Part shown: positions 1 through 64,000 of the stretch, piece after piece
How positions within the stretch are numbered: the stretch's first letter is position 1
Layout: the number at the start of each line of letters is the position of its first letter
NCBI RefSeq assembly: GCF_041886205.1
Contig: NZ_CP169029.1
Reading direction: 5' to 3' (one strand)
Source: Escherichia coli
GTDB lineage: Bacteria; Pseudomonadota; Gammaproteobacteria; Enterobacterales; Enterobacteriaceae
Length of the DNA stretch: 64,000 bases
Position numbers and translations under genes: made by a program
Notes under the pieces: generated by a model
The model's database searches: none
What the model was told of the DNA's origin: nothing
The model's input: the letters and a program-made list of their open reading frames with translations, nothing else

Positions 1-1
1 C

Positions 2-1729
2 GATTTAAGCAGTGTGCAAAATGTGGAAGTGCTGCGTGGCCCCTTCTCTGCCCTGTATGGCAACGCGTCTGGCGGTGTAATGAATGTCACCACCCAGACC
101 GGGCAACAGCCACCAACCATTGAAGCCAGCAGTTACTACGGCAGTTTTGGCAGCTGGCGCTATGGGCTCAAAGCAACGGGTGCAACGGGCGACGGCACAC
201 AGCCCGGCGATGTCGATTACACCGTCTCAACCACGCGTTTTACGACCCACGGCTATCGTGACCATAGTGGCGCACAGAAAAATTTAGCTAATGCCAAACT
301 GGGCGTACGCATTGATGACGCCAGCAAATTAAGCCTGATTTTCAATAGCGTGGATATCAAAGCAGATGACCCTGGTGGGCTAACCAAAGCAGAATGGAAA
401 GCGAATCCGCAACAAGCGCCACGCGCTGAACAATACGACACGCGAAAAACCATCAAGCAAACTCAGGCTGGGTTGTGCTATGAACGTAGCCTGAGTTCGC
501 GGGATGATATGAGTGTGATGATGTATGCCGGAGAGCGAGAAACGACCCAGTACCAGTCAATACCCATGGCACCACAACTTAACCCGTCACATGCGGGCGG
601 CGTGATTACCCTGCAACGCCATTACCAGGGAATAGACAGCCGCTGGACACACCGTGGTGAACTGGGCGTTCCGGTCACGTTCACTACCGGCCTGAACTAC
701 GAAAACATGAGTGAAAACCGCAAGGGCTACAATAACTTCCGCCTGAATAGCGGCATGCCGGAGTACGGGCAAAAAGGTGAGTTGCGTCGCGACGAACGCA
801 ATCTGATGTGGAACATCGATCCCTATTTACAGACGCAGTGGCAGCTGAGCGAAAAACTGTCGCTGGATGCTGGCGTGCGCTACAGCTCCGTGTGGTTTGA
901 TTCCAACGACCATTACATTACTCCGGGTAACGGCGATGACAGCGGTGATGCCAGTTATCACAAATGGCTACCAGCCGGATCGTTAAAATATGCAATGACC
1001 GATGCCTGGAATATCTATCTGGCAGCCGGGCGTGGTTTTGAAACGCCGACGATTAATGAGCTGTCTTATCGGGCTGATGGGCAAAGCGGTATGAACTTTG
1101 GTTTAAAACCATCCACCAACGATACAATTGAGATCGGCAGTAAAACGCGTATTGGTGATGGGCTGCTTAGTCTCGCATTGTTCCAGACCGACACCGATGA
1201 TGAAATTGTTGTCGATAGCAGTAGCGGTGGGCGTACGACTTACAAAAATGCTGGAAAGACCCGTCGTCAAGGCGCTGAACTGGCATGGGATCAACGTTTC
1301 GCGGGAGATTTTCGCGTAAACGCGTCCTGGACCTGGCTTGATGCGACCTATCGCAGCAATGTTTGCAATGAACAGGATTGTAACGGTAATCGGATGCCTG
1401 GGATCGCCCGTAATATGGGCTTTGCGTCGATAGGTTATGTACCGGAAGATGGCTGGTATGCAGGCACGGAAGCGCGTTATATGGGCGATATTATGGCAGA
1501 TGATGAAAATACGGCCAAGGCGCCGTCTTATACTCTCATCGGCTTATTCACCGGGTATAAATACAATTACCACAATTTAACTGTGGATTTATTTGGTCGT
1601 GTCGATAATTTATTCGATAAAGAATACGTTGGTTCTGTCATTGTCAATGAGTCAAACGGGCGATATTACGAACCTGCGCCCGGGCGAAATTATGGTGTCG
1701 GCGTGAATATCGCATGGCGATTTGAGTAA
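2..1729 (+). CDS. yncD: TonB-dependent outer-membrane receptor, C-terminal ~575 aa; 5' end lies before the window
   Basis: Open frame runs from window edge to stop at 1727-1729; beta-barrel receptor-like sequence; synteny next to mcbR/curA. Confidence 0.85.
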   Translation, partial: DLSSVQNVEVLRGPFSALYGNASGGVMNVTTQTGQQPPTIEASSYYGSFGSWRYGLKATGATGDGTQPGDVDYTVSTTRFTTHGYRDHSGAQKNLANAKLGVRIDDASKLSLIFNSVDIKADDPGGLTKAEWKANPQQAPRAEQYDTRKTIKQTQAGLCYERSLSSRDDMSVMMYAGERETTQYQSIPMAPQLNPSHAGGVITLQRHYQGIDSRWTHRGELGVPVTFTTGLNYENMSENRKGYNNFRLNSGMPEYGQKGELRRDERNLMWNIDPYLQTQWQLSEKLSLDAGVRYSSVWFDSNDHYITPGNGDDSGDASYHKWLPAGSLKYAMTDAWNIYLAAGRGFETPTINELSYRADGQSGMNFGLKPSTNDTIEIGSKTRIGDGLLSLALFQTDTDDEIVVDSSSGGRTTYKNAGKTRRQGAELAWDQRFAGDFRVNASWTWLDATYRSNVCNEQDCNGNRMPGIARNMGFASIGYVPEDGWYAGTEARYMGDIMADDENTAKAPSYTLIGLFTGYKYNYHNLTVDLFGRVDNLFDKEYVGSVIVNESNGRYYEPAPGRNYGVGVNIAWRFE

Positions 1730-1738
1730 TTACCTTGA

Positions 1739-1766
1739 TGCCCGGTATTTGCCGGGCATTTACTTT
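1739..1766 (+). terminator. Rho-independent terminator downstream of yncD
   Basis: GC hairpin GCCCGG-tatttg-CCGGGC followed by T-rich tract immediately after yncD stop. Confidence 0.6.
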
Positions 1767-2430
1767 AACGATTGTATTGCTGGTATAAAATAGCAATATT
1801 TTGTTGCATAATTTCAGCAAGACAATGTCTGCATCCCTCTTTGTCTTTTGCTTTTAACGCAGCGAGTAACAGATGATAGTTTTCTATATGCTCCCGTAAT
1901 TCCGCTGGATTAATCGCTTCATAGAGATAATGTAAACCAGGTCCCATCCTGACCCACAGTTGCTCAATCATCTCACACAGGATGGGCATATTTGAGCGAT
2001 GATAAATCGCTAAGCGAAATAGCCTGTTTACATTAATGATTTGTTCCATGTCGCCCTTTTCTTGCGCCTGCTGTAATTTCTCGAGCAATTCCTGGAGTTC
2101 CGCCAGGTCTTGCGGGGTGAGGTTTTCAACAGCCAGAGCAACTGCCATTAATTCCAGTTCGTAGCGGATCCGATTGATTTCGTCTAATTGACGTTTCCCC
2201 ACTTCCGGAACTGTAAATGCTTGCGCTGGTGCGACAGAAAGCGCATTCACCGAAACCAGACGTAATAATGCTTCACGCACAGGTGTAATACTCATACCTA
2301 ATTGCTCCGCCAGATTTTTAGTAATAAGGCGTGCGCCAGGTTTTAGTGCGCCAATACTAAGCTGATGTTTCAGGTCGTTCTCAACCTGCAGAGTCAAACT
2401 GACATGTTTCATTTTTTCCGTTCCAGGCAT
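1765..2430 (-). CDS. mcbR: GntR-family transcriptional regulator McbR (YncC), 221 aa
   Basis: ORF 1765..2487; N-terminal HTH, FCD-type C-terminus; ATG at 2430 gives 221 aa. Confidence 0.85.
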   Translation of the reverse strand: MPGTEKMKHVSLTLQVENDLKHQLSIGALKPGARLITKNLAEQLGMSITPVREALLRLVSVNALSVAPAQAFTVPEVGKRQLDEINRIRYELELMAVALAVENLTPQDLAELQELLEKLQQAQEKGDMEQIINVNRLFRLAIYHRSNMPILCEMIEQLWVRMGPGLHYLYEAINPAELREHIENYHLLLAALKAKDKEGCRHCLAEIMQQNIAILYQQYNR

Positions 2431-2627
2431 TTTAATTCCTTCGCGTGTTTTCTGTCCAACCCTGCCTGCATGGCAGAAGGAATTCACCTGGTGTATTAAA
2501 GTGAATAATCATAAACCACTCACCTTTGTTGTTATTAGCAGCAGAACAATGATGTGGTTAGTTAATTAAAGCTGAAAATAAGCTTTTTGCCTGGATTTTT
2601 ATGGCGGCTTACGCCGCCGTTGAAACT

Positions 2628-3665
2628 TTAATCATCACCCGCCACGCGGATCACCACTTTGCCGAAGTTTTTACCCTTCAGCAGGCCGATAAACGTCTGT
2701 GGCGCATTCTCTAAACCGTCAGTAATTTCTTCGCGGTAGTGGATTTTATCCTCTTTCACCCATTGCCCCATCTCCCTCTGAAACTCATGGATGCGGTGAC
2801 CATAATCCTGAGCGATAATAAAACCTTGCAAGCGAATACGTTTTTTCAGCACTGTAGCCATCAACAGAGGTAAACGATCCGGACCGGGTGGTAGCTCTGT
2901 AGCGTTATAGCTGCTCACTAATCCGCAGACGGGAATGCGCGCAGATGTATTAAGTAACGGTAGCACCGCATCGAATACCTTACCGCCCACGTTTTCATAA
3001 TAGATATCAATACCTTTTGGGCACGCTTTCGCCAGTTGTTCGGCAAAATCATCCGCGTGGTGATCAAGACAAACATCGAAGCCTAACACCTCGGTAGCAT
3101 GGCGGCATTTTTCCGCGCCACCGGCTACCCCCACCACTCTGCAACCTTTAAGTTTGCCGATTTGCCCCACCGTCGCCCCCACTGGTCCTGTCGCCGCAGC
3201 TACCACCAACGTTTCGCCCTCTTTAGGCTGACCGATATCCAGCAGCCCCATATAAGCGGTAAAGCCTGGCATCCCCAGCACACCCAGCGACCACGATGGA
3301 TTTTGCGGATGATCGCCAAGTTTCACCAGATCATCACCACTGGATATGTCATAGTCCTGCCATCCACTGTAGCCCAGCACCCAGTCGCCAGGCTGATAAT
3401 CAGGATGATTCGACTCCACAACACGGCTCACCGTGCCGCCGACCATCACGCCGCCAATATCAACAGGCGGTGAATAAGATGGCTCATCGCTCATACGTCC
3501 ACGCATATACGGGTCCAAGGACAAATAAACTGTGCGCAGTAACACCTGTCCTTCACCCGCTGTGGCGACATCATCTTCTTCAAGACGGAAATTCTCCGGA
3601 ACCGGTGCGCCATGTGGACGCGAGGCCAGAACCCAACGTCGATTACGCTGCTTTTGTTGCCCCAT
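2628..3665 (-). CDS. curA: NADPH-dependent curcumin/dihydrocurcumin reductase, 345 aa
   Basis: ORF 2628..3770; zinc-independent MDR-family oxidoreductase sequence; start at MGQQKQRNRRW (ATG 3665). Confidence 0.9.
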   Translation of the reverse strand: MGQQKQRNRRWVLASRPHGAPVPENFRLEEDDVATAGEGQVLLRTVYLSLDPYMRGRMSDEPSYSPPVDIGGVMVGGTVSRVVESNHPDYQPGDWVLGYSGWQDYDISSGDDLVKLGDHPQNPSWSLGVLGMPGFTAYMGLLDIGQPKEGETLVVAAATGPVGATVGQIGKLKGCRVVGVAGGAEKCRHATEVLGFDVCLDHHADDFAEQLAKACPKGIDIYYENVGGKVFDAVLPLLNTSARIPVCGLVSSYNATELPPGPDRLPLLMATVLKKRIRLQGFIIAQDYGHRIHEFQREMGQWVKEDKIHYREEITDGLENAPQTFIGLLKGKNFGKVVIRVAGDD

Positions 3666-3844
3666 AATGCTCTCCTGTGCTTTTGGCATGAATCCATCAA
3701 TAGTAGCAGGCTCACGGGATTGGTTTTGTTTGCAGCCGTCACATCCCCTCTGAACACGCAATAATTTCATCGAGGAATCCGTTGCTTCGGGCTGTTATCG
3801 ATAGTATTGATAACATCATCATCATTATTTTATCGAGGCCAGAC

Positions 3845-4363
3845 ATGTCCATCCGTTTTGCCCGCAAAGCCGATTGTGCTGCTATTGCGGAAATTTATAA
3901 CCACGCCGTGTTGTATACGGCGGCTATCTGGAATGACCAAACGGTGGATGCAGATAACCGCATTGCCTGGTTTGAAGCGCGGACTTTAGCTGGTTATCCG
4001 GTGCTGGTGAGCGAAGAAGATGGCGTAGTGACGGGATATGCCTCGTTTGGCGACTGGCGTAGTTTCGATGGTTTTCGCCATACCGTGGAACATTCGGTTT
4101 ATGTCCATCCCGATCATCAGGGCAAAGGTCTGGGGCGTAAATTGTTAAGCCGATTGATTGATGAAGCGCGGGATTGCGGGAAGCATGTCATGGTCGCCGG
4201 GATCGAATCGCAAAATCAGGCCTCGCTGCATCTGCACCAGTCGCTGGGATTTGTCGTCACCGCACAAATGCCGCAGGTGGGCACTAAATTTGGGCGCTGG
4301 CTGGATCTGACATTTATGCAGTTGCAACTCGACGAACGCACTGAACCGGACGCGATTGGATGA
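3845..4363 (+). CDS. mnaT: GNAT N-acyltransferase MnaT (YncA), 172 aa
   Basis: ORF 3782..4363; start MSIRFARKAD at ATG 3845; GNAT motifs. Confidence 0.85.
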   Translation: MSIRFARKADCAAIAEIYNHAVLYTAAIWNDQTVDADNRIAWFEARTLAGYPVLVSEEDGVVTGYASFGDWRSFDGFRHTVEHSVYVHPDHQGKGLGRKLLSRLIDEARDCGKHVMVAGIESQNQASLHLHQSLGFVVTAQMPQVGTKFGRWLDLTFMQLQLDERTEPDAIG

Positions 4364-4809
4364 ATCAGTCGCTCACCCTTGCCTTTTTGATTGCCGCCGG
4401 AATTGGTCTGGTAGTCCAGAACACGCTGATGGTGCGCATCACCCAGACCTCCTCTACCATTCTCATCGCCATGTTGCTGAACTCACTGGTGGGGATTGTG
4501 CTCTTTGTTTCTATTTTATGGTTTAAACAAGGTATGGCGGGGTTTGGCGAACTGGTGTCCAGCGTGCGCTGGTGGACACTTATACCTGGCTTGCTGGGAT
4601 CGTTTTTTGTCTTCGCCAGTATCAGCGGATATCAGAATGTGGGAGCGGCGACAACTATTGCAGTACTGGTCGCCAGCCAGCTGATTGGCGGTCTGGTTCT
4701 GGATATCTTCCGCAGTCATGGCGTACCACTACGGGCGTTGTTCGGCCCAATTTGTGGCGCAATTTTACTTGTGGTTGGCGCCTGGTTGGTGGCCAGACGC
4801 TCATTTTAA
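4360..4809 (+). CDS. ydcZ: Inner-membrane protein YdcZ, 149 aa
   Basis: ORF 4360..4809, hydrophobic; start overlaps mnaT stop (ATGA). Confidence 0.85.
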   Translation: MNQSLTLAFLIAAGIGLVVQNTLMVRITQTSSTILIAMLLNSLVGIVLFVSILWFKQGMAGFGELVSSVRWWTLIPGLLGSFFVFASISGYQNVGAATTIAVLVASQLIGGLVLDIFRSHGVPLRALFGPICGAILLVVGAWLVARRSF

Positions 4810-5043
4810 TCAGAGGATGGTGCCGCCTTTGGTTAACTGTTCGTGGCGCGCTTCCATATCTTCTTTATGCTTGCGACCGTGATGGGCAATAGCGGTGCGC
4901 AAGCGCTGCTGCTGGGTGTAGCGATCTTCCCGACTTAACTCCGCGTCATCGCTCAGGGCGATTAATAATTCGTTCATATGGGCAATGACGCTCTCTTCAA
5001 TCGCGGCATCCACGCGCGCGATGACTTCATCCAGATGCGACAT
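4810..5043 (-). CDS. ydcY: Small protein YdcY, 77 aa
   Basis: ORF 4810..5043; convergent with ydcZ with no gap. Confidence 0.8.
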   Translation of the reverse strand: MSHLDEVIARVDAAIEESVIAHMNELLIALSDDAELSREDRYTQQQRLRTAIAHHGRKHKEDMEARHEQLTKGGTIL

Positions 5044-5128
5044 ACTTTCTCCTTAGCCACTTGTGAAATTTATCGATTCATCCAAATGATATAAGTCTGT
5101 GTGGTGCCGTCAAGCCAGTGAGTAAGAT

Positions 5129-5302
5129 TTAAAACAGTGAAAACAACAGCGCCACCGGGAAACTCATCGGCCATGTTGCCCCCACCAGAAAGGCGCTTAA
5201 GAAACGGATGCGTTTCTTATCGTGAGAAAGAAACCAGGTGATAAGAAATGCGATTGCTGCCATAACCGCATAAAAAACAAGCATGTGTTGATAGAGAGAC
5301 AT
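5129..5302 (-). CDS. ortT: Orphan membrane toxin OrtT (YdcX), 57 aa
   Basis: ORF 5129..5350; internal ATG at 5302 gives 57-aa hydrophobic peptide MSLYQHMLVFYAV... Confidence 0.8.
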   Translation of the reverse strand: MSLYQHMLVFYAVMAAIAFLITWFLSHDKKRIRFLSAFLVGATWPMSFPVALLFSLF

Positions 5303-5496
5303 GTACGGGCGTCCAGCCAGATGAATAAAACGCGCGCAAATATGCGTCATTTTTTGACGTGCATCAAGTTTTTTAACCGGTTTGAGAAAAAAACATCAAA
5401 CAGCAACTTGCCCTTATCCATCTTCAGAATGAGTATGATTGCGGATTTTCTTAACCCGTACTATACACATAGGGGCAATGATAAAAGGTGGCAAAA

Positions 5497-5592
5497 ATGA
5501 ATGTTTCCAGTAGAACTGTAGTACTGATAAATGTCTTTGCTGCTGTTGGTTTGTTTACTCTTATCTCTATGAGATTTGGCTGGTTTATTTGA
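5497..5592 (+). CDS. yncL: Small membrane protein YncL, 31 aa
   Basis: ATG 5497 to TGA 5590-5592 translates to MNVSSRTVVLINVFAAVGLFTLISMRFGWFI; below ORF-track size cutoff. Confidence 0.75.
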   Translation: MNVSSRTVVLINVFAAVGLFTLISMRFGWFI

Positions 5593-5688
5593 TGTAGTGA
5601 TTTTGCACGCAGCACGTACTGTCAGAGAAATCAACTCTCTGACAGTACGCAAGATCATCTCATACTCTTACGATCTGCAATATTATCC

Positions 5689-7113
5689 TTAATGTTTAAC
5701 CATGACGTGGCGGACGACGGTGTAATCCTCCAGCCCATAAAGTGACATATCCTTGCCGTAACCAGAAAGTTTCTGCCCACCGTGCGGCATTTCACTTACC
5801 AGCATGAAATGGGTATTGACCCAGGTACAACCATATTGCAGCCGTGCGCTGACGCGATGCGCCCTGCCCACATCTTTAGTCCATACCGAAGATGCAAGTC
5901 CGTACTGGCTGTCATTCGCCCAGTTCACCACCTGTTCTTCGTTGTCGAAGAGCGTAACACTCACTACTGGACCAAATACCTCTTTTTGCACGATGGCATC
6001 GTCCTGTAATGCGCCAGCCAGCAGCGTCGGCGCATAGTAATAGCCATTACCCTTGCGCTTTTCACCGCCGGTGATCACTTTGATATGCCCTGTCGCTTTC
6101 GCCTCTTCTACCGCCTTGCTGACGCGTTCGAGATGCGCCAGCGAGCTTAAAGGTCCAAGCTCCGTAGACTCGTCATCCGGCGCACCCGATTTTAACGTTG
6201 CCACCGCAGCACCGAGTTTTTCCACCAGCGTATCGTAAATGCCTTTTTGCGCGTAGATCCGACAAGCCGCAGTACAATCCTGTCCGGCATTGTAATAGCC
6301 AAATGTACGTACACCTTCGACCACTGCTTCAATATCCGCATCATCAAAAACAATCACTGGCGCTTTGCCACCAAGTTCCATATGAGTACGCTTAATGGAG
6401 GGCGCGGTATGGCTGATGATGTGCTCGCCGGTGGCGATAGAGCCCGTCAGCGACACCATCCGCACTTTGGGATGACCGGTCAGCGGATCCCCCACCGTTT
6501 TGCCTCTGCCAAACAGTACGTTAATCACGCCTGCCGGGAAGATATCTTTCGCCAGCTCTGCCAACTTCAACGCGGTCAGCGGGGTAATTTCTGATGGTTT
6601 AAGCACTACGCAGTTCCCTGCCGCCAGCGCCGGAGCCAGTTTCCACGCTGCCATCATCAGCGGATAATTCCACGGTGCGATAGAAGCCACGACCCCCAAC
6701 GGATCGCGACGGATCATCGAAGTATGACCTTCAAGATATTCACCTGCCGCCAGACCATTCAGACAGCGCGCCGCACCCGCGAAAAAGCGAAAAACATCGA
6801 CAATCGCCGGGATTTCATCATTGAACGCACTATGCAGCGGTTTGCCACAATTACGGGACTCCAGTTCGGCAAAAACCTGACCATTTTCTTCGATAACATC
6901 AGCCAGTTTCAGCAGACATTCCGCACGCACTTTCGGCGTGGTTTGCCCCCATTCGGCAAATGCTGCATCTGCCGCGCGCACAGCAGCATCGACCTGCTCT
7001 GCGGATGCCTCGGCAATCTCCAGTAAAACGTCCCCCGTTGCCGGATTATAGACAGGCTGTTTTTCCCCTTCGCCGCTAACCAGTTCTCCGTTAATCAGTA
7101 ACTTATGTTGCAT
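5689..7113 (-). CDS. patD: Gamma-aminobutyraldehyde dehydrogenase PatD (YdcW/Prr), 474 aa
   Basis: ORF 5689..7113; aldehyde dehydrogenase family with catalytic Cys/Glu region. Confidence 0.9.
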
Positions 7114-7134
7114 AGCATATTCCTGTATCAGTGG

Positions 7135-7929
7135 TTATTGACCATTGTCGCCTTCGCGGGTTAGCCACCAGGCCCCCAGGATCGGCAAGGTTGTTACCAA
7201 CATAACCAGCAGTGCCACCACGTTAGTTACCGGTACATCACGCGGTCGCCCAAGCTGATTGAGCAACCACAACGGTAACGTTCGTTCATGACCTGCCGTA
7301 AAAGTCGTAACGATGATTTCATCGAACGACAAGGCAAACGCCAGCATTCCTCCTGCCAGTAGCGCCGAACTGAGATTCGGCAACACTACGTAGCGGAAGG
7401 TTTGCCAGCCATTGGCCCCAAGATCCATTGACGCCTCAACCAGACTCCACGAGGTGCGGCGAAAACGGGCGATGACATTGTTAAACACCACCACTACGCA
7501 AAAAGTCGCATGACCGACCACGATGGTGAAAAATCCCGGCTCCAGATTGATGGTTTTAAAAGCGGTTAATAGCGCCAGACCAGTGACAATGCCCGGCAGC
7601 GCAATGGGCAGCAGCAGTAACAGCGAAATGGCGTTTTTGCCGAAAAAGTCTCGTCGCCACAGCGCGGCAGCTGCCAGCGTCCCTAACACCAGCGCCATTA
7701 ATGTCGCCAGCGCCGCCACTTTAAGTGACAGTGTCACGGCATCAAGAATATCACTACGCTGTGCTGCCACGCTAAACCAGCGCAGCGTCAGGCCCTGCGG
7801 TGGAAAACTAAACGCCGCATCTTCAGTGTTAAACGCATAGGCGGCGATTATCAGGATGGGAAAATGTAGGAAAACAACGCCGCCCCAGGCCGCCAGTTTG
7901 AGGAAAAACGGTGCGCGATCAGAGTGCAT
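7135..7929 (-). CDS. ydcV: ABC transporter permease YdcV, 264 aa
   Basis: ORF 7135..7929; hydrophobic permease sequence; last gene of ydcSTUV. Confidence 0.9.
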
Positions 7930-8860
7930 CGAACGCTCCCAGACGTTTCACGAACGCCAGGTACAGTGCGATAAGAACAATCGGCACCAGGGTGAATGCC
8001 GCCGCCATCGGCATATTGCCAATCGCCCCCTGCTGGGAATAAACCATATTGCCGATAAAATATCCTGGCGGGCCAACCAGCTGCGGGACGATAAAATCGC
8101 CCAGTGTGAGTGAGAAGGTAAAGATAGAGCCAGCGGCAATACCCGGGATCGCCAGCGGCAGCACCACATAGCGAAAGGTTTGTCGTGGACGTGCGCCGAG
8201 ATCAGCCGACGCCTGCAACAATGACGGCGGCAAACGCTCAAGCGCCGCCTGCACGGGCAGGATCATGAACGGTAGCCAGATATAGAGAAACACCAGAAAG
8301 CGCCCCAGCCCGGAAGTTGACAGCGTATTGCCGCCCACCGCAGGTAATGTAAGGAACGCAGTCAGCAGTGGTTCCAGCCCAAGATGTTGTAAAAACCACT
8401 GAGCCACGCCATCTTTTGCCAGCAATAACGTCCAGGCATAGGCTTTAACAATGTAGCTCGCCCACATCGGCAACATTACCGCGATATAAAAAAACGCTTT
8501 CATTTTTCCGCTGGTATAGCGCGCCATATACCACGCCATTGGAAAAGCCAGAATGGCGCTGGCGATAGTGACTGCCACAGCCATGGTCAGCGTGCGGAGA
8601 ATGATGTCGTAATTCGCCGGATTAAACAGCGCACGGATATTCGCCAACGTCAGTTCCGGCGTTACCGACATGGTGAAATCGTCAAAGGTATAAAAGCCCT
8701 GCCATAACAGTGTTAGCAGCGAGCCGAAATAGACAATGCCAAACCACATTAGCGGGCCAAGCAGCAGCAAAAACAGCCCCCGCCCCGGATTACGCCAAAA
8801 GAAACCGGACACCTTACCCAGACCTGGACGTGAAGGTGATTGCAATACATTCATCGCCAT
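7919..8860 (-). CDS. ydcU: ABC transporter permease YdcU, 313 aa
   Basis: ORF 7919..8860; overlaps ydcV start by 11 nt. Confidence 0.9.
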
Positions 8861-9874
8861 TCACCTCTCCTCAACCAGCGGCACCATCACATCACGCGAC
8901 CAGGAAACCATCACCTGTTGTCCGGGCGTGAGCGTGGCAGGCAGTTCTTCGCCTGTCATATTGGCCTGACTCACAAGCAGTTTTTCACCGCCGTTCAATT
9001 TCAGTTCAAAACGAGTTGCCGCGCCCTGATATTGCACCGCCTGGATCGTGCCATTGGCCTGCAGTTCACCAGGGGTGTTGAGGCGGATATGTTCCGGTCG
9101 CAGGGCGAAGCTTCCCGTCATGCCACAAAGTTTCTCTGCCATCAGTCCATCAAAAACATTCGATGTACCAACGAACCCGGCAACAAACGGCGTGTGCGGG
9201 CGCATATAGAGATCGCGCGGGGAATCGACCTGCTCAATGCGTCCATTATTGAAAACCGCCACACGATCGGACATCGATAACGCTTCGCCCTGATCGTGGG
9301 TAACGAAGATAAAAGTGATACCGAGAGACTGTTGCAGTTTTTTCAGTTCCAGCTGCATCTGCTCACGCAATTTGAGATCCAGTGCGCCGAGCGGTTCATC
9401 CAACAGCAATACGCGCGGTTCATTCACCAATGCTCTGGCGATAGCAACCCGCTGGCGCTGACCACCAGAAAGTTGTGACGGTTTACGTTGCTGTACAAAC
9501 CCCAGCGCCACTTTCTCCAGCGCTTCTTGCGCCATTGCGTGCCGCTGCTTTTTATTCACGCCTTTGACCATCAGCCCATAGGCGACGTTGTCAAGAATCG
9601 ACATATGCGGAAACAGCGCATAGTCCTGGAAGACAGTATTCACGTCCCGCTCCCACGGTGGCAGATTGCTGGCGGGTTTACCAAAGATAGAGATAGCCCC
9701 GCCGGAAAGCTGTTCGAAGCCAGCAATCAGGCGCAGGCAGGTAGTTTTGCCGGAGCCGGACGGCCCCAGCATAGAGAAGAACTCACCATCTTTTATCGCA
9801 ATACTGACGCCATCTACTGCGCGCACGTCACCGTACAACCGCGAGACGTTGTCAAACTCCACTGCGTACGTCAT
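8861..9874 (-). CDS. ydcT: ABC transporter ATP-binding protein YdcT, 337 aa
   Basis: ORF 8861..9874; Walker A GPSGSGKTT and LSGGQRQR signature. Confidence 0.9.
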   Translation of the reverse strand: MTYAVEFDNVSRLYGDVRAVDGVSIAIKDGEFFSMLGPSGSGKTTCLRLIAGFEQLSGGAISIFGKPASNLPPWERDVNTVFQDYALFPHMSILDNVAYGLMVKGVNKKQRHAMAQEALEKVALGFVQQRKPSQLSGGQRQRVAIARALVNEPRVLLLDEPLGALDLKLREQMQLELKKLQQSLGITFIFVTHDQGEALSMSDRVAVFNNGRIEQVDSPRDLYMRPHTPFVAGFVGTSNVFDGLMAEKLCGMTGSFALRPEHIRLNTPGELQANGTIQAVQYQGAATRFELKLNGGEKLLVSQANMTGEELPATLTPGQQVMVSWSRDVMVPLVEER

Positions 9875-9891
9875 AAAGCACCCCAGCGAAG

Positions 9892-11037
9892 TTAGCGACC
9901 GCCCATAATGGCAATGTAATCCTGCGTCCAGCGACTGTAGGGAACAAACTTGCCCCCTTCTGCTATAGGCGTTTTCCAGAAGGCTATTTTATCGAAATAG
10001 TTAAAACCGTTTGTTTCACAACCTTTCTCGCCTAATAACGAACTGGCTTTACACCCTTCCGGCACGACGGGTAACGAGCCAAACCAGGCCGCCACATCGC
10101 CCTGCACTTTTGGCGTTAATGACCAGTTCATCCATTTGTAGGCGCAAACCGGATGTTTCGCTTCGCTATGCAGCATGGTGGTATCAGCCCAACCGGTAAC
10201 ACCCTCCTTCGGGAAAACGGTAGCAACAGGCTGGCCTTCGGCTTTCAGGGCGTTGGCCTGATAGGGCCAGGCACTGGAAGCAACCACACCCTCGTTTTTG
10301 AAATCGCTCATTTGCACGGTAGTGTCATGCCAGTAGCGATGGATCAAACTGTGTTGAGCGCGCAGCACTTTCAGCACCGCCTGGTACTGTTCTTCGGTGA
10401 GTTGATACGGATCGCTGATGCCCAACTGCGGCTGAGTGGCTTTAACGAACAACGCAGCGTCCGCAATATAGATCGGGCCATCATAAGCCTGAACGCGGCC
10501 TTTATTGCTCTTGCCGTCCGGCAGATTTTGCTCAACAAAAACCACTTGCCAGCTATCCGGCGGCGTCGGGAAGGTTTTAGTGTTGTACATCAGCAGATTC
10601 GGCCCCCACTGGTATGGTGTGCCGTAAACTTTGCCGCCAACATTGAACCAGTCGCCTTTAACCACGCGGGGATCGAGCGTTTTCCAGTTGGGGATCAATG
10701 CGGTATTAATCGGCTGCACGCGTTTACCCATAATCAGGCGCAGCGAGGCATCGCCGGATGCAGTAACCAGATCGTAACCCCCTTTGGTCATCAGACTGAC
10801 CATTTCATCGGAAGTCGCGGCGGTTTTCACATTCACCGCGCAGCCTGTCTCTTTTTCGAATTGCGTTACCCAGTCGTATTGTTTATCAGTTTGTCCGCGT
10901 TCGATATATCCCGGCCAGGCGATAATATCCAGTCGCCCTTCCGGTTTATCTAAATTGGTAGGCGGTTCGGCGGCGTGAGCGGTCATTATTGTCATGCTGA
11001 GCGCACACAGGCTGCTGCGGGCAAATGTCTTGCTCAT
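9892..11037 (-). CDS. ydcS: Periplasmic substrate-binding protein YdcS (polyamine-binding family), 381 aa
   Basis: ORF 9892..11037; N-terminal signal peptide. Confidence 0.9.
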   Translation of the reverse strand: MSKTFARSSLCALSMTIMTAHAAEPPTNLDKPEGRLDIIAWPGYIERGQTDKQYDWVTQFEKETGCAVNVKTAATSDEMVSLMTKGGYDLVTASGDASLRLIMGKRVQPINTALIPNWKTLDPRVVKGDWFNVGGKVYGTPYQWGPNLLMYNTKTFPTPPDSWQVVFVEQNLPDGKSNKGRVQAYDGPIYIADAALFVKATQPQLGISDPYQLTEEQYQAVLKVLRAQHSLIHRYWHDTTVQMSDFKNEGVVASSAWPYQANALKAEGQPVATVFPKEGVTGWADTTMLHSEAKHPVCAYKWMNWSLTPKVQGDVAAWFGSLPVVPEGCKASSLLGEKGCETNGFNYFDKIAFWKTPIAEGGKFVPYSRWTQDYIAIMGGR

Positions 11038-11281
11038 AAAGTCTTACTCCTGTCGTAATTAATTGTTCAGCCGCCGTGCCGTAAAAATATCTCCTTGTTT
11101 AACCATAGACGGCGGCTTGCAGGCACACCTTCGCCCCTGAGAAAATTTAATCAGGTTGTGAGCTACCGCGCATTATGCCGTCTGTAAGGTTATCTTCTGG
11201 AGTATAGACAAGGAGTTAGGAAATATGACTGCTATTCGAAATTCATATTACCCAATCTAAGAGGAATTAAATTAAACGCTA

Positions 11282-12688
11282 TTACAGCCGTTCTTGAATA
11301 AGTTTGCCTAATTGTTTTACCGCCTGTTCTTCACGTTCTCCCCACTGCCACGCGGTATTAAAACGAAAAAAACGTGACCAGTTTTCACCGGTAGAAAACA
11401 TTTTACCCGGCGCAATACTGATATGATGCGTCAGTGCCGCCAGGCTTAATTCGTCGGCATCTAACGGCTCGGGGAGCTCCAGCCAGAGAAAATAACCGCT
11501 GTCATTATGATGAATTTTAACTTCCGCAGGCAGATAACGCAGCAGTGCCTGCCAGGCACGTTGTTTACGTTCCGCAAGCTGGCGACGCAGGCGACGAAGA
11601 TGGGCGTCGTATCGGCGCGTGGAAAGGTAATCCACCAGCGCAAGCTGCATCGGTGAGCTGGTGGAAAGCGTACTCATCAACTGCAAGCGTTGAATTTTAC
11701 GTGCATGTTTTCCGGCGGCGACCCAACCAATACGAAAACCAGGCACCAGACATTTCGAAAACGAAGAGCAATGCAAAACGCCATCGTGGCGATCCCACGC
11801 TTTCGCAGGCAGCGGTTTTTCCCGTCCAAAATAAAGTTCGCTGTAAACGTCATCTTCAATCAGCGTTACGTTGTACTGATTGAGCAACGCCACCAGTTGT
11901 GCTTTTTTTTGCGGCGTTAAGGTAAATCCGAGTGGATTCTGGCTATTAGTCATCAGCCAGCACGCTTTCACCGGATACTCCTGCAACGCCAGTTCCAACG
12001 CCTGAAGATCGATCCCTTCTTTAACATCCGTCGCCACCGATAACGCCTTCAGCCGTAGCCGCTCCAGCGCCTGCAACGCACCGTAGAAACAAGGATTCTC
12101 TACTATCACCCAATCGCCCGGTTCAGTTACCGCTTGCAAACTGAGGTTTAATGCCTCTAACGCCCCGGCAGTAATGACAATTTCATCAGGAGAAATGGTG
12201 ATGCCCTGTAAGGCATAGCGACGAGCAATAGCCTGACGCAGTTCTGCGTTTCCTGGCGGTAAGTTTTCAATCACGCTCATCGCCGTGGCGGTTTTGCTTA
12301 CCTGCGCCAGCGAGCGGTTTAGTTGTTGTAGGGGGAAAAGTCGCGGGTCGGGAAAGGCCGAGGCAAACGGAACTACCGACGGATCGCGACTGGCCTGCAA
12401 CATATCAAAAATATAAGTGTTGATATCGACTGCTTCATCTCGAGTGACTGGAATGACTGGCGCTTTCGGCATTTTTATTGCCTGTGGCGCAACGTAATAA
12501 CCTGACTGCGGTCGTGCGATAATATATCCCTGACTTTCGAGCAACTGATAGGCATGGCTGACAGTCATAAAGCTCATGCCAGAAAGCGCCACCTGGTCAC
12601 GCAACGAAGGCAAACGATCGCCGGGTTGCCAGATACCCGACGCAATCTGCTCGCGTAATTGTTCTGCAAGCTGCTGGTATTTTTTCAT
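11282..12688 (-). CDS. ydcR: MocR-family regulator YdcR (HTH fused to aminotransferase-like domain), 468 aa
   Basis: ORF 11282..12688; N-terminal GntR-type HTH, C-terminal PLP-fold domain. Confidence 0.9.
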   Translation of the reverse strand: MKKYQQLAEQLREQIASGIWQPGDRLPSLRDQVALSGMSFMTVSHAYQLLESQGYIIARPQSGYYVAPQAIKMPKAPVIPVTRDEAVDINTYIFDMLQASRDPSVVPFASAFPDPRLFPLQQLNRSLAQVSKTATAMSVIENLPPGNAELRQAIARRYALQGITISPDEIVITAGALEALNLSLQAVTEPGDWVIVENPCFYGALQALERLRLKALSVATDVKEGIDLQALELALQEYPVKACWLMTNSQNPLGFTLTPQKKAQLVALLNQYNVTLIEDDVYSELYFGREKPLPAKAWDRHDGVLHCSSFSKCLVPGFRIGWVAAGKHARKIQRLQLMSTLSTSSPMQLALVDYLSTRRYDAHLRRLRRQLAERKQRAWQALLRYLPAEVKIHHNDSGYFLWLELPEPLDADELSLAALTHHISIAPGKMFSTGENWSRFFRFNTAWQWGEREEQAVKQLGKLIQERL

Positions 12689-12766
12689 TATCGAATCGTA
12701 ATTATGTGCAGATGATTCGGCAGTCTATATCAGTTGTTAAAAATGACAACTTTTCGTTAACTGTAA

Positions 12767-13183
<417 letters not shown>

Positions 13184-13228
13184 AATTTCGACTGTCTCTC
13201 GCATGTCATTAACCTTTTTAATTGGCGA

Positions 13229-13405
13229 TTAACTCAAACCGAGTTGTTTCAGAATTGCTTTACGCAATGGTTCTTTAATCTCATCGCTAGGGTGACACGG
13301 CATGACACTGCGCCTCCCGTGAAACCTGAGTTTTAAATGGTTGCTGCCATTCGCTACATCGACGCCCTGAGATTCGAGCCAACGTCTGAACTCGCTTTGT
13401 TTCAC
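13229..13405 (-). CDS. hicA: mRNA-interferase toxin HicA, 58 aa, GTG start
   Basis: Manual translation of minus strand: (V)KQSEFRRWLESQGVDVANGSNHLKLRFHGRRSVMPCHPSDEIKEPLRKAILKQLGLS; directly upstream of hicB. Confidence 0.8.
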   Translation of the reverse strand: MKQSEFRRWLESQGVDVANGSNHLKLRFHGRRSVMPCHPSDEIKEPLRKAILKQLGLS

Positions 13406-13437
13406 ATCGCCTCCCTGCCGCTGAGTATATCAACAAA

Positions 13438-13455
13438 GTAAACATTAGTGTTTAC
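13438..13455. promoter_or_regulatory. Palindrome GTAAAC-N6-GTTTAC in hicA/yncJ divergent promoter region; candidate operator
   Basis: Perfect 6-bp inverted arms 33-50 bp upstream of hicA start. Confidence 0.3.
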
Positions 13456-13626
13456 CTCCGTGTGTAATTTGCTCGAAAATAGCACTAAATCGCCGCAACG
13501 GCAGAATGCAATGCAAAATCAGGAAGGAAGATTCCAGAATTTCTTTGCGCTAATTTGCAAAACTGAATAATAACCTCAAGAAACGATCGGCATCATAGCG
13601 GCAAAAGGTAAGAAAAAGGTGGCAGG

Positions 13627-13857
13627 ATGTTTACGAAGGCGTTATCGGTTGTCTTATTAACGTGTGCGCTGTTCTCAGGACAACTCATGGCAGGGCACAA
13701 AGGACATGAATTTGTGTGGGTAAAGAATGTGGATCATCAGCTGCGTCATGAAGCGGACAGCGATGAATTGCGTGCTGTGGCGGAAGAGTCGGCGGAAGGT
13801 TTGCGCGAGCATTTTTACTGGCAAAAATCGCGCAAACCAGAAGCGGGACAACGTTGA
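13627..13857 (+). CDS. yncJ: Small secreted protein YncJ, 76 aa
   Basis: ORF 13627..13857; N-terminal signal peptide. Confidence 0.85.
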   Translation: MFTKALSVVLLTCALFSGQLMAGHKGHEFVWVKNVDHQLRHEADSDELRAVAEESAEGLREHFYWQKSRKPEAGQR

Positions 13858-13867
13858 GTCATTTATT

Positions 13868-13897
13868 GCCGGATGCGGCGTGACGCCTTACCCGGCC
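13868..13897. repeat. REP (repetitive extragenic palindromic) element
   Basis: GCCGGATGCGGCGTGACGCCTTACCCGGCC matches REP consensus; between convergent yncJ and ydcP. Confidence 0.7.
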
Positions 13898-13948
13898 AAC
13901 AATATCATGCAGATTCAATAAGTTGTGAGTAACCAGAAAACTGGCGTT

Positions 13949-15910
13949 TTACCCTTTTCGCTTCGGCAATGTTTTCAGCAGCTCATCCGGACTTACGGAT
14001 GCCACTACGCTTCCCGGTAACGGCATTTTCAGTATGTGATTTTTGATTTTGCCAATGACGTGCATCTCGCATGGGCGGCAATCAAACTTTAGCGTTAATA
14101 CTTCATCGCCGTTAACCAGTTGCATTGGCGTCGCCTTCCAGCTTTTGATATTGCCTTTCGCCTGTTTCGGGCACAGATTAAAGGCAAAGCGCAGACAATG
14201 CTTGGTGATCATCACCGGGACTTCGCCCTTCTCTTCATGTGCCTCATACGCCGCGTCAATCAGCTGCACACCATAGCGATGATAAAATTCACGCGCTTTC
14301 TGGTTGTATACGTTCGCGAGGAAACTCAGATGAGTTTGCGGATAAACCGGCGCAGGATCAGCAACCGGTTTACGGCTGCCCCGCTGGTAACTGGCAAGAC
14401 GTGCAGCATCCAGCATGTCGGCGGCTTCACGGCGAAACTGGTTTAACAGACTGTTTGGTACAAACAGCGCCCCCGGCAAATTAATTTGCACATCGCGGGC
14501 GTAATAGAGGGTTTGCCCCAGTTTTGCCAGACCATCCTTCAGATTGCTCATTGCTTTTTCGGCGTTATTGGCTTCGTCGAACTGCCCATCCAGCGTATGC
14601 GTGATGCTGACCCCCTCTTCACTGGTGAGGGTCAGAATCAATTGTTCCTGCCAACCGCCCAGTTCAATGTCTACCGCCACCCGACGTTCGCTGGAGGTTT
14701 TTGTCAGTGCCTGCTGCCAGTTATGATCAAGATTACGGTTTAGTGGGTGATGCGGACGAATTTTGTGCAAATCTGCTGGCATTTCATTGGGCCAGACGCG
14801 GTACTGATTTTCTCCGGTTTTCTCGACCGTATTGGCACGAAAACCGACGACTTCACGTTTAATCATCACGTTCAGGCCATCACCATTTGCCAGTGGCTCG
14901 GTGACGGCAACATCGAGATGATCTTTCGCCACTTTCAATACTTCACCCACCGGCAGGCCGATAAATTTCGGCGAATCGAACGCGCCAATATCGCCTTTAC
15001 GGGCATTTACAAAATAATCTGTGCTACCACGGTGGAATGTCTTTTCCGTCGATGGAACAAAGAAATGTTCAGTACGACCTGATGAAGCACGCGTCAGATC
15101 GCCACGTTCTTCAATAATGGCATCCAGCATCTGGCGATAATGAGCAGTGATATTCTTCACGTAGCTCATATCTTTGTAACGCCCTTCAATCTTGAAGGAA
15201 CGTACGCCAGCATCAATCAGCGCGCCGAGGTTGGCAGTCTGATCGTTATCTTTCATCGACAGCAGATGTTTTTCATAGGAAACCACCCGCCCCTGATCGT
15301 CTTTCAATGTGTATGGCAAACGGCACGCCTGCGAGCAATCGCCACGGTTGGCGCTACGCCCTGTTTGCGCATGAGAAATGTAGCACTGACCCGAATAGGC
15401 CACGCACAGTGCGCCATGAATAAAGAATTCAATGGTCGCGTCCGTGGCCTGGTGAATCGCGCGGATCTGCTCAAGATTCAGCTCTCGCGCCAGCACAATC
15501 TGCGTGAAGCCAACATCAGAGAGGAACTTCGCTTTTTCTACTGTACGAATGTCGCACTGCGTACTGGCGTGCAGTTCAATCGGCGGAATATCAAGTTCCA
15601 GAATCCCCATATCCTGAACAATCAGCGCATCGACACCGGTCTGGTAGAGGTCAGTAATCAGCCGTTGCGCGGGTTCCAGCTCATCATCATGCAAAATGGT
15701 GTTAAGCGTGACGAAAATTTTTGCACCATAACGATGGGCAAACGGCACCAGCTCGGCAATATCTTTCAGGCTATTACTGGCATTATGACGGGCACCAAAA
15801 CCAGGGCCGCCGATATAAACAGCATCGGCACCGTGCAAAATAGCTTCGCGGGCAATGGCGGCATCGCGTGCCGGGCTTAACAGTTCAAGTCGATGAGAAG
15901 ATACGGTCAC
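13949..15910 (-). CDS. ydcP: U32-family peptidase YdcP (RlhA, 23S rRNA hydroxycytidine synthase), 653 aa, GTG start
   Basis: ORF 13949..15952; GTG at 15910 gives VTVSSHRLELLSPARD start; peptidase U32 sequence. Confidence 0.85.
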   Translation of the reverse strand: MTVSSHRLELLSPARDAAIAREAILHGADAVYIGGPGFGARHNASNSLKDIAELVPFAHRYGAKIFVTLNTILHDDELEPAQRLITDLYQTGVDALIVQDMGILELDIPPIELHASTQCDIRTVEKAKFLSDVGFTQIVLARELNLEQIRAIHQATDATIEFFIHGALCVAYSGQCYISHAQTGRSANRGDCSQACRLPYTLKDDQGRVVSYEKHLLSMKDNDQTANLGALIDAGVRSFKIEGRYKDMSYVKNITAHYRQMLDAIIEERGDLTRASSGRTEHFFVPSTEKTFHRGSTDYFVNARKGDIGAFDSPKFIGLPVGEVLKVAKDHLDVAVTEPLANGDGLNVMIKREVVGFRANTVEKTGENQYRVWPNEMPADLHKIRPHHPLNRNLDHNWQQALTKTSSERRVAVDIELGGWQEQLILTLTSEEGVSITHTLDGQFDEANNAEKAMSNLKDGLAKLGQTLYYARDVQINLPGALFVPNSLLNQFRREAADMLDAARLASYQRGSRKPVADPAPVYPQTHLSFLANVYNQKAREFYHRYGVQLIDAAYEAHEEKGEVPVMITKHCLRFAFNLCPKQAKGNIKSWKATPMQLVNGDEVLTLKFDCRPCEMHVIGKIKNHILKMPLPGSVVASVSPDELLKTLPKRKG

Positions 15911-15982
15911 ATTCTTATCCAGTAGCTGAAAAATGGCGGCTATTTTAGCCACAAGCGCGACGTTGCGAAATAGTTTTCCCGC

Positions 15983-16519
15983 TTAACTGCGCGGGTAATG
16001 GATGAGGGAATGAAAATGTACGATTTGCTCCCTACCATTACGATAGACATGCGTGACGTCTGCAGCAAATCGAGCGCCTTCCCCACAATTAAGGCTCTGC
16101 CATTCACCATCAACGCACAGATCAAGTTGTCCATCAATGACGACGACATGTTCGATTACCCCCTTCTCATGGGGCGTCGATTCGCTTATTGCACCGGGTG
16201 CCATCTGAATCGAGAAGTGTTCAAAGCAGAGTTGTGGATCATAAGGAAACAGCGAAGTGATCACCATCGCCTGCTGTTGTGGATCATAAACTGAAGGCGT
16301 TGCGGACTGCGGCGGAGAAATAAATGTCGAAAATGGCACGTTCAACCCGGTGGCAATTTTCCATAATGTCGCGACCGTCGGGCTGGACTCATTACGCTCA
16401 ATCTGCCCTAACATCGCTTTAGAAACGCCCGTCGCTTCTGCCAATCGCGAAAGACTCCAGCCGCGCTGCTGGCGTAGTTGTTTAAGTGTGGTGGATAAAA
16501 AGCGAGCGAGATTTTCCAT
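15983..16519 (-). CDS. ydcN: XRE-family HTH regulator with cupin domain YdcN, 178 aa
   Basis: ORF 15983..16519; N-terminal HTH. Confidence 0.85.
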   Translation of the reverse strand: MENLARFLSTTLKQLRQQRGWSLSRLAEATGVSKAMLGQIERNESSPTVATLWKIATGLNVPFSTFISPPQSATPSVYDPQQQAMVITSLFPYDPQLCFEHFSIQMAPGAISESTPHEKGVIEHVVVIDGQLDLCVDGEWQSLNCGEGARFAADVTHVYRNGREQIVHFHSLIHYPRS

Positions 16520-16610
16520 GCGACTCCTCCGGCAAAACGGAAGTTTATCACTTGTGCGTTATAACGGACAAATGCTACGGTACCTGTACGCTATAACGCA
16601 CGAGGTGACT

Positions 16611-17783
16611 ATGCGTCTGTTTTCTGTTCCTCCACCCACGCTACTGGCGGGGTTTCTGGCGGTATTAATTGGCTACGCCAGTTCAGCGGCAATAATCTGG
16701 CAAGCAGCGATTGTCGCCGGAGCCACCACTGCGCAAATCTCTGGCTGGATGACGGCGCTGGGGCTGGCAATGGGCGTCAGTACGCTGACTCTGACATTAT
16801 GGTATCGCGTACCTGTTCTCACCGCATGGTCAACGCCTGGCGCGGCTTTGTTGGTCACCGGATTGCAGGGACTAACACTTAACGAAGCCATCGGCGTTTT
16901 TATTGTCACCAACGCGTTAATAGTCCTCTGCGGCATAACGGGACTCTTTGCTCGTCTGATGCGCATTATTCCGCACTCGCTTGCGGCGGCAATGCTTGCC
17001 GGGATTTTATTACGCTTTGGTTTACAGGCGTTTGCCAGTCTGGATGGTCAATTTACGTTGTGTGGCAGTATGTTGCTGGTATGGCTGGCAACCAAGGCCG
17101 TTGCGCCGCGCTATGCGGTAATTGCCGCGATGATTATTGGGATCGTGATCGTCATCGCGCAAGGTGACGTTGTCACAAATGATGTTGTCTTTAAACCCGT
17201 TCTCCCCACTTATATTACCCCTGATTTTTCGTTTGCTCACAGCCTGAGCGTTGCACTCCCCCTTTTTCTGGTGACGATGGCATCGCAAAACGCACCGGGT
17301 ATCGCAGCAATGAAAGCAGCCGGATATTCGGCTCCTGTTTCGCCATTAATTGTATTTACTGGATTGCTGGCACTGGTTTTTTCCCCTTTCGGCGTTTATT
17401 CCGTCGGTATTGCGGCAATCACCGCGGCTATTTGCCAAAGCCCGGAAGCGCATCCGGATAAAGATCAACGTTGGCTGGCAGCTGCCGTTGCAGGCATTTT
17501 TTATTTGATCGCAGGTCTGTTTGGTAGTGCTATTACCGGGATGATGGCTGCCCTGCCCGTAAGTTGGATCCAGATGTTGGCAGGTCTGGCGCTGTTAAGT
17601 ACCATTAGCGGCAGTTTGTATCAGGCGCTGCATAATGAGCGTGAGCGAGACGCGGCGGTGGTGGCATTTCTGGTAACGGCAAGTGGATTGACGCTGGTCG
17701 GGATTGGTTCTGCGTTCTGGGGATTAATTGCCGGAGGCGTTTGTTACGTGGTGTTGAATTTAATCGCTGACAGAAACCGATGA
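16611..17783 (+). CDS. ydcO: BenE-family inner-membrane transporter YdcO
   Basis: ORF 16350..17783; first ATG at 16611 (MRLFSVPPPTLLAGF), multi-pass membrane protein. Confidence 0.8.
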   Translation: MRLFSVPPPTLLAGFLAVLIGYASSAAIIWQAAIVAGATTAQISGWMTALGLAMGVSTLTLTLWYRVPVLTAWSTPGAALLVTGLQGLTLNEAIGVFIVTNALIVLCGITGLFARLMRIIPHSLAAAMLAGILLRFGLQAFASLDGQFTLCGSMLLVWLATKAVAPRYAVIAAMIIGIVIVIAQGDVVTNDVVFKPVLPTYITPDFSFAHSLSVALPLFLVTMASQNAPGIAAMKAAGYSAPVSPLIVFTGLLALVFSPFGVYSVGIAAITAAICQSPEAHPDKDQRWLAAAVAGIFYLIAGLFGSAITGMMAALPVSWIQMLAGLALLSTISGSLYQALHNERERDAAVVAFLVTASGLTLVGIGSAFWGLIAGGVCYVVLNLIADRNR

Positions 17784-17809
17784 TAAAAAGCGCCATCTTA
17801 CGATGGCGC
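17781..17809 (-). terminator. Rho-independent terminator for ydcL
   Basis: Hairpin GCGCCATC-gtaa-GATGGCGC followed by UUUUU on the minus-strand transcript. Confidence 0.6.
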
Positions 17810-17817
17810 GGCTGGAA

Positions 17818-18486
17818 TTACTTCTTGTTAACGTCAAACATGGTGGCATCGGTCGCCATGTCATCAATAACTTGTTTAATATTTTCGAAAGCCATTGGCG
17901 TACTTTCGTTATTCAGGTCTTTACCTTCGCCCTGACGAACGACTTTGATAACCGGTTTATTAGTCGCTGCATCAATCAGCTCACCTTCAAAATAGAGGCG
18001 AGTATCCATGGTACGGTGGCCTGTAGCCATTTGCGTCCCCGCAACCACTAATGCAACAGGAACCACTTCATAGAATTGCAGCCCTTCTTTGCTGGTATCT
18101 ACACCGGTAATGGCCCCACGGAAAATCAGACTACGCGGCCCAGCGGTGGTAACCAGTGGTTTACGCTGCGCAATCGCTTCTTTCATTTCGGTGTTGGTAT
18201 AGCTCAAAATTTTATCCAGAACTGTCTGCCCTACCTGGGTAGAAGGTTTTGGTACCGGATAATAAGTGATTGGGTTCCAGACAATGCTGTCATATTTGCT
18301 TTGATCAAAACTCGGGTCTACCCAACGTAAAACAGGTTTACCTGTTGCTGAGGTTGTTTCTTTTAAATCAGAGTAATTGTTTAAAAAACCAGAATATTTA
18401 TCTGGCTGGGTGATTTTAGAGGCACAACCAGACAGAGCCAACAAGCCGCATAAAGCTGCAACTTTCGCAAATGATGTGGTACGCAT
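17818..18486 (-). CDS. ydcL: Lipoprotein YdcL, 222 aa
   Basis: ORF 17818..18486; lipobox LSGC after signal peptide. Confidence 0.85.
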   Translation of the reverse strand: MRTTSFAKVAALCGLLALSGCASKITQPDKYSGFLNNYSDLKETTSATGKPVLRWVDPSFDQSKYDSIVWNPITYYPVPKPSTQVGQTVLDKILSYTNTEMKEAIAQRKPLVTTAGPRSLIFRGAITGVDTSKEGLQFYEVVPVALVVAGTQMATGHRTMDTRLYFEGELIDAATNKPVIKVVRQGEGKDLNNESTPMAFENIKQVIDDMATDATMFDVNKK

Positions 18487-18582
18487 GAATAGTTTCCTGA
18501 GATGATTATATTACTTTTTAAGTTATAGCAAAAAGCGCCGCTTCGTGTTGTGGCAAAAAAAGTGTTGGTGAAAATAAATTTT

Positions 18583-18628
18583 TTAGCCCCTTTTCAGACG
18601 ACATAGTCAATGCCGAAAAAGGGGCTAA
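18583..18628. repeat. Inverted repeat (12-bp arms, 21-nt loop) downstream of tehB; possible terminator
   Basis: TTAGCCCCTTTT ... AAAAGGGGCTAA. Confidence 0.35.
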
Positions 18629-18788
18629 GTCAATCATCAGTAGTTAAATTTCAGTATGTTAAGCTGATAAAAAACTTCGACTACTGTGATTAATTTCACA
18701 TCACTTCGATAAAAAATATGCTTACCGAAAAGAAGAACAGTAAACCATCTCAGCGTGGGGAATTTTCACGCGCTTTGTTCTTACCGGG

Positions 18789-19382
18789 TCATTTTTTACG
18801 TGCCAGCATCGTGGCGAAACGTAGTTTAATACGATTACCGTTGGCGTCGGTGCGGTGCAGCTCGCCGACGTCTTCATTGTATTTCACCCTCTCCCAGCCT
18901 TCGTAATATCGACGTAATTCTCCCTCTTTGAAGGCAAACGGGAAGCCGACAGTACATGGATAATCAGCGGTATCCATCGCCGCCACAATCAGGTTGTAAC
19001 CGCCAGGTTTAGTGCAACGCTGCATATTGGCAATCAGCCCTGGGATGGTTTTAGCCTCAAGGAACATCAGCACCACAGTCGAAAGAATAAAATCGTACTG
19101 TCCATCAAATGTGAGGTTATTCAGATCAACGACTCGGGTGTGTAAATTATCCAGATTTTCAATGGATTTAATGCGCTCTACATTGGCGATACTCATGGCA
19201 TTTTTATCCCATGCGTCAACATCATAACCATTGGCTGCCAGGTAAAGACTGTTACGACCATTGCCACAGCCCAGATCCAGCGTTTTACCCGGTTTAACCA
19301 CTTTCACCGCTTCCAGTACTTCAGAGTGTGTGCGGGTTAATTCATATTTATCAGTAAAATAGTTTTCGTCACGAATGATCAT
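18789..19382 (-). CDS. tehB: Tellurite-resistance SAM-dependent methyltransferase TehB, 197 aa
   Basis: ORF 18789..19382; class I methyltransferase motif [11 protein letters not shown]. Confidence 0.9.
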
Positions 19383-20371
19383 TCTTTGTCCTCTGCTTTC
19401 ATTAAAACGGCGCGCTCAGTTCTGACTAACAATTTTCCCTGCATCAGAAGCGCAAAAGTACGGATGAGCAGTATTGCAATAATAAAATTGGTAAAGATAA
19501 ACAGCGGCACCGCCAGCGTATGGAAAAATCCATTATCGCTGCCACTCCCCAGATGCAAACCGGTGGTTGCCAGTGCAGATACGCCGAACGAGAAACTCCA
19601 GAATGAAGCATTAAATGGCTGGGAGAGATACCATGGCATCAGACGTAGCATAAACAGCAGTTGCAGCAGTCCATAACCGAAAAGCATTTTCGCCAGCGTG
19701 TCACCCTCGCCGCCATTGACGCTCAGCCAGGCACTACAGGCCACCAGCGCAGGAGCGAGCTGAATGCCGAGTGATGTCCGCAGTGCCGTGGGTAATTCTC
19801 CCGAACTGCGCAGACGCTGCAAGATCACAGGTTCAAGGCTTAGCCATGAGAAAACGCCTGCGCCTAAAAACACCAGACCGGCGTCGGTGTAGCCCAACGC
19901 ACCACAGGCCATTGCGCTGATAAAGTTGTTGGCAACTGTCGGCAGATACAGTCCAGGCGTGGTAGCTTCTTCAGGGTGAGATCCGCGCCATAATCCCGCA
20001 GTTTGCCAGGCGGCATAAGCCAACTGAACCACGACACCAAAACTGAACAGGCACACCGCCAGTGGGCGAAACCACGGAACAAAACCAATCGCCACCAGCA
20101 TCGTCGTTGCCGGAAACAAACTCACAAAACTGCTCAGCACTGGATGGCGCACTTCCGCCAGCACGCTATGCGGAAAGCGTATGAGTCGGGTAATAAATGC
20201 GCTAGTTAATAATCCCCAGATGATCATCGCCAGAATCACCAGCCCATCCCCTAACCAGTGGCTGACCTGCCAAACCTGGCTGGCATAGCGCCAGGCAAAT
20301 CCCATCCCTATCGTCCCCAACACAATACCAAAGTAGCCTGCCGGCAAATTGAGCACTTTATCGCTCTGCAT
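19379..20371 (-). CDS. tehA: Tellurite-resistance membrane protein TehA, 330 aa
   Basis: ORF 19379..20479; ATG at 20371 ([17 protein letters not shown]); stop overlaps tehB start. Confidence 0.9.
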
Positions 20372-20494
20372 CTTCTTACTCATTTTGTTTAATTTATAAA
20401 GTATATTTGAAATACATTTTATGGAATTTTCTCGAGCATAGCCAGAGCCGCAGAATTTGCTACGGTTATAGTAAGTCACCTGTGGGAAAACGCT

Positions 20495-21475
20495 ATGCGC
20501 AAATATCGTCTAAGTGAAGAACAGCGAGCCTTTAGTTATCAGGAAGATGGCACTAAAAAAAATGTGTTATTACGGCAGATTATCGCCATTAGCGATTTTA
20601 ACGATGTGATAGCAGGAACCGCTGGCGGCTGGATCGATCGCGAAACGGTGTTAGCACAGGAAGGAAATTGCTGGATTTACGACCAGAATGCTATTGCGTT
20701 CGGCGGAACGGTGATTTCCGGTAATACGCGTATCACCGGCACCAGCGTGCTGTGGGGAGAGGTTTACGCAACGGATAACGTCTGGATCGATAATAGTGAA
20801 ATCAGCCAGAGTGCACATATAAGTGACAGTGTCACCATTCGTGGCTCATTAGTTTGCGGTCAATGTAGAATATTTGGTCACGCCTTAATTGATCAACATT
20901 CTATGATCGTCGCCGCACAAGGCTTAACGCCCGACCATCAACTCCTGCTACAAATTTATGATCGCGCAAGGGTTAGCGCCTCGCGTATTGTCCACCAGGC
21001 ACAAATTTATGGCGATGCCGTCGTCCGGTATGCTTTTATTGAACATCGCGCCGAAGTTTTTGATTTTGCCAGTGTTGAAGGTAATGAAGAGAACAACGTA
21101 TGGCTATGCGATTGCGCTAAAGTCTACGGTCACGCGCAGGTGAAAGCTGGCATAGAAGAAGATGCCATTCCGACGATTCATTACAGTTCGCAGGTGGCGG
21201 AATATGCCATTGTGGAAGGTAATTGTGTGTTAAAACATCATGTCTTGGTTGGCGGAAATGCCGTGGTACGTGGTGGACCGATTCTGCTCGACGAGCACGT
21301 TGTCATACAAGGTGAGAGCCGTATTACAGGTGCGGTGATAATTGAAAACCATGTGGAGTTAACCGACCACGCCGTCGTTGAAGCCTTTGATGGCGACACG
21401 GTTCATGTCCGTGGTCCAAAAGTCATTAACGGCGAGGAGCGCATTACGCGAACGCCGCTGGCAGGGTTATTGTGA
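20495..21475 (+). CDS. ydcK: Uncharacterised left-handed beta-helix protein YdcK, 326 aa
   Basis: ORF 20495..21475; hexapeptide-repeat-like sequence. Confidence 0.85.
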
Positions 21476-22006
21476 ATCGATAATACGCGCGTATAAGTTC
21501 ACATCATCATAGGCATCATTCAGGAACTCAGCCTGTTTAAGGCAACCTTCAAGGATAAAACCATTGCGCAAAGCGACCTGATTGCTTTGCGGATTGTCCA
21601 CCCGACATTTGATCACAAAGCGTCTAAGTTCACCAGACTGGGCGTAATGATGAATCAGTGCCTGCAGCGCCTGAGAAATGATCCCCTGCCCCTGATGAGA
21701 TTCGTCCAGCCAGTAGCCGATTTCAGCGGTTTTATTCAGTGGTTCAATTCGATTAAACGAGATAACGCCGATAAGTTCATCTTCTTTGAAAATCATGAAC
21801 ATTTTGGCATAGCCGCGTTGATGCAACATCACATTACCCTGCACCGTTTTTCGCGTGTCCTCTTCACTCTGAACAAACTGCGGCCAGTTTAGCGACTGCT
21901 GTAACCAGGTTTTATTTTTACAGATTAACTGATAAAGAGGAGTGACGTGATTTTCTGCAACAGCATGTAATTCAAGTGATTCACTTACTTTTATCGTTTC
22001 GGTCAT
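21467..22006 (-). CDS. rimL: Ribosomal protein L7/L12 serine acetyltransferase RimL, 179 aa
   Basis: ORF 21467..22021; ATG at 22006 ([14 protein letters not shown]); GNAT fold. Confidence 0.85.
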
Positions 22007-22034
22007 CTTATCTCCAGTCAATCCATGCAGTTGT

Positions 22035-22059
22035 TAAAAAAGCCGCCTGGCTGGCGGCT
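22035..22059 (-). terminator. Rho-independent terminator for ydcH
   Basis: Minus-strand hairpin AGCCGCC-agcc-AGGCGGCT followed by UUUUUU. Confidence 0.6.
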
Positions 22060-22068
22060 TAGGAAAGT

Positions 22069-22293
22069 TTACACCTCTTTGACGCTCTCCTGCTGCAGGA
22101 TTTTGAGCATCTCATCTTTTAACTGTAGCTTTTGTTTTTTCATGCGGACCACTTCCGCATTGTACCCTCGACCGTCGGAACCTTCCTTTCTGGCAATTTC
22201 ATGATCAAGTTTATTGTGTTTATCGAACAAGGACATAAAGCGAGGATTTTCGTTTTTCAGACGGGATATTAAATCTCGGTATTCTGGAAACAT
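22069..22293 (-). CDS. ydcH: Small protein YdcH (DUF465), 74 aa
   Basis: ORF 22069..22299; ATG at 22293 (MFPEYRDLISRL). Confidence 0.8.
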   Translation of the reverse strand: MFPEYRDLISRLKNENPRFMSLFDKHNKLDHEIARKEGSDGRGYNAEVVRMKKQKLQLKDEMLKILQQESVKEV

Positions 22294-22432
22294 ACGCACT
22301 CCCTGTTAGTGGCTGACAAGGTGTATCTGAAATACACACCATCAGATTACTCATTTAACTTAGGGAAAAATGCGAGCGGGATCGTGTTTAACCAGACGGC
22401 ACCTCCCGTAGAAGGTGCCGAAGAAAAAACGA

Positions 22433-24088
22433 TTAACTCATCACACGGTCGTCAACATACTGACGTTTATCCGGCGCTGGCGGGAAATACTGATACAGCC
22501 ATGTTTCACTGATAGCGTCCCCCTGACAACGCAGATACATCCGCATATCGACCGGATCAGTGGAGTCCGAAGTCGGATACCAGTCAAACTGAATACGATA
22601 ACCATCAATGGGTTCAATATAGAGAATTTCGATTTGCTTCGCTTCCCCACTGGAAAGCGTAATCACCGGCTCAATGCCTTTTGGCGCGGCAGCTTTCAGA
22701 TCACCACCAACGAAATCGACGGCAAAACGACGCGCCCATTTTTCGGGATAATGTTCACCTGGTGCCCAGCCTTCCGGGAAACCGCCCATGCCGGTACGCG
22801 TCGCCATAACGCGCGCTAATGGGCAATGAACAGGCGGTTGCGCACTCCAGTACAGACGATACTGGAATGCAAACTCATCACCCGCTTTTACAGCTTTTTC
22901 TGGCTGCCAGAAGCAGACAATGTTATCCAGCGTTTCGCCCGTTGTTGGGATTTCCATCAGGCCGATGGTGCCCTTACCCCACTTGTTACGCGGCTCCACC
23001 CACAGACTTGGGCGTTTGTTATACCAGCCCATAATGTCCTGATAATGGGAGAAATCACGATCCAGTTGCAATAAACCAAACCCTTTCGGGTTGTTGTCGG
23101 TATAAGCATTGAACTGCAATTTTTGTGGATTATTCAGCGGACGGCAAATCCACTCGCCGTTGCCCCGCCACATGGACAGACGATCAGAGTCATGAATTTG
23201 CGGATGAATTGTATCGCACATCCGACGTTCATTAGTACCGCAGCTGAACATGCTGGTCATCGGCGCAATGCCCAGCTGTTTAATGTCTTTGCGCGCATAC
23301 AGGTGATTTTCCACATCCATAATCACCTGACTTTTCTCACAATGGATAGTGAACTTATAGGCACCAGTAATGCTGGCGCTATCGAGCAACGCATAAACGG
23401 TAAAGGTAGTTGCCCCCGGTTTTACAGTATCAAACCAGAAGGCGGTAAAGTCGGGGAACTCTTCTTTACTGTCGGTGTAAGTGTCGATCGCCAGGCCGCG
23501 GGCCGACAAACCGTATTGATATGTATCATCAACGGCACGGAAATAACTCGCGCCGAGGAATGATACTACATCACGGCGCGCCAGTTCGGGGGCTTTAAAC
23601 ACGCGAAAACCGGCAAAGCCGAGATCGCTTTGCCCTTCTAATTGTTTGGTATCAACACCCGCATCGTTGTATTTGAACAACTCCGGGCGAAAGTGAATTT
23701 CACGCGCCAGATGTGTTGCTGGATCTACAGAAAACATACGAACGCGGCGACGGAATCCCATTCCCATATGGAAGAACTGAGCGTCCAGTTGACGGTTCTC
23801 AACGTTATGCCAGAGCGATTTTTCGGCGTCGTATTGAATACTGTTATAAGCCTGCGGCGTCATTGTCGCCAGCGTGTCAGGTAACGGACGCGGCGCACCA
23901 CGCCACGCTGTTTGCGCTAAGTCGTGCGCCATTGACTGTAGAATGGAGAAGTCAAAACGCTGGGTTTGCCCGTCGGCAATATCAGAATCTGCCGCGAATG
24001 CCGCCTGAGAAAAAAGAGAAGCAATGCCGCTGGTACCGCACACGGCGGCCATAGCCATTGAACCTTTAATAAATCGTCTACGATCCAT
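22433..24088 (-). CDS. opgD: Glucans biosynthesis protein D (OpgD/MdoD), 551 aa
   Basis: ORF 22433..24088; twin-arginine signal [15 protein letters not shown]. Confidence 0.9.
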
Positions 24089-24312
24089 ACCTGAAAGTGA
24101 GTCCTTCTGGTGTTGTGAATGGTCCCGCGCTGGTCGTTTTCAGCGGCAAGAAAGTGCTTATTTATGACCGCTCACTCTAGACAATATTTATTAATAATCC
24201 AATTGTTGAACTGAGAGAATATGCATAAATCGGCATTTTTTTTATGTCGATGGGATGAGCCTGATTCGTTTGTAAAATCAGGCAAATTTTTGCAAAGGCG
24301 GATGGTCTGAAT

Positions 24313-25656
24313 TTAAAGCAAACCACAGCGACGTTTACTGCGTTCTTCCGCTTCCTGATAAAGCTGGAACTCATCCAAAACCGGACAACCCAACGCCTGC
24401 TCAAATGCTTCGCGACTGGCATTACCGTGACTGCGTGTCTGCGTTTCATTACCCAGATTTGACTGGAAGATCCCCGCCGCGCTAACGGGCAAGAAATCTT
24501 CATAGGTAATGGGTTGCGCCGCGACCCAACCACGTTCAATTAAGGGCTGTGGATCGTCTCCGGGATGAATCGCTTGACGATGCGCCTCACCTGAAGGCGT
24601 CAGACGGTACCGGAACCATGCCAGCCCTTGCTGACGCATTAAAAACTCACTGTCAGGAAAAGTGCGGAAGGTTTCCTGTAAATGCATTTGGTGAGTGAGA
24701 TTATCCTGCCCGGTTCCAGCGTTACGCAGAAGATCATCATACAGTTGTCGCCCTTTCGGCGTTAATGCCACGCCACGCTGCTCAATTTCACCAAAGCGCG
24801 CAGTATGCGTGCCCTGTTTCTGCCCCGCAAACAACACCGTCTCTTCCAGTGCTTTAAAGCTGGTCTGGCGTAGTAAAATCGGTACCTCGCGGCGCGGCGG
24901 CCCTTCGATCAGAATTTTGGGTTCAATCCCGCATTCAGGCATCATCGACTGCACCCGGTCAATATCCAGCGTACGTGGCGTCAGGTGGTTGATATGGCAT
25001 CCAGGGAAACAGACCACATCAGCAATCAACCGATGTTCGTTGTGCAAGGCGCGATAGGTTTCTTCATCTACCGTTGCTGACTGGTGCCAGCGAAACGTTT
25101 CCAGGGCTTCCTGCACAAACTCCTGTGCCTGTGTTTCGTTAAAACCGCCCAGCTGCTCATATTCCTCTAACAGTTGTCGACAACGTGGGGTGAAGATATC
25201 GCGCTGACGCAGAATCTCCGCCGCTTTCTGGCGCAAAATTTCGTTCTCGATAAGCTCAAGGCGGAGTAAGGAGGTAAAAACGCGGAAGGGATTACGCGCC
25301 AGAGAAGCATCATCAATGGGCCGAAATGCTGTCGAATGTACCGGCACCCCTGCCTGCGAGAGATCGTAATAGCTCACCGGGTACATCCCCATAATGGCAA
25401 ACATCCGCCGAAGAGTAGCAAGCTCTTGTGCAGTCCCAACGCGAATCGCCCCATGACGTTCAACATTCAGTCGCGCCAGCTCGTCTGCATTTACCATTTT
25501 TTCGTGCAGTTGAGGATTGTTTTCCAGCACAGCCAGATTCACATCAGCTACCAGTTCCAGCAGCGTGCCGTACTGCGGAACTTCTTGCTGGTACATGGCT
25601 GACATTGCCTGCGAAAACTGTTCCCGAATCTCATCCGCCGTGATGCTGTTCGCCAT
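24313..25656 (-). CDS. ydcJ: Uncharacterised protein YdcJ (DUF1338), 447 aa
   Basis: ORF 24313..25656; synteny between opgD and ydcI. Confidence 0.85.
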   Translation of the reverse strand: MANSITADEIREQFSQAMSAMYQQEVPQYGTLLELVADVNLAVLENNPQLHEKMVNADELARLNVERHGAIRVGTAQELATLRRMFAIMGMYPVSYYDLSQAGVPVHSTAFRPIDDASLARNPFRVFTSLLRLELIENEILRQKAAEILRQRDIFTPRCRQLLEEYEQLGGFNETQAQEFVQEALETFRWHQSATVDEETYRALHNEHRLIADVVCFPGCHINHLTPRTLDIDRVQSMMPECGIEPKILIEGPPRREVPILLRQTSFKALEETVLFAGQKQGTHTARFGEIEQRGVALTPKGRQLYDDLLRNAGTGQDNLTHQMHLQETFRTFPDSEFLMRQQGLAWFRYRLTPSGEAHRQAIHPGDDPQPLIERGWVAAQPITYEDFLPVSAAGIFQSNLGNETQTRSHGNASREAFEQALGCPVLDEFQLYQEAEERSKRRCGLL

Positions 25657-25872
25657 AGTGTCTGCCTCCAGTGGTCAGTAATCTGGAGTGTAGGTAACCG
25701 CATTCACTCTGGCGGGAAGAATTTACAAACTGTGATCTCGCCGCGAAAACATCAATATTATCCATTTTGCTGTAACACAATTGCTTTAATTGTTAATAAT
25801 ATTTTGCAATCAAGTTATCATAATCAAACAACTTCACTTGTCAGCGACACCGCTTCGTTTTTAACATCGCTT

Positions 25873-26796
25873 ATGGAAAAAAATAGTCTGTTTAGTCAGC
25901 GCATCCGTTTGCGCCACCTTCATACATTCGTAGCTGTCGCACAACAAGGAACTTTGGGGCGCGCGGCTGAAACCCTTAATTTGAGTCAACCTGCGCTCTC
26001 TAAGACATTGAATGAACTAGAGCAGCTGACGGGCGCTCGCTTGTTTGAGCGTGGTCGTCAGGGGGCGCAACTTACCTTACCCGGCGAACAATTTTTAACG
26101 CATGCAGTCAGAGTTCTTGACGCCATCAACACTGCCGGACAGTCGCTTCATCGTAAAGAAGGTCTTAATAATGATGTCGTCAGGGTTGGTGCACTACCTA
26201 CTGCGGCACTGGGGATATTACCTTCGGTTATAGGTCAGTTTCATCAGCAACAAAAAGAGACGACCTTGCAAGTTGCGACAATGAGTAACCCTATGATTCT
26301 GGCGGGTTTAAAAACCGGGGAAATCGATATCGGCATTGGTCGGATGTCAGATCCTGAACTGATGACCGGGCTTAATTACGAACTGCTGTTTCTTGAATCG
26401 CTGAAGCTGGTTGTCCGCCCTAATCACCCGCTACTTCAGGAGAACGTAACGCTAAGCCGGGTGCTGGAATGGCCGGTCGTTGTATCACCAGAAGGCACTG
26501 CGCCACGCCAGCATTCAGATGCATTAGTACAGAGCCAGGGCTGTAAAATTCCTTCGGGTTGTATCGAAACGCTGTCTGCTTCGCTATCTCGTCAACTTAC
26601 GGTTGAATACGATTACGTGTGGTTTGTCCCTTCTGGCGCTGTAAAAGACGACCTGCGTCATGCCACGCTGGTGGCCCTGCCTGTTCCGGGACATGGTGCA
26701 GGCGAACCGATTGGAATACTGACCCGCGTAGATGCGACGTTCTCTTCTGGTTGCCAGTTGATGATTAATGCTATTCGAAAATCAATGCCGTTCTGA
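25873..26796 (+). CDS. ydcI: LysR-family transcriptional regulator YdcI, 307 aa
   Basis: ORF 25732..26796; ATG at 25873 (MEKNSLFSQRIRLRHLHTF); LysR HTH. Confidence 0.85.
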   Translation: MEKNSLFSQRIRLRHLHTFVAVAQQGTLGRAAETLNLSQPALSKTLNELEQLTGARLFERGRQGAQLTLPGEQFLTHAVRVLDAINTAGQSLHRKEGLNNDVVRVGALPTAALGILPSVIGQFHQQQKETTLQVATMSNPMILAGLKTGEIDIGIGRMSDPELMTGLNYELLFLESLKLVVRPNHPLLQENVTLSRVLEWPVVVSPEGTAPRQHSDALVQSQGCKIPSGCIETLSASLSRQLTVEYDYVWFVPSGAVKDDLRHATLVALPVPGHGAGEPIGILTRVDATFSSGCQLMINAIRKSMPF

Positions 26797-26803
26797 AAGG
26801 TGA

Positions 26804-26821
26804 AGGGATCTGTCGATCCCT
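26804..26821. terminator. Hairpin between convergent ydcI and trg; probable shared terminator
   Basis: AGGGATC-tgtc-GATCCCT inverted repeat. Confidence 0.45.
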
Positions 26822-26833
26822 CCTTGAACATTT

Positions 26834-28474
26834 TCACACCGTAGCGAAACTAACTGGTTCACCCGCTCCGCGAGGTTCTGCCGACACAGAATGTTTGTGC
26901 AGACGGAATACATCCACCGCCTCAGTTAATCGTGCCGCCTGTTCTTCAAGGGACACCGCCGCCGCTGAGGCCTCTTCTACCAGAGAAGCATTCTGTTGCG
27001 TCACCTTATCCATTTCAGAAATCGCCTGGCTAACCTGCGTTATGCCTCTACTTTGTTCATCCGAGGCGGCGGCGATTTCCTGCATGATATGTGTGACACT
27101 CGCGACGGCATCAACAATAGTGCTCATGGTTTTCCCTGCCGTTGCCACCTCATCCGACCCCAGGTCAATTAACCTGACTGATTCACTGATCAAGCCTTCA
27201 ATCTCTTTCGCCGCCTGAGCGCTGCGACTTGCGAGTGTCCGTACTTCGCTGGCGACAACGGCAAATCCACGCCCTTGCTCACCCGCTCGCGCGGCTTCAA
27301 CGGCAGCATTCAGTGCCAGAATATTCGTCTGGAAAGCAATACTGTTGATGACGGCGGTGATCTCAGAAATTTTCTTCGAACTCGTGGAGATAGCGCCCAT
27401 CGTTTTTACTACACCGGAAACCGTCTGCCCGCCATCGCTGGCTTTAATAGAAGCCTCTTGCGCCAGTTTACTGGCATAATGCGCGTTATCCGCATTCTGT
27501 TTCACCGTCGCAGTGAGTTGCTCCATGCTGGCGGCAGTTTGTTCAATTGCCGCCGCTTGTTCTTCGGTGCGAGATGAAAGATCCGCATTGCCAGCGGAAA
27601 TTTCGCTGGTGCCACGATAAATCTCTTCCGCGCCCTGTCGAACAGTCCCTACTGTCATCCCCAGTGAATGCTGCATTTGCTGTAAATGACGACTTAAGCG
27701 ACCGATTTCATTACGACCCGCCGGTTCATCATTCATCGTCAGATCGCCACTGGCGATTTTTTCAATCCGTTGTGCGGCATGTTGCAGTGGACGAATGACG
27801 ATCCGACGTAGCACCATAAATGTTATCAGCGTCATGACCAGGGCAAGCACAAACGCGCCAATCATAAACATCCCACCCAGGCTGGTGCGCTGATGGGCCA
27901 GTTCCGCCAGTTGGTTGGCTCTGGTGCTACGTATCTTAACGGCTTTGTTCAAAATATCGGTATAAGCATTATCCAGCGTTCGGATCTGCTCACTTTCATG
28001 ATTGATAATCGCTTCAAACATGCCATTTTTGGCATATTTCATCATAGGTTGCATACCCGTGATATAAGCCTGGAAGCGTTGATTTAATTCAGTGTCGAGG
28101 GCTTCATCAGCAGGTGTTTTCACCGGCCGATTCTGATAAGCACGATAACCTTGCTGCGACTGTTTAATCTCCGATTCGGCTTGCGCAATATTTCGCTTCA
28201 TTGCTTCCATTTCCGCAATACGACTCGCAGCCCCGGCCTGAATCATATTGATCCGGGCTGAACGCAAAAAATCTGAACTGTTCGCTAACCCGGTCCGAAT
28301 CTCAATCTCCGCAGTAACATCACGCTGATCGCGATCGGCCTGCCAGAGGAAATAGCCAGCCAGGGCTGAACTTAATGCGAATAGAACTAAGATACCGCCT
28401 AGAATGCAGGCAAATAACGGAACCAATCTGATGTGATGCAAAAAACCTAATCGCTGTGAGGGAGTTGTATTCAT
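26834..28474 (-). CDS. trg: Methyl-accepting chemotaxis protein III (ribose/galactose sensor) Trg, 546 aa
   Basis: ORF 26834..28474; two TM segments, HAMP and conserved MCP signalling domain. Confidence 0.9.
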
Positions 28475-28513
28475 TACCGTTGTCTCTCGTCCAGGTTTAC
28501 TCCTGATAGAAAG

Positions 28514-28540
28514 TCATCGGCATTTGACGGTAATTACTTA
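28514..28540 (-). promoter_or_regulatory. Candidate sigma-28 (FliA) promoter of trg
   Basis: Minus strand TAAG-N15-GCCGATGA close to TAAA-N15-GCCGATAA consensus, ~40-65 bp upstream of trg start. Confidence 0.45.
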
Positions 28541-28794
28541 CGACTAAAAGCCTCTTTGCGTCACATTTTTACAACAATTATTGCAGAGAAGATTAATGCT
28601 ATTGGAATGAAGAGAGTAACGAATGGCTAAACCGAATGACGAAAAATTCTGGAAAACAGCACGCAATTTCGTGAAGTGATTATTTCGTCCCTAAGGAAAC
28701 CTCATAGGATGCCTGCGGGTGCCTGAGACTTTCTGTTTTCAGGCTAACCGGGAATCAGAAAGACGAAGGCCCAGACCGATATTTCTATCAACCG

Positions 28795-29012
<218 letters not shown>

Positions 29013-29083
29013 GGGCAAGCGCGGGGATTTTCCCCGTGCATCTGACTAGCGGATTCATTTTCTCATGGCACCCCTTTTACACT

Positions 29084-29257
29084 TCAGTTAGTGCATGTTT
29101 TTTTCGATGCACTAATAGAACCATCATTACAGACAAATTTGCCGCCTGCCGTACAGTGTGAGATCCCCCCTTTCGAACCAGAACAGGGTTAGCGCCCGGC
29201 ATCGGCATAAAAGGAAACAAGCGTTCCCATAAACAAAATAAGTGCCAGTTTTTTCAT
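29084..29257 (-). pseudogene. ydcA: ydcA interrupted by ochre stop at codon 23 (58-codon frame otherwise intact)
   Basis: Minus-strand translation [63 protein letters not shown]; stop at 29189..29191. Confidence 0.7.
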
Positions 29258-29427
29258 ATAATCTCCATGGTTTATCGAATCTTATGTTCGATTTGAACGT
29301 TATACGCTGGTTTATTTTGATACCGTTGATGAGATCAAAGATCGGGTGAATTGATTAAAGATAAGCCAGATGAACGTATGGACAAGGATTATGGTTTTAT
29401 TTGTCATACAAATAAATATAATAGGCG

Positions 29428-29491
29428 CTTCCGATGTAGACCCGTATTCTTCGCCTGTACCACGGGTCGGTTTTAGTACAGGCGTTTTCTT
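29428..29491 (+). ncRNA. rydC: Hfq-dependent sRNA RydC, ~64 nt
   Basis: CTTCCGATGTAGACCCGTATTCTTCGCCTGTACCACGGGTCGGTTTTAGTACAGGCGTTTTCTT matches recalled RydC sequence; TATAAT -10 at 29417..29422; terminator hairpin plus U-run. Confidence 0.8.
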
Positions 29492-29501
29492 GAAATATCC
29501 T

Positions 29502-30032
29502 TCAGGAACGTTTACGCGGCATCATGCGTAGAAGTGTGTTGTCCTTCCAGAAATAGTGGTGTGCCAGTGCAGCCGCAGCGTGCAACCCGATGACAAAATA
29601 TCCCAGATTCGCCAGCGTTTCATGCCACGACTTTAAGCTATCTACCCGTTCGAAATTGGCCTCTGAAGCGTAAGGCATCGTCAAACCAAACGCAAACCAC
29701 GGGTTACCCCGGTTATACATCATCACCAAACCAATCACTGGCAGCGCAATAAACAGGAGATAAATCACCAAATGTCCCAAATGCGCCAGTCCCGTCATCA
29801 TCGGTTTTGGCTTAGGTATAATCGGCGGGGTTGGGTATTTCAGCCTTAACAAAAGACGAACGACCATCAGCACGAGAATTGAGATGCCGCAGGAAACATG
29901 AATCATGTTGATGAGCGGCCGATCGCTACGTGGGAAGAAACCACGAAACTCCATTGCGCAATACGCTGCGATAACCAGTAAAAAGACCAGCCAGTGAATG
30001 CTGATTTGTAACCTTGAGTATTTATTTTCCAT
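29502..30032 (-). CDS. cybB: Cytochrome b561 CybB, 176 aa
   Basis: ORF 29502..30068; ATG at 30032 (MENKYSRLQISIHWLVFLL); four TM helices with conserved His. Confidence 0.9.
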   Translation of the reverse strand: MENKYSRLQISIHWLVFLLVIAAYCAMEFRGFFPRSDRPLINMIHVSCGISILVLMVVRLLLRLKYPTPPIIPKPKPMMTGLAHLGHLVIYLLFIALPVIGLVMMYNRGNPWFAFGLTMPYASEANFERVDSLKSWHETLANLGYFVIGLHAAAALAHHYFWKDNTLLRMMPRKRS

Positions 30033-30220
30033 AACATTTCCTGCTTTAACATAATTTTCTGTTAACATAACGGGCTTTTCTCAAAATTTCATTAAATATT
30101 GTTCACCCGTTTTCAGTACGTTACGTTTCACTGTAAGAATGGAGATTGCCCATCCCACAATCCTGGTCTAAGCCTGGAAAGGATCAATTTTCATCCGAAT
30201 GTTCCTGACAGGAGAAAACC

Positions 30221-31222
30221 ATGAGTAAAGTTGGTATTAACGGTTTTGGTCGTATCGGTCGACTGGTGTTGCGTCGATTACTTGAAGTCAAAAGCAACAT
30301 AGACGTTGTCGCTATTAATGATCTCACTTCCCCAAAAATTCTCGCCTACCTGCTGAAACATGATTCAAACTACGGACCATTCCCCTGGAGCGTTGATTTT
30401 ACGGAAGATTCACTTATCGTTGATGGGAAAAGTATCGCGGTTTACGCCGAAAAAGAGGCTAAAAATATTCCGTGGAAAGCGAAAGGTGCAGAAATCATTG
30501 TCGAATGTACTGGCTTTTATACCTCCGCCGATAAATCGCAGGCGCATCTTGATGCTGGTGCGAAGAAGGTGTTGATTTCCGCTCCTGCCGGTGAAATGAA
30601 AACCATCGTTTATAACGTTAATGACGACACTCTGGATGGCAACGACACCATTGTTTCCGTGGCGTCATGCACCACTAACTGCCTTGCGCCGATGGCCAAA
30701 GCCTTGCATGACAGTTTCGGGATAGAAGTCGGCACGATGACGACCATTCATGCCTATACTGGCACCCAGTCACTGGTGGATGGCCCACGTGGTAAAGATT
30801 TACGTGCTTCACGCGCAGCGGCAGAAAATATCATTCCCCACACTACGGGGGCGGCAAAAGCCATTGGTCTGGTGATCCCGGAACTGAGCGGCAAACTGAA
30901 AGGTCATGCGCAACGCGTGCCGGTGAAAACAGGTTCGGTCACTGAACTGGTATCGATTCTCGGAAAAAAAGTGACTGCCGAAGAGGTGAATAACGCACTT
31001 AAACAAGCAACCACCAATAACGAGTCATTTGGTTATACCGATGAAGAAATAGTCTCTTCCGATATCATTGGCAGCCATTTCGGTTCGGTGTTTGATGCCA
31101 CGCAAACGGAAATTACCGCCGTGGGGGATTTACAACTGGTGAAAACGGTCGCCTGGTACGATAACGAATATGGCTTCGTCACGCAGCTTATTCGCACCCT
31201 CGAAAAATTCGCTAAACTCTGA
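30221..31222 (+). CDS. gapC: Glyceraldehyde-3-phosphate dehydrogenase GapC, intact 333 aa
   Basis: Uninterrupted ORF 30221..31222; NAD-binding GxGxxG (NGFGRIGR) and catalytic SCTTNC motif. Confidence 0.9.
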
Positions 31223-31230
31223 CGCGCACA

Positions 31231-31258
31231 GGCGGAGGAAAAAACCTCCGCCTCTTTC
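31231..31258 (+). terminator. Rho-independent terminator after gapC
   Basis: Hairpin GGCGGAGG-aaaaaa-CCTCCGCC followed by TCTTTC. Confidence 0.6.
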
Positions 31259-31263
31259 ACTCA

Positions 31264-32703
31264 TTAAGACTGTAAATAAACCACCTGGGTCTGCAGATAT
31301 TCATGCAGGCCATGTTTACCATCTGCGCCGCCAATACCGGATTTACGCCATCCGGCGTGGAAGCCTTGCATAGCTTCGAAGTTTTCACGGTTGATGTAAG
31401 TTTCACCAAACTTCAGCCCTTTAATGGCTTTCATCGCGACGTTCAGATTTTGGGTATAGATTGATGAGGTCAGGCCGTAATCACTGTCATTAGCCATTGA
31501 GATAGCATCTTCCAGCGTGTCAAATGCGACAACTGGCAGCACCGGGCCAAAGGTTTCCTCATGCATAATCGACATTTCCTGGCGAACATCCAGCAGCAAT
31601 GTCGGCGGATAATAATATCCTTTCCCCTCTACCGCTTTGCCACCCAACGCCACTCTCGCCCCTTCTTCTACTGCGCGCGCCACTTTTTGCTCGACCCTTT
31701 CCAGCGCCGCGGCGTTAATCAACGGCCCCATCGCAATGTCGTTGCGTTCAGCGGGGTTACCAAATTGAACCGCCTGCATCGCTTCACCCAGCCGATTGAC
31801 GAACTGATCATAAATGCCTTTCTGTACATAAACACGTTCTGCACAGTTACACACTTGCCCACTATTAATGACGCGTGAATCAACGATGGCTTTGACTGCC
31901 AGTTCAAGATCGGCATCGTCCATTACGATAGCTGGTGCTTTACCACCCAATTCCAGACACACTTTAGTGATGTTTTTCGCCGCAGTCGCCATGATCTTCT
32001 CACCTGCAGAGACGCTGCCTGTCATACTGACCATTGCGACCTTTGGGTTACCCGCCAGTTCTTGCCCAACGGTTTCACCACGCCCCAGAACAAGGTTAAA
32101 CACGCCGCGCGGAAGGCCTATTTCATCGACGATTTTGGCGAATGCAATCGCATTGTTTGGCGTAAATTCACTGGGTTTAATGACGATGGTATTACCGGTC
32201 AAAAGAGCGGGAGCCATTTTGCGGGCAATGAGGAAGAACGGGAAGTTCCACGGCAGAATGCCGGTAGTCACGCCAAGTGCACGTTTAAACAGAAGAATAT
32301 TTTCTCCTGGACGATCGCTTTGAATAATCTCGCCCTCGTAACGCCGTGCCCACTCCGCCATGTAATCGATATAGTCCGCAGTAAAAGCCACTTCGACTTC
32401 AGCCAGCTGCTGGATCTTGCCCCCTTCTTCAACAATCAGCGCACTGATTTCACTGGCGCGTTCGCGGATCCCGGCGGAGATTTTGCGCAACCAACTGGCG
32501 CGTTCAATGGCAGGCAACGCTTCCCATTCTGGTTGTGTACGTTCTGCTGCATCGATTGCCTTACGGGCATCCTCGGCCTGACCATCGGGAATGCTGGAAA
32601 TGACAGCCTCTGTAGCAGGGTTTACCACATCAATCCATGCGTCTCCACGCCAGGTAACAAACTGTCCATCAATATACATAGGATGTTGAACGGGTACTGA
32701 CAT
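31264..32703 (-). CDS. aldA: Lactaldehyde dehydrogenase AldA, 479 aa
   Basis: ORF 31264..32703; aldehyde dehydrogenase family. Confidence 0.9.
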   Translation of the reverse strand: MSVPVQHPMYIDGQFVTWRGDAWIDVVNPATEAVISSIPDGQAEDARKAIDAAERTQPEWEALPAIERASWLRKISAGIRERASEISALIVEEGGKIQQLAEVEVAFTADYIDYMAEWARRYEGEIIQSDRPGENILLFKRALGVTTGILPWNFPFFLIARKMAPALLTGNTIVIKPSEFTPNNAIAFAKIVDEIGLPRGVFNLVLGRGETVGQELAGNPKVAMVSMTGSVSAGEKIMATAAKNITKVCLELGGKAPAIVMDDADLELAVKAIVDSRVINSGQVCNCAERVYVQKGIYDQFVNRLGEAMQAVQFGNPAERNDIAMGPLINAAALERVEQKVARAVEEGARVALGGKAVEGKGYYYPPTLLLDVRQEMSIMHEETFGPVLPVVAFDTLEDAISMANDSDYGLTSSIYTQNLNVAMKAIKGLKFGETYINRENFEAMQGFHAGWRKSGIGGADGKHGLHEYLQTQVVYLQS

Positions 32704-32899
32704 GGGCGACTCCTGTGATTTATATGTTTGTTTTCGGTGAATGCATTGTTAATTAACATCAATCATCAGAGAGACGGCATCGTGAAAGGACAATTCTGTG
32801 AAGGGCTTCATAAAAACAAGTGTAAAAGGAATAAGAGGCAGAAATAAAAGGCAGGAGTTATGCCCGTTTGCAAACAAGTGGTTCACAAACGGGCAATTT

Positions 32900-33700
32900 T
32901 TAACGTAACGAGCGACTTTCCATCGCCTCGATGAGCACCGCATCGTGTTTCAGCGTTTGCCATGCATGGATGACTTCTGCCGGAAAATCAACGTGAACGA
33001 TAAAATCTCGCCCGCGGGGACCGTAGCCATCGCTATCATCGCGTAAACGCGGCAGCTCGCCAGTGAGTAGTGATAGATAACGCTCAACCGGCCATAATCC
33101 TTGTAACTGATTAATAAAGATTACACTGTCTACGTTATTTCCTAACTGAGGAACGAATCCGGGATAACTTAACCAGCGTGGTGCATCGGGATTGTCCCCG
33201 GTCATACGGCGGAACGTCGCCATCGTGCGCCGCTGCATGGTGGGGTCCTGAACAACGATAGCCGTATGAACTCGTTCTACGGCCTGATTCAATAGCGCGA
33301 TGCTAAAGCGTGCGTTTTCACCGCAGTTTGTTGACTGGTCTTCAATCCAGATTTTTTCATGCGGAATATGCCAGAACTGATGAGCGATATCCGCCAGGAT
33401 GGTCGCTTCTGCTCTGCCAGTGGTGCGGATAGTGTTGTAGTGCGGATGCTGTGCGATGGCGCTATACAAAAAAGTTGTCGAGTGACCGATACCACCACTA
33501 ATCAGTAAAGGAATTTGCTGATCGCGGGCAATCTTACATGCCGCATCGATAGTCGGCATAACCGCATTGCCTGCAAGGATCACGCAATCGGCCTGATACG
33601 GCACCTCACCGGAGAAATCATCCTGCGCCAGCCACTGTCCAATAACATTTATGGCATCTATGGTTGCCGTCGAAAGCGTCGGAAACGGGGTATTGTTCAT
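32900..33700 (-). CDS. ydcF: DUF218-family protein YdcF, 266 aa
   Basis: ORF 32900..33700; synteny between aldA and hrpA. Confidence 0.85.
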
Positions 33701-33911
33701 GGTTCCTCCTTATCGTTCCCTTAAGAATACTGCGTGAGATAATAGTGAGAAGCGGAGCACTCTGAAAGGAGGAAGTCGTATTTCCTTAACCGCCACTCCG
33801 CAAGCCTGACATATCTTTTAAGGAAATGCTGTAGATAAACATTATTCATCTTGCAGCAGAGAATTGTATTTTTCTGAATTCCTGAATTTTTGCCCTTACC
33901 GTTTTAGAATT

Positions 33912-33947
33912 AATAAAAAACCCGGCGCTAAATGCTTACCGGGTTTT
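33912..33947 (-). terminator. Rho-independent terminator for hrpA
   Basis: Minus-strand hairpin AAAACCCGG...CCGGGTTTT followed by UUUUUU. Confidence 0.6.
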
Positions 33948-33971
33948 AGATTTATCAGGCAAATAGCAGTG

Positions 33972-36900
33972 TTAACCGCTAATCTGTTCCATCGCCTGCA
34001 AAATACGCTTATCTGAAATCGGATAAGGCGTACCAAGTTGTTGAGCGAAGTAACTAACGCGCAGCTCTTCTATCATCCAACGGATCTCTTTCACGTCTTC
34101 ATCCTCACGACGTGCGGGCGGCAGTTTGTTGATCCATTGCTGCCACGCCTGCTGGACGTTTTCGACTTTCAGCATCTGTGCACGATCGCGATGTGGATCA
34201 ACCGCCAGTTTTTCCAGTCGTTTTTCAATCGCCTGCAAATATCGCAGCGTGTCGCCCAGCCGTTTGAAGCCGTTACCAGTGACAAAACCGCGATATACCA
34301 ATCCGCCCATCTGCGCTTTAATGTCAGAAAGCCCCAGTGCCATGGTCATATCCACCCGCCCTTTCAGACGTTTGTTGATATTGAACACCGCAGTGAGGAT
34401 TTGCTCGACCTGCTTCGCAATATCCACCACCGTGTCATTCAGTTCGGCGCGCACTTTTTCATGCAGCGCAGCAAAGCCTTCTTCCGTCCAGACCGGGCCA
34501 CCATTGGCGTCGATCAATTTATCCACACCGCAGGAGATACAGTCGTCGATCAGCTCCAGCACTTTGCCATACGGGTTAAAGTACAGCCCCAGCTTGGCTT
34601 TGTTTGGCAACTTCTCATGCAAATATTTGATTGGCGAGGGAATATTCAGCAGCAGTAGACGGCGAAGACCGTTCCACATTGCCTGCTTTTGCTCCAGCGG
34701 GTTATCAAACAGTTTGATCGCCACACTGTCGCGTTCATCCACTAGCGCTGGCCACGCCTTCACTTTGTAGTTGCCACGCTTCTGTTCGTAGCTTTCCGGC
34801 AGTTGCCCAAAGCTCCAGATATGCAGCCCGCTCTGCTCGATACCGTCATCCGCCACCGCAGACAGCGTTTCCTGCACTTTGCCTTTCAGGGCGTCTTTCA
34901 GATCCTGTAATGAGCGCCCTTCTTTTAGCTTCTTATTTTTGTCGTCCACCACGCGGAAGGTGATTTTTAGGTGATCGGGCACCTGATCCCAGTGCCAGTC
35001 TTCGCGGTCAACGGTAACGCCGGTCATCCGCCGTAACTCGCGCTCAAGGCTGTCAAGCAACGGTAACTCCAGCGGTGTGACGCGGCCTAAAAACGCTTCG
35101 GCATAGTTTGGCGCAGGTACAAAATTACGGCGTACCGGTTTCGGCAACGATTTAATCAGAGCAATCACCAGTTCGCGGCGCAGACCGGGGATCTGCCATT
35201 CAAACCCGCTCTCCTCAACCTGGTTAAGTAACGGCAGCGGAATATGTACGGTCACACCGTCAGCATCCGCGCCGGGCTCAAACTGATAGCTCAAACGCAG
35301 CTTGAGATTGCCCTGATGCCAGAAGTTCGGGTAATCCAGCTTGCTGATTTTTTCCGCCCCTTCTTTGATCAACATGCTCTTTTCAAAGTTGAGCAAATCA
35401 GGCGTTTCGCGGCTGACTTTTTTCCACCAGCTGTCGAAGTGGCGTGCAGAGATCACATCATGGCTGATGCGCTGGTCGTAGAACTCAAACAACGTTTCGT
35501 CATCAACCAGAATATCGCGGCGACGTGATTTGTGTTCCAGCTCTTCCACTTCGGCCCGCAGTTTCAGGTTTTCACGGAAGAATGCGTGACGAGTCTGCCA
35601 GTCACCTTCCACCAGCGCGTGGCGAATAAAGAGTTCACGACATAACGCCGGATCAATCTGGCTGTAGTTGACCTTGCGCGCGGCAACAATCGGCAAGCCA
35701 TAAACAGTGACTTTTTCCGTTGCCATCACCGCGCCCTGCGCCCGTTCCCAGTGCGGTTCGCTGTAGGTGCGTTTAATCAAATGCTGAGCAACTGGCTCCA
35801 CCCATTCCGGGTCGATGCGCGCAGCAATGCGCCCCCACAGGCGGCTGGTTTCTACCAGTTCCGCCACCATTACCCATTTCGGCGGTTTTTTGAATAAACC
35901 AGAACCGGGGAAGATGGAGAAACGCGCGTTACGTGCGCCGGTATATTCTTGTTTATCGGCATCTTTCATGCCGATATGGGAAAGCAAACCCGTCAGCAAC
36001 GCAATGTGAATTTCGCGATACTCCGCCGGTTCGCTGTTAACCGGAATGCCAAGTTCTTTCACCACCTGACGCAACTGGGTGTAGATATCCTGCCATTCGC
36101 GCACGCGCAGATAGTTGAGATAATCGGTGCGGCACAGGCGACGGAAAGCGTTTGAAGAGAGCGCCTTTTGCTGCTCGCCGAGATAATTCCACAGATTCAC
36201 AAACGCGAGGAAGTCGGATTCTTTGTCGTGGAAGCGACGATGTTTTTCGTCCGATGCCTGCTGTTTATCCATCGGACGCTCGCGCGGATCCTGAATGGAG
36301 AGCGCGGACGTGATAATCATCGCCTCACGCACGCAGCCATGTTTTTGCGCTTCCAGCACCATACGCGCCAAACGTGGGTCGACAGGCAACTGCGAGAGCT
36401 GGCGACCGAGCGGCGTCAGTTTATAGGCGCTGACCTGTTCATCAGTGGTGATCGCGCCCAGTTCTTCGAGCAGACGCACGCCATCCTGGATATTGCGTTT
36501 ATCCGGTGCTTCGACAAACGGGAACGCCGCGATATCGCCCAGCCCCAGCGCGGTCATCTGCAAAATAACCGATGCCAGGTTGGTACGCAGAATCTCCGGA
36601 TCGGTAAACTCCGGGCGCGAGAGGAAATCGTCTTCGGAATAGAGACGAATACAGATCCCTTCGGACACACGACCACAGCGGCCTTTACGCTGATTGGCAG
36701 ACGCCTGGGAAATCGGCTCAATCGGCAAACGCTGCACTTTGGTGCGATAGCTGTAGCGGCTGATACGCGCCGTACCGGGGTCGATAACGTATTTAATCCC
36801 CGGTACGGTCAGCGAGGTTTCCGCGACGTTGGTCGCCAGCACAATGCGTCGCCCGCTGTGCGACTGGAACACGCGGTTCTGTTCGCTATTCGAAAGCCGC

Positions 36901-37874
36901 GCATAAAGCGGCAAGATTTCGGTATGGCGTAAGTTCAGCTTGTTCAGCGCATCGGCGGTATCGCGGATTTCCCGCTCGCCGCTCATAAAGATCAGAATGT
37001 CGCCAGGGCTTTCCTGACTCAGTTCGTCTACGGCGTCAAAAATCGCCTGCAACTGATCGCGCTCGGTGTCGTCGGCTTCTTCAACAATCGGTCGATAGCG
37101 CACTTCCACCGGATAGGTCCGACCGGAGACTTCGATAATCGGCGCATTATTAAAGTGGCGCGAAAAGCGTTCCGGGTCGATAGTCGCGGAAGTGATAATG
37201 ATTTTTAGGTCAGGACGCCGCGGCAGCAACTCTTTCAAATAGCCGAGCAGAAAATCGATATTCAGGCTGCGTTCGTGTGCTTCATCGATAATGATGGTGT
37301 CGTACTGCATCAGCAGGCGGTCTTGCTGGATCTCCGCCAGCAGGATACCGTCGGTCATCAGCTTGACCATCGTGTTATCACTAACGTGATCGCTGAAACG
37401 CACTTTGTAACCGATGCAACCGCCCGGCTCCGTTTTCAGCTCTTCCGCAATACGGTTCGCCACCGTTCGTGCCGCCAGGCGACGCGGCTGGGTATGGCCG
37501 ATCAGTCCTTTAATCCCGCGCCCCAGCTCCATACAGATTTTCGGCAACTGGGTGGTTTTGCCTGAACCGGTTTCCCCGGCGACGATCACCACCTGGTGAT
37601 CACGAATCGCTTCGAGAATGTCCTGTTTTTTCTGACTAACCGGTAAATTGTCAGGATAAGTGATTTCCGGTCGTGCCGCTTCACGCAGCAGGACTTTCCC
37701 TGCCGCCTGGTCAATCTCTTTCGCCATCTCCTGGAAAATGGCCTGTTGTGCATCAGGATTTTTAACCTTCTTAACACCGTGCAGACGGCGAGAAAAACGC
37801 AGTCTGTCGCGCAGCATCAGCGAATCCAGCCGCTGCTGCAAAGCAGTAAAGGTCAATTTTTGTTGTTCTGTCAT
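33972..37874 (-). CDS. hrpA: ATP-dependent RNA helicase HrpA (DEAH-box), 1300 aa
   Basis: ORF 33972..37874; Walker A GETGSGKTTQ and DEAH motif (IIIDEAHERS). Confidence 0.95.
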   Translation of the reverse strand: MTEQQKLTFTALQQRLDSLMLRDRLRFSRRLHGVKKVKNPDAQQAIFQEMAKEIDQAAGKVLLREAARPEITYPDNLPVSQKKQDILEAIRDHQVVIVAGETGSGKTTQLPKICMELGRGIKGLIGHTQPRRLAARTVANRIAEELKTEPGGCIGYKVRFSDHVSDNTMVKLMTDGILLAEIQQDRLLMQYDTIIIDEAHERSLNIDFLLGYLKELLPRRPDLKIIITSATIDPERFSRHFNNAPIIEVSGRTYPVEVRYRPIVEEADDTERDQLQAIFDAVDELSQESPGDILIFMSGEREIRDTADALNKLNLRHTEILPLYARLSNSEQNRVFQSHSGRRIVLATNVAETSLTVPGIKYVIDPGTARISRYSYRTKVQRLPIEPISQASANQRKGRCGRVSEGICIRLYSEDDFLSRPEFTDPEILRTNLASVILQMTALGLGDIAAFPFVEAPDKRNIQDGVRLLEELGAITTDEQVSAYKLTPLGRQLSQLPVDPRLARMVLEAQKHGCVREAMIITSALSIQDPRERPMDKQQASDEKHRRFHDKESDFLAFVNLWNYLGEQQKALSSNAFRRLCRTDYLNYLRVREWQDIYTQLRQVVKELGIPVNSEPAEYREIHIALLTGLLSHIGMKDADKQEYTGARNARFSIFPGSGLFKKPPKWVMVAELVETSRLWGRIAARIDPEWVEPVAQHLIKRTYSEPHWERAQGAVMATEKVTVYGLPIVAARKVNYSQIDPALCRELFIRHALVEGDWQTRHAFFRENLKLRAEVEELEHKSRRRDILVDDETLFEFYDQRISHDVISARHFDSWWKKVSRETPDLLNFEKSMLIKEGAEKISKLDYPNFWHQGNLKLRLSYQFEPGADADGVTVHIPLPLLNQVEESGFEWQIPGLRRELVIALIKSLPKPVRRNFVPAPNYAEAFLGRVTPLELPLLDSLERELRRMTGVTVDREDWHWDQVPDHLKITFRVVDDKNKKLKEGRSLQDLKDALKGKVQETLSAVADDGIEQSGLHIWSFGQLPESYEQKRGNYKVKAWPALVDERDSVAIKLFDNPLEQKQAMWNGLRRLLLLNIPSPIKYLHEKLPNKAKLGLYFNPYGKVLELIDDCISCGVDKLIDANGGPVWTEEGFAALHEKVRAELNDTVVDIAKQVEQILTAVFNINKRLKGRVDMTMALGLSDIKAQMGGLVYRGFVTGNGFKRLGDTLRYLQAIEKRLEKLAVDPHRDRAQMLKVENVQQAWQQWINKLPPARREDEDVKEIRWMIEELRVSYFAQQLGTPYPISDKRILQAMEQISG

Positions 37875-38065
37875 AACGTTAGTGGGCAGTAGTCTGCCTG
37901 ATTAATTTTCTTTTAAATGATAGATATAGAGTACCACATCGCGGCTTTCTATGCGTTGTTCAATAAATTCGAACATAGGCTTCGATTTATTGCGCTATCT
38001 CTGTGGCAGGATTGTGAATAAAGTGTCAGCAAGCAACGGGGCATCGTCCATTCAAACATCTATAA

Positions 38066-38680
<615 letters not shown>

Positions 38681-38694
38681 CCGGACACGATCTT

Positions 38695-38721
38695 GATGTG
38701 GACTGTAGTTCAGTCCACATC
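38695..38721. terminator. Inverted repeat (11-bp arms) between convergent azoR and ynbD; probable bidirectional terminator
   Basis: GATGTGGACTG-tagtt-CAGTCCACATC. Confidence 0.4.
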
Positions 38722-38730
38722 TCAATCCAC

Positions 38731-41701
<2,971 letters not shown>

Positions 41702-41871
41702 TATCAATCCTTGATAATTCGGTTTGCGCTATGGTGCATCAATTCCCCTGACGGAGATATCGCAACACGCCGCTTCATTAAAAATTCAGAATATATCAAG
41801 GTATTGGGGACTCACTGCCAGGAATGATTATCCCCAATTAATCAAATGGTTAAGAAACATTACGTTGTGGA

Positions 41872-44178
41872 TCAATACAACTCATCAAGTTTTCTCATCG
41901 CTTGTTCCCGTATTGCGCGCGTCTTACCGTTAAGCGCCAGCTGGCGGACTAAATCCAGTTCAGGGTTAACAAGCTCTAACGCCAGCAAAGGATCACGTTT
42001 CAGCCTCGCCTTTAATACATCAACTGGAAAACGGGGATTATTCATCGCCACAATCCACCACTCGGGATCAATTTCTGCCGCCAGTACTGCAGGCGGTGTG
42101 TGGCGGTTGTTAAGTGCGCCGAACTTGAAAAATGTGAGATTGCTTTTCGCCAGTGTACTCCACCATATACGATCCGGTTGTTTTGCCAGTACATCCAGTT
42201 GTGCTAACGCATCGGGGTCGAGTGCATAATAAACACGTAATGCTTCATCAACCTGCGCACGGGAGCTGTTTTCCTGCCTCAGAAAAAACTTCGCCCAAAT
42301 ATCATTGCGTGGCGTATTTTGCTGTAATTCCTTGAGGACAACAGCGGGTAAATTATCCCAACTAACTAATGCACTCTCTAAAAAGTCCCAGTCTTCCAAA
42401 CGTATCAGGGCGGTGGCATTTAATAGCATCTGGTCATCAACTTCACCGTGGCTGATAAGCTCAGACAAAATCATATCAGCGCTGGTTTCATATGCAGCTG
42501 AATCTGCTTTCGGATTATTTTTCCGATGTGATAAAGCACGTTGCCAAATTTTTTGTTTCATCGCCGTACTCAGATACTGATTTTTCGCCAGATTACTCCA
42601 CCCCTCAGGATCGTTGAAACGTGTCAATAACCGTTGTAAAGCAGCGTCAGAGTGAATTACCTGCATATCCCGACAGCAAAAGTAGGCAGGGGATTTTTTC
42701 TCCATCCTTTTAACAAAATTAAACTGTAAGTTATCTGGCAACGCTAAAAATAACGCACCTATTAGATCATCGTCATTCTCGAATTTTTGGTATAAATATA
42801 CTGCTATTTTGTCACTCTCTTGTGGCGTCATCCGCAACAATTGACCATGGTGTTTCATCTCTGCCAGCTTTAACGCTAAGCTTGTGACAACATCGTTTGA
42901 TGAATCGTTCGCCAACTGCATTGCCTGATTGTAGGTGAGTTGTCCTCCAGCACCGACCTGACGAATAGAGGAATCATCACTGCGGATATAGCCATCAATA
43001 ATGGATTCGGGCAATAACCACGCATCTTTATAAAGCTCCTGAATGATCATATCCCAATCTCTTTTCGCCAGAGTCATGACGATATCCAGAGGGAGATTTT
43101 CACGTAGCGCAAGATTCAACGGACCGACACCATCAGGTAGATGACTCATTCGCGTCATTATTTCGACAGAGAGCGGTTCACGGTCGAGCAACCCCAGAAC
43201 AACAGGCTGGTAACCCAATTGCTGATCGGTCAACTCCAGAATCTCATTGTCCGGCATATATCTCGCCATACTTTCAATCGTTTGTTCATCATTGCTATTA
43301 ATAAGTTGTTTGCGTAGGTTAGCTGAAATTCCTTTAAGCCTTGGGAGAGTTCGCATTATGGCAAGATCAAATGTCGCAATATCTCGTCCTTCAAATGCAG
43401 CAACGTTGCCTTCATCCAGCATTTGCAATTCCTGCACTAACTCAGGAGAAGGCTTAGGGCGAAACAGCGCTTCTTTTTTCATCTGATTACAGACATTCCC
43501 TGCCATGCGAATATTGCTTCGCTTAAAAATTTCTTTCAGAGCATCTTCATCATTTATTCGACCCTAATAATATGCATCAGGATTTATTATCATCAGCGCT
43601 TTTTTGACATTTTCAGTGTCATTTTTGTCACTCGCACGGACCATGAATTCACTATTTGTCGAAGACGCAACAACAGGTGCAATTATGTCATTGATAAATA
43701 TCCCACGCGCATTAATACTCCCCTTAATCGTAGACGGATTATCGTAATATGAGTCGATAAATACCAGTCCACTTGCATTTATCGAACCGGTAATTAACAG
43801 TGGCGAATCTGTAACTATATTTGTTGCCGTCACGTTACCGAGAATAACCCATGGATTAGAAAGAGAGAAAGTGGAAATATTACCTTTGACTGTCAAATTG
43901 CCAAGAACAATCAATTTTTGATTACTCTCTATATTACCTTCTACCACTAAATCGCCACGATGCACTTTCCAGTCCGATGCAGATAAACCGAAGGGGACAA
44001 GATTCACGCTACTGTTGATAGCTTGTTCAACTTGTTGTTTATCTTCAGCGGTAGCTGCAGATAAAAATGGTTCAATATCAACTGCATTTGCAACACATCG
44101 AAGTTCCGCCTGTACTGGAAGACTCAGCATAAACAGGGGAAGTAAACCTATCCAGCTGCAAATCCTGGGCTTAAACAT
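41872..44178 (-). pseudogene. ydbD: ydbD (DUF2773) split by in-frame amber codon into 204/206-aa and 544-aa ORFs
   Basis: ORFs 43564..44184 and 41872..43506 are in the same frame, separated by TAG at 43564..43566 and 19 open codons; total matches a 768-codon frame from ATG 44178. Confidence 0.65.
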
Positions 44179-44241
44179 ATGCACTCCATGCCATTAAAAA
44201 AGAAACAAAAGGGAAATGCATCTTTCCCTTTTGTATATTCG

Positions 44242-45102
44242 TTATTCTCGCGAAATACCATCCAACGTAGACAACACTTCCTCAGAAAGATGCAATTTTT
44301 CAGCAGCCATATTCTCCCGTAAATGCGCAACAGAAGATGTCCCTGGGATCAGCAAAATATTCGGTGAACGTTGTAACAGCCACGCCAGCGCCACCTGCAT
44401 GGGTGTTGCACCCAGGCTCGCAGCAACATCCGACAGCGTAGAGGATTGCAGCGGTGTAAAGCCCCCGAGCGGGAAGAACGGCACGTAGGCAATGCCATCG
44501 CGGGCCAAAGCATCAATCATTGCATCATCCGCACGATGAGCAATGTTGTATTCGTTCTGCACGCAGACGATTTCGGCAATCTTGCGTGCCTCTGCAACCT
44601 GCGTCGGTGTGACGTTGCTCAGGCCAATATGTTTTACCAGACCTTGTTGTTGCATCTCAGCCAGCACGGTCAGGCTGGCCTCAATCGATCCTTCCGCTGG
44701 GCCATGACCATCCCCCATCATAACGCGCAGGTTAACCACATCCAGTACGTCCAGGCCGAGATTACGTAGATTATCGTGCACCGCTTTTTGCAACTCTGCC
44801 GGAGAAAAGGCGGGCAACCAGGAAGCGTCCTCTCCACGCCGCGCACCAATTTTAGTGACAATTGTCAGGTCGTCAGAGTAAGGATAAAGCGCTTCGCGGA
44901 TAATCTGATTGGTGACGTGCGGACCATAAAAGTCGCTGGTATCAATGTGATTGACGCCCAATGCCAGCGCCTCGCGCAGCACAGTTATAGCGACGTGGCG
45001 ATCTCTTGGGGGACCAAAAACCCCAGGACCTGCCAGTTGCATCGCGCCATAACCAAGACGGTTAACGGATTTTGTACCGAGAGTAAATGTATTGCTGCTC
45101 AT
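44242..45102 (-). CDS. ydbC: Aldo-keto reductase YdbC, 286 aa
   Basis: ORF 44242..45102; AKR family sequence. Confidence 0.9.
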   Translation of the reverse strand: MSSNTFTLGTKSVNRLGYGAMQLAGPGVFGPPRDRHVAITVLREALALGVNHIDTSDFYGPHVTNQIIREALYPYSDDLTIVTKIGARRGEDASWLPAFSPAELQKAVHDNLRNLGLDVLDVVNLRVMMGDGHGPAEGSIEASLTVLAEMQQQGLVKHIGLSNVTPTQVAEARKIAEIVCVQNEYNIAHRADDAMIDALARDGIAYVPFFPLGGFTPLQSSTLSDVAASLGATPMQVALAWLLQRSPNILLIPGTSSVAHLRENMAAEKLHLSEEVLSTLDGISRE

Positions 45103-45256
45103 CGCACCCTGCCCTGTAATAAAACGGATTAAGAAAAATCAGTATAGAAACGAAAAGAGATAAATAATGCGAAGGTGTAAACAAGATTACTGGATGAGTT
45201 GCTCTATTGTCCTGAAAGACACCAAAACAAAACGCGTCAAGTACCGCATCCGGCAA

Positions 45257-45289
45257 TAAAAAAACCGCAACCTGTATCAGCGTTGCGGT
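45257..45289 (-). terminator. Rho-independent terminator for ydbA
   Basis: Minus-strand hairpin CCGCAAC...GTTGCGG followed by UUUUUUU, 20 bp after ydbA stop. Confidence 0.6.
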
Positions 45290-45310
45290 TTAGGGATCAC
45301 ATGCTAAAAA

Positions 45311-48300
45311 TTAGAACGTTTTCTTGAAGTTCAGCATCACGCCTTTGTCGCTGATGCCGTCCTCTTTCCAGTTGTACGCATCCAGATTCAGCGAACTTTC
45401 TTTGCTGCTGTACTTCACGCCGACGCTTGCCAGGCTGTTAATGCCGCCGCCCTTCTGACCGTCATCGACGTTAAAGTGCTGACTGCCTGCGCCTGCCAGG
45501 CTTGCCGTACGCTGGCTCTTCGCGTAGCTCAGGTTCGGCCCGCCTTCCAGCGTGGCGTTCGCACTCCAGCCGTCTTTTCCTGCATAATCCAGCTTCAGCC
45601 CGACGATGCTGTCCACCGCCGTTTCGCTGCCGCTGTTCATATTCAGGTTAAAGTCTCCGGCGTTACGCTCCTTATAGCCACCTTCCAGTGTGTGACGCAG
45701 TTTTACACCCGCATATGGCGTAACCTTCAGTCCTTCGCTCGGTTCGAAAGTCTTCGCTCCTTCGCTACGGAACTCCAGGTACTGCTGCTTCACGTCGGTA
45801 TCAGCCGTTTTGTTCGTGTTGCTAAATGCAATCGAGCGGCTGCTGTCAAGGTTGTGAACGTCGTAACGCAAGGCGTTATTCCAGTTCATGCCATTGTCGA
45901 AGGACATCTGATGTTTCAGGCCAAAGAACTGGCTATAACCGCCTGTAACGCCATTATCACCCGCTTTCTGCGCACCATCACCATCGAGACGAGCGATACC
46001 GTACTCCAGACTCATCGTCTGGCTTTCGCTCAGGTCGATGGTTTTACGCAATGCCAGCATGTCGTATTCGGTATTATTACCTAACTCGGCACGCGGATCG
46101 CCTTTCGCGACAACGTTGAACGCCAGACCGTTACCTACCTTCGGTGCGGCATCCGCCAACATACTAAAGCGGTTGCTTAACACGCGCGCTTCGCGGAATA
46201 CCGTGGTCGCCTGGCTACCGCTGACCTGTTTCAGAGCGCTGTTCAGTTCAGCAGTCGTGCCGACGTTCAGGCTGGTAAACAGTTCGTTGTTGGTGTAACC
46301 CGCATCCAGTGCTTTCGCGATGTCATTCACCGAAGCATCTGTTGCCACATCGGTATAAGCGTTTTTGCTCATGGTGACGTCAACGTTACCGCTGGCATCG
46401 GTGCTGCCTTTAGCAGTCCATACCACGGAGGTTGAGGTGATAGCATCCGCGTCGGTCAGGTTGCTGCCCTCCACCACGTTATCAAAATTAACGGTGGTGT
46501 CTGCCGTACAAGCGGTAAACCCGGTGTTGATCCCCACGCCGTTCATGCTGGCATTGTTGACCCTGAGCTTACCGGCGCTGCCATCGGCACTCGTTCCCAC
46601 CACGTAACCGTTGAGATTATTCATGCCGCCATCAACTGCATCACTTCCCGGCGTTAGGCTAACCGTAGTGGGATTCGGTACATCCGGCAACGTATAGTCG
46701 CCATAATGCAATTCCGTGTTATTACCGTTGTTACCGTTCACGCCTTCAACATTGACGCTGTCGCCCTGCTTAATCAGCCCCGATCCTGTCACGCCATCCG
46801 CAATGACCACCGTGCCGTTGTTGACCACGTGACCTTCTGTACCCAGCACGCTGAATGCAAACGAGTCATTGGCGAAGATATTGATGGTGCCGTTGTTCTC
46901 GATCACCGCATCCGCCGTGGCGTTAGCATCGAGTTGCATACCGATCATGCCCGTATCGGTAGTGCCCTCTGTACCGAGGTTGATGGTGCCAGTGTTAACC
47001 AGTTGCGCATTCTTATCACCTTCCATAGCCACAGCACCGGTGCCGCTGATATTCATCGTGCCGTCATTCTGCGCAATGAAGTTACTGTGAGTGAATTTCA
47101 CGGCGCTGGTACTGTCGTGGTCGAAGTTGATGACCCCGTTATCCAGATTCCAGAAGAATGCGCTCTGATCGCCAGCGTTATTGGCGCTCACCACCAGCGA
47201 CTTCGCAGAGACATCAATCGTTCCATCGTTGATAAAGCGACCATTCCCACCCCACATATTGACAGCACCGTTATGTGAGGAATTACTGATGTCCATGTGA
47301 CCAGTGTTATAAAGCGTACCGGACTGATTAATATGCACAGCATTCTTGTTGTTATCGAGGATAAACTCACCGCTGTTATTGAAGACGGCGTTGTTATTAA
47401 CTTCCAGCATACCTGCGTTATTGCCGCCACTGCTACTACCGAGGCGCCAGGTTCCTTCGTTATTGACCCAGGCATCACCGGTTAATGCAGAACCATTGTC
47501 CACTTTGCCATCTTGTAGGTTATTAAAGATGCCACTGGTCTGAATAATACGTTTACTCACCGTACCACTGTTATTAAAGACGCCGGATTTTTGCACAACA
47601 TTGCTAATAGTACCGGAGTTGTTCACCAGATTAGTGCTAGCCCCAGCATACATTGTCACATTACCGTTGATGGTACCCTCATTATTGAGTACCCCCCCCT
47701 GAGCATCAATATTACCCATCGAGCCAGCATTATCTATTACAGCATCTGGTGCCAATTTCACCATGGAGTTAATAATCCCCGTAGAGGCATTTTCGAGCGT
47801 ACCACTCCGAACGTTAATATCACTACCAGAAGCCGTCCCCGCATTAATAACGCTTCCGGGCACTGCGTCAGTTATCACCACAGAATTAATGAAGTTTGTC
47901 GACTCACCATCTGCCACCAGGATATCACCACCAGAGTATTGCAATGAGACATAATTATCGCCCTGGTTATATTCATCCGCACTCTGACAAATACCAAAAG
48001 TACAGAACCTGCCATAGTTAATAATTATTCCTGTTCCATCGCTGTAAAATGCCTGGCCGATATTTGTATCGATATTAATTACACCCGTTATATCATTAAT
48101 TGCCATACCACTATTAATTGCACCCACCGCGAACAGCTGGTTCTCTTGCTGCTTCGTCACGCCCTCATCTGCGGTGAGGTTGATTGTCCCCTGGTTGACA
48201 ACGGTCCCGCCGCTCATCGCCAGCATACCGAAACCTTCGTTATTAACATTGATGGTTCCGGTATTTAACCCACTGGCATCGCCATTTCCGATATCGGTTG

Positions 48301-51196
48301 ACCCCACAAGAACGCCACCGGACATAAGATAAGGATGGGACGTTTGCCAGTAGGATTTACTGATGATATTACCATCGCTGTCCAGTTCGGGAATAAAGCC
48401 ATCGACATTGATTTCCCCGGCGTTGGTCGCCGTGCCTTTAGATGCGGCGACGGCATAAATCCCCGCCCCCTGCAGATTCATGGTGGCGTCGGATTCATTG
48501 ATCACGCTGCCATCATTACTGGCCCACAGACCATAGTTGGCACCGAAATACCATTTCAGAGGGGCTTCAGATATCCCTCCGGCAAAAGCAGGCGTCGTTA
48601 CAGAAAGCAGATTTATCACGCCACCCGACGCATTCGTAACCTGAGAATTCTGGCCACGAGCACGCATTGTCCCCACCGTGGTGAATTGCTCACCGCTAGG
48701 TTTGACATTAATAGTTCCACTATTAGTGATATGTGCACCATTGTTAGCCATCATTAAATCCTGGCTATCCAGCGTGTTAATCACACCTTTGTTTTCAACG
48801 CCGGACTGACTGCCAGTAGCAGAAATAAGCGCACGATTATCGAAGAAATAGTCGGTATCTCTGACTTTACTGGATATATCCGTTACAGAGTTTTTATCAA
48901 ATATAACATTTCCACCGTCCGCCACCGTGACCAACGTAAAGGCACCCACTACCTGACGGATATCCATAGTTGAATGGCCACTAATGTTAACTGTATTATC
49001 ACCAATAATTGATATACCATCTATGATATGCGCGGAGCTATCCCCAGCAACATTAATACCACCATCGATATTAATGGTATTATTCGTACCGGAAACGACC
49101 ATGCCATTCGCCAAGTGATCTTGATATATTAATACACCTTCCACCGTAATATTAACATGACCACTAATATCCACCGTGTTATTTTCACCACTGATCACGC
49201 CGCCGCTTATCGGAGTGATTTGTGCATCAGCGTTATCGCCGAGACTGGAATTAATATTAATGCTTCCGTCAACGCTAATATGGCTGTCATTACCCGTCAG
49301 GCTGAAACCTGTAGCACCCGGCGCATTGCCTTCGCTATCTGGTTGCTGGAATACGTTAATATCTCCGCTTAATTCAACCTGCTCACGGTCACCCACAATG
49401 GATACCCCAGTTCCGTATCGCGAAACATCAATTTCGCCCACGTTACCAAAAACTTCATCATCACCATCTATCAGAACTCCCACAGAACCGGAATCCGTAA
49501 CAACAATCTTGCCTTTATTACTTATCTGCGAGTTATTACCGGCGATATAAATACCCGTTGCCCCTCCGCTGACGTAGAGGTCACCTTCCTGGCTAATTGT
49601 TGCATTGTGCCCAGCAACTTTTGTCCCTACCGCATTCTCACCGTCAACCGTCATATCCCCGGCGATATTCATCTCATTGCCATCGCCAGTGATGGTTATA
49701 CCGGTGGCATTCTCACCCAAAATATTAAGATCATAGGTCGCCAGGGTAATACTATTGTTGTCGCCGATAATCTCCATGCCGGTTGTATCGTCTTTAACCA
49801 ACATCGAGCCAGCAAGCGAAATACTGCTGCTGTCCCCGGTGATTTTTACACCAGTACCGTTATTTGTCGTGGTGATGTCCCCCACATTGACAAAGGTAGT
49901 ATTATCACCATTGATTAACACGCCATAGGGGTTTCCATCACCGTCCGCCTGACCAACATTGATATCACCAATGTTCATAAAGGTTGTCTGATCGCCATCC
50001 AGCAACACACCGATGGAACTGTCATCCACCACAGTAATATTACCTTTATTACTGATGACAGTACCCTTACCCTCGGCGTCAATACCGTGTGCGCCACCGC
50101 TGACGTATAAGTCACCCTGCTGCCTTACAATGGCATCTTCGCCGATAATTTTTGACCCCGTTGAATTTGCACCATCAACGGTCATGTCGCCTTTGATTTC
50201 AACGCGGGCATCATCCCCTGTAATCACACTCCCCGTGCCTCCATTCGCGATTTCAACATCACCAACGGTGTCCAGCGTGGTACGATCGCCATTAACAATA
50301 ACTGCCGCCCCACCATCAACTTCCGTCTCACCATTATTAGTAATGGTGATATCATCACCGGTAAGAATACCTACCACCGAACCTTCACCAATCGCGGTAG
50401 TTTTGCCATCGTTGTTCAGGGTGATGTCGTTACCGTCAACGTTTATCACAACGCCGCCATTCAGCGCGATGTTGCCGCCATGGTCGGTAATAGTGGCATC
50501 GTTAATATGGAAATGTTCGCCAGTTGTACCGTCTGCGGTGGTGAGTGACTCTATGATTATTTCGATTTTTCCCGCTTCGTCATAGCGCCAGGTGGAGGTT
50601 CCGCCAGGATTGACGCCATTGAACGAAGCCGTGTTAGCCGCCTCGTCGACTAACCAATCCTTCACGATTGTGGTAGTGCCGCCAGGTCCGGTAAGCGTAT
50701 AGCTGCCATCGTCATTTTTGGTGTAGGTAAAGGTGGTATCACGTAATTTTAGGGTCTTCGCGTCCTGATCCCAGGTGACATCGTTTTTATAGACCACAGG
50801 ATCGTGTTTGACTGGCGTGTCATCGCCACCGTCGTCCGGGGTATCATCGCCGCCATCATCCGGCGGGACAGGTGTGTCGCCGCCATCATCCGGCACCGGA
50901 GACGGATCGTCATGATGATTATTATTATCGTGGAGTGCATATACTGCGACGCCTGTGACTGCCGCTGCCAGCCCCACTGCAGCCCAGGGTAATAACTCAT
51001 TATCTTCAACTGATTTACACTCTGCCGGCAGCTTTTCTAGCTGTTCTTTACTTAGTGATTTAATATTAGCCGGGCAGCTAATCTTGCTGGATTTACGAGA
51101 TTCATCCGATGTTTCCGCTATCGACGTATCTGCCGCCCATGTCTGACTGCTTAACGCCATTGCAACACAGACACTGAGCAATTTTTTCCTTTGCAT
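45311..51196 (-). CDS. ydbA: Intact autotransporter YdbA, 1961 aa (signal peptide, repetitive beta-helix passenger, C-terminal beta-barrel)
   Basis: Single ORF 45311..51196; signal peptide MQRKKLLSVCVAMALSSQTWA; GD/GN-rich repeats; C-terminal barrel ending KKTF; SD GAGGA upstream of ATG. Confidence 0.85.
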   Translation of the reverse strand: MQRKKLLSVCVAMALSSQTWAADTSIAETSDESRKSSKISCPANIKSLSKEQLEKLPAECKSVEDNELLPWAAVGLAAAVTGVAVYALHDNNNHHDDPSPVPDDGGDTPVPPDDGGDDTPDDGGDDTPVKHDPVVYKNDVTWDQDAKTLKLRDTTFTYTKNDDGSYTLTGPGGTTTIVKDWLVDEAANTASFNGVNPGGTSTWRYDEAGKIEIIIESLTTADGTTGEHFHINDATITDHGGNIALNGGVVINVDGNDITLNNDGKTTAIGEGSVVGILTGDDITITNNGETEVDGGAAVIVNGDRTTLDTVGDVEIANGGTGSVITGDDARVEIKGDMTVDGANSTGSKIIGEDAIVRQQGDLYVSGGAHGIDAEGKGTVISNKGNITVVDDSSIGVLLDGDQTTFMNIGDINVGQADGDGNPYGVLINGDNTTFVNVGDITTTNNGTGVKITGDSSSISLAGSMLVKDDTTGMEIIGDNNSITLATYDLNILGENATGITITGDGNEMNIAGDMTVDGENAVGTKVAGHNATISQEGDLYVSGGATGIYIAGNNSQISNKGKIVVTDSGSVGVLIDGDDEVFGNVGEIDVSRYGTGVSIVGDREQVELSGDINVFQQPDSEGNAPGATGFSLTGNDSHISVDGSININSSLGDNADAQITPISGGVISGENNTVDISGHVNITVEGVLIYQDHLANGMVVSGTNNTINIDGGINVAGDSSAHIIDGISIIGDNTVNISGHSTMDIRQVVGAFTLVTVADGGNVIFDKNSVTDISSKVRDTDYFFDNRALISATGSQSGVENKGVINTLDSQDLMMANNGAHITNSGTINVKPSGEQFTTVGTMRARGQNSQVTNASGGVINLLSVTTPAFAGGISEAPLKWYFGANYGLWASNDGSVINESDATMNLQGAGIYAVAASKGTATNAGEINVDGFIPELDSDGNIISKSYWQTSHPYLMSGGVLVGSTDIGNGDASGLNTGTINVNNEGFGMLAMSGGTVVNQGTINLTADEGVTKQQENQLFAVGAINSGMAINDITGVINIDTNIGQAFYSDGTGIIINYGRFCTFGICQSADEYNQGDNYVSLQYSGGDILVADGESTNFINSVVITDAVPGSVINAGTASGSDINVRSGTLENASTGIINSMVKLAPDAVIDNAGSMGNIDAQGGVLNNEGTINGNVTMYAGASTNLVNNSGTISNVVQKSGVFNNSGTVSKRIIQTSGIFNNLQDGKVDNGSALTGDAWVNNEGTWRLGSSSGGNNAGMLEVNNNAVFNNSGEFILDNNKNAVHINQSGTLYNTGHMDISNSSHNGAVNMWGGNGRFINDGTIDVSAKSLVVSANNAGDQSAFFWNLDNGVINFDHDSTSAVKFTHSNFIAQNDGTMNISGTGAVAMEGDKNAQLVNTGTINLGTEGTTDTGMIGMQLDANATADAVIENNGTINIFANDSFAFSVLGTEGHVVNNGTVVIADGVTGSGLIKQGDSVNVEGVNGNNGNNTELHYGDYTLPDVPNPTTVSLTPGSDAVDGGMNNLNGYVVGTSADGSAGKLRVNNASMNGVGINTGFTACTADTTVNFDNVVEGSNLTDADAITSTSVVWTAKGSTDASGNVDVTMSKNAYTDVATDASVNDIAKALDAGYTNNELFTSLNVGTTAELNSALKQVSGSQATTVFREARVLSNRFSMLADAAPKVGNGLAFNVVAKGDPRAELGNNTEYDMLALRKTIDLSESQTMSLEYGIARLDGDGAQKAGDNGVTGGYSQFFGLKHQMSFDNGMNWNNALRYDVHNLDSSRSIAFSNTNKTADTDVKQQYLEFRSEGAKTFEPSEGLKVTPYAGVKLRHTLEGGYKERNAGDFNLNMNSGSETAVDSIVGLKLDYAGKDGWSANATLEGGPNLSYAKSQRTASLAGAGSQHFNVDDGQKGGGINSLASVGVKYSSKESSLNLDAYNWKEDGISDKGVMLNFKKTF
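50818..50896. repeat. Imperfect tandem repeat (three ~24-30-bp units) encoding Pro/Asp/Gly-rich linker in ydbA
   Basis: Repeated TCGCCGCCATCATCCGG units encoding PDDGGD(D)TP x3. Confidence 0.6.
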
Positions 51197-51597
51197 ATGA
51201 AATTCCTCATAAATAGATGATTACGCAGCCCAGATAAACTGCACAGGGTTAAATAGTTACAAATATTCGAAATCTGGATATTGTTTTTAACAGAATAAAT
51301 ATATTGATTTAGCGAATGCATTTATTCATTAAGTCAATACATCTTTTCTTTAATTTATATTTTTAACGCATTTATTTCAACTTAAAATATGACGCAATTG
51401 AGATTAAATCCGATAACACTGATGAATTAAATAATGCAATTAATTCATGAAATAAATAAATTATCATGTGAATGAAGCATTCATCATCGGCATCTATATG
51501 AAATTAAATGAAAAATAATTCTCAATAGCATTGCAGTTAATATTGAATATTTCAGGAGGTACAACCAGGCAGATTTTTCTCGACGAATACCGACTTA
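51197..51597. promoter_or_regulatory. Highly AT-rich 400-bp intergenic region upstream of ydbA (probable promoter / nucleoid-protein-bound region)
   Basis: Long AT-rich tracts between ydbL stop and ydbA start. Confidence 0.4.
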
Positions 51598-51924
51598 TTA
51601 TTTTTGCAACCACATTCCGTTTATCCCGCGAATGTATTCTCCCGGCTTAGCTTTTGCTACCAGTTTCTGCCCCGCCAATTTTTCCACTTCCGCAACCGGC
51701 AGATTATTTTTCATGGCGAGTTGTTGATAGCTCTTATTACGCGATTCATTAATCCTTTTGACTAACATCTGTGTTTCGGTATCCGCCTTTAATGCAACCA
51801 GATAACCATTATACGTTTCGCCAACACGCCCCTGAGTTCGAGCGTCATCCAGCGTCAGAGCCATCGCACTGGTGCTAAATAAGGCATTAATGACAAAACA
51901 CAGTATTAAACTTCTCTTCATCAT
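51598..51924 (-). CDS. ydbL: Periplasmic protein YdbL (DUF1318), 108 aa
   Basis: ORF 51598..52002; ATG at 51924 (MMKRSLILCFVINALFSTSAMA signal peptide). Confidence 0.8.
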   Translation of the reverse strand: MMKRSLILCFVINALFSTSAMALTLDDARTQGRVGETYNGYLVALKADTETQMLVKRINESRNKSYQQLAMKNNLPVAEVEKLAGQKLVAKAKPGEYIRGINGMWLQK

Positions 51925-51928
51925 CGCC

Positions 51929-52114
51929 TCAGAAAAGATCGCTACGAGTTTCAAGCAGCTCTTCGACATCTTTGTCTGCCTTGATGATGATCTCATGCTC
52001 AATTTTAACGTTCATATTGATAGTGATCGGTTCCTTAGGTGCAGCGACTTCAATGCGAGGCGTACAGCCAACCAGCATAAAAGATGACGTCAACGCAGCC
52101 AGTAAAATTTTCAT
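51929..52114 (-). CDS. ynbE: Lipoprotein YnbE, 61 aa
   Basis: ORF 51929..52114; lipobox LVGC; start overlaps ydbH stop. Confidence 0.8.
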   Translation of the reverse strand: MKILLAALTSSFMLVGCTPRIEVAAPKEPITINMNVKIEHEIIIKADKDVEELLETRSDLF

Positions 52115-54750
52115 TGTTTTTCCTCACACTCTTTTCCTTGCGGACAGTCATTTCCCGGCAGACGTGCGTTCTGCTCCAACCATGCCTGGAGATTATCGCC
52201 AAAGCGTAAACTGCGCCACAGCGTAAAAATATTCTCTTCATGATGGTAATTAAGGTTTACCGTACCGCTTTTACCATCAACGCGACTGGTACCTGTAATG
52301 TTGGCCTGCATGGTTAATAAACCGAGATTATCTAAATTAATATTTGTCGATGAACGGCTAATTTCCATATAGCGCAACCAGTTAATTGCTGAACCCGCAG
52401 TCATATTGTCTTTCACCACCGCATCTGCGGTGTCTTTATCCAGCCGCAAGGTCATTGGCCCGCTATTTGCCAGCCAACCATCTTTCACTATCCATTTTTC
52501 GTTGTTTAGCCATAACGGCAATGCACCACTAAATGCCCCGGACATGGCGAATTGTTTCGGATTGACGGCGCTAACCAGTTCGCTGGATGAGAGATTATTC
52601 AGCCGCAACAGCGCCGAGTCATGTTGCGGCATACGTAATTGTTTCATCAGTACGTTACCGCCTAACACATCGACGCTAACATCAGTCAACAGTAATGGTT
52701 CTTCTTCAGTCCACGGATAACGCCCTTGCAAATCAGCCGTAATATTTTTCGCTGTCACCAGATTAATCACTTCGGCAATTCGCAACGTAACGGGGCCGCG
52801 AGTCCCCAGATGCCAGGCTCCATCGGCAAAACGGAAAGGCAGGACAAAATCGACACCGTTAACCTGATTATCTGGCATCCAGGCACTACCGCCTTTCAAC
52901 ACGCCGTGCCCTCCCGCGCGGAATCCTTGTTCAGGCGCAGCAGAAAATGCAACCTGAGCATACAGTTCACCATCGCGTAAGTTCATCTTCCAGTCGGGTG
53001 GCACCAGCGGCTGGAATACAGTCAGTGATTGTTTAGGCCACCAGGCGTTACCGCGCAGACGAATACCGTCCCAGCGACCATTTACCCGAACCGGGCCAAT
53101 CTCACCAGCATGTAAATCGCCTTTAAAGAGGAAATAGGTCGGATCGCGCCCATCGACGCTAAATTTTAAGGTTGATGGCGGTAACACACTGCCGCCAGTG
53201 AACAGCGTTTGCCCGGCGTCCAGTGACAGCGCGCCGCTAAAAGAGGGATGCTGTGCGTCACGTACCCAGACGACGGGCTTGTCGAGAATTAATCGCGGCT
53301 TTTCTACCGTCATCGTACCGTATTGTAACTGGTCGAAACCGGTGGAGAGATCGGTCAGTGTAATCGTGCTGTCATGCCACTCACCCTTTCCTGCGACATC
53401 CCAGGTGGCATTCATCGGTGTAAAACTGCCTTTTCCCCAGTAGCGCCACTGCCAGCGGCCAGCGTCAGGGAGAAAATCATTCGCCAGCCCATCCATATGC
53501 AGCACGAAATCGCCCAGTTCATTTTCATGCGCCTGCAAAATGGCCTGCAAACGTCCGTCAACACCACGTTGGGTGACTTTTACACCCGCTAAAGGCCAGC
53601 GGATTTCATCGATGTCCAGCGAATCGATGACTCTTCCCTTCGAACGTAATAACGCGCCGGGCTCAAAGGCCAGCGTTGGGTCAGTCAGACTTCCACTTAG
53701 CTGCGCGGGTAAGCGGGCATATAAAATGAGGTCCGCCTGTTTCGCTTCACCGGTCAGCTGTAAAGGCAGCTGGCTGTTATCCATGCTTAATTTTCCTGGG
53801 CCAAAATTAAGCACCGCGTTGCCCTTACCCGCTTGCCCCTGGGTCAGCACACTCAGTCGTCCGCTGACCAAAGCGTTCTCAAGCCCTGCCTGCCAGTTGT
53901 CGACTTTGACACCCAGTCGGCCACTCAAAGGAAAACCTGCATACGGCCAGCTCCAGCGACCATCGCTTACGGTCAATTGTTGACGAGTAATTTGCCACGG
54001 CAAATCGAGCAACGGATCGCCGTTATCCCGTGCCAGCACGATCAATTGCCCGCTATTTTCCTGCCAGTCCAGCTCGGCATCCACCAGTGACGGTTCCTGA
54101 GGCAAGTTTAACGTCGCAGTAGCATGACCACTTACAGGAAGTCCATCCGGCACTAGCGGCATAGTAAATTCCCCCACCAGTTTTACCGGCGGCTGATTTT
54201 CAAACGCGACGACATCCAGTTCGCTGACTGTAAGTTGTTGCCCTTTCAGCTGGCCTTGAAATTTAACTTTTTCGCCCTGATAACGCAGTTGCTGGATATC
54301 AGAGGTTAATGCGAGAGAGAGTTTTCCCTGCCATTCCTGCCAGGGAGAAAAAATCAGTTTATCGATATTGATCCAGGTGTTAGGCAGCATGGACTGCCAC
54401 TGCGCGAGGGTTTTTGGAGCAGCTGGCGATTGCTCCGTCTGCGGCAATTTCGCCAGACAAGCAGAATCAAGTTCTACCGTGCCGACGTTCAATAACCAGC
54501 GGCTCGAATGTGAAAGGCTGGCGTTGGTGATATGCGCAAGCTGACAATCTCCCACCAGATAACGGAGATCGGGAATGATTAAACCTTTACGCGTAATGCG
54601 TGGGCTTTCATCTAATGCAATACGTGTCCCGAGCGGTAGCCAGATGCCCGCCAGTGTGGGAACCCACAGCCCGAGCGTCATCAGCAGCGTCAACGGCACA
54701 AGAATAATCAGTAATAACAGCGCGAGAACGGCTTTATATTTACCCAGCAT
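52111..54750 (-). CDS. ydbH: AsmA-family envelope protein YdbH, 879 aa
   Basis: ORF 52111..54750; N-terminal TM anchor, large periplasmic beta-rich domain. Confidence 0.9.
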   Translation of the reverse strand: MLGKYKAVLALLLLIILVPLTLLMTLGLWVPTLAGIWLPLGTRIALDESPRITRKGLIIPDLRYLVGDCQLAHITNASLSHSSRWLLNVGTVELDSACLAKLPQTEQSPAAPKTLAQWQSMLPNTWINIDKLIFSPWQEWQGKLSLALTSDIQQLRYQGEKVKFQGQLKGQQLTVSELDVVAFENQPPVKLVGEFTMPLVPDGLPVSGHATATLNLPQEPSLVDAELDWQENSGQLIVLARDNGDPLLDLPWQITRQQLTVSDGRWSWPYAGFPLSGRLGVKVDNWQAGLENALVSGRLSVLTQGQAGKGNAVLNFGPGKLSMDNSQLPLQLTGEAKQADLILYARLPAQLSGSLTDPTLAFEPGALLRSKGRVIDSLDIDEIRWPLAGVKVTQRGVDGRLQAILQAHENELGDFVLHMDGLANDFLPDAGRWQWRYWGKGSFTPMNATWDVAGKGEWHDSTITLTDLSTGFDQLQYGTMTVEKPRLILDKPVVWVRDAQHPSFSGALSLDAGQTLFTGGSVLPPSTLKFSVDGRDPTYFLFKGDLHAGEIGPVRVNGRWDGIRLRGNAWWPKQSLTVFQPLVPPDWKMNLRDGELYAQVAFSAAPEQGFRAGGHGVLKGGSAWMPDNQVNGVDFVLPFRFADGAWHLGTRGPVTLRIAEVINLVTAKNITADLQGRYPWTEEEPLLLTDVSVDVLGGNVLMKQLRMPQHDSALLRLNNLSSSELVSAVNPKQFAMSGAFSGALPLWLNNEKWIVKDGWLANSGPMTLRLDKDTADAVVKDNMTAGSAINWLRYMEISRSSTNINLDNLGLLTMQANITGTSRVDGKSGTVNLNYHHEENIFTLWRSLRFGDNLQAWLEQNARLPGNDCPQGKECEEKQ

Positions 54751-54957
54751 GGGTAGTTAATATCCTGATTTAGCGAAAAATTAAGCATTCAATACGGGTA
54801 TTGTGGCATGTTTAACCGTTCAGTTGAAGGTTGCGCCTACACTAAGCATAGTTGTTGATGAATTTTTCAATATCGCCATAGCTTTCAATTATATTTGAGA
54901 TTTTGTAAAATATTTTTAGTAGCTTAAATGTGATTCAACATCACTGGAGAAAGTCTT

Positions 54958-55947
54958 ATGAAACTCGCCGTTTATAGCACAAAACAGTACGACAAGAAGT
55001 ACCTGCAACAGGTGAACGAGTCCTTTGGCTTTGAGCTGGAATTTTTTGACTTTCTGCTGACGGAAAAAACCGCTAAAACGGCCAATGGCTGCGAAGCGGT
55101 ATGTATTTTCGTAAACGATGACGGCAGCCGCCCGGTGCTGGAAGAGCTGAAAAAGCACGGCGTTAAATATATCGCCCTGCGCTGTGCCGGTTTCAATAAC
55201 GTCGACCTTGACGCGGCAAAAGAACTGGGGCTGAAAGTAGTCCGTGTTCCAGCCTATGATCCAGAGGCCGTTGCTGAACACGCCATCGGTATGATGATGA
55301 CGCTGAACCGCCGTATTCACCGCGCGTATCAGCGTACCCGTGACGCTAACTTCTCTCTGGAAGGTCTGACCGGCTTTACTATGTATGGCAAAACGGCAGG
55401 CGTTATCGGTACCGGTAAAATCGGTGTGGCGATGCTGCGCATTCTGAAAGGTTTTGGTATGCGTCTGCTGGCGTTCGATCCATATCCCAGTGCAGCGGCG
55501 CTGGAACTCGGTGTGGAGTATGTCGATCTGCCAACCCTGTTCTCTGAATCAGACGTTATCTCTCTGCACTGCCCGCTGACACCGGAAAACTACCATCTGT
55601 TGAACGAAGCCGCCTTCGATCAGATGAAAAATGGTGTGATGATCGTCAATACCAGTCGCGGTGCATTGATTGATTCTCAGGCGGCAATTGAAGCGCTGAA
55701 AAATCAGAAAATTGGTTCGTTGGGTATGGACGTGTATGAGAACGAACGCGATCTGTTCTTTGAAGATAAATCCAACGACGTAATTCAGGATGACGTATTC
55801 CGTCGCCTGTCTGCCTGCCACAACGTGCTGTTTACCGGGCACCAGGCATTCCTGACAGCAGAAGCTCTGACCAGTATTTCTCAGACTACGCTGCAAAACT
55901 TAAGCAATCTGGAAAAAGGCGAAACCTGCCCGAACGAACTGGTTTAA
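54958..55947 (+). CDS. ldhA: Fermentative D-lactate dehydrogenase LdhA, 329 aa
   Basis: ORF 54958..55947; D-2-hydroxyacid dehydrogenase family, NAD-binding GxGxxG. Confidence 0.95.
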   Translation: MKLAVYSTKQYDKKYLQQVNESFGFELEFFDFLLTEKTAKTANGCEAVCIFVNDDGSRPVLEELKKHGVKYIALRCAGFNNVDLDAAKELGLKVVRVPAYDPEAVAEHAIGMMMTLNRRIHRAYQRTRDANFSLEGLTGFTMYGKTAGVIGTGKIGVAMLRILKGFGMRLLAFDPYPSAAALELGVEYVDLPTLFSESDVISLHCPLTPENYHLLNEAAFDQMKNGVMIVNTSRGALIDSQAAIEALKNQKIGSLGMDVYENERDLFFEDKSNDVIQDDVFRRLSACHNVLFTGHQAFLTAEALTSISQTTLQNLSNLEKGETCPNELV

Positions 55948-55953
55948 TCTTGC

Positions 55954-55976
55954 CGCTCCCCTGCATTCCAGGGGAG
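55954..55976 (+). terminator. Probable terminator hairpin after ldhA
   Basis: CTCCCCTG-cattc-CAGGGGAG hairpin after stop; weak U-tract. Confidence 0.4.
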
Positions 55977-56057
55977 CTTATTCAGATAATCCCCAAAGAC
56001 CTTTCATCCTCTATTCTTAAAATAGCCCTGAGTCAGAAACTGTAATTGAGAACCACA

Positions 56058-56480
56058 ATGAAGAAAGTAGCCTCGCTTGTTGCGCTAAGCCTGCTGATGG
56101 CGGGATGTGTAAGTAGTGACAAAATTGCTGTAACGCCAGAACAGTTACAGCATCATCGCTTTGTGCTGGAAAGCGTAAACGGTAAGCCCGTGACCAGCGA
56201 TAAAAATCCGCCAGAAATCAGCTTTGGTGAAAAAATGATGATTTCCGGCAGCATGTGTAACCGCTTTAGCGGTGAAGGCAAACTGTCTAATGGTGAACTG
56301 ACCGCCAAAGGGCTGGCCATGACCCGTATGATGTGCGCTAACCCGCAGCTTAATGAACTCGATAACACCATTAGCGAAATGCTGAAAGAAGGTGCACAAG
56401 TGGATCTGACCGCGAACCAGTTAACGCTGGCAACCGCGAAACAGACATTAACTTATAAGCTAGCGGATTTAATGAATTAA
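56058..56480 (+). CDS. hslJ: Heat-shock lipoprotein HslJ, 140 aa
   Basis: ORF 56046..56480; ATG at 56058 (MKKVASLVALSLLMAGC lipobox). Confidence 0.85.
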   Translation: MKKVASLVALSLLMAGCVSSDKIAVTPEQLQHHRFVLESVNGKPVTSDKNPPEISFGEKMMISGSMCNRFSGEGKLSNGELTAKGLAMTRMMCANPQLNELDNTISEMLKEGAQVDLTANQLTLATAKQTLTYKLADLMN

Positions 56481-56743
56481 TAGCTGCCACAGCTCCCGGC
56501 GGCAAGTGACTGTTCGCTACAGCGTTTGCCGTTGGGTAATGCACACATCCCAATCGCCGTACCATCCAGTTGACGGGCAACAGAAAGCGAACCGCCGATC
56601 ATTGCACAATTTGCTTCTCCACTACTGGACATCGACGCTTTTAAACCTGGCGCTACGTGCGCCGCAGTCGCCTGCTGAACAGGTTCACTACTACACGCCG
56701 ACAACAATAAAGCGGCACCCCCTACCCAAAACGCTGCTCGCAT
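56477..56743 (-). CDS. ydbJ: Lipoprotein YdbJ (DUF333), 88 aa
   Basis: ORF 56477..56743; signal peptide with lipobox LSAC. Confidence 0.8.
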   Translation of the reverse strand: MRAAFWVGGAALLLSACSSEPVQQATAAHVAPGLKASMSSSGEANCAMIGGSLSVARQLDGTAIGMCALPNGKRCSEQSLAAGSCGSY

Positions 56744-57016
56744 CTTTTCTTCCTCTGATCTTCAAGCCAAACGACACCGCCATAAATAATAGGCAGCACA
56801 GAGGGCGACGTCGAGAGCTGTCCTGCGCGTTGCCCCGCATTTTTACTTTTTTATGGCTATTTTTTTGCCCTCTGTTTGATCAAAACATTCATTACGCTGA
56901 TGTGGGGGACACAAAAGCGAAAATGCAGAAGAAAGCCATTTGCTAAAATTGAAAGATTACTACTGGGCGCGCAGCAATTTCGTGCGCCCCTCATTTGCGC
57001 AATGTAAGGGTGTCAT

Positions 57017-60000
57017 ATGATTACTATTGACGGTAATGGCGCGGTTGCTTCGGTCGCATTTCGCACCAGTGAAGTTATCGCCATCTACCCTATTACCCCC
57101 AGTTCCACGATGGCAGAACAGGCTGATGCCTGGGCCGGAAACGGCTTAAAGAACGTTTGGGGAGACACACCACGCGTGGTTGAAATGCAGTCGGAAGCGG
57201 GTGCTATCGCTACCGTGCATGGCGCTTTGCAGACGGGTGCCCTTTCAACATCGTTTACGTCATCGCAGGGTTTGCTGCTGATGATCCCGACGCTGTACAA
57301 ACTGGCAGGCGAACTAACACCGTTTGTCCTGCATGTAGCGGCACGTACCGTTGCCACTCATGCACTCTCTATTTTTGGCGATCATTCCGACGTTATGGCG
57401 GTGCGCCAGACGGGTTGCGCGATGTTGTGTGCAGCAAACGTCCAGGAAGCGCAAGACTTTGCTCTCATTTCGCAAATCGCGACGCTGAAAAGCCGCGTGC
57501 CATTTATTCATTTCTTTGATGGTTTCCGCACGTCCCACGAAATCAATAAAATTGTCCCGCTGGCCGATGACACGATTCTTGATCTCATGCCGCAGGCCGA
57601 AATTGATGCTCATCGCGCCCGGGCGCTCAACCCGGAACATCCGGTGATCCGCGGTACGTCCGCCAATCCTGACACTTATTTCCAGTCACGCGAAGCCACC
57701 AACCCATGGTACAACGCGGTCTATGACCATGTTGAACAGGCGATGAATGATTTCGCTGCCGCGACAGGTCGTCAGTATCAGCCGTTTGAGTATTACGGGC
57801 ATCCGCAAGCGGAACGGGTGATAATCCTGATGGGCTCTGCCATTGGCACCTGTGAAGAAGTGGTTGATGAATTGCTAACCCGTGGCGAAAAAGTCGGCGT
57901 GCTGAAAGTTCGCCTGTACCGCCCCTTCTCCGCCAAACACTTGCTACAAGCTCTGCCGGGATCCGTACGCAGCGTGGCGGTACTGGACAGAACCAAAGAA
58001 CCCGGTGCCCAGGCAGAACCGCTCTATCTGGATGTAATGACCGCACTGGCAGAAGCCTTTAATAATGGCGAGCGCGAAACTCTGCCCCGTGTCATTGGTG
58101 GGCGCTATGGTCTTTCATCCAAAGAATTTGGCCCGGACTGTGTACTGGCGGTATTTGCCGAGCTCAACGCGGCTAAACCGAAAGCACGCTTTACGGTTGG
58201 TATTTACGATGATGTAACCAATCTGTCACTACCGTTGCCGGAAAACACCCTGCCAAACTCGGCGAAACTTGAAGCCTTGTTTTATGGCCTTGGTAGTGAT
58301 GGCAGCGTTTCCGCGACCAAAAACAATATCAAGATTATCGGTAATTCCACGCAGTGGTACGCACAGGGCTATTTTGTTTACGACTCCAAAAAGGCGGGCG
58401 GCCTGACAGTTTCTCACCTTCGCGTGAGCGAACAGCCGATTCGTTCCGCTTATCTCATTTCCCAGGCTAATTTTGTTGGCTGCCACCAGTTGCAGTTTAT
58501 CGATAAATATCAGATGGCTGAGCGTTTAAAACCTGGCGGCATTTTCCTGCTCAACACGCCGTACAGCGCAGATGAAGTGTGGTCGCGCTTGCCGCAGGAA
58601 GTTCAGGCCGTGTTAAACCAGAAAAAAGCGCGCTTCTATGTGATTAACGCGGCGAAAATCGCCCGCGAATGTGGCCTGGCGGCCCGTATTAATACCGTCA
58701 TGCAGATGGCTTTTTTCCATCTGACGCAAATTCTGCCTGGCGATAGCGCCCTCGCAGAATTGCAGGGTGCGATTGCCAAAAGTTACAGTAGCAAAGGTCA
58801 GGATCTGGTGGAGCGCAACTGGCAGGCTCTGGCGCTGGCGCGTGAATCCGTTGAAGAAGTTCCGCTGCAGCCGGTTAATCCGCACAGCGCCAATCGACCA
58901 CCAGTGGTTTCCGATGCCGCTCCTGATTTCGTGAAAACCGTAACCGCGGCGATGCTCGCCGGGCTTGGTGATGCACTCCCCGTTTCGGCGCTGCCGCCAG
59001 ACGGCACCTGGCCGATGGGCACTACGCGCTGGGAAAAACGCAATATCGCCGAAGAGATCCCCATCTGGAAAGAGGAACTTTGTACCCAATGTAACCACTG
59101 CGTTGCCGCTTGCCCACACTCAGCTATTCGCGCAAAAGTGGTGCCGCCTGAAGCGATGGAAAACGCCCCTGCCAGCCTGCATTCGCTGGATGTGAAATCG
59201 CGTGATATGCGCGGGCAGAAATATGTCTTGCAGGTGGCACCGGAAGATTGCACCGGTTGTAACCTGTGCGTCGAAGTTTGCCCGGCGAAAGACCGTCAGA
59301 ATCCAGAGATTAAAGCCATCAATATGATGTCTCGCCTGGAACATGTCGAAGAAGAGAAAATCAATTACGATTTCTTCCTCAACCTCCCAGAAATCGACCG
59401 TAGCAAACTGGAACGTATTGATATTCGTACATCGCAGCTGATTACACCGCTGTTTGAATATTCCGGTGCTTGTTCCGGTTGTGGCGAGACGCCGTATATT
59501 AAATTGCTGACTCAGCTCTATGGCGACCGGATGTTGATCGCTAACGCCACCGGCTGTTCTTCAATTTATGGCGGTAACCTGCCCTCTACACCGTATACCA
59601 CCGATGCCAACGGTCGTGGGCCGGCATGGGCGAACTCTCTATTTGAAGATAATGCCGAATTTGGCCTTGGTTTCCGCCTGACGGTCGATCAACACCGTGT
59701 CCGCGTGCTGCGTCTGCTGGATCAATTTGCCGATAAAATCCCGGCGGAATTACTGACGGCGTTGAAATCAGACGCCACGCCAGAGGTTCGTCGTGAACAG
59801 GTTGCAGCTTTACGCCAGCAACTCAACGATGTTGCCGAAGCACATGAACTTCTACGTGATGCAGATGCACTGGTGGAAAAATCAATCTGGCTGATTGGTG
59901 GCGACGGCTGGGCTTACGATATCGGCTTTGGCGGTCTGGATCATGTATTGAGTTTGACGGAAAACGTCAACATTCTGGTGCTGGATACGCAATGCTATTC

Positions 60001-60541
60001 CAACACCGGTGGTCAGGCGTCGAAAGCGACACCGCTGGGTGCAGTAACTAAGTTCGGCGAGCACGGCAAACGTAAAGCGCGTAAAGATCTTGGCGTCAGT
60101 ATGATGATGTACGGTCATGTTTATGTGGCGCAGATTTCTCTCGGCGCGCAGCTCAACCAGACGGTGAAAGCGATTCAGGAAGCGGAAGCGTATCCGGGGC
60201 CATCGCTGATCATCGCTTATAGCCCATGTGAAGAGCATGGTTACGATCTGGCACTCAGCCACGACCAGATGCGCCAACTCACAGCTACCGGCTTCTGGCC
60301 GCTATATCGCTTCGATCCTCGTCGTGCCGATGAAGGCAAACTGCCGCTGGCGCTGGATTCACGCCCGCCGTCAGAAGCACTGGAAGAAACGTTACTTCAC
60401 GAGCAACGTTTCCGTCGTCTGAATTCGCAGCAGCCAGAAGTGGCAGAACAGTTATGGAAAGATGCTGCAGCTGATTTGCAAAAACGCTATGACTTCCTGG
60501 CACAAATGGCCGGAAAAGCGGAAAAAAGCAACACCGATTAA
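57017..60541 (+). CDS. ydbK: Pyruvate:flavodoxin oxidoreductase YdbK/Pfo, 1174 aa
   Basis: ORF 57017..60541; two 4Fe-4S ferredoxin motifs (CxxCxxCxxxCP) and TPP-binding region. Confidence 0.95.
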   Translation: MITIDGNGAVASVAFRTSEVIAIYPITPSSTMAEQADAWAGNGLKNVWGDTPRVVEMQSEAGAIATVHGALQTGALSTSFTSSQGLLLMIPTLYKLAGELTPFVLHVAARTVATHALSIFGDHSDVMAVRQTGCAMLCAANVQEAQDFALISQIATLKSRVPFIHFFDGFRTSHEINKIVPLADDTILDLMPQAEIDAHRARALNPEHPVIRGTSANPDTYFQSREATNPWYNAVYDHVEQAMNDFAAATGRQYQPFEYYGHPQAERVIILMGSAIGTCEEVVDELLTRGEKVGVLKVRLYRPFSAKHLLQALPGSVRSVAVLDRTKEPGAQAEPLYLDVMTALAEAFNNGERETLPRVIGGRYGLSSKEFGPDCVLAVFAELNAAKPKARFTVGIYDDVTNLSLPLPENTLPNSAKLEALFYGLGSDGSVSATKNNIKIIGNSTQWYAQGYFVYDSKKAGGLTVSHLRVSEQPIRSAYLISQANFVGCHQLQFIDKYQMAERLKPGGIFLLNTPYSADEVWSRLPQEVQAVLNQKKARFYVINAAKIARECGLAARINTVMQMAFFHLTQILPGDSALAELQGAIAKSYSSKGQDLVERNWQALALARESVEEVPLQPVNPHSANRPPVVSDAAPDFVKTVTAAMLAGLGDALPVSALPPDGTWPMGTTRWEKRNIAEEIPIWKEELCTQCNHCVAACPHSAIRAKVVPPEAMENAPASLHSLDVKSRDMRGQKYVLQVAPEDCTGCNLCVEVCPAKDRQNPEIKAINMMSRLEHVEEEKINYDFFLNLPEIDRSKLERIDIRTSQLITPLFEYSGACSGCGETPYIKLLTQLYGDRMLIANATGCSSIYGGNLPSTPYTTDANGRGPAWANSLFEDNAEFGLGFRLTVDQHRVRVLRLLDQFADKIPAELLTALKSDATPEVRREQVAALRQQLNDVAEAHELLRDADALVEKSIWLIGGDGWAYDIGFGGLDHVLSLTENVNILVLDTQCYSNTGGQASKATPLGAVTKFGEHGKRKARKDLGVSMMMYGHVYVAQISLGAQLNQTVKAIQEAEAYPGPSLIIAYSPCEEHGYDLALSHDQMRQLTATGFWPLYRFDPRRADEGKLPLALDSRPPSEALEETLLHEQRFRRLNSQQPEVAEQLWKDAAADLQKRYDFLAQMAGKAEKSNTD

Positions 60542-60570
60542 ATGCTCTGGATAAGGATTATCCAATTCTA

Positions 60571-60679
60571 AAAAAAAGCCCGGACGACTGTTCGGGCTTG
60601 TCTTTTTATATGTTGGAAAATCAGTGGCAATGCAATGGCCCAACAGAAAATAAAATCTGTGACAATAAAGGCATATAAC
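60571..60679 (-). ncRNA. micC: Hfq-dependent sRNA MicC (repressor of ompC), ~109 nt
   Basis: Minus strand GTTATATGCCTTTATTGTCACAGATTTTATTTTCTGTTGGGCC...AAGCCCGAACAGTCGTCCGGGCTTTTTTTT matches recalled MicC; divergent from ompN. Confidence 0.8.
60578..60608. terminator. Bidirectional intrinsic terminator shared by ydbK (+) and micC (-)
   Basis: Hairpin GCCCGGACGACTGTTCGGGC flanked by A-run upstream and T-run downstream. Confidence 0.7.
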
Positions 60680-60906
60680 CCGCGCAGAATAACGTATAGA
60701 AAATTAAAAGTATAATTTTTATTTTGTATGTATTATCTTCGATACATTCACCAGACTTATTATCATTTCAGAAGAATTATTTGATTAAGGTTTTACTTAA
60801 GGCGTAACAAATGATATTTATCGGCTAACTGAACTTCTCCTTTAGGATGTTTTCACTCCCCGAAATGGGGATAAAAGGCAAATAAAATAACTAAAGGATT
60901 TATTCA

Positions 60907-62040
60907 ATGAAAAGCAAAGTACTGGCACTTTTAATTCCTGCCCTGCTCGCCGCAGGTGCTGCACATGCAGCCGAAGTTTATAATAAAGACGGCAACAAAT
61001 TAGATCTGTATGGCAAAGTTGATGGCCTGCATTATTTTTCTGATAATTCAGCGAAAGATGGCGACCAGAGCTATGCGCGTCTGGGTTTTAAAGGCGAAAC
61101 CCAAATTAACGATCAACTCACTGGCTACGGTCAATGGGAATACAATATTCAGGCAAACAACACTGAATCTTCAAAAAACCAGTCATGGACCCGTCTGGCA
61201 TTTGCCGGACTGAAATTTGCAGAATACGGTTCTTTCGATTACGGACGTAATTATGGCGTAATGTACGACATCGAAGGCTGGACCGATATGCTGCCTGAAT
61301 TTGGCGGTGACTCTTATACCAATGCAGACAACTTTATGACTGGTCGTGCCAATGGCGTCGCGACTTATCGTAATACTGATTTCTTCGGTCTGGTAAATGG
61401 TCTGAACTTCGCGGTGCAGTACCAAGGTAACAACGAAGGTGCCAGTAATGGTCAGGAAGGCACCAACAACGGACGTGATGTTCGCCATGAAAACGGTGAC
61501 GGCTGGGGTCTTTCCACAACATATGATTTAGGCATGGGCTTTAGCGCTGGTGCGGCATACACCTCTTCTGACCGCACCAATGACCAGGTTAACCATACTG
61601 CGGCGGGTGGTGATAAAGCAGACGCGTGGACTGCTGGGCTAAAATACGATGCTAACAATATTTACCTGGCAACCATGTATTCAGCAACGCGTAATATGAC
61701 CCCGTTTGGCGACAGCGATTATGCAGTTGCGAACAAAACCCAGAACTTTGAAGTTACTGCACAATACCAGTTTGATTTTGGTCTGCGTCCGGCAGTCTCT
61801 TTCCTGATGTCTAAAGGCCGTGACCTTCACGCTGCCGGTGGTGCAGACAACCCGGCAGGTGTTGATGATAAAGATCTGGTTAAATACGCCGATGTTGGCG
61901 CAACTTACTATTTCAATAAAAACATGTCCACCTATGTTGACTATAAAATCAACCTGCTGGATGAAGATGACAGTTTCTACGCTGCCAACGGCATCTCTAC
62001 CGATGATATTGTTGCTTTAGGTCTGGTTTATCAGTTCTAA
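60907..62040 (+). CDS. ompN: Outer-membrane porin OmpN, 377 aa
   Basis: ORF 60907..62040; signal peptide, general porin family, C-terminal YQF. Confidence 0.9.
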
Positions 62041-62048
62041 ATCCTCCT

Positions 62049-62072
62049 GCCCGCTGTTTTGGCGGGCTTTTT
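62049..62072 (+). terminator. Rho-independent terminator after ompN
   Basis: Hairpin GCCCGC-tgtttt-GGCGGGC followed by TTTTT. Confidence 0.7.
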
Positions 62073-62099
62073 CTGCTTATTCTTCCTCCTTTGATCTAA

Positions 62100-62615
<516 letters not shown>

Positions 62616-62621
62616 CACTAA

Positions 62622-62647
62622 CGCCCGCACATTGCTGCGGGCTTTTT
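62622..62647 (+). terminator. Rho-independent terminator after uspF
   Basis: Hairpin CCCGCA-cattgc-TGCGGG followed by CTTTTT. Confidence 0.65.
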
Positions 62648-62790
62648 GATTCATTTCGCAAATGTGCTGACATTTTCCCCTCTAATCCGTACCATACACG
62701 CCACAGTTTTTATATCAGATTTCTTATGCTGGGCGTTCCGGCATGACGCATACTCTTCTGATGCCATATAACGAATTGAGTCGCTTTTAA

Positions 62791-63726
62791 ATGTCGCAAA
62801 ATCAAGAAATTAGTAAGAAAGAACAATACAACCTGAACAAATTACAAAAACGCCTGCGTCGTAACGTGGGCGAAGCCATTGCTGACTTCAATATGATTGA
62901 AGAAGGCGATCGCATCATGGTTTGCCTCTCAGGGGGTAAAGACAGCTATACCATGCTGGAGATTCTGCGCAATTTGCAGCAAAGCGCGCCAATCAATTTT
63001 TCGCTGGTGGCTGTTAACCTCGATCAAAAGCAACCGGGCTTCCCGGAACACGTTCTGCCCGAGTATCTTGAAAAGCTGGGCGTTGAGTACAAGATTGTGG
63101 AAGAGAACACTTACGGTATCGTGAAAGAGAAGATTCCGGATGGTAAAACAACATGTTCTCTGTGTTCTCGTCTTCGTCGCGGTATCCTTTATCGCACCGC
63201 AACGGAACTGGGGGCGACGAAGATCGCGCTGGGTCACCATCGTGACGATATCCTGCAAACGCTGTTCTTAAATATGTTCTACGGCGGCAAGATGAAAGGT
63301 ATGCCTCCGAAACTGATGAGCGATGATGGCAAACATATCGTTATTCGTCCGCTGGCCTACTGCCGCGAGAAAGATATTCAGCGATTTGCCGATGCAAAAG
63401 CGTTCCCGATTATTCCGTGCAACCTGTGCGGTTCACAGCCTAACCTGCAACGACAAGTGATTGCTGACATGTTGCGTGACTGGGATAAACGTTATCCGGG
63501 GCGTATCGAGACGATGTTCAGCGCGATGCAGAATGTGGTGCCGTCGCATCTGTGCGATACCGACCTGTTCGATTTTAAAGGCATTACCCACGGTTCTGAA
63601 GTGGTTAACGGGGGGGATCTGGCGTTTGATCGCGAAGAGATCCCACTACAACCGGCGGGCTGGCAGCCTGAAGAAGATGAAAATCAGTTGGATGAGTTAC
63701 GGCTGAATGTGGTTGAAGTGAAATAA
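62791..63726 (+). CDS. ttcA: tRNA 2-thiocytidine(32) synthetase TtcA (YdaO), 311 aa
   Basis: ORF 62791..63726; PP-loop SGGKDS motif and CxxC clusters. Confidence 0.9.
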
Positions 63727-63729
63727 CCC

Positions 63730-63832
63730 GGATAGCGCCCGATGCGCAAGCGTATCGGGCTACTCTTATGGAGGCCGGATAAGACGCGGTCAGCGTCGCA
63801 TCCGGCAATCCCGAATAAGATGTTTACTCTTG
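63730..63832. repeat. REP/BIME-type extragenic palindromes downstream of ttcA
   Basis: Palindrome GCCCGATGCGCAAGCGTATCGGGC and GCCGGATAAGACGCGGTCAGCGTCGCATCCGGC (REP consensus). Confidence 0.65.
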
Positions 63833-63854
63833 CACCCGGCAATTCAACATTTCA

Positions 63855-64000
63855 TTATTTTAATAACCGCACCCGGCACGTTTTTCCTTTAATCTTCCCG
63901 CCCTGTAACTGTTTCCATGCTTTATGAGCAACAGCCTGACGGACCGCGACATAGACATGCGCCGGATGCACGGCGATTTTGCCAATATCTGCGCCATCAA
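63855..64000 (-). CDS. dbpA: 3' end of a convergent gene, probably RNA helicase DbpA (C-terminal ~48 codons); continues beyond window
   Basis: Minus-strand open frame to window edge ending ...GKIKGKTCRVRLLK-stop at 63855..63857; identity inferred from synteny. Confidence 0.45.
   Translation of the reverse strand, partial: DGADIGKIAVHPAHVYVAVRQAVAHKAWKQLQGGKIKGKTCRVRLLK

Follow-up and report, generated by a model that had tools for sequence, protein, structure and literature searches.

In Escherichia coli the gap between ydcY and patD holds two very small hydrophobic open reading frames (ORFs) of 57 and 31 aa on opposite strands, which raises the question of whether both are genes and, if so, whether they belong together and what controls them. 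A preliminary description of a 64,000-nucleotide stretch of E. coli DNA (the whole of which is referred to here as the window) had called them the orphan toxin gene ortT and the membrane peptide gene yncL. The locus very probably consists of two independent, divergent genes for the known small inner-membrane proteins OrtT and YncL. Both genes have already been named, annotated and studied experimentally, and the identification is in that respect correct and ordinary. What is added here is the finding that yncL is confined to the Escherichia-Citrobacter-Salmonella group, always beside a far more widespread ortT, and a comparative argument that ortT is the owner of a well-bound FNR site left open in ChIP studies of K-12. 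The toxicity and membrane depolarisation discussed below are the work of others; gene identity, conservation, synteny and operator conservation come from this analysis, which also leads to proposals for the promoter hexamers, for the sense in which FNR might act and for a hairpin as terminator.

Identification of ortT and yncL as genes

The names, sizes, strands and neighbours in the preliminary description all agreed with the ORFs, the RefSeq annotation and the family models (Table 1). The two genes are divergent and separated by a spacer of ~194 bp (5303-5496), with 85 bp between ortT and its downstream neighbour ydcY. Strain A35 is 100% identical over window positions 4800-5700 and its RefSeq features, with the product names 'orphan toxin OrtT' and 'stress response membrane protein YncL', map exactly onto the two genes, so that the proposed comparison with annotated ortT and yncL gave equal coordinates. 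K-12 MG1655 has the same arrangement, with a handful of base differences from the window.

Table 1 Features of the ortT-yncL locus; positions are those of the window.
Feature	Position	Strand	Description
ydcY (DUF2526)	4810..5043	-	77 codons; downstream neighbour of ortT; PF10735 at 157 bits
ortT (ydcX)	5129..5302	-	57 codons and stop; ATG 5302, stop 5129; ORF and RefSeq feature at the same coordinates
Putative ortT -10, CATATT	5339..5344	-	From consensus and conservation
FNR-type palindrome TTGACGTGCATCAA (TTGATGCACGTCAA on the ortT strand)	5354..5367		TTGAT-N4-ATCAA; 9-of-10 match
Putative yncL promoter	5439..5467	+	-35 TTGCGG 5439-5444; 17-bp spacer; -10 cTATACA 5461-5467
Shine-Dalgarno of yncL, AAGGTGG	5485..5491	+	5 nt before ATG 5497; read from the sequence
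yncL	5497..5592	+	31 codons and stop; ATG 5497, stop 5592; ORF and RefSeq feature at the same coordinates
Perfect 14-bp inverted repeat	5615..5649		Between convergent yncL and patD
patD	5689..7113	-	474 codons; convergent with yncL

The locus is nearly universal in the species. A megablast search with window 4800-5700 as query matched 5415 of 5426 complete E. coli genomes, and in 5405/5426 at least 80% of the region was covered at 95% identity or more. The gene order ydcZ, ydcY, ortT, yncL, patD is annotated throughout a spread sample of 25 E. coli records. Such genes had been expected to be easily missed by automated annotation, but the NCBI pipeline annotates both in every full-length match of the spread sample from 5416 E. 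coli records. One record, NZ_CP080126.1, matches only from window position 5091 onward and in two places, as would be expected if the ydcY-ortT interval had been rearranged or had received an insertion. Outside the locus, the window is without ~1.74 kb at about 17000-18000, where A35 has degenerate IS200/IS605 tnpA and insQ pseudogenes, and ydcV (7135-7929) is an intact gene of 264 codons in the window and is frameshifted in A35.

The size of an ORF proves nothing here, because the ORF listing has 47 frames of 20 aa or more over 2.2 kb of this region, and that abundance is what would speak for ortT and yncL being chance open frames. This reading is refuted by family-model matches, by the pattern of substitution, by conservation and by experiment, and its probability is negligible. 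The 57-codon translation of ortT (MSLYQHMLVFYAVMAAIAFLITWFLSHDKKRIRFLSAFLVGATWPMSFPVALLFSLF) matches Pfam PF10753 (Toxin_GhoT_OrtT) over model positions 1-55 of 55 with 96.9 bits (cut-off 22.1). The 31-codon translation of yncL (MNVSSRTVVLINVFAAVGLFTLISMRFGWFI), an ORF that had been called by hand, matches the NCBIfam equivalog NF000537 over positions 1-30 of 30 with 72.5 bits (cut-off 35), and this match together with the RefSeq annotation bears the call out. The family PF28073:YncL of newer Pfam releases is also listed on YncL orthologues in precomputed annotations.

For a survey across species, an OrtT alignment was scanned against one genome per species (GTDB), which gave 80 Enterobacteriaceae loci. 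In 80/80, ortT is an intact 57-codon ORF; yncL is present in 27 of the 80 and intact in 27/27, with 31 codons in all except one locus, which has 30. A frame disrupted in close relatives, named beforehand as a result that would speak against the genes, was thus found in none of the 80 ortT or 27 yncL orthologues. The mean pairwise pN/pS is 0.166 in the annotated frame, for ortT and for yncL alike, and 1.2-3.6 when the same DNA is read in the two shifted frames (>1.4 in the case of yncL). Variable columns are concentrated at the third codon position, with 9, 6 and 27 of 31 at positions 1, 2 and 3 in yncL and 38, 22 and 53 of 57 in ortT. Judged by these substitution patterns, both genes are under purifying selection. 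Translation, which the preliminary description had proposed to follow by ribosome profiling or tagged peptides, has experimental support for both proteins, for YncL from top-down mass spectrometry (PMC12529367) and for OrtT from start-codon and point mutants (PMC4344625).

Mechanical ORF calling gives longer frames for both genes, of 73 aa from ATG 5350 for ortT and of 34 aa from GTG 5488 for yncL. The upstream start of ortT was rejected, as the 73-aa ORF would run through the conserved promoter and the FNR box described below, and ATG 5350 is also unmatched by GhoT or by the orthologues, which begin MSLYQ. For yncL, ATG 5497 is favoured over the in-frame GTG 5488 because of the position of the Shine-Dalgarno sequence: with a start at GTG 5488 the ribosome-binding site would fall inside the ORF. 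[quoted passage not shown] Many public OrtT protein entries are over-long (73-97 aa), and one YncL cluster has 82 aa, its stop codon having been lost.

The 31-codon ORF of yncL could also be incidental to a locus that acts mainly as a non-coding small RNA (sRNA). The Salmonella orthologue, STnc1110/STM14_1932, was first catalogued as an sRNA (PMC5437024), the transcript is short with a strong hairpin at its end, and yncL RNA turns up joined to the sRNA RprA in chimeras. The chimeras fit an mRNA target equally well; yncL mRNA is a partner of RprA common to RIL-seq and TRIC-seq. Against an sRNA stand the codon-position pattern and the pN/pS values given above, the conserved start codon and the Shine-Dalgarno sequence AAGGTGG, which is conserved in all yncL loci. 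A translational lacZ fusion is expressed in Salmonella, where it needs sigma-S (PMC5437024), the protein has been seen by mass spectrometry and has a phenotype (PMC12542507), and the locus matches no Rfam family. The sRNA reading is accordingly highly improbable, and yncL is treated below as a protein-coding gene.

The OrtT and YncL proteins

The OrtT of the window is identical to K-12 OrtT (YdcX, b1445), the protein assayed experimentally. The K-12 locus has the same neighbours and the same FNR-box 24-mer, and shows no difference of substance, with a few base differences between the window and MG1655 in the spacer. Hydropathy peaks at residues 8-22 and 35-57 are separated by a basic loop, HDKKRIR (H27-R33). 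The protein shares 63% identity with K-12 GhoT (b4559) over all 57 residues without gaps (E = 8e-27), and the two have in common their length, the two helices, the C-terminal motif TWPMSxPVALLFSLF and the Pfam family. OrtT is an inner-membrane toxin with two helices and, within the GhoT/OrtT family, a paralogue of GhoT.

The two toxins differ in their genetic setting. GhoT belongs to the type V system GhoT/GhoS, and ghoT sits in one operon after the antitoxin gene ghoS, whereas ortT is without a ghoS-like gene nearby. A tblastn search for GhoS came up empty both in the window, where the best E was 4, and across the 80 ortT loci, and a type V toxin-antitoxin arrangement was rejected for that reason. 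Like OrtT, type I toxins, HokB among them, are small hydrophobic inner-membrane peptides that depolarise the membrane; Hok has an antisense RNA antitoxin, and none has been found for ortT (PMC4344625). No Rfam family, STnc1110 included, matched window positions 4300-6300 at E ≤ 1, and hence no known sRNA or antitoxin RNA was found there. A type I arrangement was rejected on this result, on the failure of a terminator-like hairpin at 5330-5347 (+) to persist in Citrobacter or Salmonella, and on the negative outcome of the published test of flanking RNA. The neighbours of ortT are ydcY (DUF2526) and yncL. ydcY is not part of the ortT unit: the two are not in an operon (PMC4344625), and a consensus scan places a promoter-like site of its own at 5113-5086. 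ortT is therefore an orphan toxin gene, without an adjacent antitoxin gene.

Elsewhere in the window, Rfam gathering-score matches were obtained for sok, of the hokB/sokB type I toxin-antitoxin locus (28717-28868, +), for RydC (29428-29491, +) and for MicC (60562-60682, -), and hicA (13229-13405, -) and hicB (12767-13204, -) are also present. The window thus carries three toxin loci of three different types, ortT, hokB/sokB and hicA/hicB.

The description of the two products as possible stress-induced membrane peptides agrees with published work on OrtT (PMC4344625) and YncL (PMC12542507, PMC5437024). OrtT is toxic as a protein and causes lysis, membrane damage and lower ATP (PMC4344625; Islam, Benedik and Wood 2015). 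None of YdcY, GhoS, the intergenic RNA on its flanks and a genomic library counteracted this toxicity; OrtT lowers growth with trimethoprim or sulfamethoxazole, and matters under trimethoprim or stringent stress (PMC4344625). In a strain of Pantoea, plasmid-borne ydcX affects fitness in acidic contaminated groundwater. When made, OrtT very probably inserts into the inner membrane and damages it, with collapse of the proton-motive force and the ATP pool and slower growth.

YncL has one hydrophobic segment, between R6 and R26, and is a single-helix small membrane protein. It is identical to its K-12 counterpart (b4598) at 30/31 residues, the exception being residue 13, which is V in the window (5533-5535), F in MG1655 and V, L or I in other species. 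The K-12 and Salmonella proteins likewise have 31 residues, and their genes have the same position and orientation. YncL is raised in minimal medium, in heat shock and in stationary phase, and its production leads to membrane depolarisation, nucleoid condensation and sensitivity to magainin-2 (PMC12542507). The likeness to YohP, a sigma-S-dependent E. coli protein of ~30 residues with a single helix that is also induced in stationary phase and that, over-produced, also depolarises the membrane and condenses the nucleoid (PMC12542507), is one of function only; the loci differ and no sequence relationship is claimed. In vivo, tagged YncL is a substrate of the intramembrane protease RseP; in vitro the cleavage was not reproducible (PMC10470546). 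Taken together, YncL accumulates in stationary phase, minimal medium and heat shock, causes sublethal depolarisation and nucleoid condensation when produced, and is removed in vivo by RseP. The phenotypes of OrtT and YncL come mostly from plasmid over-production, and the physiological roles of the two proteins at native levels are less certain.

Distribution of the two genes and the case for a partnership

Among the 80 loci, most of which have ortT near patD, yncL was found only in Escherichia, Citrobacter, Salmonella, Intestinirhabdus and one further Enterobacteriaceae isolate. The other 53, two of which have a short upstream flank, gave no yncL by tblastn (E ≤ 1) or when scanned for small hydrophobic ORFs. 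These 53 loci with ortT and without yncL belong to Enterobacter, Kosakonia, Lelliottia, Leclercia, Phytobacter, Pantoea and others. The presence of ydcY and ydcZ after ortT is restricted to Escherichia.

Among 1.84 billion representative proteins, a full HMMER pass returned only 9 YncL-like clusters. The two most divergent clusters that were looked up (70% and 63% identity) are again encoded divergently beside a PF10753 gene, with an aldehyde dehydrogenase gene nearby. By its distribution yncL is a young gene with a narrow range, still in the place where it arose. Where YncL is most divergent, the genomes have additional small genes (82 and 122 aa, no family match) and a 40-aa PF28118 (KPN01023) gene between yncL and the aldehyde dehydrogenase gene; their coordinates are 2668-2916 in locus L085, and 2648-3016 and 3560-3682 in loci L086-L088.

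This distribution bears on the idea that ortT and yncL form a functional module, in which YncL would be a hidden antitoxin or partner of OrtT, or the two would make up a co-regulated membrane-depolarisation island. The arrangement is constant: yncL was found nowhere but next to ortT, in divergent orientation and 189-203 bp away in 27/27 loci, and likewise next to its PF10753 neighbour in the two divergent clusters. The published antitoxin tests, moreover, took in the spacer and no more than the first ~23 bp of yncL (PMC4344625), and both proteins depolarise the membrane (PMC4344625, PMC12542507). Descent alone, however, predicts such synteny among genera this closely related. OrtT does not need YncL, because ortT is intact in the 53 species loci without yncL, and it has the same promoter and FNR box there. 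The genomic-library screen yielded no antitoxin (PMC4344625), YncL is itself mildly toxic and not protective (PMC12542507), and the promoter blocks are separate with different regulators, sigma-S for yncL as opposed to FNR binding and predicted sigma-E and sigma-H for ortT. Given the wide occurrence of ortT in the absence of yncL and the depolarising activity of YncL itself, a partnership is very unlikely. The genes can be called a pair by position; they cannot be so called as a unit, being separate divergent transcription units of which ortT occurs without yncL in most Enterobacteriaceae genera.

The spacer, the FNR box and the hairpin

Aligned between the window and 27 species, the spacer has two conserved blocks and an unconserved middle. 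The block adjoining ortT contains the palindrome TTGACGTGCATCAA followed nine nucleotides later, on the ortT strand, by GCATATT and then TGCGCGCG; the block adjoining yncL contains ATTGCGGAT and CCGTACTATACA. Both ATTGCGGAT and CCGTACTATAC are conserved blocks in the 28 aligned spacers (Escherichia, Citrobacter, Salmonella and Intestinirhabdus).

The GCATATT element is nearly invariant in 80/80 loci, with the form GCATA(T/A/G)T, and always lies 8-9 nt past the FNR box. Based on consensus and conservation, ortT appears to have a sigma-70 promoter with a -35 of TTGATG (5367-5362), a 17-bp spacer, CATATT as the -10 and a predicted start near 5330-5333. No convincing match to sigma-32 (CTTGAAA-N13-15-CCCCATNT) or sigma-E elements was found in the spacer by eye; sigma-E and sigma-H promoters of ortT have been drawn as predicted only (PMC4344625). 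Directly after the putative -10 is the G+C-rich stretch TGCGCGCG (5338-5331, -), present as GCG(C/T)GCG in most genera. G+C-rich discriminators usually accompany negative stringent control. The stretch is thus an awkward fit for a gene that is proposed to be induced when the stringent response sets in. Two terminator-like sites from the consensus scan were rejected, one (5271-5248, -) being inside the ortT coding sequence. The other (5330-5347, +) does not keep its stem in Citrobacter or Salmonella, and what reads as its T-run is, on the ortT strand, the A-tract that separates the FNR box from the -10.

The palindrome has been encountered before in K-12. The 24-mer AAAACTTGATGCACGTCAAAAAAT, which is identical to window 5372-5349 on the minus strand, is the FNR ChIP-chip target 'ydcX' (PMC1802558). 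A second study lists a 'yncL/ydcX' FNR ChIP peak, detected in each of its five data sets, for which it gives the site TTGATGCACGTCAA and co-occupancy by IHF (PMC3688515 Tables S5, S6). No FNR-dependent change of expression was seen for this peak and its target was termed 'indistinguishable' (Myers et al., PMC3688515; Table S9). A match to the box in a single genome is not beyond chance, as the window contains 6 matches with at most one mismatch and 3.2 are expected. Across species, the box is found upstream of ortT in 80/80 loci (38 perfect, 28 matching 9 of 10 positions and 14 matching 8 of 10), and its centre is 54.5-60.5 nt before the ortT ATG throughout, including the 53 loci without yncL. 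As the box is kept at this fixed distance in every locus, also where yncL is absent, and overlaps the putative -35, it can be assigned to ortT.

The upstream half of the box, TTGATG, is at the same time the putative -35, 17 bp from CATATT. If CATATT is the -10, the centre of the box would be near -28.5, and the box would include the -35. This geometry suggests occlusion, and so repression, rather than class II activation. The latter, with the box at -41.5, was rejected: in the 80 loci there is no conserved -10-like hexamer 22 bp downstream of the box. An FNR operator conserved across the Enterobacteriaceae would in this way overlap the core promoter of ortT.

Because no antitoxin accompanies it, ortT must be controlled at the level of expression. 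That FNR represses ortT is a tentative proposal, somewhat less probable than its absence, and the same caution applies to the wider suggestion that an oxygen- and NO-sensing FNR operator might hold ortT in check in place of an antitoxin. The lack of an FNR-dependent expression change in the data of Myers et al. speaks against a simple relation between FNR and ortT. When CFT073 without hmp, nrfA and norVW was grown anaerobically with nitrate, ydcX rose 11.85-fold together with cyoABCD, and the authors of that study considered inactivation of FNR by NO to be one possible cause of part of the response. The rise is consistent with repression of ortT by FNR and is not proof of it. If the proposal is correct, active FNR would shut ortT off anaerobically, and O2 or NO would release it where another sigma factor or an activator is available. 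This gating by FNR would explain the silence of a toxin without an antitoxin, and would assign to ortT a strong FNR ChIP peak that has so far been without an output.

On the yncL side, the putative promoter (Table 1) would place the start of transcription near 5474. A C at -13, as in its -10 element, is typical of sigma-S promoters. The assignment of these hexamers, though provisional, agrees with the sigma-S dependence measured in Salmonella (PMC5437024). The yncL transcript would thus be short and of the sigma-S type, with a conserved hairpin at its end.

The hairpin is formed by the inverted repeat between the convergent yncL and patD, which folds at -33.3 kcal/mol (z = -5.3 compared with shuffles) and is not directly followed by a T-run. 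Every yncL locus in Escherichia, Citrobacter and Salmonella has a strong hairpin in this position, and in Salmonella and Citrobacter the stem is changed on both sides. It is probably the shared end of the yncL and patD transcripts, for which it would act as terminator. In the loop, 3 bases differ from MG1655.

Follow-up and report, generated by a model that had tools for sequence, protein, structure and literature searches.

Escherichia coli ydcSTUV-patD as a transporter and aminoaldehyde dehydrogenase unit, with ydcR probably a neighbor and not its cognate regulator

The window analyzed here is a 64,000-nucleotide stretch of an Escherichia coli genome (contig NZ_CP169029.1), and the listing of its open reading frames places six genes at positions 5689-12688, all on the minus strand. 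The first, ydcR (11282-12688, minus), was assigned from its ORF, Pfam and RefSeq as a 468 aa MocR-type PLP-binding transcription factor, its GntR (residues 3-66) and Aminotran_1_2 (141-445) domains giving the MocR-type combination of a wHTH with a fold-type-I aminotransferase-like domain. It is followed by ydcS (9892-11037, minus), encoding a 381 aa periplasmic substrate-binding protein with a PotD/PotF-class fold (Pfam SBP_bac_8/1) that forms a family of its own; ydcT (8861-9874, minus), encoding a 337 aa ABC ATPase (Pfam ABC_tran) with a C-terminal TOBE_2 domain, nearest to the PotA family (359 bits, cut-off 482); ydcU (7919-8860, minus) and ydcV (7135-7929, minus), encoding ABC permeases of 313 aa (PotB/PotH-like) and 264 aa (PotC/PotI-like) with one BPD_transp_1 domain apiece; and patD, also named ydcW (5689-7113, minus), encoding a 474 aa cytoplasmic NAD-dependent gamma-aminobutyraldehyde dehydrogenase. 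PatD (Pfam Aldedh) scored 1038 bits against TIGR03374 ABALDH (cut-off 909) and 1063 bits against PDB 1WNB/1WND, and is 84% identical to Salmonella PatD. This gene content was read directly, and RefSeq annotation and domain content agree with the gene identities that the earlier note had proposed.

The locus is the already named ydcR/ydcSTUV-patD region of E. coli, and as such ordinary and known. At least 80% of the region was found in 5398 of the 5426 complete E. coli genomes, and 5416 E. coli records match it at 95-100% identity; strain wlxctx60 is 100% identical over the region, with the same six genes annotated by RefSeq. The K-12 genes ydcR (b1439), ydcSTUV and patD/ydcW (RefSeq/EcoCyc) have the same order, spacings and products, with no structural difference. 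An insertion of hicAB lies upstream of ydcR in the window's strain, as it does in K-12.

From ydcS to patD the genes are tightly packed. ydcS and ydcT are 17 bp apart, ydcU begins directly after the ydcT stop (0 bp), ydcU and ydcV overlap by 11 nt, and patD follows ydcV after 21 bp, while 244 bp separate ydcR from ydcS; those spacings that had been claimed before proved exact in the ORF listing. The packing is kept in about 80 genomes: the U/V overlap was -11 in 80 of 80 related loci, the T-U gap was 0 or 1 in 66 of the 80, and the median gaps were 17 for S-T and 24 for V-patD. This packing is not chance, and the description of ydcSTUV-patD as a tightly packed transporter and aminoaldehyde dehydrogenase unit stands. 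It would be transcribed as a single unit from its own promoter region within the 244-bp spacer.

That spacer (11038-11281, minus) was aligned across 42 loci. It holds a sigma-S-like -10 element TGTCTATACT (11210-11201), a block I of the form AATGCGC-N6-TCACAACCTG..AAATTTT with a CRP-like half-site (11174-11142), a block II CGCCGTCTA..GGAGATATTTTTACGGCA.. (11114-11068), and the Shine-Dalgarno sequence GACAGGAGTAA of ydcS (11053-11043). The sigma-S, CRP and Nac assignments were made by eye or from the literature, and the promoter identity is one that we infer. A search of the spacer for conserved RNA structure found none, and Rfam gave no match. At the other end, a perfect inverted repeat read from the sequence (5617-5647, no strand assigned), with 11-bp arms TACTGTCAGAG and CTCTGACAGTA and a 9-nt loop, lies in the gap between the stop codons of the convergent genes patD and yncL. 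A role as a two-way transcript end is possible; the repeat has no U-tract and was not called by the terminator scan.

The operator sites of YdcR could be located directly. A footprint in 42 Enterobacteriaceae loci, half-site statistics and a promoter scan point to a probable YdcR operator over the ydcR promoter (12722-12767, minus). Its box 1, ATTACAGTT (12767-12759; consensus ATAACAGTT), and box 2, CTGATATA (12733-12726), form an inverted repeat flanking a promoter-like TTGTCA-16-TAGACT (12749-12722), and the site lies within the 189-bp fragment shifted by YdcR. In the 42 ydcR-ydcS loci, half-site density was 14.9/kb upstream of ydcR but 0.6/kb upstream of ydcS, against a background of 0.72/kb; at least two half-sites were found in 31 of the 42 ydcR upstream regions versus none of the 42 ydcS upstream regions, and the spacer in the window contains no YdcR half-site. 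The conserved operator ATAACAGTT...CTGATATA was located in front of ydcR and also of ylaC, a distant gene. In the window's strain, the ylaC upstream region reads AACTGTTAT-N17-CTGTTAC, its first box being the exact reverse complement of operator box 1.

These results bear on the proposal, made in the earlier note, that ydcR is the regulator of the module. In its full form, YdcR would be dedicated to ydcSTUV-patD, its PLP domain sensing a GABA- or putrescine-type amine as GabR does and switching the importer and dehydrogenase. ydcR and ydcS are indeed adjacent on the same strand in all 41 Enterobacteriaceae loci and in K. oxytoca (a recruited regulator would also fit), Salmonella ydcR is 114 bp from patD, and the GABA regulator GabR belongs, like YdcR, to the MocR family. 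PLP binding and DNA binding by YdcR have been published, and the main text of that paper calls the YdcR-bound fragment "upstream of a putrescine transporter" (PMC9321722). However, the sole published gel-shift was obtained with the hicB-ydcR fragment, and its negative control was exactly the 244-bp ydcR-ydcS spacer (PMC9321722). That negative is one in vitro control lane with tagged protein. A published comparative-genomic regulon of the YdcR group contains ylaC, cydAB-like, ccoN and NapH-like genes and lacks ydcS (PMC5320631).

Synteny, also observed directly, argues in the same direction. Among 80 loci, ydcR was upstream in 41, a LysR regulator with a dehydrogenase paralogue took its place in 36, and neither was present in 3. 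Salmonella and Shimwellia retain ydcR without the transporter, Salmonella having ydcR directly followed by patD and Shimwellia ydcR alone. In three genera, unrelated genes have come to lie between ydcR and ydcS, and the promoter blocks I and II of ydcS outlast these insertions; in Salmonella, where ydcSTUV is deleted, the spacer still has block I and the first part of block II. The likeness to GabR (Bacillus subtilis) is one of domain architecture and PLP binding, but similarity is weak (126 bits, cut-off 600), and GabR, which lies divergent to its target gabTD, binds in the intergenic region between them, whereas YdcR has no operator before ydcS. The terminator scan found no terminator-like hairpin in the spacer, so that transcripts running on from the autoregulated ydcR promoter could still link ydcR and ydcS. 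Taken with the operator evidence, the synteny makes a dedicated regulatory role improbable; ydcR is probably a neighbor and not the cognate regulator of the transporter-patD unit. Our leaning, held with some reserve, is that the region consists of two separate things brought side by side by happenstance in Enterobacteriaceae, the ydcSTUV-patD unit and an autoregulated ydcR.

YdcR would then be a MocR-type factor that binds PLP, belongs to the YdcR/MpaR orthologous group and regulates its own gene, binding the inverted repeat at the ydcR promoter and probably also the promoter of ylaC, without direct control of ydcSTUV-patD. With MpaR (PA4132) of P. aeruginosa and the YdcR group (Suvorova and Rodionov 2016) it shares the MocR architecture, the orthologous group and an operator core with CTGAT; MpaR responds to cyanide and requires an ATCTGAT motif. 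Close relatives of YdcR adjoin cytochrome bd or CcoG-like genes: the nearest outside the enterobacteria (55% identity) stands in divergent orientation to a cytochrome bd oxidase operon, and another (49%) lies upstream of a FixG/CcoG-like gene. No oxidase gene is found beside E. coli ydcR, the predicted targets being ylaC and, in Salmonella, srfN. Elsewhere, members of the YdcR/MpaR group adjoin cyanide-insensitive or cbb3-type oxidase genes. Any signal sensed by YdcR is one that we infer.

The LysR-type loci come from Serratia, Hafnia, Rahnella, Lonsdalea and many Pseudomonas; we found no paper describing these clusters. Their order (context seen in P. nitroreducens, Serratia and Lonsdalea) is a LysR regulator, a second aminobutyraldehyde dehydrogenase paralogue (785 bits to that subfamily, cut-off 615; 62% identity to PatD), ydcSTUV and patD. 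A gene for the Tat-exported spermidine dehydrogenase SpdH comes after patD in Serratia, Hafnia and some Pseudomonas, and in Serratia and Hafnia alvei this is followed in turn by a periplasmic trihaem cytochrome c with a signal peptide, three CXXCH motifs and a 4-nt overlap with spdH. SpdH is a 620-636-aa flavoprotein (820 bits to PDB 7D9F) with a twin-arginine motif M.ITRRDFLNG at the start of 10 of 11 copies, the eleventh having the motif at its annotated start. Its products are 1,3-diaminopropane with 4-aminobutanal/1-pyrroline, or 3-aminopropanal from spermine (PMC12564564, PMC9397018). The core is orthologous to that of E. coli (75-86% YdcS identity) with the identical 11-nt U/V overlap, but none of the LysR gene, the upstream paralogue, SpdH and the cytochrome c is present in E. 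coli, where ydcR lies upstream instead and the promoter region, specific to the family, cannot be aligned with that of the LysR type. E. coli ydcSTUV-patD is probably a trimmed version of this wider module, and the proposed relation to polyamine/GABA metabolism is supported. SpdH lies beside the module in a subset of loci (all 6 scanned Serratia loci and two S. marcescens contigs; one of two Hafnia; a few Pseudomonas), and no spdH was detectable at the DNA level in E. coli; this limited spread and the E. coli absence are weak points of the substrate proposal.

That the transported substrate is not obvious, as noted earlier, holds. One reading takes YdcSTUV as a third PotFGHI/PotABCD-like (TC 3.A.1.11) importer of putrescine or spermidine, the diamine passing through PatA, encoded elsewhere, and PatD to GABA. 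The Pot systems share the ATPase with TOBE, the two BPD_transp_1 permeases and a binding protein of the same fold; Pot proteins are the best matches of all four components, the nearest solved relatives of YdcS beyond its own structure (PDB 6NLP, one residue different) are SpuE, PotF and PotD, patD is within the operon, reviews give the putrescine-importer label, and Nac control of the operon is reported, as for other nitrogen-scavenging genes. However, YdcS belongs to its own NCBIfam equivalog family (814 bits, cut-off 725) and falls ten-fold under the cut-offs for PotF (62 bits, cut-off 636) and PotD (46 bits, cut-off 582); it also carries an insertion of 7 residues behind its AWPGY motif and a C-terminal extension rich in Cys, and the ydc operon adds an aldehyde dehydrogenase. 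The papers naming YdcSTUV a putrescine importer cite a database, and no transport or binding data were found for it.

The pocket substitutions, seen directly in two independent alignments (about 20-30% identity, sequence only), are of the same tenor. From PotF to YdcS, W37 (W41), Y40 (Y44), S85 (S94), W244 (W257), F276 (W283) and D278 (D285) are kept, while the three acidic ligand contacts D39 (G43), E185 (Y190) and D247 (gap) are lost. The equivalents of PotD D168 and E171 are presumably also missing in YdcS. Apart from Y190, which is the consensus residue, these YdcS residues do not vary among 13 family members. A further Asp in YdcS, D96, stands where PotF has S87 and could bind a second amine. 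In these alignments, YdcS retains the PotF aromatic box and one conserved Asp and has lost the second anionic site; with that site gone, its substrate is probably not putrescine bound PotF-style. The conserved core moreover pairs two aldehyde dehydrogenases and in no case contains an aminotransferase, and Salmonella keeps patD with the transporter deleted. A third Pot-like importer is possible but doubtful. Of the candidate substrates we tentatively favor, at less than even odds, the aminoaldehyde itself (4-aminobutanal/1-pyrroline, perhaps 3-aminopropanal), with 1,3-diaminopropane, putrescine and spermidine as alternatives. Against aldehyde import, PatA is encoded elsewhere in E. coli, so imported putrescine could feed PatD.

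Other roles have been reported for YdcS, as a periplasmic polymerase of short-chain poly-3-hydroxybutyrate and/or, with YdcV, as a route of dsDNA uptake in natural transformation on plates. A ydcS mutant had ~30% less outer-membrane cPHB (PMC3709699), and transformation fell 6.7-fold in a ydcS mutant and 9.5-fold in a ydcV mutant, but a ydcT mutant showed a small effect only (PMC6135910). The reported effects are modest and may be indirect ones. The fold of YdcS is of the type II solute-binding kind (Pfam SBP_bac_8/1; 6NLP was deposited as a solute-binding protein), not that of an alpha/beta hydrolase, and throughout Enterobacterales and Pseudomonas its gene lies in an ABC-importer operon of invariant make-up that includes aldehyde dehydrogenases, which makes either role very improbable as the function of this protein.

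In the reading that we favor, the unit would serve to salvage products of polyamine breakdown: the transporter would take up a small amine made from polyamines outside the cytoplasm, the aldehyde then being oxidized to GABA or beta-alanine, to supply nitrogen or carbon during starvation.

The six genes of the locus all lie on the minus strand, and the ORF listing placed ydcR at 11282-12688 (468 aa), ydcS at 9892-11037 (381 aa), ydcT at 8861-9874 (337 aa), ydcU at 7919-8860 (313 aa), ydcV at 7135-7929 (264 aa) and patD at 5689-7113 (474 aa). The spacings are 244 bp (ydcR-ydcS), 17 bp (ydcS-ydcT), 0 bp (ydcT-ydcU), -11 nt (ydcU-ydcV, an overlap) and 21 bp (ydcV-patD), and every figure in the gene layout of the earlier note was correct. 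The locus is already known, with all its genes named and largely characterized. The 7 kb match E. coli strain wlxctx60, where RefSeq names the same six genes, at 100% identity, and 5398 of the 5426 complete E. coli genomes carry at least 80% of this length. Crystal structures have been solved for YdcS (6NLP) and PatD (1WNB/1WND). Identity of at least 99% over 5689-12688 was seen in only 21 of the 5416 matching E. coli records, the remainder lying at 95-99%, and the window therefore comes from a less commonly sequenced lineage of the species; the best match was isolated from the faeces of an Asian black bear. Between patD and the small-protein gene yncL, whose ends converge, is an inverted repeat with perfect 11-bp arms (5617-5647), and neither strand shows a U-tract.

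The gene neighborhood was explored in 80 loci carrying YdcS relatives, with one genome per species, and in the contigs of single orthologues. Our analysis uncovered a gene order, ydcS-ydcT-ydcU-ydcV-patD, that was constant across the 80 loci. The -11 nt overlap of ydcU and ydcV was present in 80/80, the ydcT-ydcU gap was 0 or 1 nt in 66/80, and the median gaps were 17 nt for ydcS-ydcT and 24 nt for ydcV-patD. Conserved order with such tight spacing is characteristic of an operon whose genes are translated together. By Pfam, the importer has the architecture of the PotD/PotF type, with a binding protein, an ATPase (YdcT, an ABC domain plus TOBE_2) and two permeases (YdcU and YdcV, a single BPD_transp_1 domain apiece). 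PatD scored 1037.8 bits against a cut-off of 909.3 for the aminobutyraldehyde dehydrogenase equivalog TIGR03374, matched PDB 1WNB with 1063 bits across residues 1-474, and carries the catalytic motifs ELGGK and QDCTA in the alignment. The earlier note had read the locus as a putrescine/GABA-related uptake and catabolic unit with ydcR as its putative regulator; the unit of importer and dehydrogenase is borne out by order and packing in about 80 loci, but the regulatory link to ydcR is not supported.

A ydcR gene (63-95% identical) precedes ydcS in 41/80 loci, all of them in Enterobacteriaceae (Escherichia, Citrobacter, Enterobacter, Kluyvera, Kosakonia, Lelliottia, Phytobacter, Pluralibacter, Leclercia, Cedecea, Dryocola, Mangrovibacter and others). 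Another 36/80, from Serratia, Hafnia, Rahnella, Lonsdalea, Acerihabitans and many Pseudomonas, are without ydcR, and a LysR-type gene and a second aldehyde dehydrogenase gene, whose products are 73-96% identical across orders, precede ydcS instead. The remaining 3/80 (two Buttiauxella and P. resinovorans) are of neither type. Within the ydcR-type loci the ydcR-ydcS spacer is 157-421 bp long, and 1.2-3.3 kb of unrelated genes lie between the two genes in Dryocola, Cedecea and one Enterobacter. The Dryocola insert encodes an AraC-type regulator, a TOBE-domain protein and a glyoxalase-family protein, the genes for the latter two being divergent and upstream of ydcS (8029-9695 of the Dryocola contig L044). 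Like-sized ORFs at the matching position of a Buttiauxella contig (L047, 8828-9699) suggest the same TOBE/glyoxalase pair, the protein scan having covered only the Dryocola copies. Dryocola has a displaced ydcR, and Buttiauxella has none.

The position of the YdcR operator bears directly on the regulator proposed by the earlier note. When the 160-nt stretches preceding ydcR were aligned for 42 loci, a sharp conserved footprint emerged, ATAACAGTT followed after ~27 nt by CTGATATA, which forms an inverted repeat. Its two halves in the window, box 1 (ATTACAGTT, 12767-12759, minus strand) and box 2 (CTGATATA, 12733-12726, minus strand), flank a promoter-like TTGTCA-16-TAGACT detected by promoter scan, as expected of a MocR protein with a repeat-type operator at its own promoter. 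The density of the half-site CTG[AT]TA[TC] was 14.9 per kb in the 120 nt upstream of ydcR, compared with 0.6 per kb upstream of ydcS and a background of 0.72 per kb, and at least two half-sites were found upstream of ydcR in 31/42 loci and upstream of ydcS in 0/42. The operator is also retained in Salmonella, K. oxytoca and Shimwellia. In vitro, Pfanzelt et al. observed that YdcR shifts a 189-bp fragment covering the end of hicB and the start of ydcR from 50 nM, and the negative control of that gel-shift was the exact 244-bp ydcR-ydcS spacer (PMC9321722). The gene and the operon also dissociate both ways, as the operon occurs with the LysR-type gene in place of ydcR, and ydcR occurs without the transporter in Salmonella, where patD lies 114 bp after it, and in Shimwellia blattae, which lacks patD as well. 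Against this, the ydcR-ydcS adjacency is stable within Enterobacteriaceae, the terminator scan found no terminator-like hairpin between the two genes, and the gel-shift negative for the spacer comes from a single lane. Weighing both sides, we regard control of ydcSTUV-patD by YdcR as quite unlikely, and ydcR is probably a neighbor of the operon rather than its regulator. Read-through from ydcR into ydcS may nevertheless occur, since no terminator was detected in the spacer.

YdcR has the architecture of a MocR protein, with a GntR winged helix (PF00392, residues 3-66) and an aminotransferase-like domain (PF00155, residues 141-445); the GabR and PdxR structures match it over its full length, and PLP binding has been demonstrated by intact-protein mass spectrometry and probe labelling (PMC9321722). 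Suvorova and Rodionov placed it in their largest MocR orthologous group, which includes PA4132, and predicted three sets of targets: ylaC (E. coli, Salmonella, Erwinia), genes for cytochrome bd-type oxidases (many gamma-proteobacteria), and ccoN with NapH-like genes (Pseudomonas) (PMC5320631). PA4132 is MpaR, a cyanide-responsive activator of ccoN4 that requires an ATCTGAT motif (PMC10790758). In Salmonella, YdcR is reported to activate srfN directly. The region upstream of ylaC in the strain of the window carries cgcAACTGTTATgcaaaattgtggtaaatCTGTTAC, whose first box matches the reverse complement of box 1 exactly. Outside the enterobacteria, the closest relative of YdcR (55% identical) is encoded divergently from a cytochrome bd oxidase operon, and another relative (49% identical) precedes a FixG/CcoG-like gene, whereas no terminal-oxidase-related neighbor (cioAB, ccoN4 or ccoG-like) of ydcR was found in the window, the neighbors there being hicAB and ydcS. 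In databases and papers, YdcR continues to be treated as the probable regulator of a "putrescine transporter"; the evidence from genome comparison and from the published gel-shift opposes this, and points to the MpaR-type, respiration-linked group of regulators.

The stretch upstream of ydcR is itself variable. A toxin-antitoxin pair in the interval 12767-13430, hicB (12767-13204) and hicA (~13229-13405), both on the minus strand, is inserted between yncJ and ydcR in only some Escherichia and Citrobacter loci, and yncJ and ydcR are direct divergent neighbors in E. albertii. The hicB stop codon overlaps operator box 1, which is degenerate in E. coli (ATTACAG vs ATAACAG). The interval from rlhA/yncJ to ydcR is a hot spot of variation (loci L009-L016, L030, L036 and others among the comparison contigs), measuring ~150 bp in Phytobacter and Pluralibacter, whereas in Citrobacter additional genes occupy up to ~3 kb. 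Between yncJ and rlhA, a sub-threshold Rfam match to naRNA4, a REP-derived nucleoid-associated RNA (13858-13897, minus strand; 30.9 bits vs a gathering threshold of 59.5), is probably a REP element.

The operon has a control region of its own in front of ydcS, where 180 nt are strongly conserved in the alignment of ydcR-type loci. On the minus strand of the window this region contains a sigma-S-like -10 element (TGTCTATACT, 11210-11201), a first conserved block (block I, AATGCGC-N6-TCACAACCTG-N4-AAATTT, 11174-11142) whose right half matches a CRP half-site perfectly (TCACA), a second (block II, CGCCGTCTA..TTTA..GGAGATATTTTTACGGCA.GGCTGCCGC, 11114-11068) and the Shine-Dalgarno sequence of ydcS (GACAGGAGTAA, 11053-11043). 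Both blocks are retained where other genes intervene upstream. In Salmonella, block I now stands directly 5' of patD together with the first part of block II, and this persistence after the loss of ydcSTUV marks the blocks as the probable promoter region. The deletion is clean in Salmonella enterica (contig L088, 8001-10985), extending from within block II to the end of ydcV and leaving the order ydcR, promoter block I, patD. A regulatory RNA in the ydcS leader was considered and rejected: RNAalifold on 18 sequences gave only a 4-pair hairpin with no covariation, and no Rfam match was found in the leader region at E<=1. The conserved blocks are therefore read as DNA signals. A sigma-54 promoter in block II was rejected by eye, the GG/GC spacing being unfit. 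According to the literature, ydcSTUV-patD is controlled by RpoS, CRP and Nac. The ydcS upstream regions of ydcR-type and LysR-type loci could not be aligned and are unrelated.

The sequence of YdcS argues that it is not a PotF-style putrescine binder. YdcS scored 814.5 bits against its own NCBIfam equivalog (cut-off 725), but fell below the Pot cut-offs, with 62.1 vs 636 bits for PotF and 46.3 vs 582 for PotD. The binding pocket was mapped with a profile-profile alignment of the YdcS family and E. coli PotF (probability 98.7%) and with an independent HMMER alignment to PotF structures, and both agreed. PotF binds the two amino groups of the polyamine through the acidic residues D39, E185, D247 and D278. 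Only D278 is retained in YdcS (D285); D39 is replaced by G43, E185 by Y190, and D247 falls in a gap. The aromatic residues W37, Y40 and W244 are kept as W41, Y44 and W257, F276 is kept as an aromatic (W283), and S85 is kept as S94, while S38 is changed to P42 and an Asp is gained at S87 (D96). The mapped residues are invariant in 13 family members from E. coli to Pseudomonas, with the exception of Y190, which is the consensus only. The aromatic box and one anionic site are thus common to both proteins, and the second anionic site for a diamine is missing in YdcS; it is this loss, together with PotF and PotD scores some ten-fold below the cut-offs, that speaks against PotF-style binding. No experimental paper on putrescine or spermidine binding or uptake by YdcSTUV was found, the reviews citing databases.

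Further insight into the substrate came from the wider module. In LysR-type loci the gene before ydcS encodes a second member of the aminobutyraldehyde dehydrogenase subfamily (785 bits vs a cut-off of 615) that is 62% identical to PatD. A flavoprotein of 620-636 aa follows patD in 6/6 Serratia loci scanned, in the two additional S. marcescens contigs L005 and L006, in Hafnia alvei and in several Pseudomonas loci, and matches PDB 7D9F with 820 bits as spermidine dehydrogenase (SpdH). The spdH gene of Serratia and Hafnia alvei shares 4 nt with a cytochrome c gene, to which it is translationally coupled, and the cytochrome has a Sec signal peptide and three CXXCH motifs (trihaem). This pair lies directly after patD at 14525-17616 of L005, and likewise in L042, L048, L050-L053 and L079. 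SpdH converts spermidine to 1,3-diaminopropane and 4-aminobutanal/1-pyrroline, and spermine to spermidine and 3-aminopropanal, with cytochrome c as a possible acceptor (PMC12564564, PMC9397018). The twin-arginine motif M.ITRRDFLNG starts 10 of the 11 SpdH copies, and the eleventh carries it at its annotated start. SpdH is predicted to be exported on the strength of this motif and its cytochrome c partner, as our literature search found no paper tying PA3713 to the Tat pathway. Nor did it find any on the spdH-cytochrome c pair or its link to ydcSTUV, and as far as the searchable literature shows, the association of ydcSTUV-patD with a putatively exported spermidine dehydrogenase appears previously undescribed. 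Neither an aminotransferase nor an oxidase ever belongs to the conserved core of the module. Only a trimmed core is present in E. coli: spdH, the cytochrome c gene, the LysR-type gene and the second aminobutyraldehyde dehydrogenase gene are absent from the window, and blastn gave no spdH match in 5426 complete E. coli genomes, a search that a very divergent copy would escape.

These observations suggest a model in which SpdH-bearing bacteria would oxidize polyamines outside the cytoplasm, and an oxidation product would be taken up by the ABC importer, whose genes lie between those of two cytoplasmic aminoaldehyde dehydrogenases. The imported compounds could be 4-aminobutanal/1-pyrroline and perhaps 3-aminopropanal, produced by the exported SpdH in Serratia, Hafnia and some Pseudomonas and, for E. 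coli, by amine oxidases of the host or of neighboring microbes in the gut. PatD and its paralogue would then detoxify them, yielding GABA and beta-alanine. An aminoaldehyde or 1-pyrroline is our leading candidate for the substrate of YdcSTUV, if only a tentative one; 1,3-diaminopropane or another short diamine is unlikely, as is putrescine to the same degree, and both spermidine or another polyamine and something else altogether are more doubtful again. The joint reading, of YdcSTUV as a high-affinity importer of aminoaldehydes and not of polyamines and of YdcR as having no bearing on polyamines and corresponding in enterobacteria to the cyanide-responsive MpaR, is held a little more hesitantly than the leading candidate. 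No paper on an aminoaldehyde-binding ABC protein was found in the literature search. Other published claims make YdcS a periplasmic short-chain PHB polymerase, or place YdcS with YdcV in the uptake of double-stranded DNA. Either is unlikely as a primary function, as YdcS has a solute-binding fold, the importer-dehydrogenase operon is invariant, and the phenotypes reported are modest and may be indirect.

The substrate of YdcSTUV is a y-ome question more than 20 years old, and the second aminobutyraldehyde dehydrogenase, the putatively exported SpdH and the altered pocket provide a short, testable list of ligands for this orphan importer. Salmonella, having lost ydcSTUV and kept the promoter and patD, offers a natural experiment that separates the two functions. 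If the model is true, an ABC importer of aminoaldehydes/1-pyrroline would be a new transporter specificity, and aminoaldehyde import would explain how gut bacteria use the toxic products of polyamine oxidation.

Follow-up and report, generated by a model that had tools for sequence, protein, structure and literature searches.

In Escherichia coli K-12 the genes ydcL and ydcO are separated by an insertion sequence, and in the 64-kb stretch of E. coli DNA analysed here (the window) only 34 bp lie between them. Was this site in the window never occupied, or was an element once present and later lost or missed? The K-12 side of the comparison was correctly given in a sequence-only reading of the window: MG1655 (NC_000913.3) has an annotated IS609 at 1503161–1504908, between ydcL and ydcO, and alignment supports this placement. 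The K-12 element belongs to the IS200/IS605 family and consists of a tnpA pseudogene, yncK, and insQ (tnpB). That reading had labelled insQ a transposase gene, which needs correction: insQ is currently annotated as a "putative RNA-guided DNA endonuclease" (a TnpB), and the true transposase gene is tnpA, that is, yncK.

In the window, ydcO (16611..17783, + strand) encodes a BenE-family transporter (NCBIfam TIGR00843, E = 1.7e-216) in 390 codons followed by a TGA stop at 17781–17783, and ydcL (17818..18486, − strand) encodes a DUF3313 lipoprotein of 222 aa, as given by the ORF listing and the RefSeq annotation of matches. The identities of ydcO, ydcL and tehB are taken from the RefSeq annotation under 100%-identical matches, and the ydcO coordinates agree with the PGAP annotation in strain ET201, which is identical to the window there. 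The two genes converge on an unoccupied spacer of 34 bp (17784..17817). Its sole hairpin, read on the − strand, is GCGCCATC-GTAA-GATGGCGC (17809..17790), with an 8-bp stem in which six of the eight pairs are G-C and a 4-nt loop, followed by TTTTTATCAT; the 3′ tail on the same strand, TTTTTAT (17789..17783), runs into the ydcO stop codon. The hairpin was flagged by a terminator scan and has a folding energy of –16.3 kcal/mol (z = –2.66 vs. shuffled sequences). With its G+C-rich 8-bp stem, 4-nt loop and T5 tail right after the ydcL stop, it resembles Rho-independent terminators in other convergent spacers and looks like the intrinsic terminator of ydcL, a function predicted from sequence. Since the opposite strand carries an A-tract upstream of the hairpin and no proper U-tract, the predicted terminator is probably unidirectional. 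ORF coordinates, terminator scan and fold thus agree with the earlier description of 34 bp that hold the ydcL terminator hairpin alone.

Alignment with K-12, chosen beforehand as a check, showed that IS609 is absent from the window and that the junction is seamless. The window is reversed relative to K-12, with window 1–17781 corresponding to 1522691–1504910 and 17782–41515 to 1503161–1479417. Compared with K-12-type loci there is a single unambiguous breakpoint, T17781|G17782, which lies inside the ydcO stop codon (T|GA). The K-12 block absent from the window is 1,748 bp long and reads ATTGACATCC...GGCGCACCG in window orientation. Nothing but the element distinguishes the occupied allele from the empty one, and its insertion in K-12 produced no target duplication. 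The empty allele therefore fixes the boundaries of IS609 to the base, 1 nt off the MG1655 annotation, and reveals that the stop codon of K-12 ydcO is IS-derived: K-12 YdcO ends in ...ADRNRY*, where the IS end supplies TAT-TGA, vs. ...ADRNR* in the window, and the ydcO lengths of 1176 nt in K-12 and 1173 nt in the window agree with one IS-derived extra codon.

No trace of the element was detected. The best tblastn hit of IS609 TnpA or TnpB in the whole window had E = 0.73, and the 34-bp spacer contains no tnpA or tnpB ORF. A blastn-short search with full IS609 returned only 14–16-mers elsewhere in the window, at chance level, with no element ends and no scar. Because the only hairpin in the spacer also occurs in IS-free Salmonella, it is not an IS609 subterminal hairpin. 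The window junction provides a clean reference for the pre-insertion sequence, and presence or absence of IS609 here is usable as a lineage marker.

The site retains the target motif of the element. 5′-TTTATC-3′ lies at 17782..17787 on the − strand, and K-12 IS609 sits between 17782 and 17781, with its left end at 17782. The motif adjoins the tnpA-side (left) end at five of five independent IS609 sites (ydcL/ydcO, a DUF3251 gene near nrdR, yfeD/gltX, a TetR gene near ytfB, and hslO/yhgE); the sequences beside the right ends bear no relation to one another. In the window it forms the last part of the ydcL T-tail, and the − strand continues directly as ATCGGTTTCTG...; the pre-insertion sequence is TTTATC followed by ATCGGTTTCTGTCAGC..., and the window allele 3′ of TTTATC reads ATCGGTTTCTGTCAGCGATT. 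With its motif kept and a junction equal to the occupied allele minus the element, free of duplication and scar, the window contains an unoccupied IS609 target site. The arrangement is similar to the empty sites of IS608 (TTAC) and ISDra2 (TTGAT) in having a short motif 5′ of the left end, no duplication and a lagging-strand template; it differs in that the IS609 motif was inferred from five sites.

TTTATC occurs 85 times in the 64-kb window, so the motif is necessary, yet does not alone account for why this position was used. The harmless position between convergent genes probably explains the persistence of the insertion. GC skew on the + strand of the window is negative in every 8-kb bin, which by replication logic would make the TTTATC-bearing − strand the lagging-strand template. 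Transposition of IS200/IS605 elements is reportedly coupled to replication, with a bias for this template, and the strand of the motif here fits that pattern.

We examined the distribution of the two alleles using two 120-bp junction-spanning probes against 5,426 complete E. coli genomes. The empty ydcO/ydcL junction was found in 2,046 genomes (37.7%) and the ydcO-IS609 junction in 3,265 (60.2%), with about 115 (about 2%) having neither. Among the matches listed, the 16 closest genomes (99.8–100% identical over 2 kb; ET201, 6EVA, XJ5.2, wlxctx60 and VE-T9 among them) are all free of IS609 at the site. As the empty state is found in about 38% of complete E. coli genomes, the absence of IS609 is correctly observed but ordinary. 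IS609 is regularly listed among the elements of E. coli, and strains other than K-12 that lack it represent a common presence/absence polymorphism that is already known.

Outgroups indicate which state is older. In a Salmonella chromosome fragment, ydcO and ydcL are convergent across a spacer of ~53 bp that is IS-free and contains the same hairpin stem. When species-representative genomes were scanned with the hairpin and the ydcL 3′ end, four Escherichia genomes matched. Three of these are non-coli, share 86–90% identity with the window and run through the site without interruption, with ydcO and ydcL directly adjacent, the hairpin kept and no IS present. The empty state of Salmonella and these three Escherichia indicates that absence of IS609 is ancestral. 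Where E. coli has GATGATAAAAA, the same three read GATAATCCGAA, GATAATAAGAA or GATAATCAGAA and contain neither the T5 tail nor TTTATC. The hairpin stem is thus kept in Salmonella and other Escherichia, and only E. coli and its closest relative have the T5 tail and TTTATC. As the outgroups have neither, a canonical tail for the terminator and a target for IS609 appear to have arisen together.

The fourth genome, Escherichia sp. MOD1-EC7003 (non-coli, ~95% identical), is a different case. Its homology to the window begins exactly at 17782, and the junction carries a ~42-nt scar in which a 28-nt stretch matching the IS609 right-end hairpin at 93% is fused to left-end sequence. The scar lies at 218–290 of the extracted locus, and most of sutR-ydcO is deleted. 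This shows that an IS609-type element once sat there in a non-coli Escherichia and decayed imprecisely. The history of the site is therefore more than one clean event: the element could have inserted repeatedly, been passed on by recombination, or arrived earlier. As a positive control for a decayed IS609, the MOD1-EC7003 scar has no counterpart at the window junction.

Taken together, these results favor reading window positions 17784–17817 as an intact, never-occupied ydcO/ydcL spacer in a lineage that retains the ancestral state, to which we assign a probability of roughly 85%. Allele frequencies and outgroups point to a single derived IS609 insertion. In the mechanism we propose, the starting point is that the T-tail of the putative ydcL terminator happens to spell TTTATC, the sequence always found directly 5′ of the IS609 left end. 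In the lineage of K-12 and of some 60% of sequenced E. coli, IS609, an IS200/IS605 "peel-and-paste" single-strand transposon, would have integrated 3′ of this motif on the lagging-strand template without target duplication, splitting the ydcO stop (T|GA), with the IS end adding a Tyr codon and providing the new TGA. Decay of tnpA would afterwards have fixed IS609 in place, and the lineage of the window would simply have kept the pre-insertion state. The IS609 copies inspected at the ydcO/ydcL site all have a dead tnpA. In K-12 mutation-accumulation lines, 0 transpositions of IS609 were recorded, its single copy being immobile (PMC5009759).

Other insertions have used the same spacer. An IS200C of ~709 bp occupies the A/T-run at 17785..17789, empty in the window, in another lineage (EBJ003, 7/2, AR_0067 and others); at least 25 genomes contain it, oriented like IS609 and offset from the IS609 point by 3–6 bp, and in EBJ003 (1189–1894 of the extracted locus) its left end likewise adjoins the terminator T-run. 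In PT62 and LP5-1, pigeon isolates of the window's own lineage, an IS1 at the ydcL stop codon is surrounded by a duplication of the 8 bp that are single-copy and empty in the window (17814..17821). Three IS families (IS609, IS200C and IS1) have thus used the 34-bp spacer, and IS609, IS200C and the IS609-like scar of the other Escherichia all adjoin the same few bases.

This suggests a further reading, which we regard as doubtful, in which the ydcL terminator tail is a recurrent IS200/IS605 landing pad and the empty allele provides both TAM and target for homing by InsQ, if InsQ is active. According to the established TnpB mechanism, an empty allele consists of the TAM plus the target of the resident copy's omega-RNA. 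By construction, the allele in the window would combine the TAM (TTTATC) and the target (ATCGGTTTCTGTCAGC...) of a resident IS609 omega-RNA. An active InsQ/TnpB would cut empty alleles arising by recombination or excision, leading to retention or "homing" of IS609, and such homing, if true, would help explain why 60% of E. coli genomes carry an element with a dead transposase at precisely this position. K-12 IS609 gave no Rfam match to an omega-RNA or to IS605-orfB, so the guide region is placed from the element boundary only, and a literature search on InsQ plus TnpB returned nothing specific about the InsQ TAM. Used by three IS families, the spacer is a convenient natural locus for testing homing by TnpB (InsQ).

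A never-occupied spacer has to be distinguished from one that lost IS609 without a scar, either because TnpA excised it precisely or because an empty allele replaced it by recombination. IS200/IS605 elements excise seamlessly, and a lineage that gained and then lost the element would therefore look the same as one that was never occupied. A transposase acting in trans is available in the species, as some E. coli, e.g., strain 117, have an intact IS609 tnpA, and MOD1-EC7003 indicates that an IS609-type element was once at this junction outside E. coli proper. However, that one documented loss was imprecise, leaving a scar and a flanking deletion, and the empty outgroups, the empty state of all 16 closest genomes among the matches listed, the dead tnpA of the inspected copies at the site and the lack of movement in the K-12 lines all argue against excision, making it an unlikely history for this lineage.

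Mobile DNA of a diverged or unknown kind (MITEs, novel IS families, small islands) could also be hidden elsewhere in the window, which the sequence-only reading had described as free of mobile elements over its whole 64 kb. That description holds for IS elements and prophages, of which none were found, and leaves REP palindromes, hokB/sok, hicAB and ortT out of account. IS remnants, set beforehand as the refuting observation, were absent from the plasmid, phage and transposase screens of the window. In megablast searches of the whole window, 72,556 plasmids gave 15–32 matching records, all mislabelled chromosomes, chromosome fragments or housekeeping homologues, and 50,697 phage records gave 2–4 per chunk, all with host flanks or tiny unannotated contigs. 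Queries with IS609 TnpA/TnpB, IS2 InsC/InsD, IS30 InsI, IS1 and PinR found nothing better than E = 0.2 in the window by tblastn, and short-word blastn with four IS sequences gave a 16-mer as its longest match. The window has no long repeats beyond chance-level 25–37-mers. Rfam identified MicC, sok and RydC only, with no tRNA genes.

For annotation we relied on ET201, used only as a proxy for window 1–47158 (99.1% identity) and 50847–62840 (99.2%); the PGAP annotation of the corresponding ET201 interval contains no transposase, integrase or phage genes. ET201 was rejected as a stand-in for the whole window. Its identity is 100% over 2 kb but only 99.1% overall, its ydbA 5′ region differs, and beyond uspF, where ttcA is intact in the window, it has sitABCD and a Rac-like prophage. 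Searches with long consensus patterns for REP and ERIC, allowing up to seven substitutions, were too rigid and found nothing; short cores then revealed REP-like palindromes at 13867..13900 (TGCCGGATGCGGCGTGACGCCTTACCCGGCCAAC) and, 3′ of ttcA, at 63773..63808 (GCCGGATAAGACGCGGTCAGCGTCGCATCCGGCA), with a partial one near 45232–45257.

These two palindromes and the partial one, the hok/sok, hicAB and ortT toxin modules, and the reliance of the screens on known elements and high-identity DNA searches speak for hidden mobile DNA, as does the lack of a K-12 counterpart to the 4.1-kb 5′ part of ydbA and to the AT-rich spacer of 400 bp between ydbA and ydbL. Against this, all genes of the interval are named housekeeping or chromosomal genes in the annotation of the 99.1%-identical genome, the window is collinear with K-12 apart from deletions and divergent alleles, repeats of ≥25 nt do not exceed chance level, Rfam indicates no tRNA/tmRNA integration hot spots, and the few matching plasmid and phage records all include host DNA. 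We consider undetected mobile DNA quite improbable. An assembly artefact, in which the IS609 repeat was collapsed or skipped, deserves almost no weight: assemblies classically break at IS elements, but the junction is clean and continuous, is the same in many independently finished genomes (contiguous in 2,046), and belongs to a ydcO with its own in-frame TGA, unlike the IS-supplied stop of K-12.

Other loci in the window also differ from K-12. The autotransporter gene ydbA (45311..51196, − strand) is one uninterrupted ORF of 1,961 aa, vs. a K-12 gene split by IS2D and IS30C, in line with the earlier claim that IS2 and IS30 are missing here; the exact IS2D and IS30C points cannot be placed on the window, as 47465–51599 is too divergent to align with K-12 ydbA. 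The 5′ two-thirds of the gene (passenger domain, 47465–51599) aligns partly to ET201, at ~77% identity, and matches six other genomes at 99.9% as far as 50894. These six are the best matches and end at window 50894, no complete genome matching the whole ydbA-ydbL stretch. The 5′ part looks like a hypervariable surface-protein allele, probably one that recombines. The 400-bp spacer in the ydbL/ydbA gap is very AT-rich and shows no IS trace, and at window 51197–51599 the feaR-feaB-tynA-paaZ...paaY region (~19 kb, K-12 1446207–1465391) is absent.

At the far end of the window, ttcA is intact (62791..63726, + strand, 311 aa), its first ~50 bp corresponding to K-12 ttcC at the right end of Rac. K-12 homology ends at 1434959, the Rac right end, and the window runs into intact ttcA and the dbpA side, indicating that the Rac attB site is unoccupied. 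In the window, uspF, ttcA and dbpA follow one another without a break; ET201, otherwise the closest genome among the matches listed, carries sitABCD, a gene for a diguanylate cyclase and a Rac-like prophage with its own IS1 at that point.

A ~1.6-kb deletion relative to K-12 (1477816–1479416) maps to window 41507–41515, with a 9-bp overlap at the junction. It removes the 3′ part of ynbA, all of ynbB and the 5′ part of ynbC, leaving a fusion ORF of 556 aa (40037–41707, − strand); the deletion is also present in ET201, where the pieces are annotated as pseudogenes. Next to it, ydbD (41872–44184, − strand) is represented by ORFs of 544 and 206 aa vs. 768 aa in K-12, and the ET201 copy is annotated as frameshifted. 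ynbD (38731–40179) looks intact in the window, and its ET201 copy has an internal stop. The gapC homologue (30221–31222, + strand) is an intact type I GAPDH gene by annotation in near-identical ET201, and K-12 gapC is a pseudogene.

Follow-up and report, generated by a model that had tools for sequence, protein, structure and literature searches.

The DNA analysed here, hereafter the window, is a 64,000-nucleotide stretch of the Escherichia coli chromosome. It carries on its minus strand an open reading frame of 546 amino acids, which RefSeq annotates in identical strains as the methyl-accepting chemotaxis protein Trg; the upstream neighbours of trg in these strains are hokB, cybB and gap. A preliminary description of this DNA, made from the sequence alone, had placed TAAG-N15-GCCGATGA on the minus strand 5' of trg, and we find both the wording and the coordinates of that claim to be correct. 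Several complete E. coli genomes match the 801 bp around the site at 100% identity. Read on the minus strand, the region runs as ...GTCG TAAG TAATTACCGTCAAAT GCCGATGA CTTTCTATCAGGAGTAAACCTGGACGAGAGACAACGGTA ATG, with a 15-nt gap (28536-28522) between TAAG and GCCGATGA, so placed that the motif occupies the stretch 40-66 nt 5' of the trg ATG. The spacing agrees exactly with that of the sigma-28 consensus (TAAA-N15-GCCGATAA; octamers 11 nt apart). The site shows mismatches at two of the 12 bases that the preliminary description had specified, and over the complete octamers it matches the consensus at 4/8 (-35) and 7/8 (-10) positions. An alternative register for the -35 element (xTAAGTAA, spacer of 12 nt) was rejected, since both the published MEME alignment and the aer promoter follow the 11-nt register. 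The features of the locus and the RNA genes recognized in the window are:

26834..28474, minus strand: trg coding sequence, 546 aa, ATG at 28474
28506-28475, minus strand: 5' UTR of trg, 33 nt, from the K-12-mapped start
28507, minus strand: transcription start, +1 = A, measured in K-12 and placed via the K-12 alignment
28514..28521, minus strand: sigma-28 -10 octamer GCCGATGA, consensus GCCGATAA
28522..28532, minus strand: 11-nt spacer between the octamers, TACCGTCAAAT
28533..28540, minus strand: sigma-28 -35 octamer TAAGTAAT, consensus TAAAGTTT, with TAAG at 28540-28537
28547..28568, minus strand: CRP 22-mer AAATGTGACGCAAAGAGGCTTT, centre 28557.5
28717-28868, plus strand: sok/hok Rfam match, corresponding to the type I toxin-antitoxin locus hokB-sokB, which is transcribed divergently from trg
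29428-29491, plus strand: RydC Rfam match
60562-60682, minus strand: MicC Rfam match

Several observations concern the surroundings of trg. The published start of the hokB/mokB mRNA (1490241, 64 reads; Cho et al. 2014, PMC3923258) corresponds to about 28727 in the window, approximately 160 bp from the trg CRP site. Further along, ydcA (~29084-29257, minus strand) is a pseudogene with an internal stop by the annotation of an identical strain. The gap/gapC gene (30221-31222, plus strand) is an intact ORF of 333 aa, annotated as a type I GAPDH in identical strains; the K-12 table of Cho et al. 2014 (PMC3923258) enters this gene as gapC_1;gapC_2. The distance from trg to micC is 32.2 kb in the window versus 55.3 kb in K-12, approximately 23 kb of K-12 sequence being absent from the interval.

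Sigma-28 motif matches across the window

To what extent the motif stands out from its background depends on how it is sought. The exact trg pattern has a single occurrence in the window and none in 100 shuffles, which carries little weight, as the site itself supplied the pattern. Allowing up to two mismatches, TAAA-N15-GCCGATAA is found 17 times against 6.0 expected, and the octamer GCCGATAA is itself over-represented (11 occurrences versus 2.5 expected from dinucleotide shuffles); the shuffle expectations therefore understate the true chance background. The excess of both the octamer and the near-consensus matches is probably a matter of coding or oligonucleotide bias. We then scored all 127,946 positions with a position weight matrix built from 51 FliA sites of Fitzgerald et al. 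2014, from which trg had been omitted (leave-one-out). The trg site reaches 15.4 bits and ranks third. Two sites score at least as high, one within ompN (61869-61896, plus strand) and one in the ompN-micC spacer (60817-60844, minus strand), and neither of them is among the 52 in vivo FliA sites listed by these authors. Thus, on sequence alone the trg site is a good candidate, neither unique nor a proven promoter. Given that two sites with equal or better scores are not FliA-bound in vivo, the call at trg rests on context and position, conservation and experiment.

The other matches have features of their own. The ompN site (TAAAGATCTGGTTAAATACGCCGATGTT) reaches 18.1 bits, the highest matrix score anywhere in the window, and lies in sense orientation in the 3' part of the gene. 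The site in the ompN-micC spacer matches the sigma-28 consensus perfectly (TAAAGGAG-N11-GCCGATAA), has the orientation of micC, is identical in K-12, and its -10 octamer ends 139 nt 5' of the MicC 5' end (60679). A genomic SELEX peak of the RpoF holoenzyme has been reported in this spacer (Shimada et al. 2017), and the tables of Cho et al. 2014 (PMC3923258) contain no start near the site. Since overexpression of MicC has been reported in a 2026 preprint to raise flagellar transcripts, the spacer site is a minor lead. A further match (8032-8059, plus strand) is an exact copy of the weak intragenic ydcU FliA site GCTGGGAATAAACCATATTGCCGATAAA, which has a FAT score of 3 (Fitzgerald et al. 2014, PMC4183435). 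Another, CAAATTTC-N11-GCCGATAA (38561-38588, minus strand; 14.8-16.9 bits), is not among the published FliA sites and, by offset mapping onto strain LHM10-1, apparently lies antisense within azoR.

Conservation and strain variants

The trg promoter of K-12 is identical to that of the window in both octamers, their spacing, the left half of the CRP site, the discriminator and the 5' UTR. The two differ by four SNPs outside the core elements (K-12 to window): one in the poorly matching right half of the CRP site (28550 T>C), two in the linker (28545 G>A, 28541 A>G) and one in the spacer (28523 G>A). All four fall within 30 bp of core elements, at positions that also vary between species, and we infer that they leave promoter function unchanged. 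The exact 66-bp haplotype of the window (28505-28570) is present in 432 complete E. coli genomes, including O157:H7. Further upstream of the promoter K-12 and the window also differ by a 9-bp indel. In this regard we observed that at ~28632/28633 the hokB-trg spacer of the window has one copy fewer of a near-tandem 9-bp unit than K-12 (which reads GGTTAGCCA GTTTAGCCA), and that at ~28686 one A of an A run is missing relative to K-12; both indels are upstream of the CRP site.

For a deeper comparison, species-representative genomes were scanned with the N-terminal domain of Trg. This recovered five loci, from four divergent Escherichia lineages and one Citrobacter MAG, whose Trg proteins show 73-87% identity. 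Together with the window and K-12 they give an alignment of seven sequences covering Escherichia and Citrobacter. Invariant columns among these seven sequences are distributed as follows: 1) the -10 octamer is invariant at 8/8 columns, the non-consensus G included. 2) The -35 octamer is invariant at 6/8 columns, including all of TAAG. 3) The left half of the CRP site, AAATGTGA, is invariant at 7/8 columns, and the right half with its flank at 4/8. 4) The centre of the CRP site and the linker between the CRP site and the -35 octamer are each invariant at 1/6 columns. 5) The promoter spacer is invariant at 3/11 columns, as expected of a spacer, and 18% of the columns are invariant in the 72 bp further upstream. 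Elements that are kept between spacers that drift make up the footprint that the alignment would be expected to show at a functional CRP-assisted sigma-28 promoter.

FliA dependence and transcription start of trg

The preliminary description had proposed a FliA promoter for trg, and the same motif has in fact been published for K-12 together with ChIP-seq, RNA and lacZ data. Fitzgerald, Bonocora and Wade 2014 (PMC4183435) list in their Table 2 the 28-mer TAAGTAATTACCGTCAAGTGCCGATGAC, which differs from the window by the single spacer substitution at 28523, under a FliA ChIP-seq peak centred at 1490461 (NC_000913.2) with a FAT score of 23. In the same study normalised trg expression fell from 108 in motile MG1655 to 4 upon deletion of fliA, a difference flagged as significant, which supports the earlier assignment of trg to the late flagellar/chemotaxis regulon. 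Earlier microarray data point in the same direction, deletion of fliA lowering trg 2.0-fold and induction of FliA raising it 2.2-fold (Zhao et al. 2007, PMC1935009). Finally, in the work of Hollands, Lee, Lloyd and Busby 2010 (PMC2859248) a lacZ fusion to the cloned trg regulatory region, trg100::lacZ, was expressed in a sigma-28-dependent manner and required FliA. The trg100 fragment as printed (~400 bp) covers only the trg-proximal intergenic region.

A transcription start has likewise been mapped in K-12. Table S4 of Cho et al. 2014 (PMC3923258) gives a start at 1490461 (plus strand, NC_000913.2), with a low count of 8 reads and in stationary phase only, and its sequence column, which comprises the 50 nt upstream and the start, reads AAAGAGGTTTTTGGTCATAAGTAATTACCGTCAAGTGCCGATGACTTTCTA. 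This 51-mer ends in ...GCCGATGACTTTCTA, so that the start is an A seven bases past GCCGATGA; by the K-12 alignment it corresponds to 28507 in the window. With the start lying 7 nt after the -10 octamer it is consistent with a FliA promoter, and the comparison with a mapped start, which the preliminary description had named as the observation that could refute it, leaves the promoter standing. Counted from 28507 the -10 octamer occupies -14 to -7 and the -35 octamer -33 to -26, and the CRP site is centred at -50.5. The mapped start also coincides with the centre of the ChIP-seq peak, as expected of the holoenzyme. The Cappable-seq supplements of Ettwiller et al. 2016 hold no entry near trg, and a scan of 28400-29100 found no terminator.

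The data sets that supply the start also contain signals that could be read differently. One could argue that 28507 is used mainly by the sigma-70 or sigma-38 holoenzyme and that the sigma-28-like motif is incidental: Table S6 of Cho et al. 2014 (PMC3923258) gives the sigma binding at trg as 'DSF', the motifs as 'SHF' and the assignment as 'SF', which includes sigma-38, and sigma-70 binding at the trg start was seen by ChIP-chip, the start itself being detected only in stationary phase. We consider this very improbable, because trg RNA is 27-fold lower in the fliA deletion (PMC4183435), the lacZ fusion is inactive without FliA (PMC2859248), a consensus scan found no sigma-70-like promoter or hexamer pair in 28400-29100, and the bases that are invariant between species are those of the sigma-28 elements. 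Moreover, Fitzgerald et al. (PMC4183435) judged the ChIP-chip set in question to be of low resolution and rich in false positives.

It is just as improbable that a substantial part of trg transcription begins at a distal start approximately 586 nt upstream (~29060 in the window, minus strand) and reads through hokB/sokB, which would make the proximal motif one of two promoters. The start concerned (Kim et al. 2012: 1489908, plus strand, assigned to trg with a 586-nt leader) was seen in 4 reads, lies inside yncP and was given to trg merely as the next downstream gene, and the trg-proximal trg100 fragment already gives FliA- and CRP-dependent expression (PMC2859248). The near-total loss of trg RNA without FliA (PMC4183435) further makes this start unlikely to matter. 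That the motif is a chance match without promoter function has a negligible probability: the 17 near-matches in the window, and the two sites that score at least as high as trg yet lie outside the 52 in vivo FliA sites, show how readily such matches arise, but function is indicated by ChIP-seq and RNA-seq, by the reporter fusion and the mapped start, and by the phylogenetic footprint, and for K-12 published data have already refuted this reading.

The CRP site and the aer/trg group of promoters

The reading of the locus as a FliA promoter was thus right, and it was incomplete only in overlooking the CRP site at 28568-28547. Between the 22-mer AAATGTGACGCAAAGAGGCTTT and the -35 octamer TAAGTAAT lie 6 nt (TAGTCG), which places the centre of the 22-mer 17.5 bp 5' of the first base of that octamer, as the aer/trg type requires. 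The left half of the site, AAATGTGA, contains a perfect TGTGA (consensus TGTGA-N6-TCACA), and the right half is poor, GAGGC matching TCACA at 0/5 positions, with agreement confined to the flanking TTT. The site is known from K-12, where it was studied by Hollands et al. 2010 (PMC2859248): with FliA provided in a way that does not depend on CRP, CRP activates trg100::lacZ directly, in gel shifts it binds the trg fragment with an affinity similar to that for aer, and Fig. S2 of that study marks the CRP, -35 and -10 elements on the trg fragment. Among the eight well-characterised sigma-28 promoter regions of E. coli K-12 tested there, trg was one of only two activated by CRP.

The other one is aer, and the spacing from CRP to -35 to -10 was reported to be identical at the two promoters, with the CRP site of aer centred at -49.5 (PMC2859248). 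We verified this directly on the K-12 sequence: aer has the 22-mer AATTGCGATCTAAATCAAATTA, then 6 nt (ATCGGT), then TAAAGATA-N11-GCCGACAT, and so shares with trg the succession of CRP 22-mer, 6 nt, -35 octamer, 11 nt and -10 octamer. The value of -50.5 obtained above for trg is one base off the position expected from aer, within the precision of both methods. Both promoters drive a receptor of the MCP type, and in both the -10 octamer departs from the consensus in its 3' part. They differ in that aer has a better -35 octamer (TAAAGATA), another -10 octamer (GCCGACAT) and a better, two-sided CRP site (TGCGA-N6-TCAAA); furthermore, aer alone has been studied by primer extension of its start, by mutation of its elements and by reconstitution in vitro. 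The promoters of tar, motA, fliC, tsr and flgM have in common with trg the sigma factor, the spacing of the elements and membership in the late regulon. However, these canonical class 3 promoters are nearer to the consensus than trg (tar is TAAAGTTT-N11-GCCGATAA), their ChIP scores are 43-110 as against 23 for trg, and no direct effect of CRP was found on any of the five (Hollands et al. 2010, PMC2859248). Within the family of sigma-28 class 3 promoters, trg belongs to a two-member aer/trg group activated by CRP, the quality of its right CRP half-site being the one feature examined in the sequence in which it falls short. In genomic SELEX with the RpoF holoenzyme alone (Shimada et al. 2017), tsr, flxA and ycgR were bound and trg and aer were absent from the list; this fits activator dependence, as weak evidence because the screen recovered only a minority of the known promoters (14/144 of the sigma-28 promoters in RegulonDB).

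Identity and regulation of the trg promoter

Taken together, the motif very probably represents the only promoter characterised for trg, one of the class 3 (late) flagellar/chemotaxis promoters, read by FliA with the help of CRP. It is a promoter that is already known, and nothing about it is new here. FliA occupancy, dependence on fliA, binding and activation by CRP and the start itself were all shown in K-12 rather than in this strain; this strain retains the same promoter elements intact, and they are conserved throughout the Escherichia and Citrobacter sequences compared. By the mechanism that this arrangement suggests, RNA polymerase with FliA (sigma-28) would recognise TAAGTAAT-N11-GCCGATGA, open the promoter and start at ~28507, and a CRP dimer on AAATGTGA...TTT, approximately 50 bp 5' of the start, would help to recruit the polymerase, and may thus compensate for the two sub-optimal octamers. 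Recruitment of polymerase by CRP at trg is proposed here by analogy with aer, where CRP does so in an arrangement distinct from that of class I and class II sigma-70 promoters (Hollands et al. 2010, PMC2859248). Such a promoter would behave as an AND gate, with trg being on only if completion of the hook-basal body and export of FlgM have left FliA free and a poor carbon source has made cAMP-CRP active, which fits the role of Trg as the ribose and galactose receptor. A more tentative proposal, to which we give a rather low probability, is that the invariant non-consensus G in GCCGATGA and the weak -35 octamer reflect selection for an attenuated promoter, so that trg stays dependent on CRP, and that the strain SNPs around the CRP site and the linker, in the haplotype shared with O157:H7, may tune this dependence between lineages.

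For scans that rely on the DNA letters only, the locus offers a calibration: among the sigma-28 matches in 64 kb a genuine promoter ranks no higher than third, and the perfect consensus between ompN and micC is not detectably bound by FliA in vivo, so that position, conservation and experiment outweigh the motif score. For the organism the result has little import beyond annotation: trg of this strain falls in the FliA regulon with co-activation by CRP, as it does in K-12.

Follow-up and report, generated by a model that had tools for sequence, protein, structure and literature searches.

The stretch of E. coli DNA analysed here, referred to as the window, comprises 64,000 nucleotides. The locus of interest was identified from its neighbours, which occur in the order trg - sokB/hokB - yncP - ydcA - rydC - cybB - gapC (Table 1). 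With rydC and cybB on one side and hokB on the other, ydcA has the synteny described for Escherichia (PMC11340327), and K-12 shows the same order (cybB - rydC - ydcA - yncP - hokB) with a ydcA of the same length. The rydC sequence of the window matches the Rfam consensus stem exactly. At position 13 of RydC, which is in the stem (29440 in the window), five of the six carrier genomes presented below have G for A, turning an A-U pair into G-U; the base is A in the window, in the carrier wlxctx60, in K-12 and in the outgroups. A scan for sigma-70 promoters over 28800..29600 gave no match. At the end of the locus, gapC is whole in the window, and in K-12 it is a pseudogene with a frameshift and stops.

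Table 1. Features of the ydcA region and other disrupted loci in the window
Feature	Coordinates	Strand	Remarks
trg (Trg)	26834..28474	-	
sokB (sok family match)	28717..28868	+	Rfam
hokB (HokB)	28863..29012	+	
yncP	28990..29058	-	Intact small ORF of 22 codons, 25 nt downstream of ydcA
ydcA pseudogene	29084..29257	-	57 codons + stop, interrupted at codon 23; matches K-12 ydcA except for one base
Remnant of ydcA, presumably untranslated	29084..29188	-	34 codons of the four-Cys mature domain + native TGA
Premature ochre stop TAA, codon 23	29189..29191	-	Mutated base 29191: A on + strand, T on gene strand
Residual 22-codon frame MKKLALILFMGTLVSFYADAGR	29192..29257	-	Predicted Sec-type signal peptide (residues 1-20) + Gly-Arg
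ydcA Shine-Dalgarno	29262..29266	-	GGAGA, versus GGAGG in K-12; variant base 29262
rydC (sRNA RydC)	29428..29491	+	Divergent from ydcA; intact; Rfam RF00505, 92.5 bits
cybB (cytochrome b561 CybB)	29502..30032	-	Annotated CDS
gapC (GapC)	30221..31222	+	Intact, 333 aa
ynbC/ynbB-like fused remnants	~40037..41701	-	Two remnants, as annotated in relatives
ydbD pseudogene	41872..44178	-	
Internal stop of ydbD, codon 205	43564..43566	-	

Translation of the minus strand over the ydcA region yields 22 codons, a TAA, 34 open codons and the native TGA. This retranslation reproduced exactly the frame layout given in the preliminary description, which had been made from the sequence alone and had named the gene as ydcA. 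The assignment is borne out by synteny, by the family score given below and by comparison with K-12 MG1655, where ydcA (b1419) has 174 nt and encodes a 57-residue product (WP_000731833.1) annotated as 'periplasmic protein', a length that the preliminary description had given correctly. The window and K-12 genes are identical at 173 of 174 bases (99.4%). The sole difference within the gene is at codon 23, where K-12 has AAA (Lys), as had been predicted, and the window has TAA; outside the coding sequence, the two also differ in the Shine-Dalgarno. The same AAA is found in PT62, B-1109 and four other comparators.

The window region is colinear with the full-length homologue and contains no frameshift, as is characteristic of an 'internal stop' pseudogene. 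A chance open reading frame is not a plausible origin of the pattern, since the sequence shares 99.4% identity with an annotated gene over its 174 nt, and that gene is found in 5,411 of the 5,426 complete genomes of E. coli (at least 80% coverage). When K23 was restored, the conceptual translation scored 147.3 bits against the YdcA equivalog NF007462 (NCBIfam; cutoff 118). A Pfam-A scan with a local copy that does not include the PF27300 model gave no family match. A functional member of the YdcA family has an intact frame, which the TAA at codon 23 interrupts; judged from its sequence, the ydcA of the window is a pseudogene of this family and does not have the status of a functional member.

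YdcA is a protein of 57 residues of unknown function, with a signal sequence and a predicted periplasmic location (PMC11340327). Precomputed PF27300 assignments place homologues in Escherichia, Citrobacter, Yersinia, Hafnia, Apirhabdus, Acinetobacter and Actinobacillus. Alignments of 18 and 42 members show residues 1-20 to be variable and hydrophobic, with A-x-A at their end. From G21 onwards, near-invariant positions are C25, G27, K29, G30, G31, S33, H34, C35, F41, V42, C43, N44, D45, G46, S49, S51, K52, K53 and C55, including the motifs GGISHC and FVCNDGSIS; such conservation between genera shows that this part is constrained. Position 23 is occupied by Lys or Gln in the homologues. Both the signal peptide and the four-cysteine domain (C25, C35, C43, C55) are encoded in frame in the window, as in the family. 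The AlphaFold2 model of YdcA has a mean pLDDT of 75, with values of 77-89 over the mature part, and shows a small β-hairpin domain.

By the -3/-1 rule, signal peptidase is predicted to cleave after Ala20 (ADA|GR). The stop would then be the third codon of the mature peptide, in agreement with its earlier placement at the end of the signal peptide, and carriers of the mutation could make only MKK...ADAGR.

The distribution of the mutated base was examined in 5,426 complete E. coli genomes with 30-mer probes specific for T at position 29191. As megablast needs an exact word of 28 bases, matches are limited to genomes holding the T. A probe centred on the site found four genomes and a probe anchored upstream found six. 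The two missed by the centred probe, LHM10-1 and CP52E, have a P24S substitution immediately 3′ of the stop; the six found with the anchored probe could likewise be an underestimate, as a carrier with SNPs on both sides of the site would still be missed. A 61-mer around the site was identical in two genomes and had one to three mismatches in 5,405, but these identity bands under-count the carriers, since a second nearby SNP places a carrier in the wild-type band. With 99.9% of the complete genomes retaining a sense codon, the allele is rare.

The six carriers are XJ5.2 (bovine, China; ydcA locus KFQ11_RS11875) and 6EVA (human, Singapore; SE698_RS09755), with the TAA alone; wlxctx60 (Asian black bear, Japan; AC6IW3_RS09565) and VE-T9 (Vietnam, source unstated; QQK52_RS11595), with the TAA and I32S; and LHM10-1 (pig, China; E1J55_RS12075) and CP52E (human, Thailand; KKZ11_RS11990), with the TAA and P24S. 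Adding the window, which has the TAA alone, gives three sub-alleles. The whole ydcA gene of XJ5.2 and 6EVA is identical to that of the window. In all six genomes the NCBI pipeline PGAP labels ydcA as an 'internal stop' pseudogene; codon 23 is the same TAA, and the chromosomal background is that of the window. This allele is thus already on public record as a RefSeq 'internal stop' pseudogene, and it is an ordinary lineage-specific gene loss. Over 18.5 kb, the window differs from each of the six by 7-15 positions and is identical to none; it therefore adds a seventh independent assembly in which this base is seen.

Among the seven carriers, pairwise comparisons gave 1-18 SNPs over 18.5 kb of colinear sequence, versus 57-85 differences per 18.5 kb when carriers were compared with PT62 or B-1109, the genomes next closest to them. 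All carriers have the T at 29191, and neither of these two outgroups does. The six carriers and the window form one tight clade, in which the stop has been inherited clonally; the allele is present in six independent complete genomes of this single clade. LHM10-1 and CP52E ranked low in a 21-kb similarity search because a blaTEM transposon breaks ydcK. In both genomes ydcK is truncated by this transposon, which has a recombinase and blaTEM (TEM-32 in LHM10-1, TEM-1 in CP52E). Pairwise divergence in the clade reaches 0.1%. With commonly quoted E. coli clock rates, the stop allele might be aged something like centuries rather than years, a figure that recombination would inflate.

Other loci of the window region are disrupted in this lineage. 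A second nonsense pseudogene, ydbD, is annotated with an 'internal stop' in wlxctx60, VE-T9, XJ5.2 and 6EVA; B-1109 has an intact copy, and in PT62 an IS1 interrupts the gene. The event is of the same kind as that of gapC in K-12, in that a colinear core gene is broken by a lineage-specific point mutation. Unlike in these two cases, the stop in ydcA comes so early that the signal peptide alone remains. An internal stop in rimL is found only in 6EVA (16468..17007 of its compared region), and rimL is intact in the window. In the ynbC/ynbB-like segment, relatives annotate two fused remnants, a methyltransferase/hydrolase without its N-terminus and a CDP-alcohol phosphatidyltransferase without its C-terminus, which suggests an internal deletion common to the window lineage, PT62 and B-1109.

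Within the clade, only two sites vary in the 105 nt that follow the stop, 29188 (P24S) and 29163 (I32S). Both changes are nonsynonymous and none is synonymous. They are two of the clade's 36 variable sites, versus 0.2 expected (Poisson P ~0.018 in a post hoc test). P24 is more than 90% conserved in the YdcA family, and S32 occurs naturally in an intact YdcA of E. marmotae. The substitutions fit relaxed constraint on a dead gene, a reading that rests on two sites. The two genomes with I32S, wlxctx60 and VE-T9, fall in different subclades elsewhere, a distribution that points to homoplasy or recombination within the clade.

The surrounding haplotype was compared as well. Between 28838 and 30200, a tract covering the 3′ end of hokB, ydcA, rydC and cybB, 22 sites with fixed differences separating carriers from outgroups are packed into 1.4 kb, and the flanks are near-identical. 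Against six diverse comparators, eight sites seemed to be limited to the carriers, and five of these lie in a stretch of 192 bp. Local decay or hypermutation was considered for this cluster and rejected, as the spacer haplotype 29360-29382 was found in 116 genomes, including SE11, of which 110 do not have the T allele. The region around ydcA looks like a short recombination tract and is a mosaic of the usual kind produced by recombination; the T at 29191 alone is specific to the clade. A weakened Shine-Dalgarno was likewise considered as a first step of decay. The variant GGAGA is found in the six carriers and, independently, in 21EVA, a genome of unrelated background (1-3% divergent) from the same Singapore sampling as the carrier 6EVA. 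As 21EVA combines GGAGA with an intact ydcA, this proposal was rejected, and the variant is a rare polymorphism rather than demonstrable decay.

Taken together, the best explanation, with a probability of about 0.93, is an inherited single-base nonsense mutation that has produced a clade-restricted loss-of-function pseudogene, with a loss that is tolerated. One A-to-T transversion changed Lys23 (AAA) into an ochre codon (TAA) in the ancestor of the carriers, a small lineage of E. coli to which the window belongs. Translation would stop after Arg22, two residues beyond the predicted signal-peptidase site, and the only product would be a 22-residue remnant of the signal peptide, expected to be inserted and then degraded. 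The conserved periplasmic domain of 37 residues with its four cysteines would not be made, hence a loss of function. The allele, presumably tolerated, has been inherited clonally and has spread in East and South-East Asia among hosts that include cattle, pig, human and bear, and the dead part has started to gain amino-acid-changing substitutions. Most likely, the lineage has simply lost a periplasmic protein that is non-essential and associated with stress. Deletion of ydcA in E. coli W leaves growth in minimal medium normal, but the strain is severely inhibited by 300 mM 3-hydroxypropionate; according to the same study, YdcI controls ydcA, which is induced at pH 5 (PMC7642389). The normal growth of the deletion strain without 3-hydroxypropionate fits a tolerated loss.

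Single-base differences are the commonest kind of assembly error, and the true genome could have AAA at codon 23. The site lies outside any homopolymer, however, and the same T is found at the same site in six complete genomes that come from five countries and were sequenced independently; they are the closest relatives of the window. The preliminary description had named reference ydcA sequences sharing the stop as evidence against its reading. Six genomes do share it, but all are clade-mates in which the gene is annotated as a pseudogene, and about 5,400 others do not have the T. The sharing by six clade-mates rules out a sequencing error for practical purposes, leaving that explanation a negligible probability, and does not make the stop normal. 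It is scarcely more probable that functional YdcA is still made past the stop, by way of readthrough, an ochre suppressor tRNA or re-initiation, although some low-level readthrough of the UAA is conceivable. The TAA is followed by C, which as a 3′ neighbour base is not the strongest termination context, and the downstream frame is open in all carriers; at such low divergence, however, an open frame is the default expectation. Both release factors recognise UAA, and no recoding signal is known for this codon in E. coli. Programmed recoding would involve either UGA together with a SECIS element or UAG in a genome with pyl genes; a UAA at a position where homologues have Lys or Gln fits no such system. 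No ATG, GTG or TTG is found in frame in the rest of ydcA downstream of the stop, and any restart product would be devoid of a signal peptide or other export signal. The nature of the codon and the lack of an in-frame restart codon support the earlier proposal that no mature Cys-rich peptide is produced. A scan for tRNA genes found none within the 64-kb window, and is silent on suppressors elsewhere in the genome. The gain of P24S at a position more than nine-tenths conserved also argues against continued selection downstream of the stop.

A nonsense allele that persists and spreads over hosts and countries could also have been selected, for instance through the removal of YdcA or through polarity on yncP and on the transcription converging on hokB/sokB. 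The position of ydcA between rydC and the hokB/sokB locus is compatible with such effects, and other disrupted ydcA forms in public E. coli data hint at recurrent loss. On the other hand, among the complete genomes probed, the codon-23 mutation has not recurred independently outside the one clade, nearly all genomes keep the sense codon, and the presence of ydbD as a second nonsense pseudogene in the window fits ordinary drift. Selected loss is accordingly considered quite unlikely, although less so than an error or a bypass. A related and marginally less probable proposal is that the stop is non-neutral: translation and transcription would be uncoupled 105 nt before the end of ydcA, altering yncP and the transcription that converges on hokB/sokB, or the loss of the acid-associated YdcA would have helped the spread in Asia. 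The tolerated, clade-restricted loss by a single nonsense mutation is thus retained as the preferred reading.

Other broken forms of ydcA are present in public E. coli data. In 181 contigs, a frameshift in an A-run replaces the C-terminal TCTN by HALTEV (ending ...SKKHALTEV). Several further forms have unrelated C-terminal tails, which are possibly due to insertions or contig junctions. The gene has thus been lost sporadically elsewhere too.

The profile of the YdcA family gave one match among solved chains, 7muc_AN (E = 0.0011), with the profile motif C-x2-K-GGI-x-[HY]-C ... VCN[DN]G aligning to two segments of the chain. The same chain was the top Foldseek match of the AlphaFold model (33 columns, 1.8 Å, 39% identity, E = 0.54); apart from Dis2, the Foldseek search against the PDB returned nothing significant. 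Dis2 (Lpg0823), the protein of this chain, is a component of the Legionella Dot/Icm secretion system. Like YdcA, it is small, secreted and rich in disulfides, and the YdcA motif aligns to both of its lobes. Both proteins are of unknown function (PMC8486379). However, Dis2 has two lobes and YdcA one, E. coli does not have a Dot/Icm system, and the similarity is borderline. The YdcA domain weakly resembles one lobe of Dis2, and YdcA may be a single-lobe relative; this lead is weak and falls short of a result.

The stop in ydcA has little significance beyond annotation. The T allele is a handy single-base marker of the clade. The finding would mean that a lineage living in cattle, pigs, humans and a wild bear can do without YdcA in nature, strongly conserved though this small periplasmic protein is. 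The carriers would be natural knock-outs that could be compared, for instance in their tolerance of acid or 3-hydroxypropionate, with their close intact relatives PT62 and B-1109 in the search for a phenotype of YdcA.

Follow-up and report, generated by a model that had tools for sequence, protein, structure and literature searches.

In the stretch of Escherichia coli DNA studied here (64,000 nucleotides of contig NZ_CP169029.1, NCBI RefSeq assembly GCF_041886205.1; hereafter, the window), the interval between the small gene ydcA and the cytochrome gene cybB is empty in an annotation track built from open reading frames (ORFs). A preliminary description of the same DNA had placed there a 64-nt match to the small RNA RydC, with an upstream TATAAT and a terminator hairpin, next to a ydcA that carries a nonsense mutation. 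The locus therefore raises the question of whether an intact rydC gene lies in this interval, and, if it does, whether the RNA keeps the parts with which RydC is known to act, how its promoter is likely to be controlled, and what the decay of the adjacent gene tells about it.

The identity of the element was addressed by scanning the whole window against 4227 Rfam families, which yielded three matches above the gathering score, RydC among them. The RydC family RF00505 matched positions 29428-29491 on the + strand over model positions 1-64 of 64, not truncated, with 92.5 bits (E=5e-17), a score almost twice the gathering score of 48. RydC was again retrieved when the region 28600-29700 was rescanned at a low threshold, and no other family with E<=1 was found at the same spot. 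The sequence, CTTCCGATGTAGACCCGTATTCTTCGCCTGTACCACGGGTCGGTTTTAGTACAGGCGTTTTCTT, shares 64/64 bases with rydC (b4597) of K-12 MG1655. A test set beforehand, namely a comparison of seed and terminator with the reference RydC, accordingly gave zero mismatches, and the 64-nt match proposed in the preliminary description was borne out by both the family model and the reference gene. The identical 64-mer was found in 4063 of 5426 complete E. coli genomes and some match in 5411 of the 5426, the non-identical copies being mostly one base off. No sequence evidence opposing the identification as RydC was found. These data indicate that the window almost certainly carries a chromosomal, intact rydC at 29428-29491 (+), a gene for a 64-nt Hfq-dependent small regulatory RNA, in the same allele as the characterised K-12 gene.

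No RefSeq feature lies beneath the RydC 64-mer among the genomes listed, and a curated ncRNA is annotated only in K-12. The ORF-based track is empty at rydC because RefSeq has no feature there, as is expected for a non-coding gene, and the absence noted in the preliminary description is explained in this way. The gene is a known object in canonical form and brings no new biology; marking it completes a track that lists ORFs only, and the value of doing so is mostly that of annotation. In the E. coli collection, 5 of the ~5400 rydC-region matches lay on plasmid-labelled records, perhaps because a replicon was mislabelled or because plasmids carry large pieces of chromosome.

All of the parts on which the published activity of RydC depends were found in the RNA encoded here. 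The 5' seed, RydC nt 1-11 CUUCCGAUGUA (29428-29438, +), is unpaired both in the Rfam consensus and in the computed fold; its CUUCCGAUGU equals the Rfam consensus and K-12, and it showed no change in 12 Escherichia sequences. Downstream of the seed, the Rfam structure line gives a pseudoknot stem 1 formed by nt 12-18 (29439-29445) with nt 35-41 (29462-29468) on the + strand, with an energy of -10.5 kcal/mol when taken alone. Stem 2 is formed by nt 25-33 (29452-29460) with nt 49-57 (29476-29484), also on the + strand; this GC-rich helix of 9 bp is the minimum free energy (MFE) and centroid structure, at -13.8 kcal/mol. The two stems interleave as an H-type pseudoknot with a summed energy of -24.3 kcal/mol, a value reached by the best interleaved helix pair in 0 of 500 dinucleotide-preserving shuffles. 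This explicit two-helix shuffle test was used in place of plain MFE folding. Nested-only folding of the 64-mer returned stem 2 alone with z = -0.48, no better than shuffles, which is expected because nested folding cannot represent a pseudoknot. At the sequence level, the Hfq-contact residues U23, U24, U46 and U47 are all present, and so are G37 and G39 of helix 1. Hfq was reported to contact the U-rich tail and the U23U24 and U46U47 steps of RydC, a role being given to the seed as well, and mutation of G37 or G39 was reported to destabilise the RNA (PMC4337610).

The terminator hairpin doubles as stem 2 of the RydC pseudoknot. The preliminary description had reported a terminator hairpin with a U-tract, and the 9-bp stem 2 is indeed followed directly by TTTTCTT at 29485-29491 (+), transcribed as a 3' U-rich tail UUUUCUU that reads, from its sequence, as the termination signal and the Hfq proximal-face binding site. 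The base after the tail, at 29492, is G in the window versus T in K-12 and differs among species. A generic terminator scan left the real terminator unlisted and reported instead a small alternative hairpin at 29453-29467, because the 15-nt loop of the real terminator exceeds the 8-nt limit of the scan.

The position of this hairpin suggests a second reading of the conserved element. The gene cybB (cytochrome b561 / superoxide oxidase; 29502-30032, -), assigned from its ORF and from annotation in K-12 and the nearest genomes, is convergent with rydC, and its stop codon lies 10 nt from the RydC 3' end. The element could thus be mainly the signal that forms the 3' end of cybB transcripts, a bidirectional terminator whose likeness to RydC is secondary, and the generic scan gave no further candidate terminator for cybB in the vicinity. 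On the - strand, however, the hairpin is followed by AAGAAUAC and by no U tract, and the scan listed no - strand terminator at this place. Moreover, the covariance-model match is strand-specific, and the seed and 47 nt of promoter are conserved although such a terminator would need neither of them. We consider it extremely unlikely that the element is mainly a cybB terminator, and read it as rydC, whose hairpin may have a secondary role in stopping cybB transcription.

How strongly is this gene constrained? The window and K-12 differ locally at only 1.4% of positions; identity with K-12 is weak evidence of constraint, because only ~1 difference per 64 nt would be expected by chance. The real evidence for the constraint that seems to act on rydC is the comparison across Escherichia species. 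A cross-genus scan with the strict pattern CTTCCGATGT-N11-CTTCGCCTG gave six Escherichia loci (from E. albertii, E. whittamii, two further Escherichia species and two divergent E. coli), as well as two chance matches in Lachnospiraceae and Verrucomicrobiaceae MAGs; with this strict pattern, no rydC copies of Salmonella, Klebsiella or Citrobacter were obtained. Column identity was calculated from eight Escherichia sequences, namely the window, K-12 and the six scan loci. Its mean was 0.975 over RydC (29428-29491) and 0.92 over a conserved promoter block immediately upstream (29381-29427, +), and it fell to 0.69 further upstream (29278-29380), a zone in which the neighbouring DNA differs in several Escherichia species. 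On the other side, the mean was 0.71 in the spacer to cybB (29492-29501) and 0.93 at the cybB 3' end (29502-29551). In these eight sequences, the conservation of RydC is sharply bounded on both sides.

The conservation extends to the pairing of the two helices. All 9 pairs of stem 2 are invariant in Escherichia, as is the seed, and none of the variants seen in stem 1 disrupts the helix: with A13G a G-U pair is formed, with A35G a U-G pair, and G42U adds an A-U pair. Across Escherichia, 97% of helix cells are paired, versus 24-42% when the partners are slid against each other. Double compensatory changes were seen in neither helix in this Escherichia-only sample. The changes seen were all one-sided, and support for the pseudoknot consists of this compatibility, of the energy and of published structures.

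The same alignment bears on a possible small protein encoded by the region. RydC is overlapped by two ORFs, one of 41 aa at 29351-29476 (+) and one of 53 aa at 29370-29531 (+); neither is interrupted in the window or in K-12, and of the 7 Escherichia sequences besides the window, 6 keep the 41-aa frame open. Among these 7, the 53-aa frame is intact only in K-12; the other 6 have a stop at codon 4 or lack the start. The start codon of the 41-aa frame is a TTG that precedes the rydC promoter, and in E. albertii this frame is interrupted; the N-terminal third of the frame varies freely, and its constant part is exactly the RNA gene. Furthermore, the conserved block starts at the promoter and at neither start codon. 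A coding role has hardly any credibility in the face of this cross-species comparison, and the coding readings of both ORFs were rejected.

We next turn to the promoter, which the RNA gene and its conserved flank point to. The TATAAT described in the preliminary account is present as the -10 box of the rydC sigma-70 promoter at 29417-29422 (+), is invariant in the eight Escherichia sequences, and ends 5 nt before the first RydC base. The rydC promoter was described as having "a perfect -10 box ... but there is no obvious -35 box" (PMC11340327). In agreement with this, a generic promoter scan found no -35 hexamer and no -35/-10 pair at rydC; the promoter is missing from that scan because it has no -35 box.

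Transcription of rydC is known to be strongly repressed. By means of a transposon screen, deletion, complementation and Northern blot, the GntR-family regulator YieP was demonstrated to repress rydC ~20-fold in E. coli; RydC is barely or not detectable in wild-type K-12 under standard conditions and appears on deletion of yieP (PMC11340327). That study mapped no binding site for YieP at rydC, and it states that the 2018 ChIP-exo regulon of YieP does not include rydC. Another report gives the YieP ChIP-exo motif as atTTGTaTGAcaAAT, names rydC and ydcA among the candidate targets, and describes ydcA transcription as unaffected by yieP deletion (PMC7642389); in the available part of its supplement, no ChIP-exo peak coordinates at the rydC locus were found.

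A candidate YieP operator, ATTTGTCATACAAAT, was identified by its match to the motif at 29399-29413 (+), which corresponds to -29 to -15 of rydC. It is a perfect inverted repeat, ATTTGT/ACAAAT with a 3-nt centre, and it agrees with the reverse complement of atTTGTaTGAcaAAT at 15/15 positions, scored against the consensus string as quoted in PMC7642389. No other match to the YieP motif with <=2 mismatches occurs elsewhere in the 64-kb window. As a positive control, we used the 16-kb K-12 locus of yohJK, the YieP-repressed operon whose yohJ is the best-validated YieP target; here, a single match with <=3 mismatches was found; it is located 24-38 nt ahead of the yohJ start codon, and all of its high-information positions agree with the motif. 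At rydC, the site lies between the place of the absent -35 box and the -10 box, inside the promoter block conserved across Escherichia. A site that covers the core promoter of rydC, ~140-155 nt away from the start codon of ydcA, fits the unaffected transcription of ydcA in the yieP deletion. Position 29403, which carries little information in the motif, reads A in K-12 and G here, and the K-12 site agrees at 14/15. The perfect palindrome is carried by 3991 of 5426 E. coli genomes and the K-12 allele by 1239; that the perfect palindrome might be a peculiarity of this lineage was considered and rejected, since it is the majority E. coli allele.

Judging from motif agreement and position, ATTTGTCATACAAAT at -29 to -15 is probably a direct YieP operator on rydC, to which the regulator would bind. 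If this is true, the block from -47 to -1 would be a portable control cassette of rydC, independent of the gene upstream, and the fact that the promoter block is unchanged here despite the decay of ydcA would be explained. The perfect motif also offers a concrete site for a repression that was shown genetically but, in the literature examined, is unmapped.

The divergent neighbour ydcA is a pseudogene in the window. Its 57-codon frame at 29084-29257 (-) has a premature TAA at codon 23, and in the alignment with K-12 an AAA codon is replaced by TAA (+ strand 29189-29191), as the preliminary description had recognised; in the ORF list, only 22 aa are left, MKKLALILFMGTLVSFYADAGR. The two closest genomes, 6EVA and wlxctx60, have ydcA flagged with an "internal stop" by PGAP. 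The allele was counted with an exact 31-mer centred on the mutated base, which matches only carriers, and was found in 4 of 5426 complete genomes: VE-T9, XJ5.2, 6EVA and wlxctx60. The nonsense mutation arose independently and recently, within this lineage only, and the allele may serve as a rare lineage marker. The rydC start follows 237 nt downstream, and the promoter of rydC is not touched by the mutation. The preliminary description had set a conserved RydC against a broken ydcA. Both facts stand, but the contrast carries little weight as evidence at so small a local divergence. The placement of rydC between ydcA and cybB was likewise correct, the order being that of K-12 and the nearest genomes, and ydcA-rydC-cybB is the standard arrangement in E. 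coli and Shigella (PMC11340327).

The decay of ydcA and the tight control of the promoter together raise the possibility that rydC is present by descent but silent, a conserved passenger that is permanently repressed or whose partners are missing. The undetectability of RydC in wild-type K-12 unless yieP is deleted would fit this, as would the perfect 15/15 operator in this strain, the decayed ydcA next to it, and the several more pseudogenes that the nearest relative has in the region. On the other hand, the RNA, the -10 box and the promoter block are all intact and show few or no differences across the genus; the operator allele, being that of the E. coli majority, is no peculiarity of the strain; and rydC is normally described as tightly repressed and released on induction. 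A permanently silent rydC is for these reasons very unlikely, and we keep to the reading of an intact gene. RydC tunes the cyclopropane fatty acid content of the membrane under stress, and an intact copy would imply that this circuit is kept.

The surroundings of the locus gave several observations of their own. The window is collinear with E. coli wlxctx60 (NZ_AP045833.1) at 99.97% identity. The sole break in collinearity is at 50850-50894; here, two BLAST segments share 45 nt of the window and leave out ~256 nt of wlxctx60, and by the end of the window the two sequences are 300 nt out of register. This break looks like a copy-number difference of a ~300-bp repeat inside a ydbA-like pseudogene. 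In wlxctx60 (L015 11780-18900; window ~46000-52000), ydbL is followed by this 6.2-kb pectate-lyase-fold pseudogene and then by pdxI, with no feaR, feaB, tynA or paa genes between ydbL and pdxI. In K-12, a feaR/feaB/tynA/paa cluster sits between these two genes, and its absence would explain a distance between micC and rydC of only 31 kb in the window. The MicC small RNA is full-length at 60562-60682 (-), with a score of 125.3 bits for RF00121 against a gathering score of 90; by collinearity with wlxctx60, it adjoins ompN and nifJ/ydbK. In another stretch of wlxctx60 (L015 19823-23964; window ~39700-44000), ydbD has an internal stop, and a truncated ynbA-like fragment abuts an N-terminally truncated hydrolase/methyltransferase gene. 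Taken together, ydcA, the ydbA-like gene, ydbD and the ynbA-like fragment suggest local gene decay in a lineage of small genomes (4.57-4.65 Mb). The gene gapC (type I glyceraldehyde-3-phosphate dehydrogenase; 30221-31222, +) forms an intact ORF of 333 aa in the window, as it does in the nearest genomes; the K-12 MG1655 annotation lists it as a pseudogene.

Beyond ydcA, a hokB/mokB/sokB type I toxin-antitoxin locus was found at 28717-29012 (+), with the mokB ORF at 28805-28972 (+) and the hokB ORF at 28863-29012 (+). The Rfam family "sok" (RF01794, 97.8 bits) was matched on the + strand, the same as that of the hokB mRNA, and sokB of K-12 is annotated opposite hokB and maps to roughly 28759-28815 (-). 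Because the match shares the strand of hokB and K-12 sokB lies opposite, what the sok model recognises here seems to be the sense leader and not the antisense RNA. A 22-aa ORF, MNPLVRCTGKIPALALTWTCRP, at 28990-29058 (-) lies antisense to hokB and overlaps its 3' end; this ORF is located at the position of K-12 yncP and is annotated as a hypothetical protein in the nearest genomes.

From these parts, a course of action can be proposed for rydC, in which the steps beyond those tested on the sequence are taken from published work on the identical RNA. YieP, a GntR/FadR-type regulator, would normally shut the rydC promoter, most likely via the palindrome at -29 to -15; this palindrome overlaps the expected footprint of the polymerase, and repression may thus act by promoter occlusion. 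Once the promoter is released, transcription would stop at the stem 2 hairpin and UUUUCUU and yield the 64-nt RNA, which is predicted to fold as an H-type pseudoknot with ~11 nt free at the 5' end, a fold with which the sequence was shown to be compatible. Hfq would hold the U tail and the U23U24 and U46U47 steps, as published for the identical RNA. The free 5' seed would then pair with the long, sigma-70-dependent isoform of the cfa mRNA at ~-110 to -99. According to published work, this pairing blocks an RNase E site and Rho-dependent termination, and the outcome would be more cyclopropane fatty acid synthase and altered membrane lipids. The weaker published targets yejABEF, csgD, pheA and trpE may be regulated as well.

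The pairing with cfa was examined with the K-12 leader, the hfq, yieP and cfa genes of this strain all lying outside the window. RydC nt 3-13, UCCGAUGUAGA, form an 11-bp duplex with one G-U pair with UCUACGUCGGA of the K-12 cfa long 5' UTR, at ~-110 to -99. The duplex at this published position has an energy of -18.3 kcal/mol, which was equalled by 5 of 500 shuffled K-12 cfa leaders. Activation of cfa by the RydC seed and stabilisation of RydC by Hfq have been reported (PMC4337610, PMC11340327, bioRxiv 10.1101/271551).

Compared with known systems, the locus is closest to that of K-12 MG1655 (b4597), with which it shares the same 64 nt, -10 box, neighbours and orientation, as well as the pseudoknot helices, seed and U tail. 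Three differences lie beside the RNA (window first): 29382 A versus G, 29403 G versus A, and 29492 G versus T, the second of which makes the YieP palindrome 15/15 here and 14/15 in K-12. In addition, K-12 rydC is annotated as 65 nt, and K-12 ydcA is intact. By published descriptions, RydC of Salmonella enterica belongs to the same family and has the same seed, pseudoknot fold and activation of cfa, with cybB also as its 3' neighbour, whereas its 5' neighbour is STM1638 where E. coli has ydcA (PMC11340327); the structure of Salmonella RydC was solved in complex with E. coli Hfq (PMC4337610). ArrS and CpxQ target the same long cfa leader as RydC but are unrelated to it in sequence, genomic origin and structure, and no Rfam match to either was found at the rydC locus. 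ArrS pairs at the RydC region of cfa and also stabilises the mRNA (bioRxiv 10.1101/271551), whereas CpxQ represses cfa, which RydC activates.

Follow-up and report, generated by a model that had tools for sequence, protein, structure and literature searches.

Does the gapC locus of this E. coli strain still encode a working glyceraldehyde-3-phosphate dehydrogenase (GAPDH), when the same gene has decayed in the reference strain K-12? In MG1655 the counterpart is annotated as the pseudogene gapC (b4493), which PGAP flags as 'frameshifted; internal stop', and older papers list the K-12 gene as 'gapC_1 b1417, interrupted'. The K-12 gene b4493, formerly gapC_1/gapC_2 (b1417/b1416), occupies the same place between cybB and aldA as the gene described here. 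The preliminary description of this locus had taken K-12 gapC for a pseudogene, and the b4493 annotation, the PGAP flag and the older papers all agree with it. The window analysed in this study is the whole stretch of 64,000 nucleotides, and all positions are given within it. In our judgement, positions 30221-31222 very probably hold an intact ancestral gapC allele which encodes a homotetrameric type I NAD+-dependent phosphorylating GAPDH (EC 1.2.1.12).

The listing of open reading frames in the window gave a single uninterrupted frame on the plus strand at 30221..31222, which starts with ATG, runs through 333 codons, ends in TGA and encodes a type I NAD-dependent glyceraldehyde-3-phosphate dehydrogenase of 333 aa. 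A Shine-Dalgarno sequence (AGGAG; 30210..30214, plus strand) could be read 6 nt 5' of the ATG. The product contains the Pfam domains Gp_dh_N (PF00044) at residues 3-102 (E 6.8e-36) and Gp_dh_C (PF02800) at residues 155-313 (E 6.5e-58), and it scored 446.4 bits against the type I GAPDH model TIGR01534, whose curated equivalog cut-off is 367.2, with model positions 1-330 of 330 covered. The Rossmann fold is marked by a GxGxxG motif at residues 5-14 and by D34, the acidic residue specifying NAD, which was invariant in the alignment. The catalytic domain carries the SCTTN motif at residues 149-153 with the catalytic Cys150 (codon 30668..30670, plus strand) and the catalytic His177 (codon 30749..30751, plus strand), both read from the sequence and invariant in the alignment. 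The residues of the anion (Ps/Pi) site, T180, R198, T209, G210 and R232, are all there. This residue alignment of nine sequences included seven enterobacterial GapC proteins, two from Escherichia and five from other genera, together with GapA. T180, R198, T209 and R232 were invariant across it, while G210 was found in 8 of the 9 sequences and replaced by W in the cluster representative P0001. Apart from this W, the orthologs and GapA agree in their catalytic and anion-site residues.

The gene is flanked by cybB (cytochrome b561/superoxide oxidase; 29502..30032, minus strand), which is transcribed divergently, and by aldA (aldehyde dehydrogenase A; 31264..32703, minus strand), which converges on it. 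This position and the near-identity to the K-12 gapC DNA identify it as the ortholog. Beyond these two genes the locus continues with ydcF and hrpA in one direction and with ydcA, hokB/sokB and trg in the other. The preliminary description had proposed an intact gene of 333 codons which retains the NAD-binding and catalytic-Cys motifs and lies next to aldA and cybB. All of this was borne out, by the one plus-strand frame at 30221..31222, by the motifs at residues 5-14 and 149-153, and by the open reading frames of the window together with the annotation of an identical genome.

Alignment with K-12 gapC, the check which that description had proposed, was carried out and located the K-12 lesions at codon 39 and at a run of seven A's. 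The gapC region of the window is 98.7% identical to K-12 at the nucleotide level over 1201 bases, with 11 differences in the 1002 coding bases. Two of these differences are disabling (K39* and the loss of one A from the run), two change amino acids (R18G and D104E) and seven are synonymous. Codon 39 (30335..30337, plus strand) reads AAA (Lys) here and TAA in K-12, which is the first K-12 lesion. The second lies in the A7 homopolymer of codons 248-250 (30964..30970, plus strand), which is shortened to A6 in K-12 and causes a -1 frameshift. A pattern search found a run of only three A's at the poly-A site of some lineages, among them an APEC O2:K1 strain, and the pattern was unmatched in three divergent loci. 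Substitutions may have interrupted the run in those lineages, and the homopolymer whose slippage broke the K-12 allele would then be lacking there. The remaining amino-acid difference from most E. coli alleles, from K-12 and from the crystallised enzyme is codon 104 (30530..30532, plus strand), which is GAT (Asp) in the window and GAG (Glu) in the others. The exact 61-mer of the D104 allele is present in at least 80 complete genomes, and residue 104 is either D or E among the orthologs and E in GapA, therefore D104 raises no functional concern.

The 1201-base gapC region was found in 5417 of 5426 complete E. coli genomes. It matched at 5432 places, five of them on records labelled plasmids, which could be F-prime-like elements or mis-assigned replicons. 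Twenty loci were annotated, namely 18 taken from an evenly spaced ranking, the best match and a BL21 derivative; they were chosen, not drawn at random. Sixteen of them carry an intact gene of 333 codons that RefSeq names 'type I glyceraldehyde-3-phosphate dehydrogenase', and these span O157:H7, O26:H11, ST131, two APEC strains, the BL21 derivative and the most divergent lineages. The other four are broken. The stop and the frameshift occur together in K-12 and in a human isolate from Beijing, and the stop alone occurs in a human isolate from Tanzania. In the raw-milk strain SCPM-O-B-7615 the gene was lost independently (L004 3122-5299), with IS1A between a truncated aldA and a gapC remnant of about 66 codons; a further hok-family toxin gene lies beside hokB at this locus. 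The broken fraction was estimated from k-mer counts rather than from the twenty chosen loci. The exact 61-mer around codon 39 was found with AAA in at least 3221 genomes and with TAA in at least 1152, and the poly-A run as the A7 67-mer in at least 1425 and as the A6 66-mer in at least 1041; these allele-specific counts are lower bounds, as nearby SNPs break exact matches. Among the sampled loci, genomes with neither 61-mer, e.g., O157:H7, have AAA together with nearby synonymous SNPs. About 21% of complete genomes thus have the K-12 stop allele, so that roughly one in five sequenced E. coli carries the K-12 lesions and the remaining genomes are mostly intact.

Five positions separate K-12 from the nearest intact allele, i.e., R18G, K39*, two synonymous changes and the deletion in the A run. 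The stop-only isolate has R18G and K39* as K-12 does, yet it retains A7, which indicates that the stop came first and the frameshift later, and that this happened in a natural lineage. Loss of gapC in the K-12 lineage was stepwise, with R18G and K39* preceding the slippage from A7 to A6. Seven TAA carriers sampled at even spacing comprised JM109 and six natural isolates, which came from pigs, humans and river water. The K-12 gapC lesions have been attributed to laboratory strains accumulating mutations (PMC2949598). Unlike that published phrasing, our results describe them as a polymorphism of a natural lineage that was gained stepwise, and this is what the present analysis adds to the literature.

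Selection on the protein was estimated from 15 distinct intact alleles. Their pooled pN/pS was 0.045, with 68 polymorphic codons showing synonymous changes only versus 11 with an amino-acid change, and dS reached 0.18 while dN was at most 0.008. Such a low ratio at this synonymous divergence argues for strong, long-term purifying selection on GapC. Orthologs of 88-97% identity were found in E. albertii, Citrobacter, Trabulsiella, Klebsiella, Enterobacter, Scandinavium and others. The Citrobacter order cybB-gapC-aldA-ydcF-hrpA is exactly that of the window, and Klebsiella has gapC-aldA-ydcF. Since orthologs and gene order are shared across genera, the intact gene is the ancestral enterobacterial state, and gapC is passed on vertically in Enterobacteriaceae as part of the block cybB-gapC-aldA-ydcF. 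The gene had been described as laterally acquired (PMC1796617). A recent lateral acquisition was rejected because the same block is present in Citrobacter and Klebsiella and the GC content of gapC (47.9%) is close to that of the window (49.5%); the data are compatible with an ancient transfer that preceded the divergence of the family.

The enzymatic function can be judged from a nearly identical protein. The protein in PDB entries 7C5F, 7C5H, 7C5P and 7C7K and in the accompanying mutant series is identical to the window protein at 332 of 333 residues, the sole difference being E104 versus D104. It was named 'EcGAPDH1' (E. coli type 1 GAPDH) by Zhang et al. (Biomolecules 2021; PMC8615399), and it is encoded by the intact gapC allele that is commonest among the sampled loci and has E104, whereas the window allele has D104. 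According to that article, EcGAPDH1 is an NAD-linked, phosphorylating G3P dehydrogenase with a Km of 0.73 mM for D-G3P; C150A abolishes its activity, C150S lowers it about 10^4-fold and H177A about 8000- to 10^4-fold. The article also reports structures of complexes with NAD, with phosphate and G3P, of the thioacyl intermediate and with 1,3-bisphosphoglycerate, and the assays described there were run at pH 10 and 50 C, which has little bearing on the physiological role. GapC of the window should likewise act as a canonical phosphorylating GAPDH, an activity that is published for the variant differing at one residue and that we infer for the D104 allele. Cys150 would attack the aldehyde of glyceraldehyde-3-phosphate with His177 acting as the base, hydride would be transferred to NAD+, and phosphate would then cleave the thioacyl intermediate to give 1,3-bisphosphoglycerate. 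The suggestion in the preliminary description that the strain may encode a functional GAPDH-like enzyme is supported by the enzymology and structures of the protein identical at 332 of 333 residues and by the purifying selection. Its count of a 'third' such enzyme is right in the sense that gapC stands beside gapA, whose product is 46% identical, and epd.

These paralogs can be told apart from GapC. GapA (b1779), the housekeeping glycolytic GAPDH, has the same fold, catalytic residues and reaction, but it shares only 46% identity with the window protein and is encoded at a separate locus. The window protein reached 298.7 bits against NF011954/PRK15425, which we take to be the model of the GapA type and which has a cut-off of 662, and identity with GapA was rejected. 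Epd (GapB, erythrose-4-phosphate dehydrogenase) is another paralog of the GAPDH fold in E. coli, and it was rejected with 279.4 versus 539 bits for NF010058 and 275.6 versus 530.55 for TIGR01532. The ArsJ-associated GAPDH (NF033735) was rejected with 306.3 versus 450 bits, and the neighbours of the gene are cybB and aldA instead of arsJ. In the searched text of PMC8615399 the terms gapC, gapA and BL21 are absent, and studies of secreted E. coli GAPDH are cited in its introduction. The literature on the secreted enzyme concerns GapA, so readers may mistake the GapC structures of the 7C5F series for the housekeeping enzyme.

As for expression, the gapC promoter must lie within the divergent cybB-gapC intergenic region of 188 bp (30033..30220), which was compared with K-12 and 17 other loci and has six differences from K-12. 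A scan of 29950-31350 for sigma-70 consensus promoters gave nothing convincing in this intergenic region; its one weak site (30026-30055) overlaps the 5' end of cybB, and fewer sites were found than in shuffled sequences. In K-12, a ChIP-seq peak of sigma-S RNA polymerase lies between gapC and cybB (PMC4447067), and published K-12 data show that the gapC transcript responds to RpoS and CRP conditions. Both PMC2949598 and PMC1796617, citing Espinosa-Urgel and Kolter 1998, state that environmental isolates have an intact gapC, which is expressed preferentially in fresh water. We infer that the window allele is expressed and that it provides an alternative GAPDH in stationary phase, when nutrients are scarce or outside the intestine. 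From its upstream ATG, the cybB frame extends over 29502-30068 (minus strand; 188 aa), whereas RefSeq gives 176 aa with the start at 30032; the extra 12 codons of the longer frame reach into the intergenic region. In T7Express, the BL21 derivative, IS1A is inserted between cybB and gapC (L003 253-950, at about window position 30102), some 170 bp upstream of the gapC start, which leaves the gene intact and interrupts its native upstream region. On the other side, a GC-rich hairpin with a 9-bp stem and a 6-nt A loop is located between the convergent gapC and aldA stops (31230..31253). Its folding energy is -18.3 kcal/mol (z = -4.4), none of 200 shuffles was as good, and the stem is conserved in 18 loci. 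The consensus terminator scan of 29950-31350 did not call this hairpin, which is without a T tract; it is a probable bidirectional terminator.

The wider surroundings were compared with other genomes. Window positions 20000-44999 are essentially identical (shown as 100.0% over 25,000 bases) to wlxctx60, the complete genome of a strain from Asian black bear faeces in Japan, and nearly identical to VE-T9 and the bovine strain XJ5.2. The gapC gene of wlxctx60 is annotated as intact (WP_000048653.1). The opposite situation is found 1 kb away in ydcA (29084-29257, minus strand), which has a K23* nonsense codon in the window strain and is intact in K-12, a mirror image of gapC; RefSeq flags an 'internal stop' in ydcA of wlxctx60 and LHM10-1 as well. 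The wlxctx60 annotation also places a ydbD with an internal stop in the region covered by the minus-strand stretches 41872-44178 and 40037-41701 of the window, along with two adjacent remnants, one of a hydrolase/methyltransferase without its N-terminus and one of a CDP-alcohol phosphatidyltransferase without its C-terminus, which suggests that a deletion fused these two remnants. Two RNAs of the neighbourhood scored above their Rfam gathering scores. The sRNA RydC (29428-29491, plus strand; 92.5 bits) lies just past the 3' end of cybB, and the sok antitoxin RNA (28717-28868, plus strand; 97.8 bits) belongs to the hokB/mokB/sokB type I toxin-antitoxin system.

Several other explanations of the open frame were considered. 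That it is an artefact of assembly or sequencing, such as a miscounted A7 homopolymer, deserves hardly any credence. Some platforms do make errors in homopolymers, and the frameshift of K-12 falls exactly in such a run, but the K-12 stop, which is a substitution rather than an indel, is absent as well, and the exact A7 context recurs in at least 1425 complete genomes. An artefact is made unlikely by the 25-kb identity to an independent complete genome with an annotated intact gene and by the reading frame at the poly-A site, which is kept in all 16 intact loci sampled. It is also improbable that the frame is intact but cryptic, i.e., silent or physiologically irrelevant in a lineage that has yet to acquire a lesion. 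The pN/pS of 0.045 across lineages at dS up to 0.18 speaks of long-term purifying selection, synteny and 88-90% protein identity extend out to Citrobacter and Klebsiella, and the promoter region binds sigma-S polymerase and the gene is transcribed even in K-12. These observations have to be set against the absence of a consensus sigma-70 promoter in the scan, the independent IS1-associated truncation in SCPM-O-B-7615 and the roughly 21% of genomes that do with the K-12 stop allele. Being absent in function from about a fifth of genomes, gapC is dispensable at least in that lineage.

A further possibility is that GapC is an enzyme of the GAPDH fold whose main role is other than glycolytic oxidation of G3P, for example a gluconeogenic, cold-adapted or moonlighting one. 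E. coli already has an essential housekeeping enzyme in GapA, which shares only 46% identity with GapC, the paralog Epd offers a precedent as an erythrose-4-phosphate dehydrogenase, and the gene adjoins aldA, which encodes another aldehyde dehydrogenase. We nevertheless consider such a role very improbable. The protein passes TIGR01534 and fails the Epd and ArsJ-associated models, and its Ps and Pi sites have the residues of a canonical GAPDH. With NAD+ and phosphate, the near-identical enzyme converts D-G3P, and its crystal structures contain G3P, the thioacyl intermediate and BPG.

The intact gene is the common, ancestral and already published state in most E. coli and no peculiarity of the window strain. 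Its intactness outside K-12, in environmental isolates, was published in 1998, it is routine in RefSeq, and the enzyme has been solved and assayed, so the finding is not novel in itself. It shows that K-12 is atypical at this locus, a reminder for metabolic models and for engineering. Both often rely on the 'gapC site' of K-12 derivatives for neutral integration (PMC11340173), a practice that should not be extended to strains whose gapC encodes a functional second GAPDH and is under selection. The view that the K-12 lesions arose in the laboratory is likewise corrected by the allele counts. Whether they represent natural stepwise pseudogenisation that became fixed in a large wild lineage, rather than laboratory domestication, while the gene is kept elsewhere under strong purifying selection, is a proposal to which we give even weight for and against. 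If it is true, the presence or absence of gapC would separate ecologically distinct groups of E. coli, which might differ, e.g., in how they survive outside the host.
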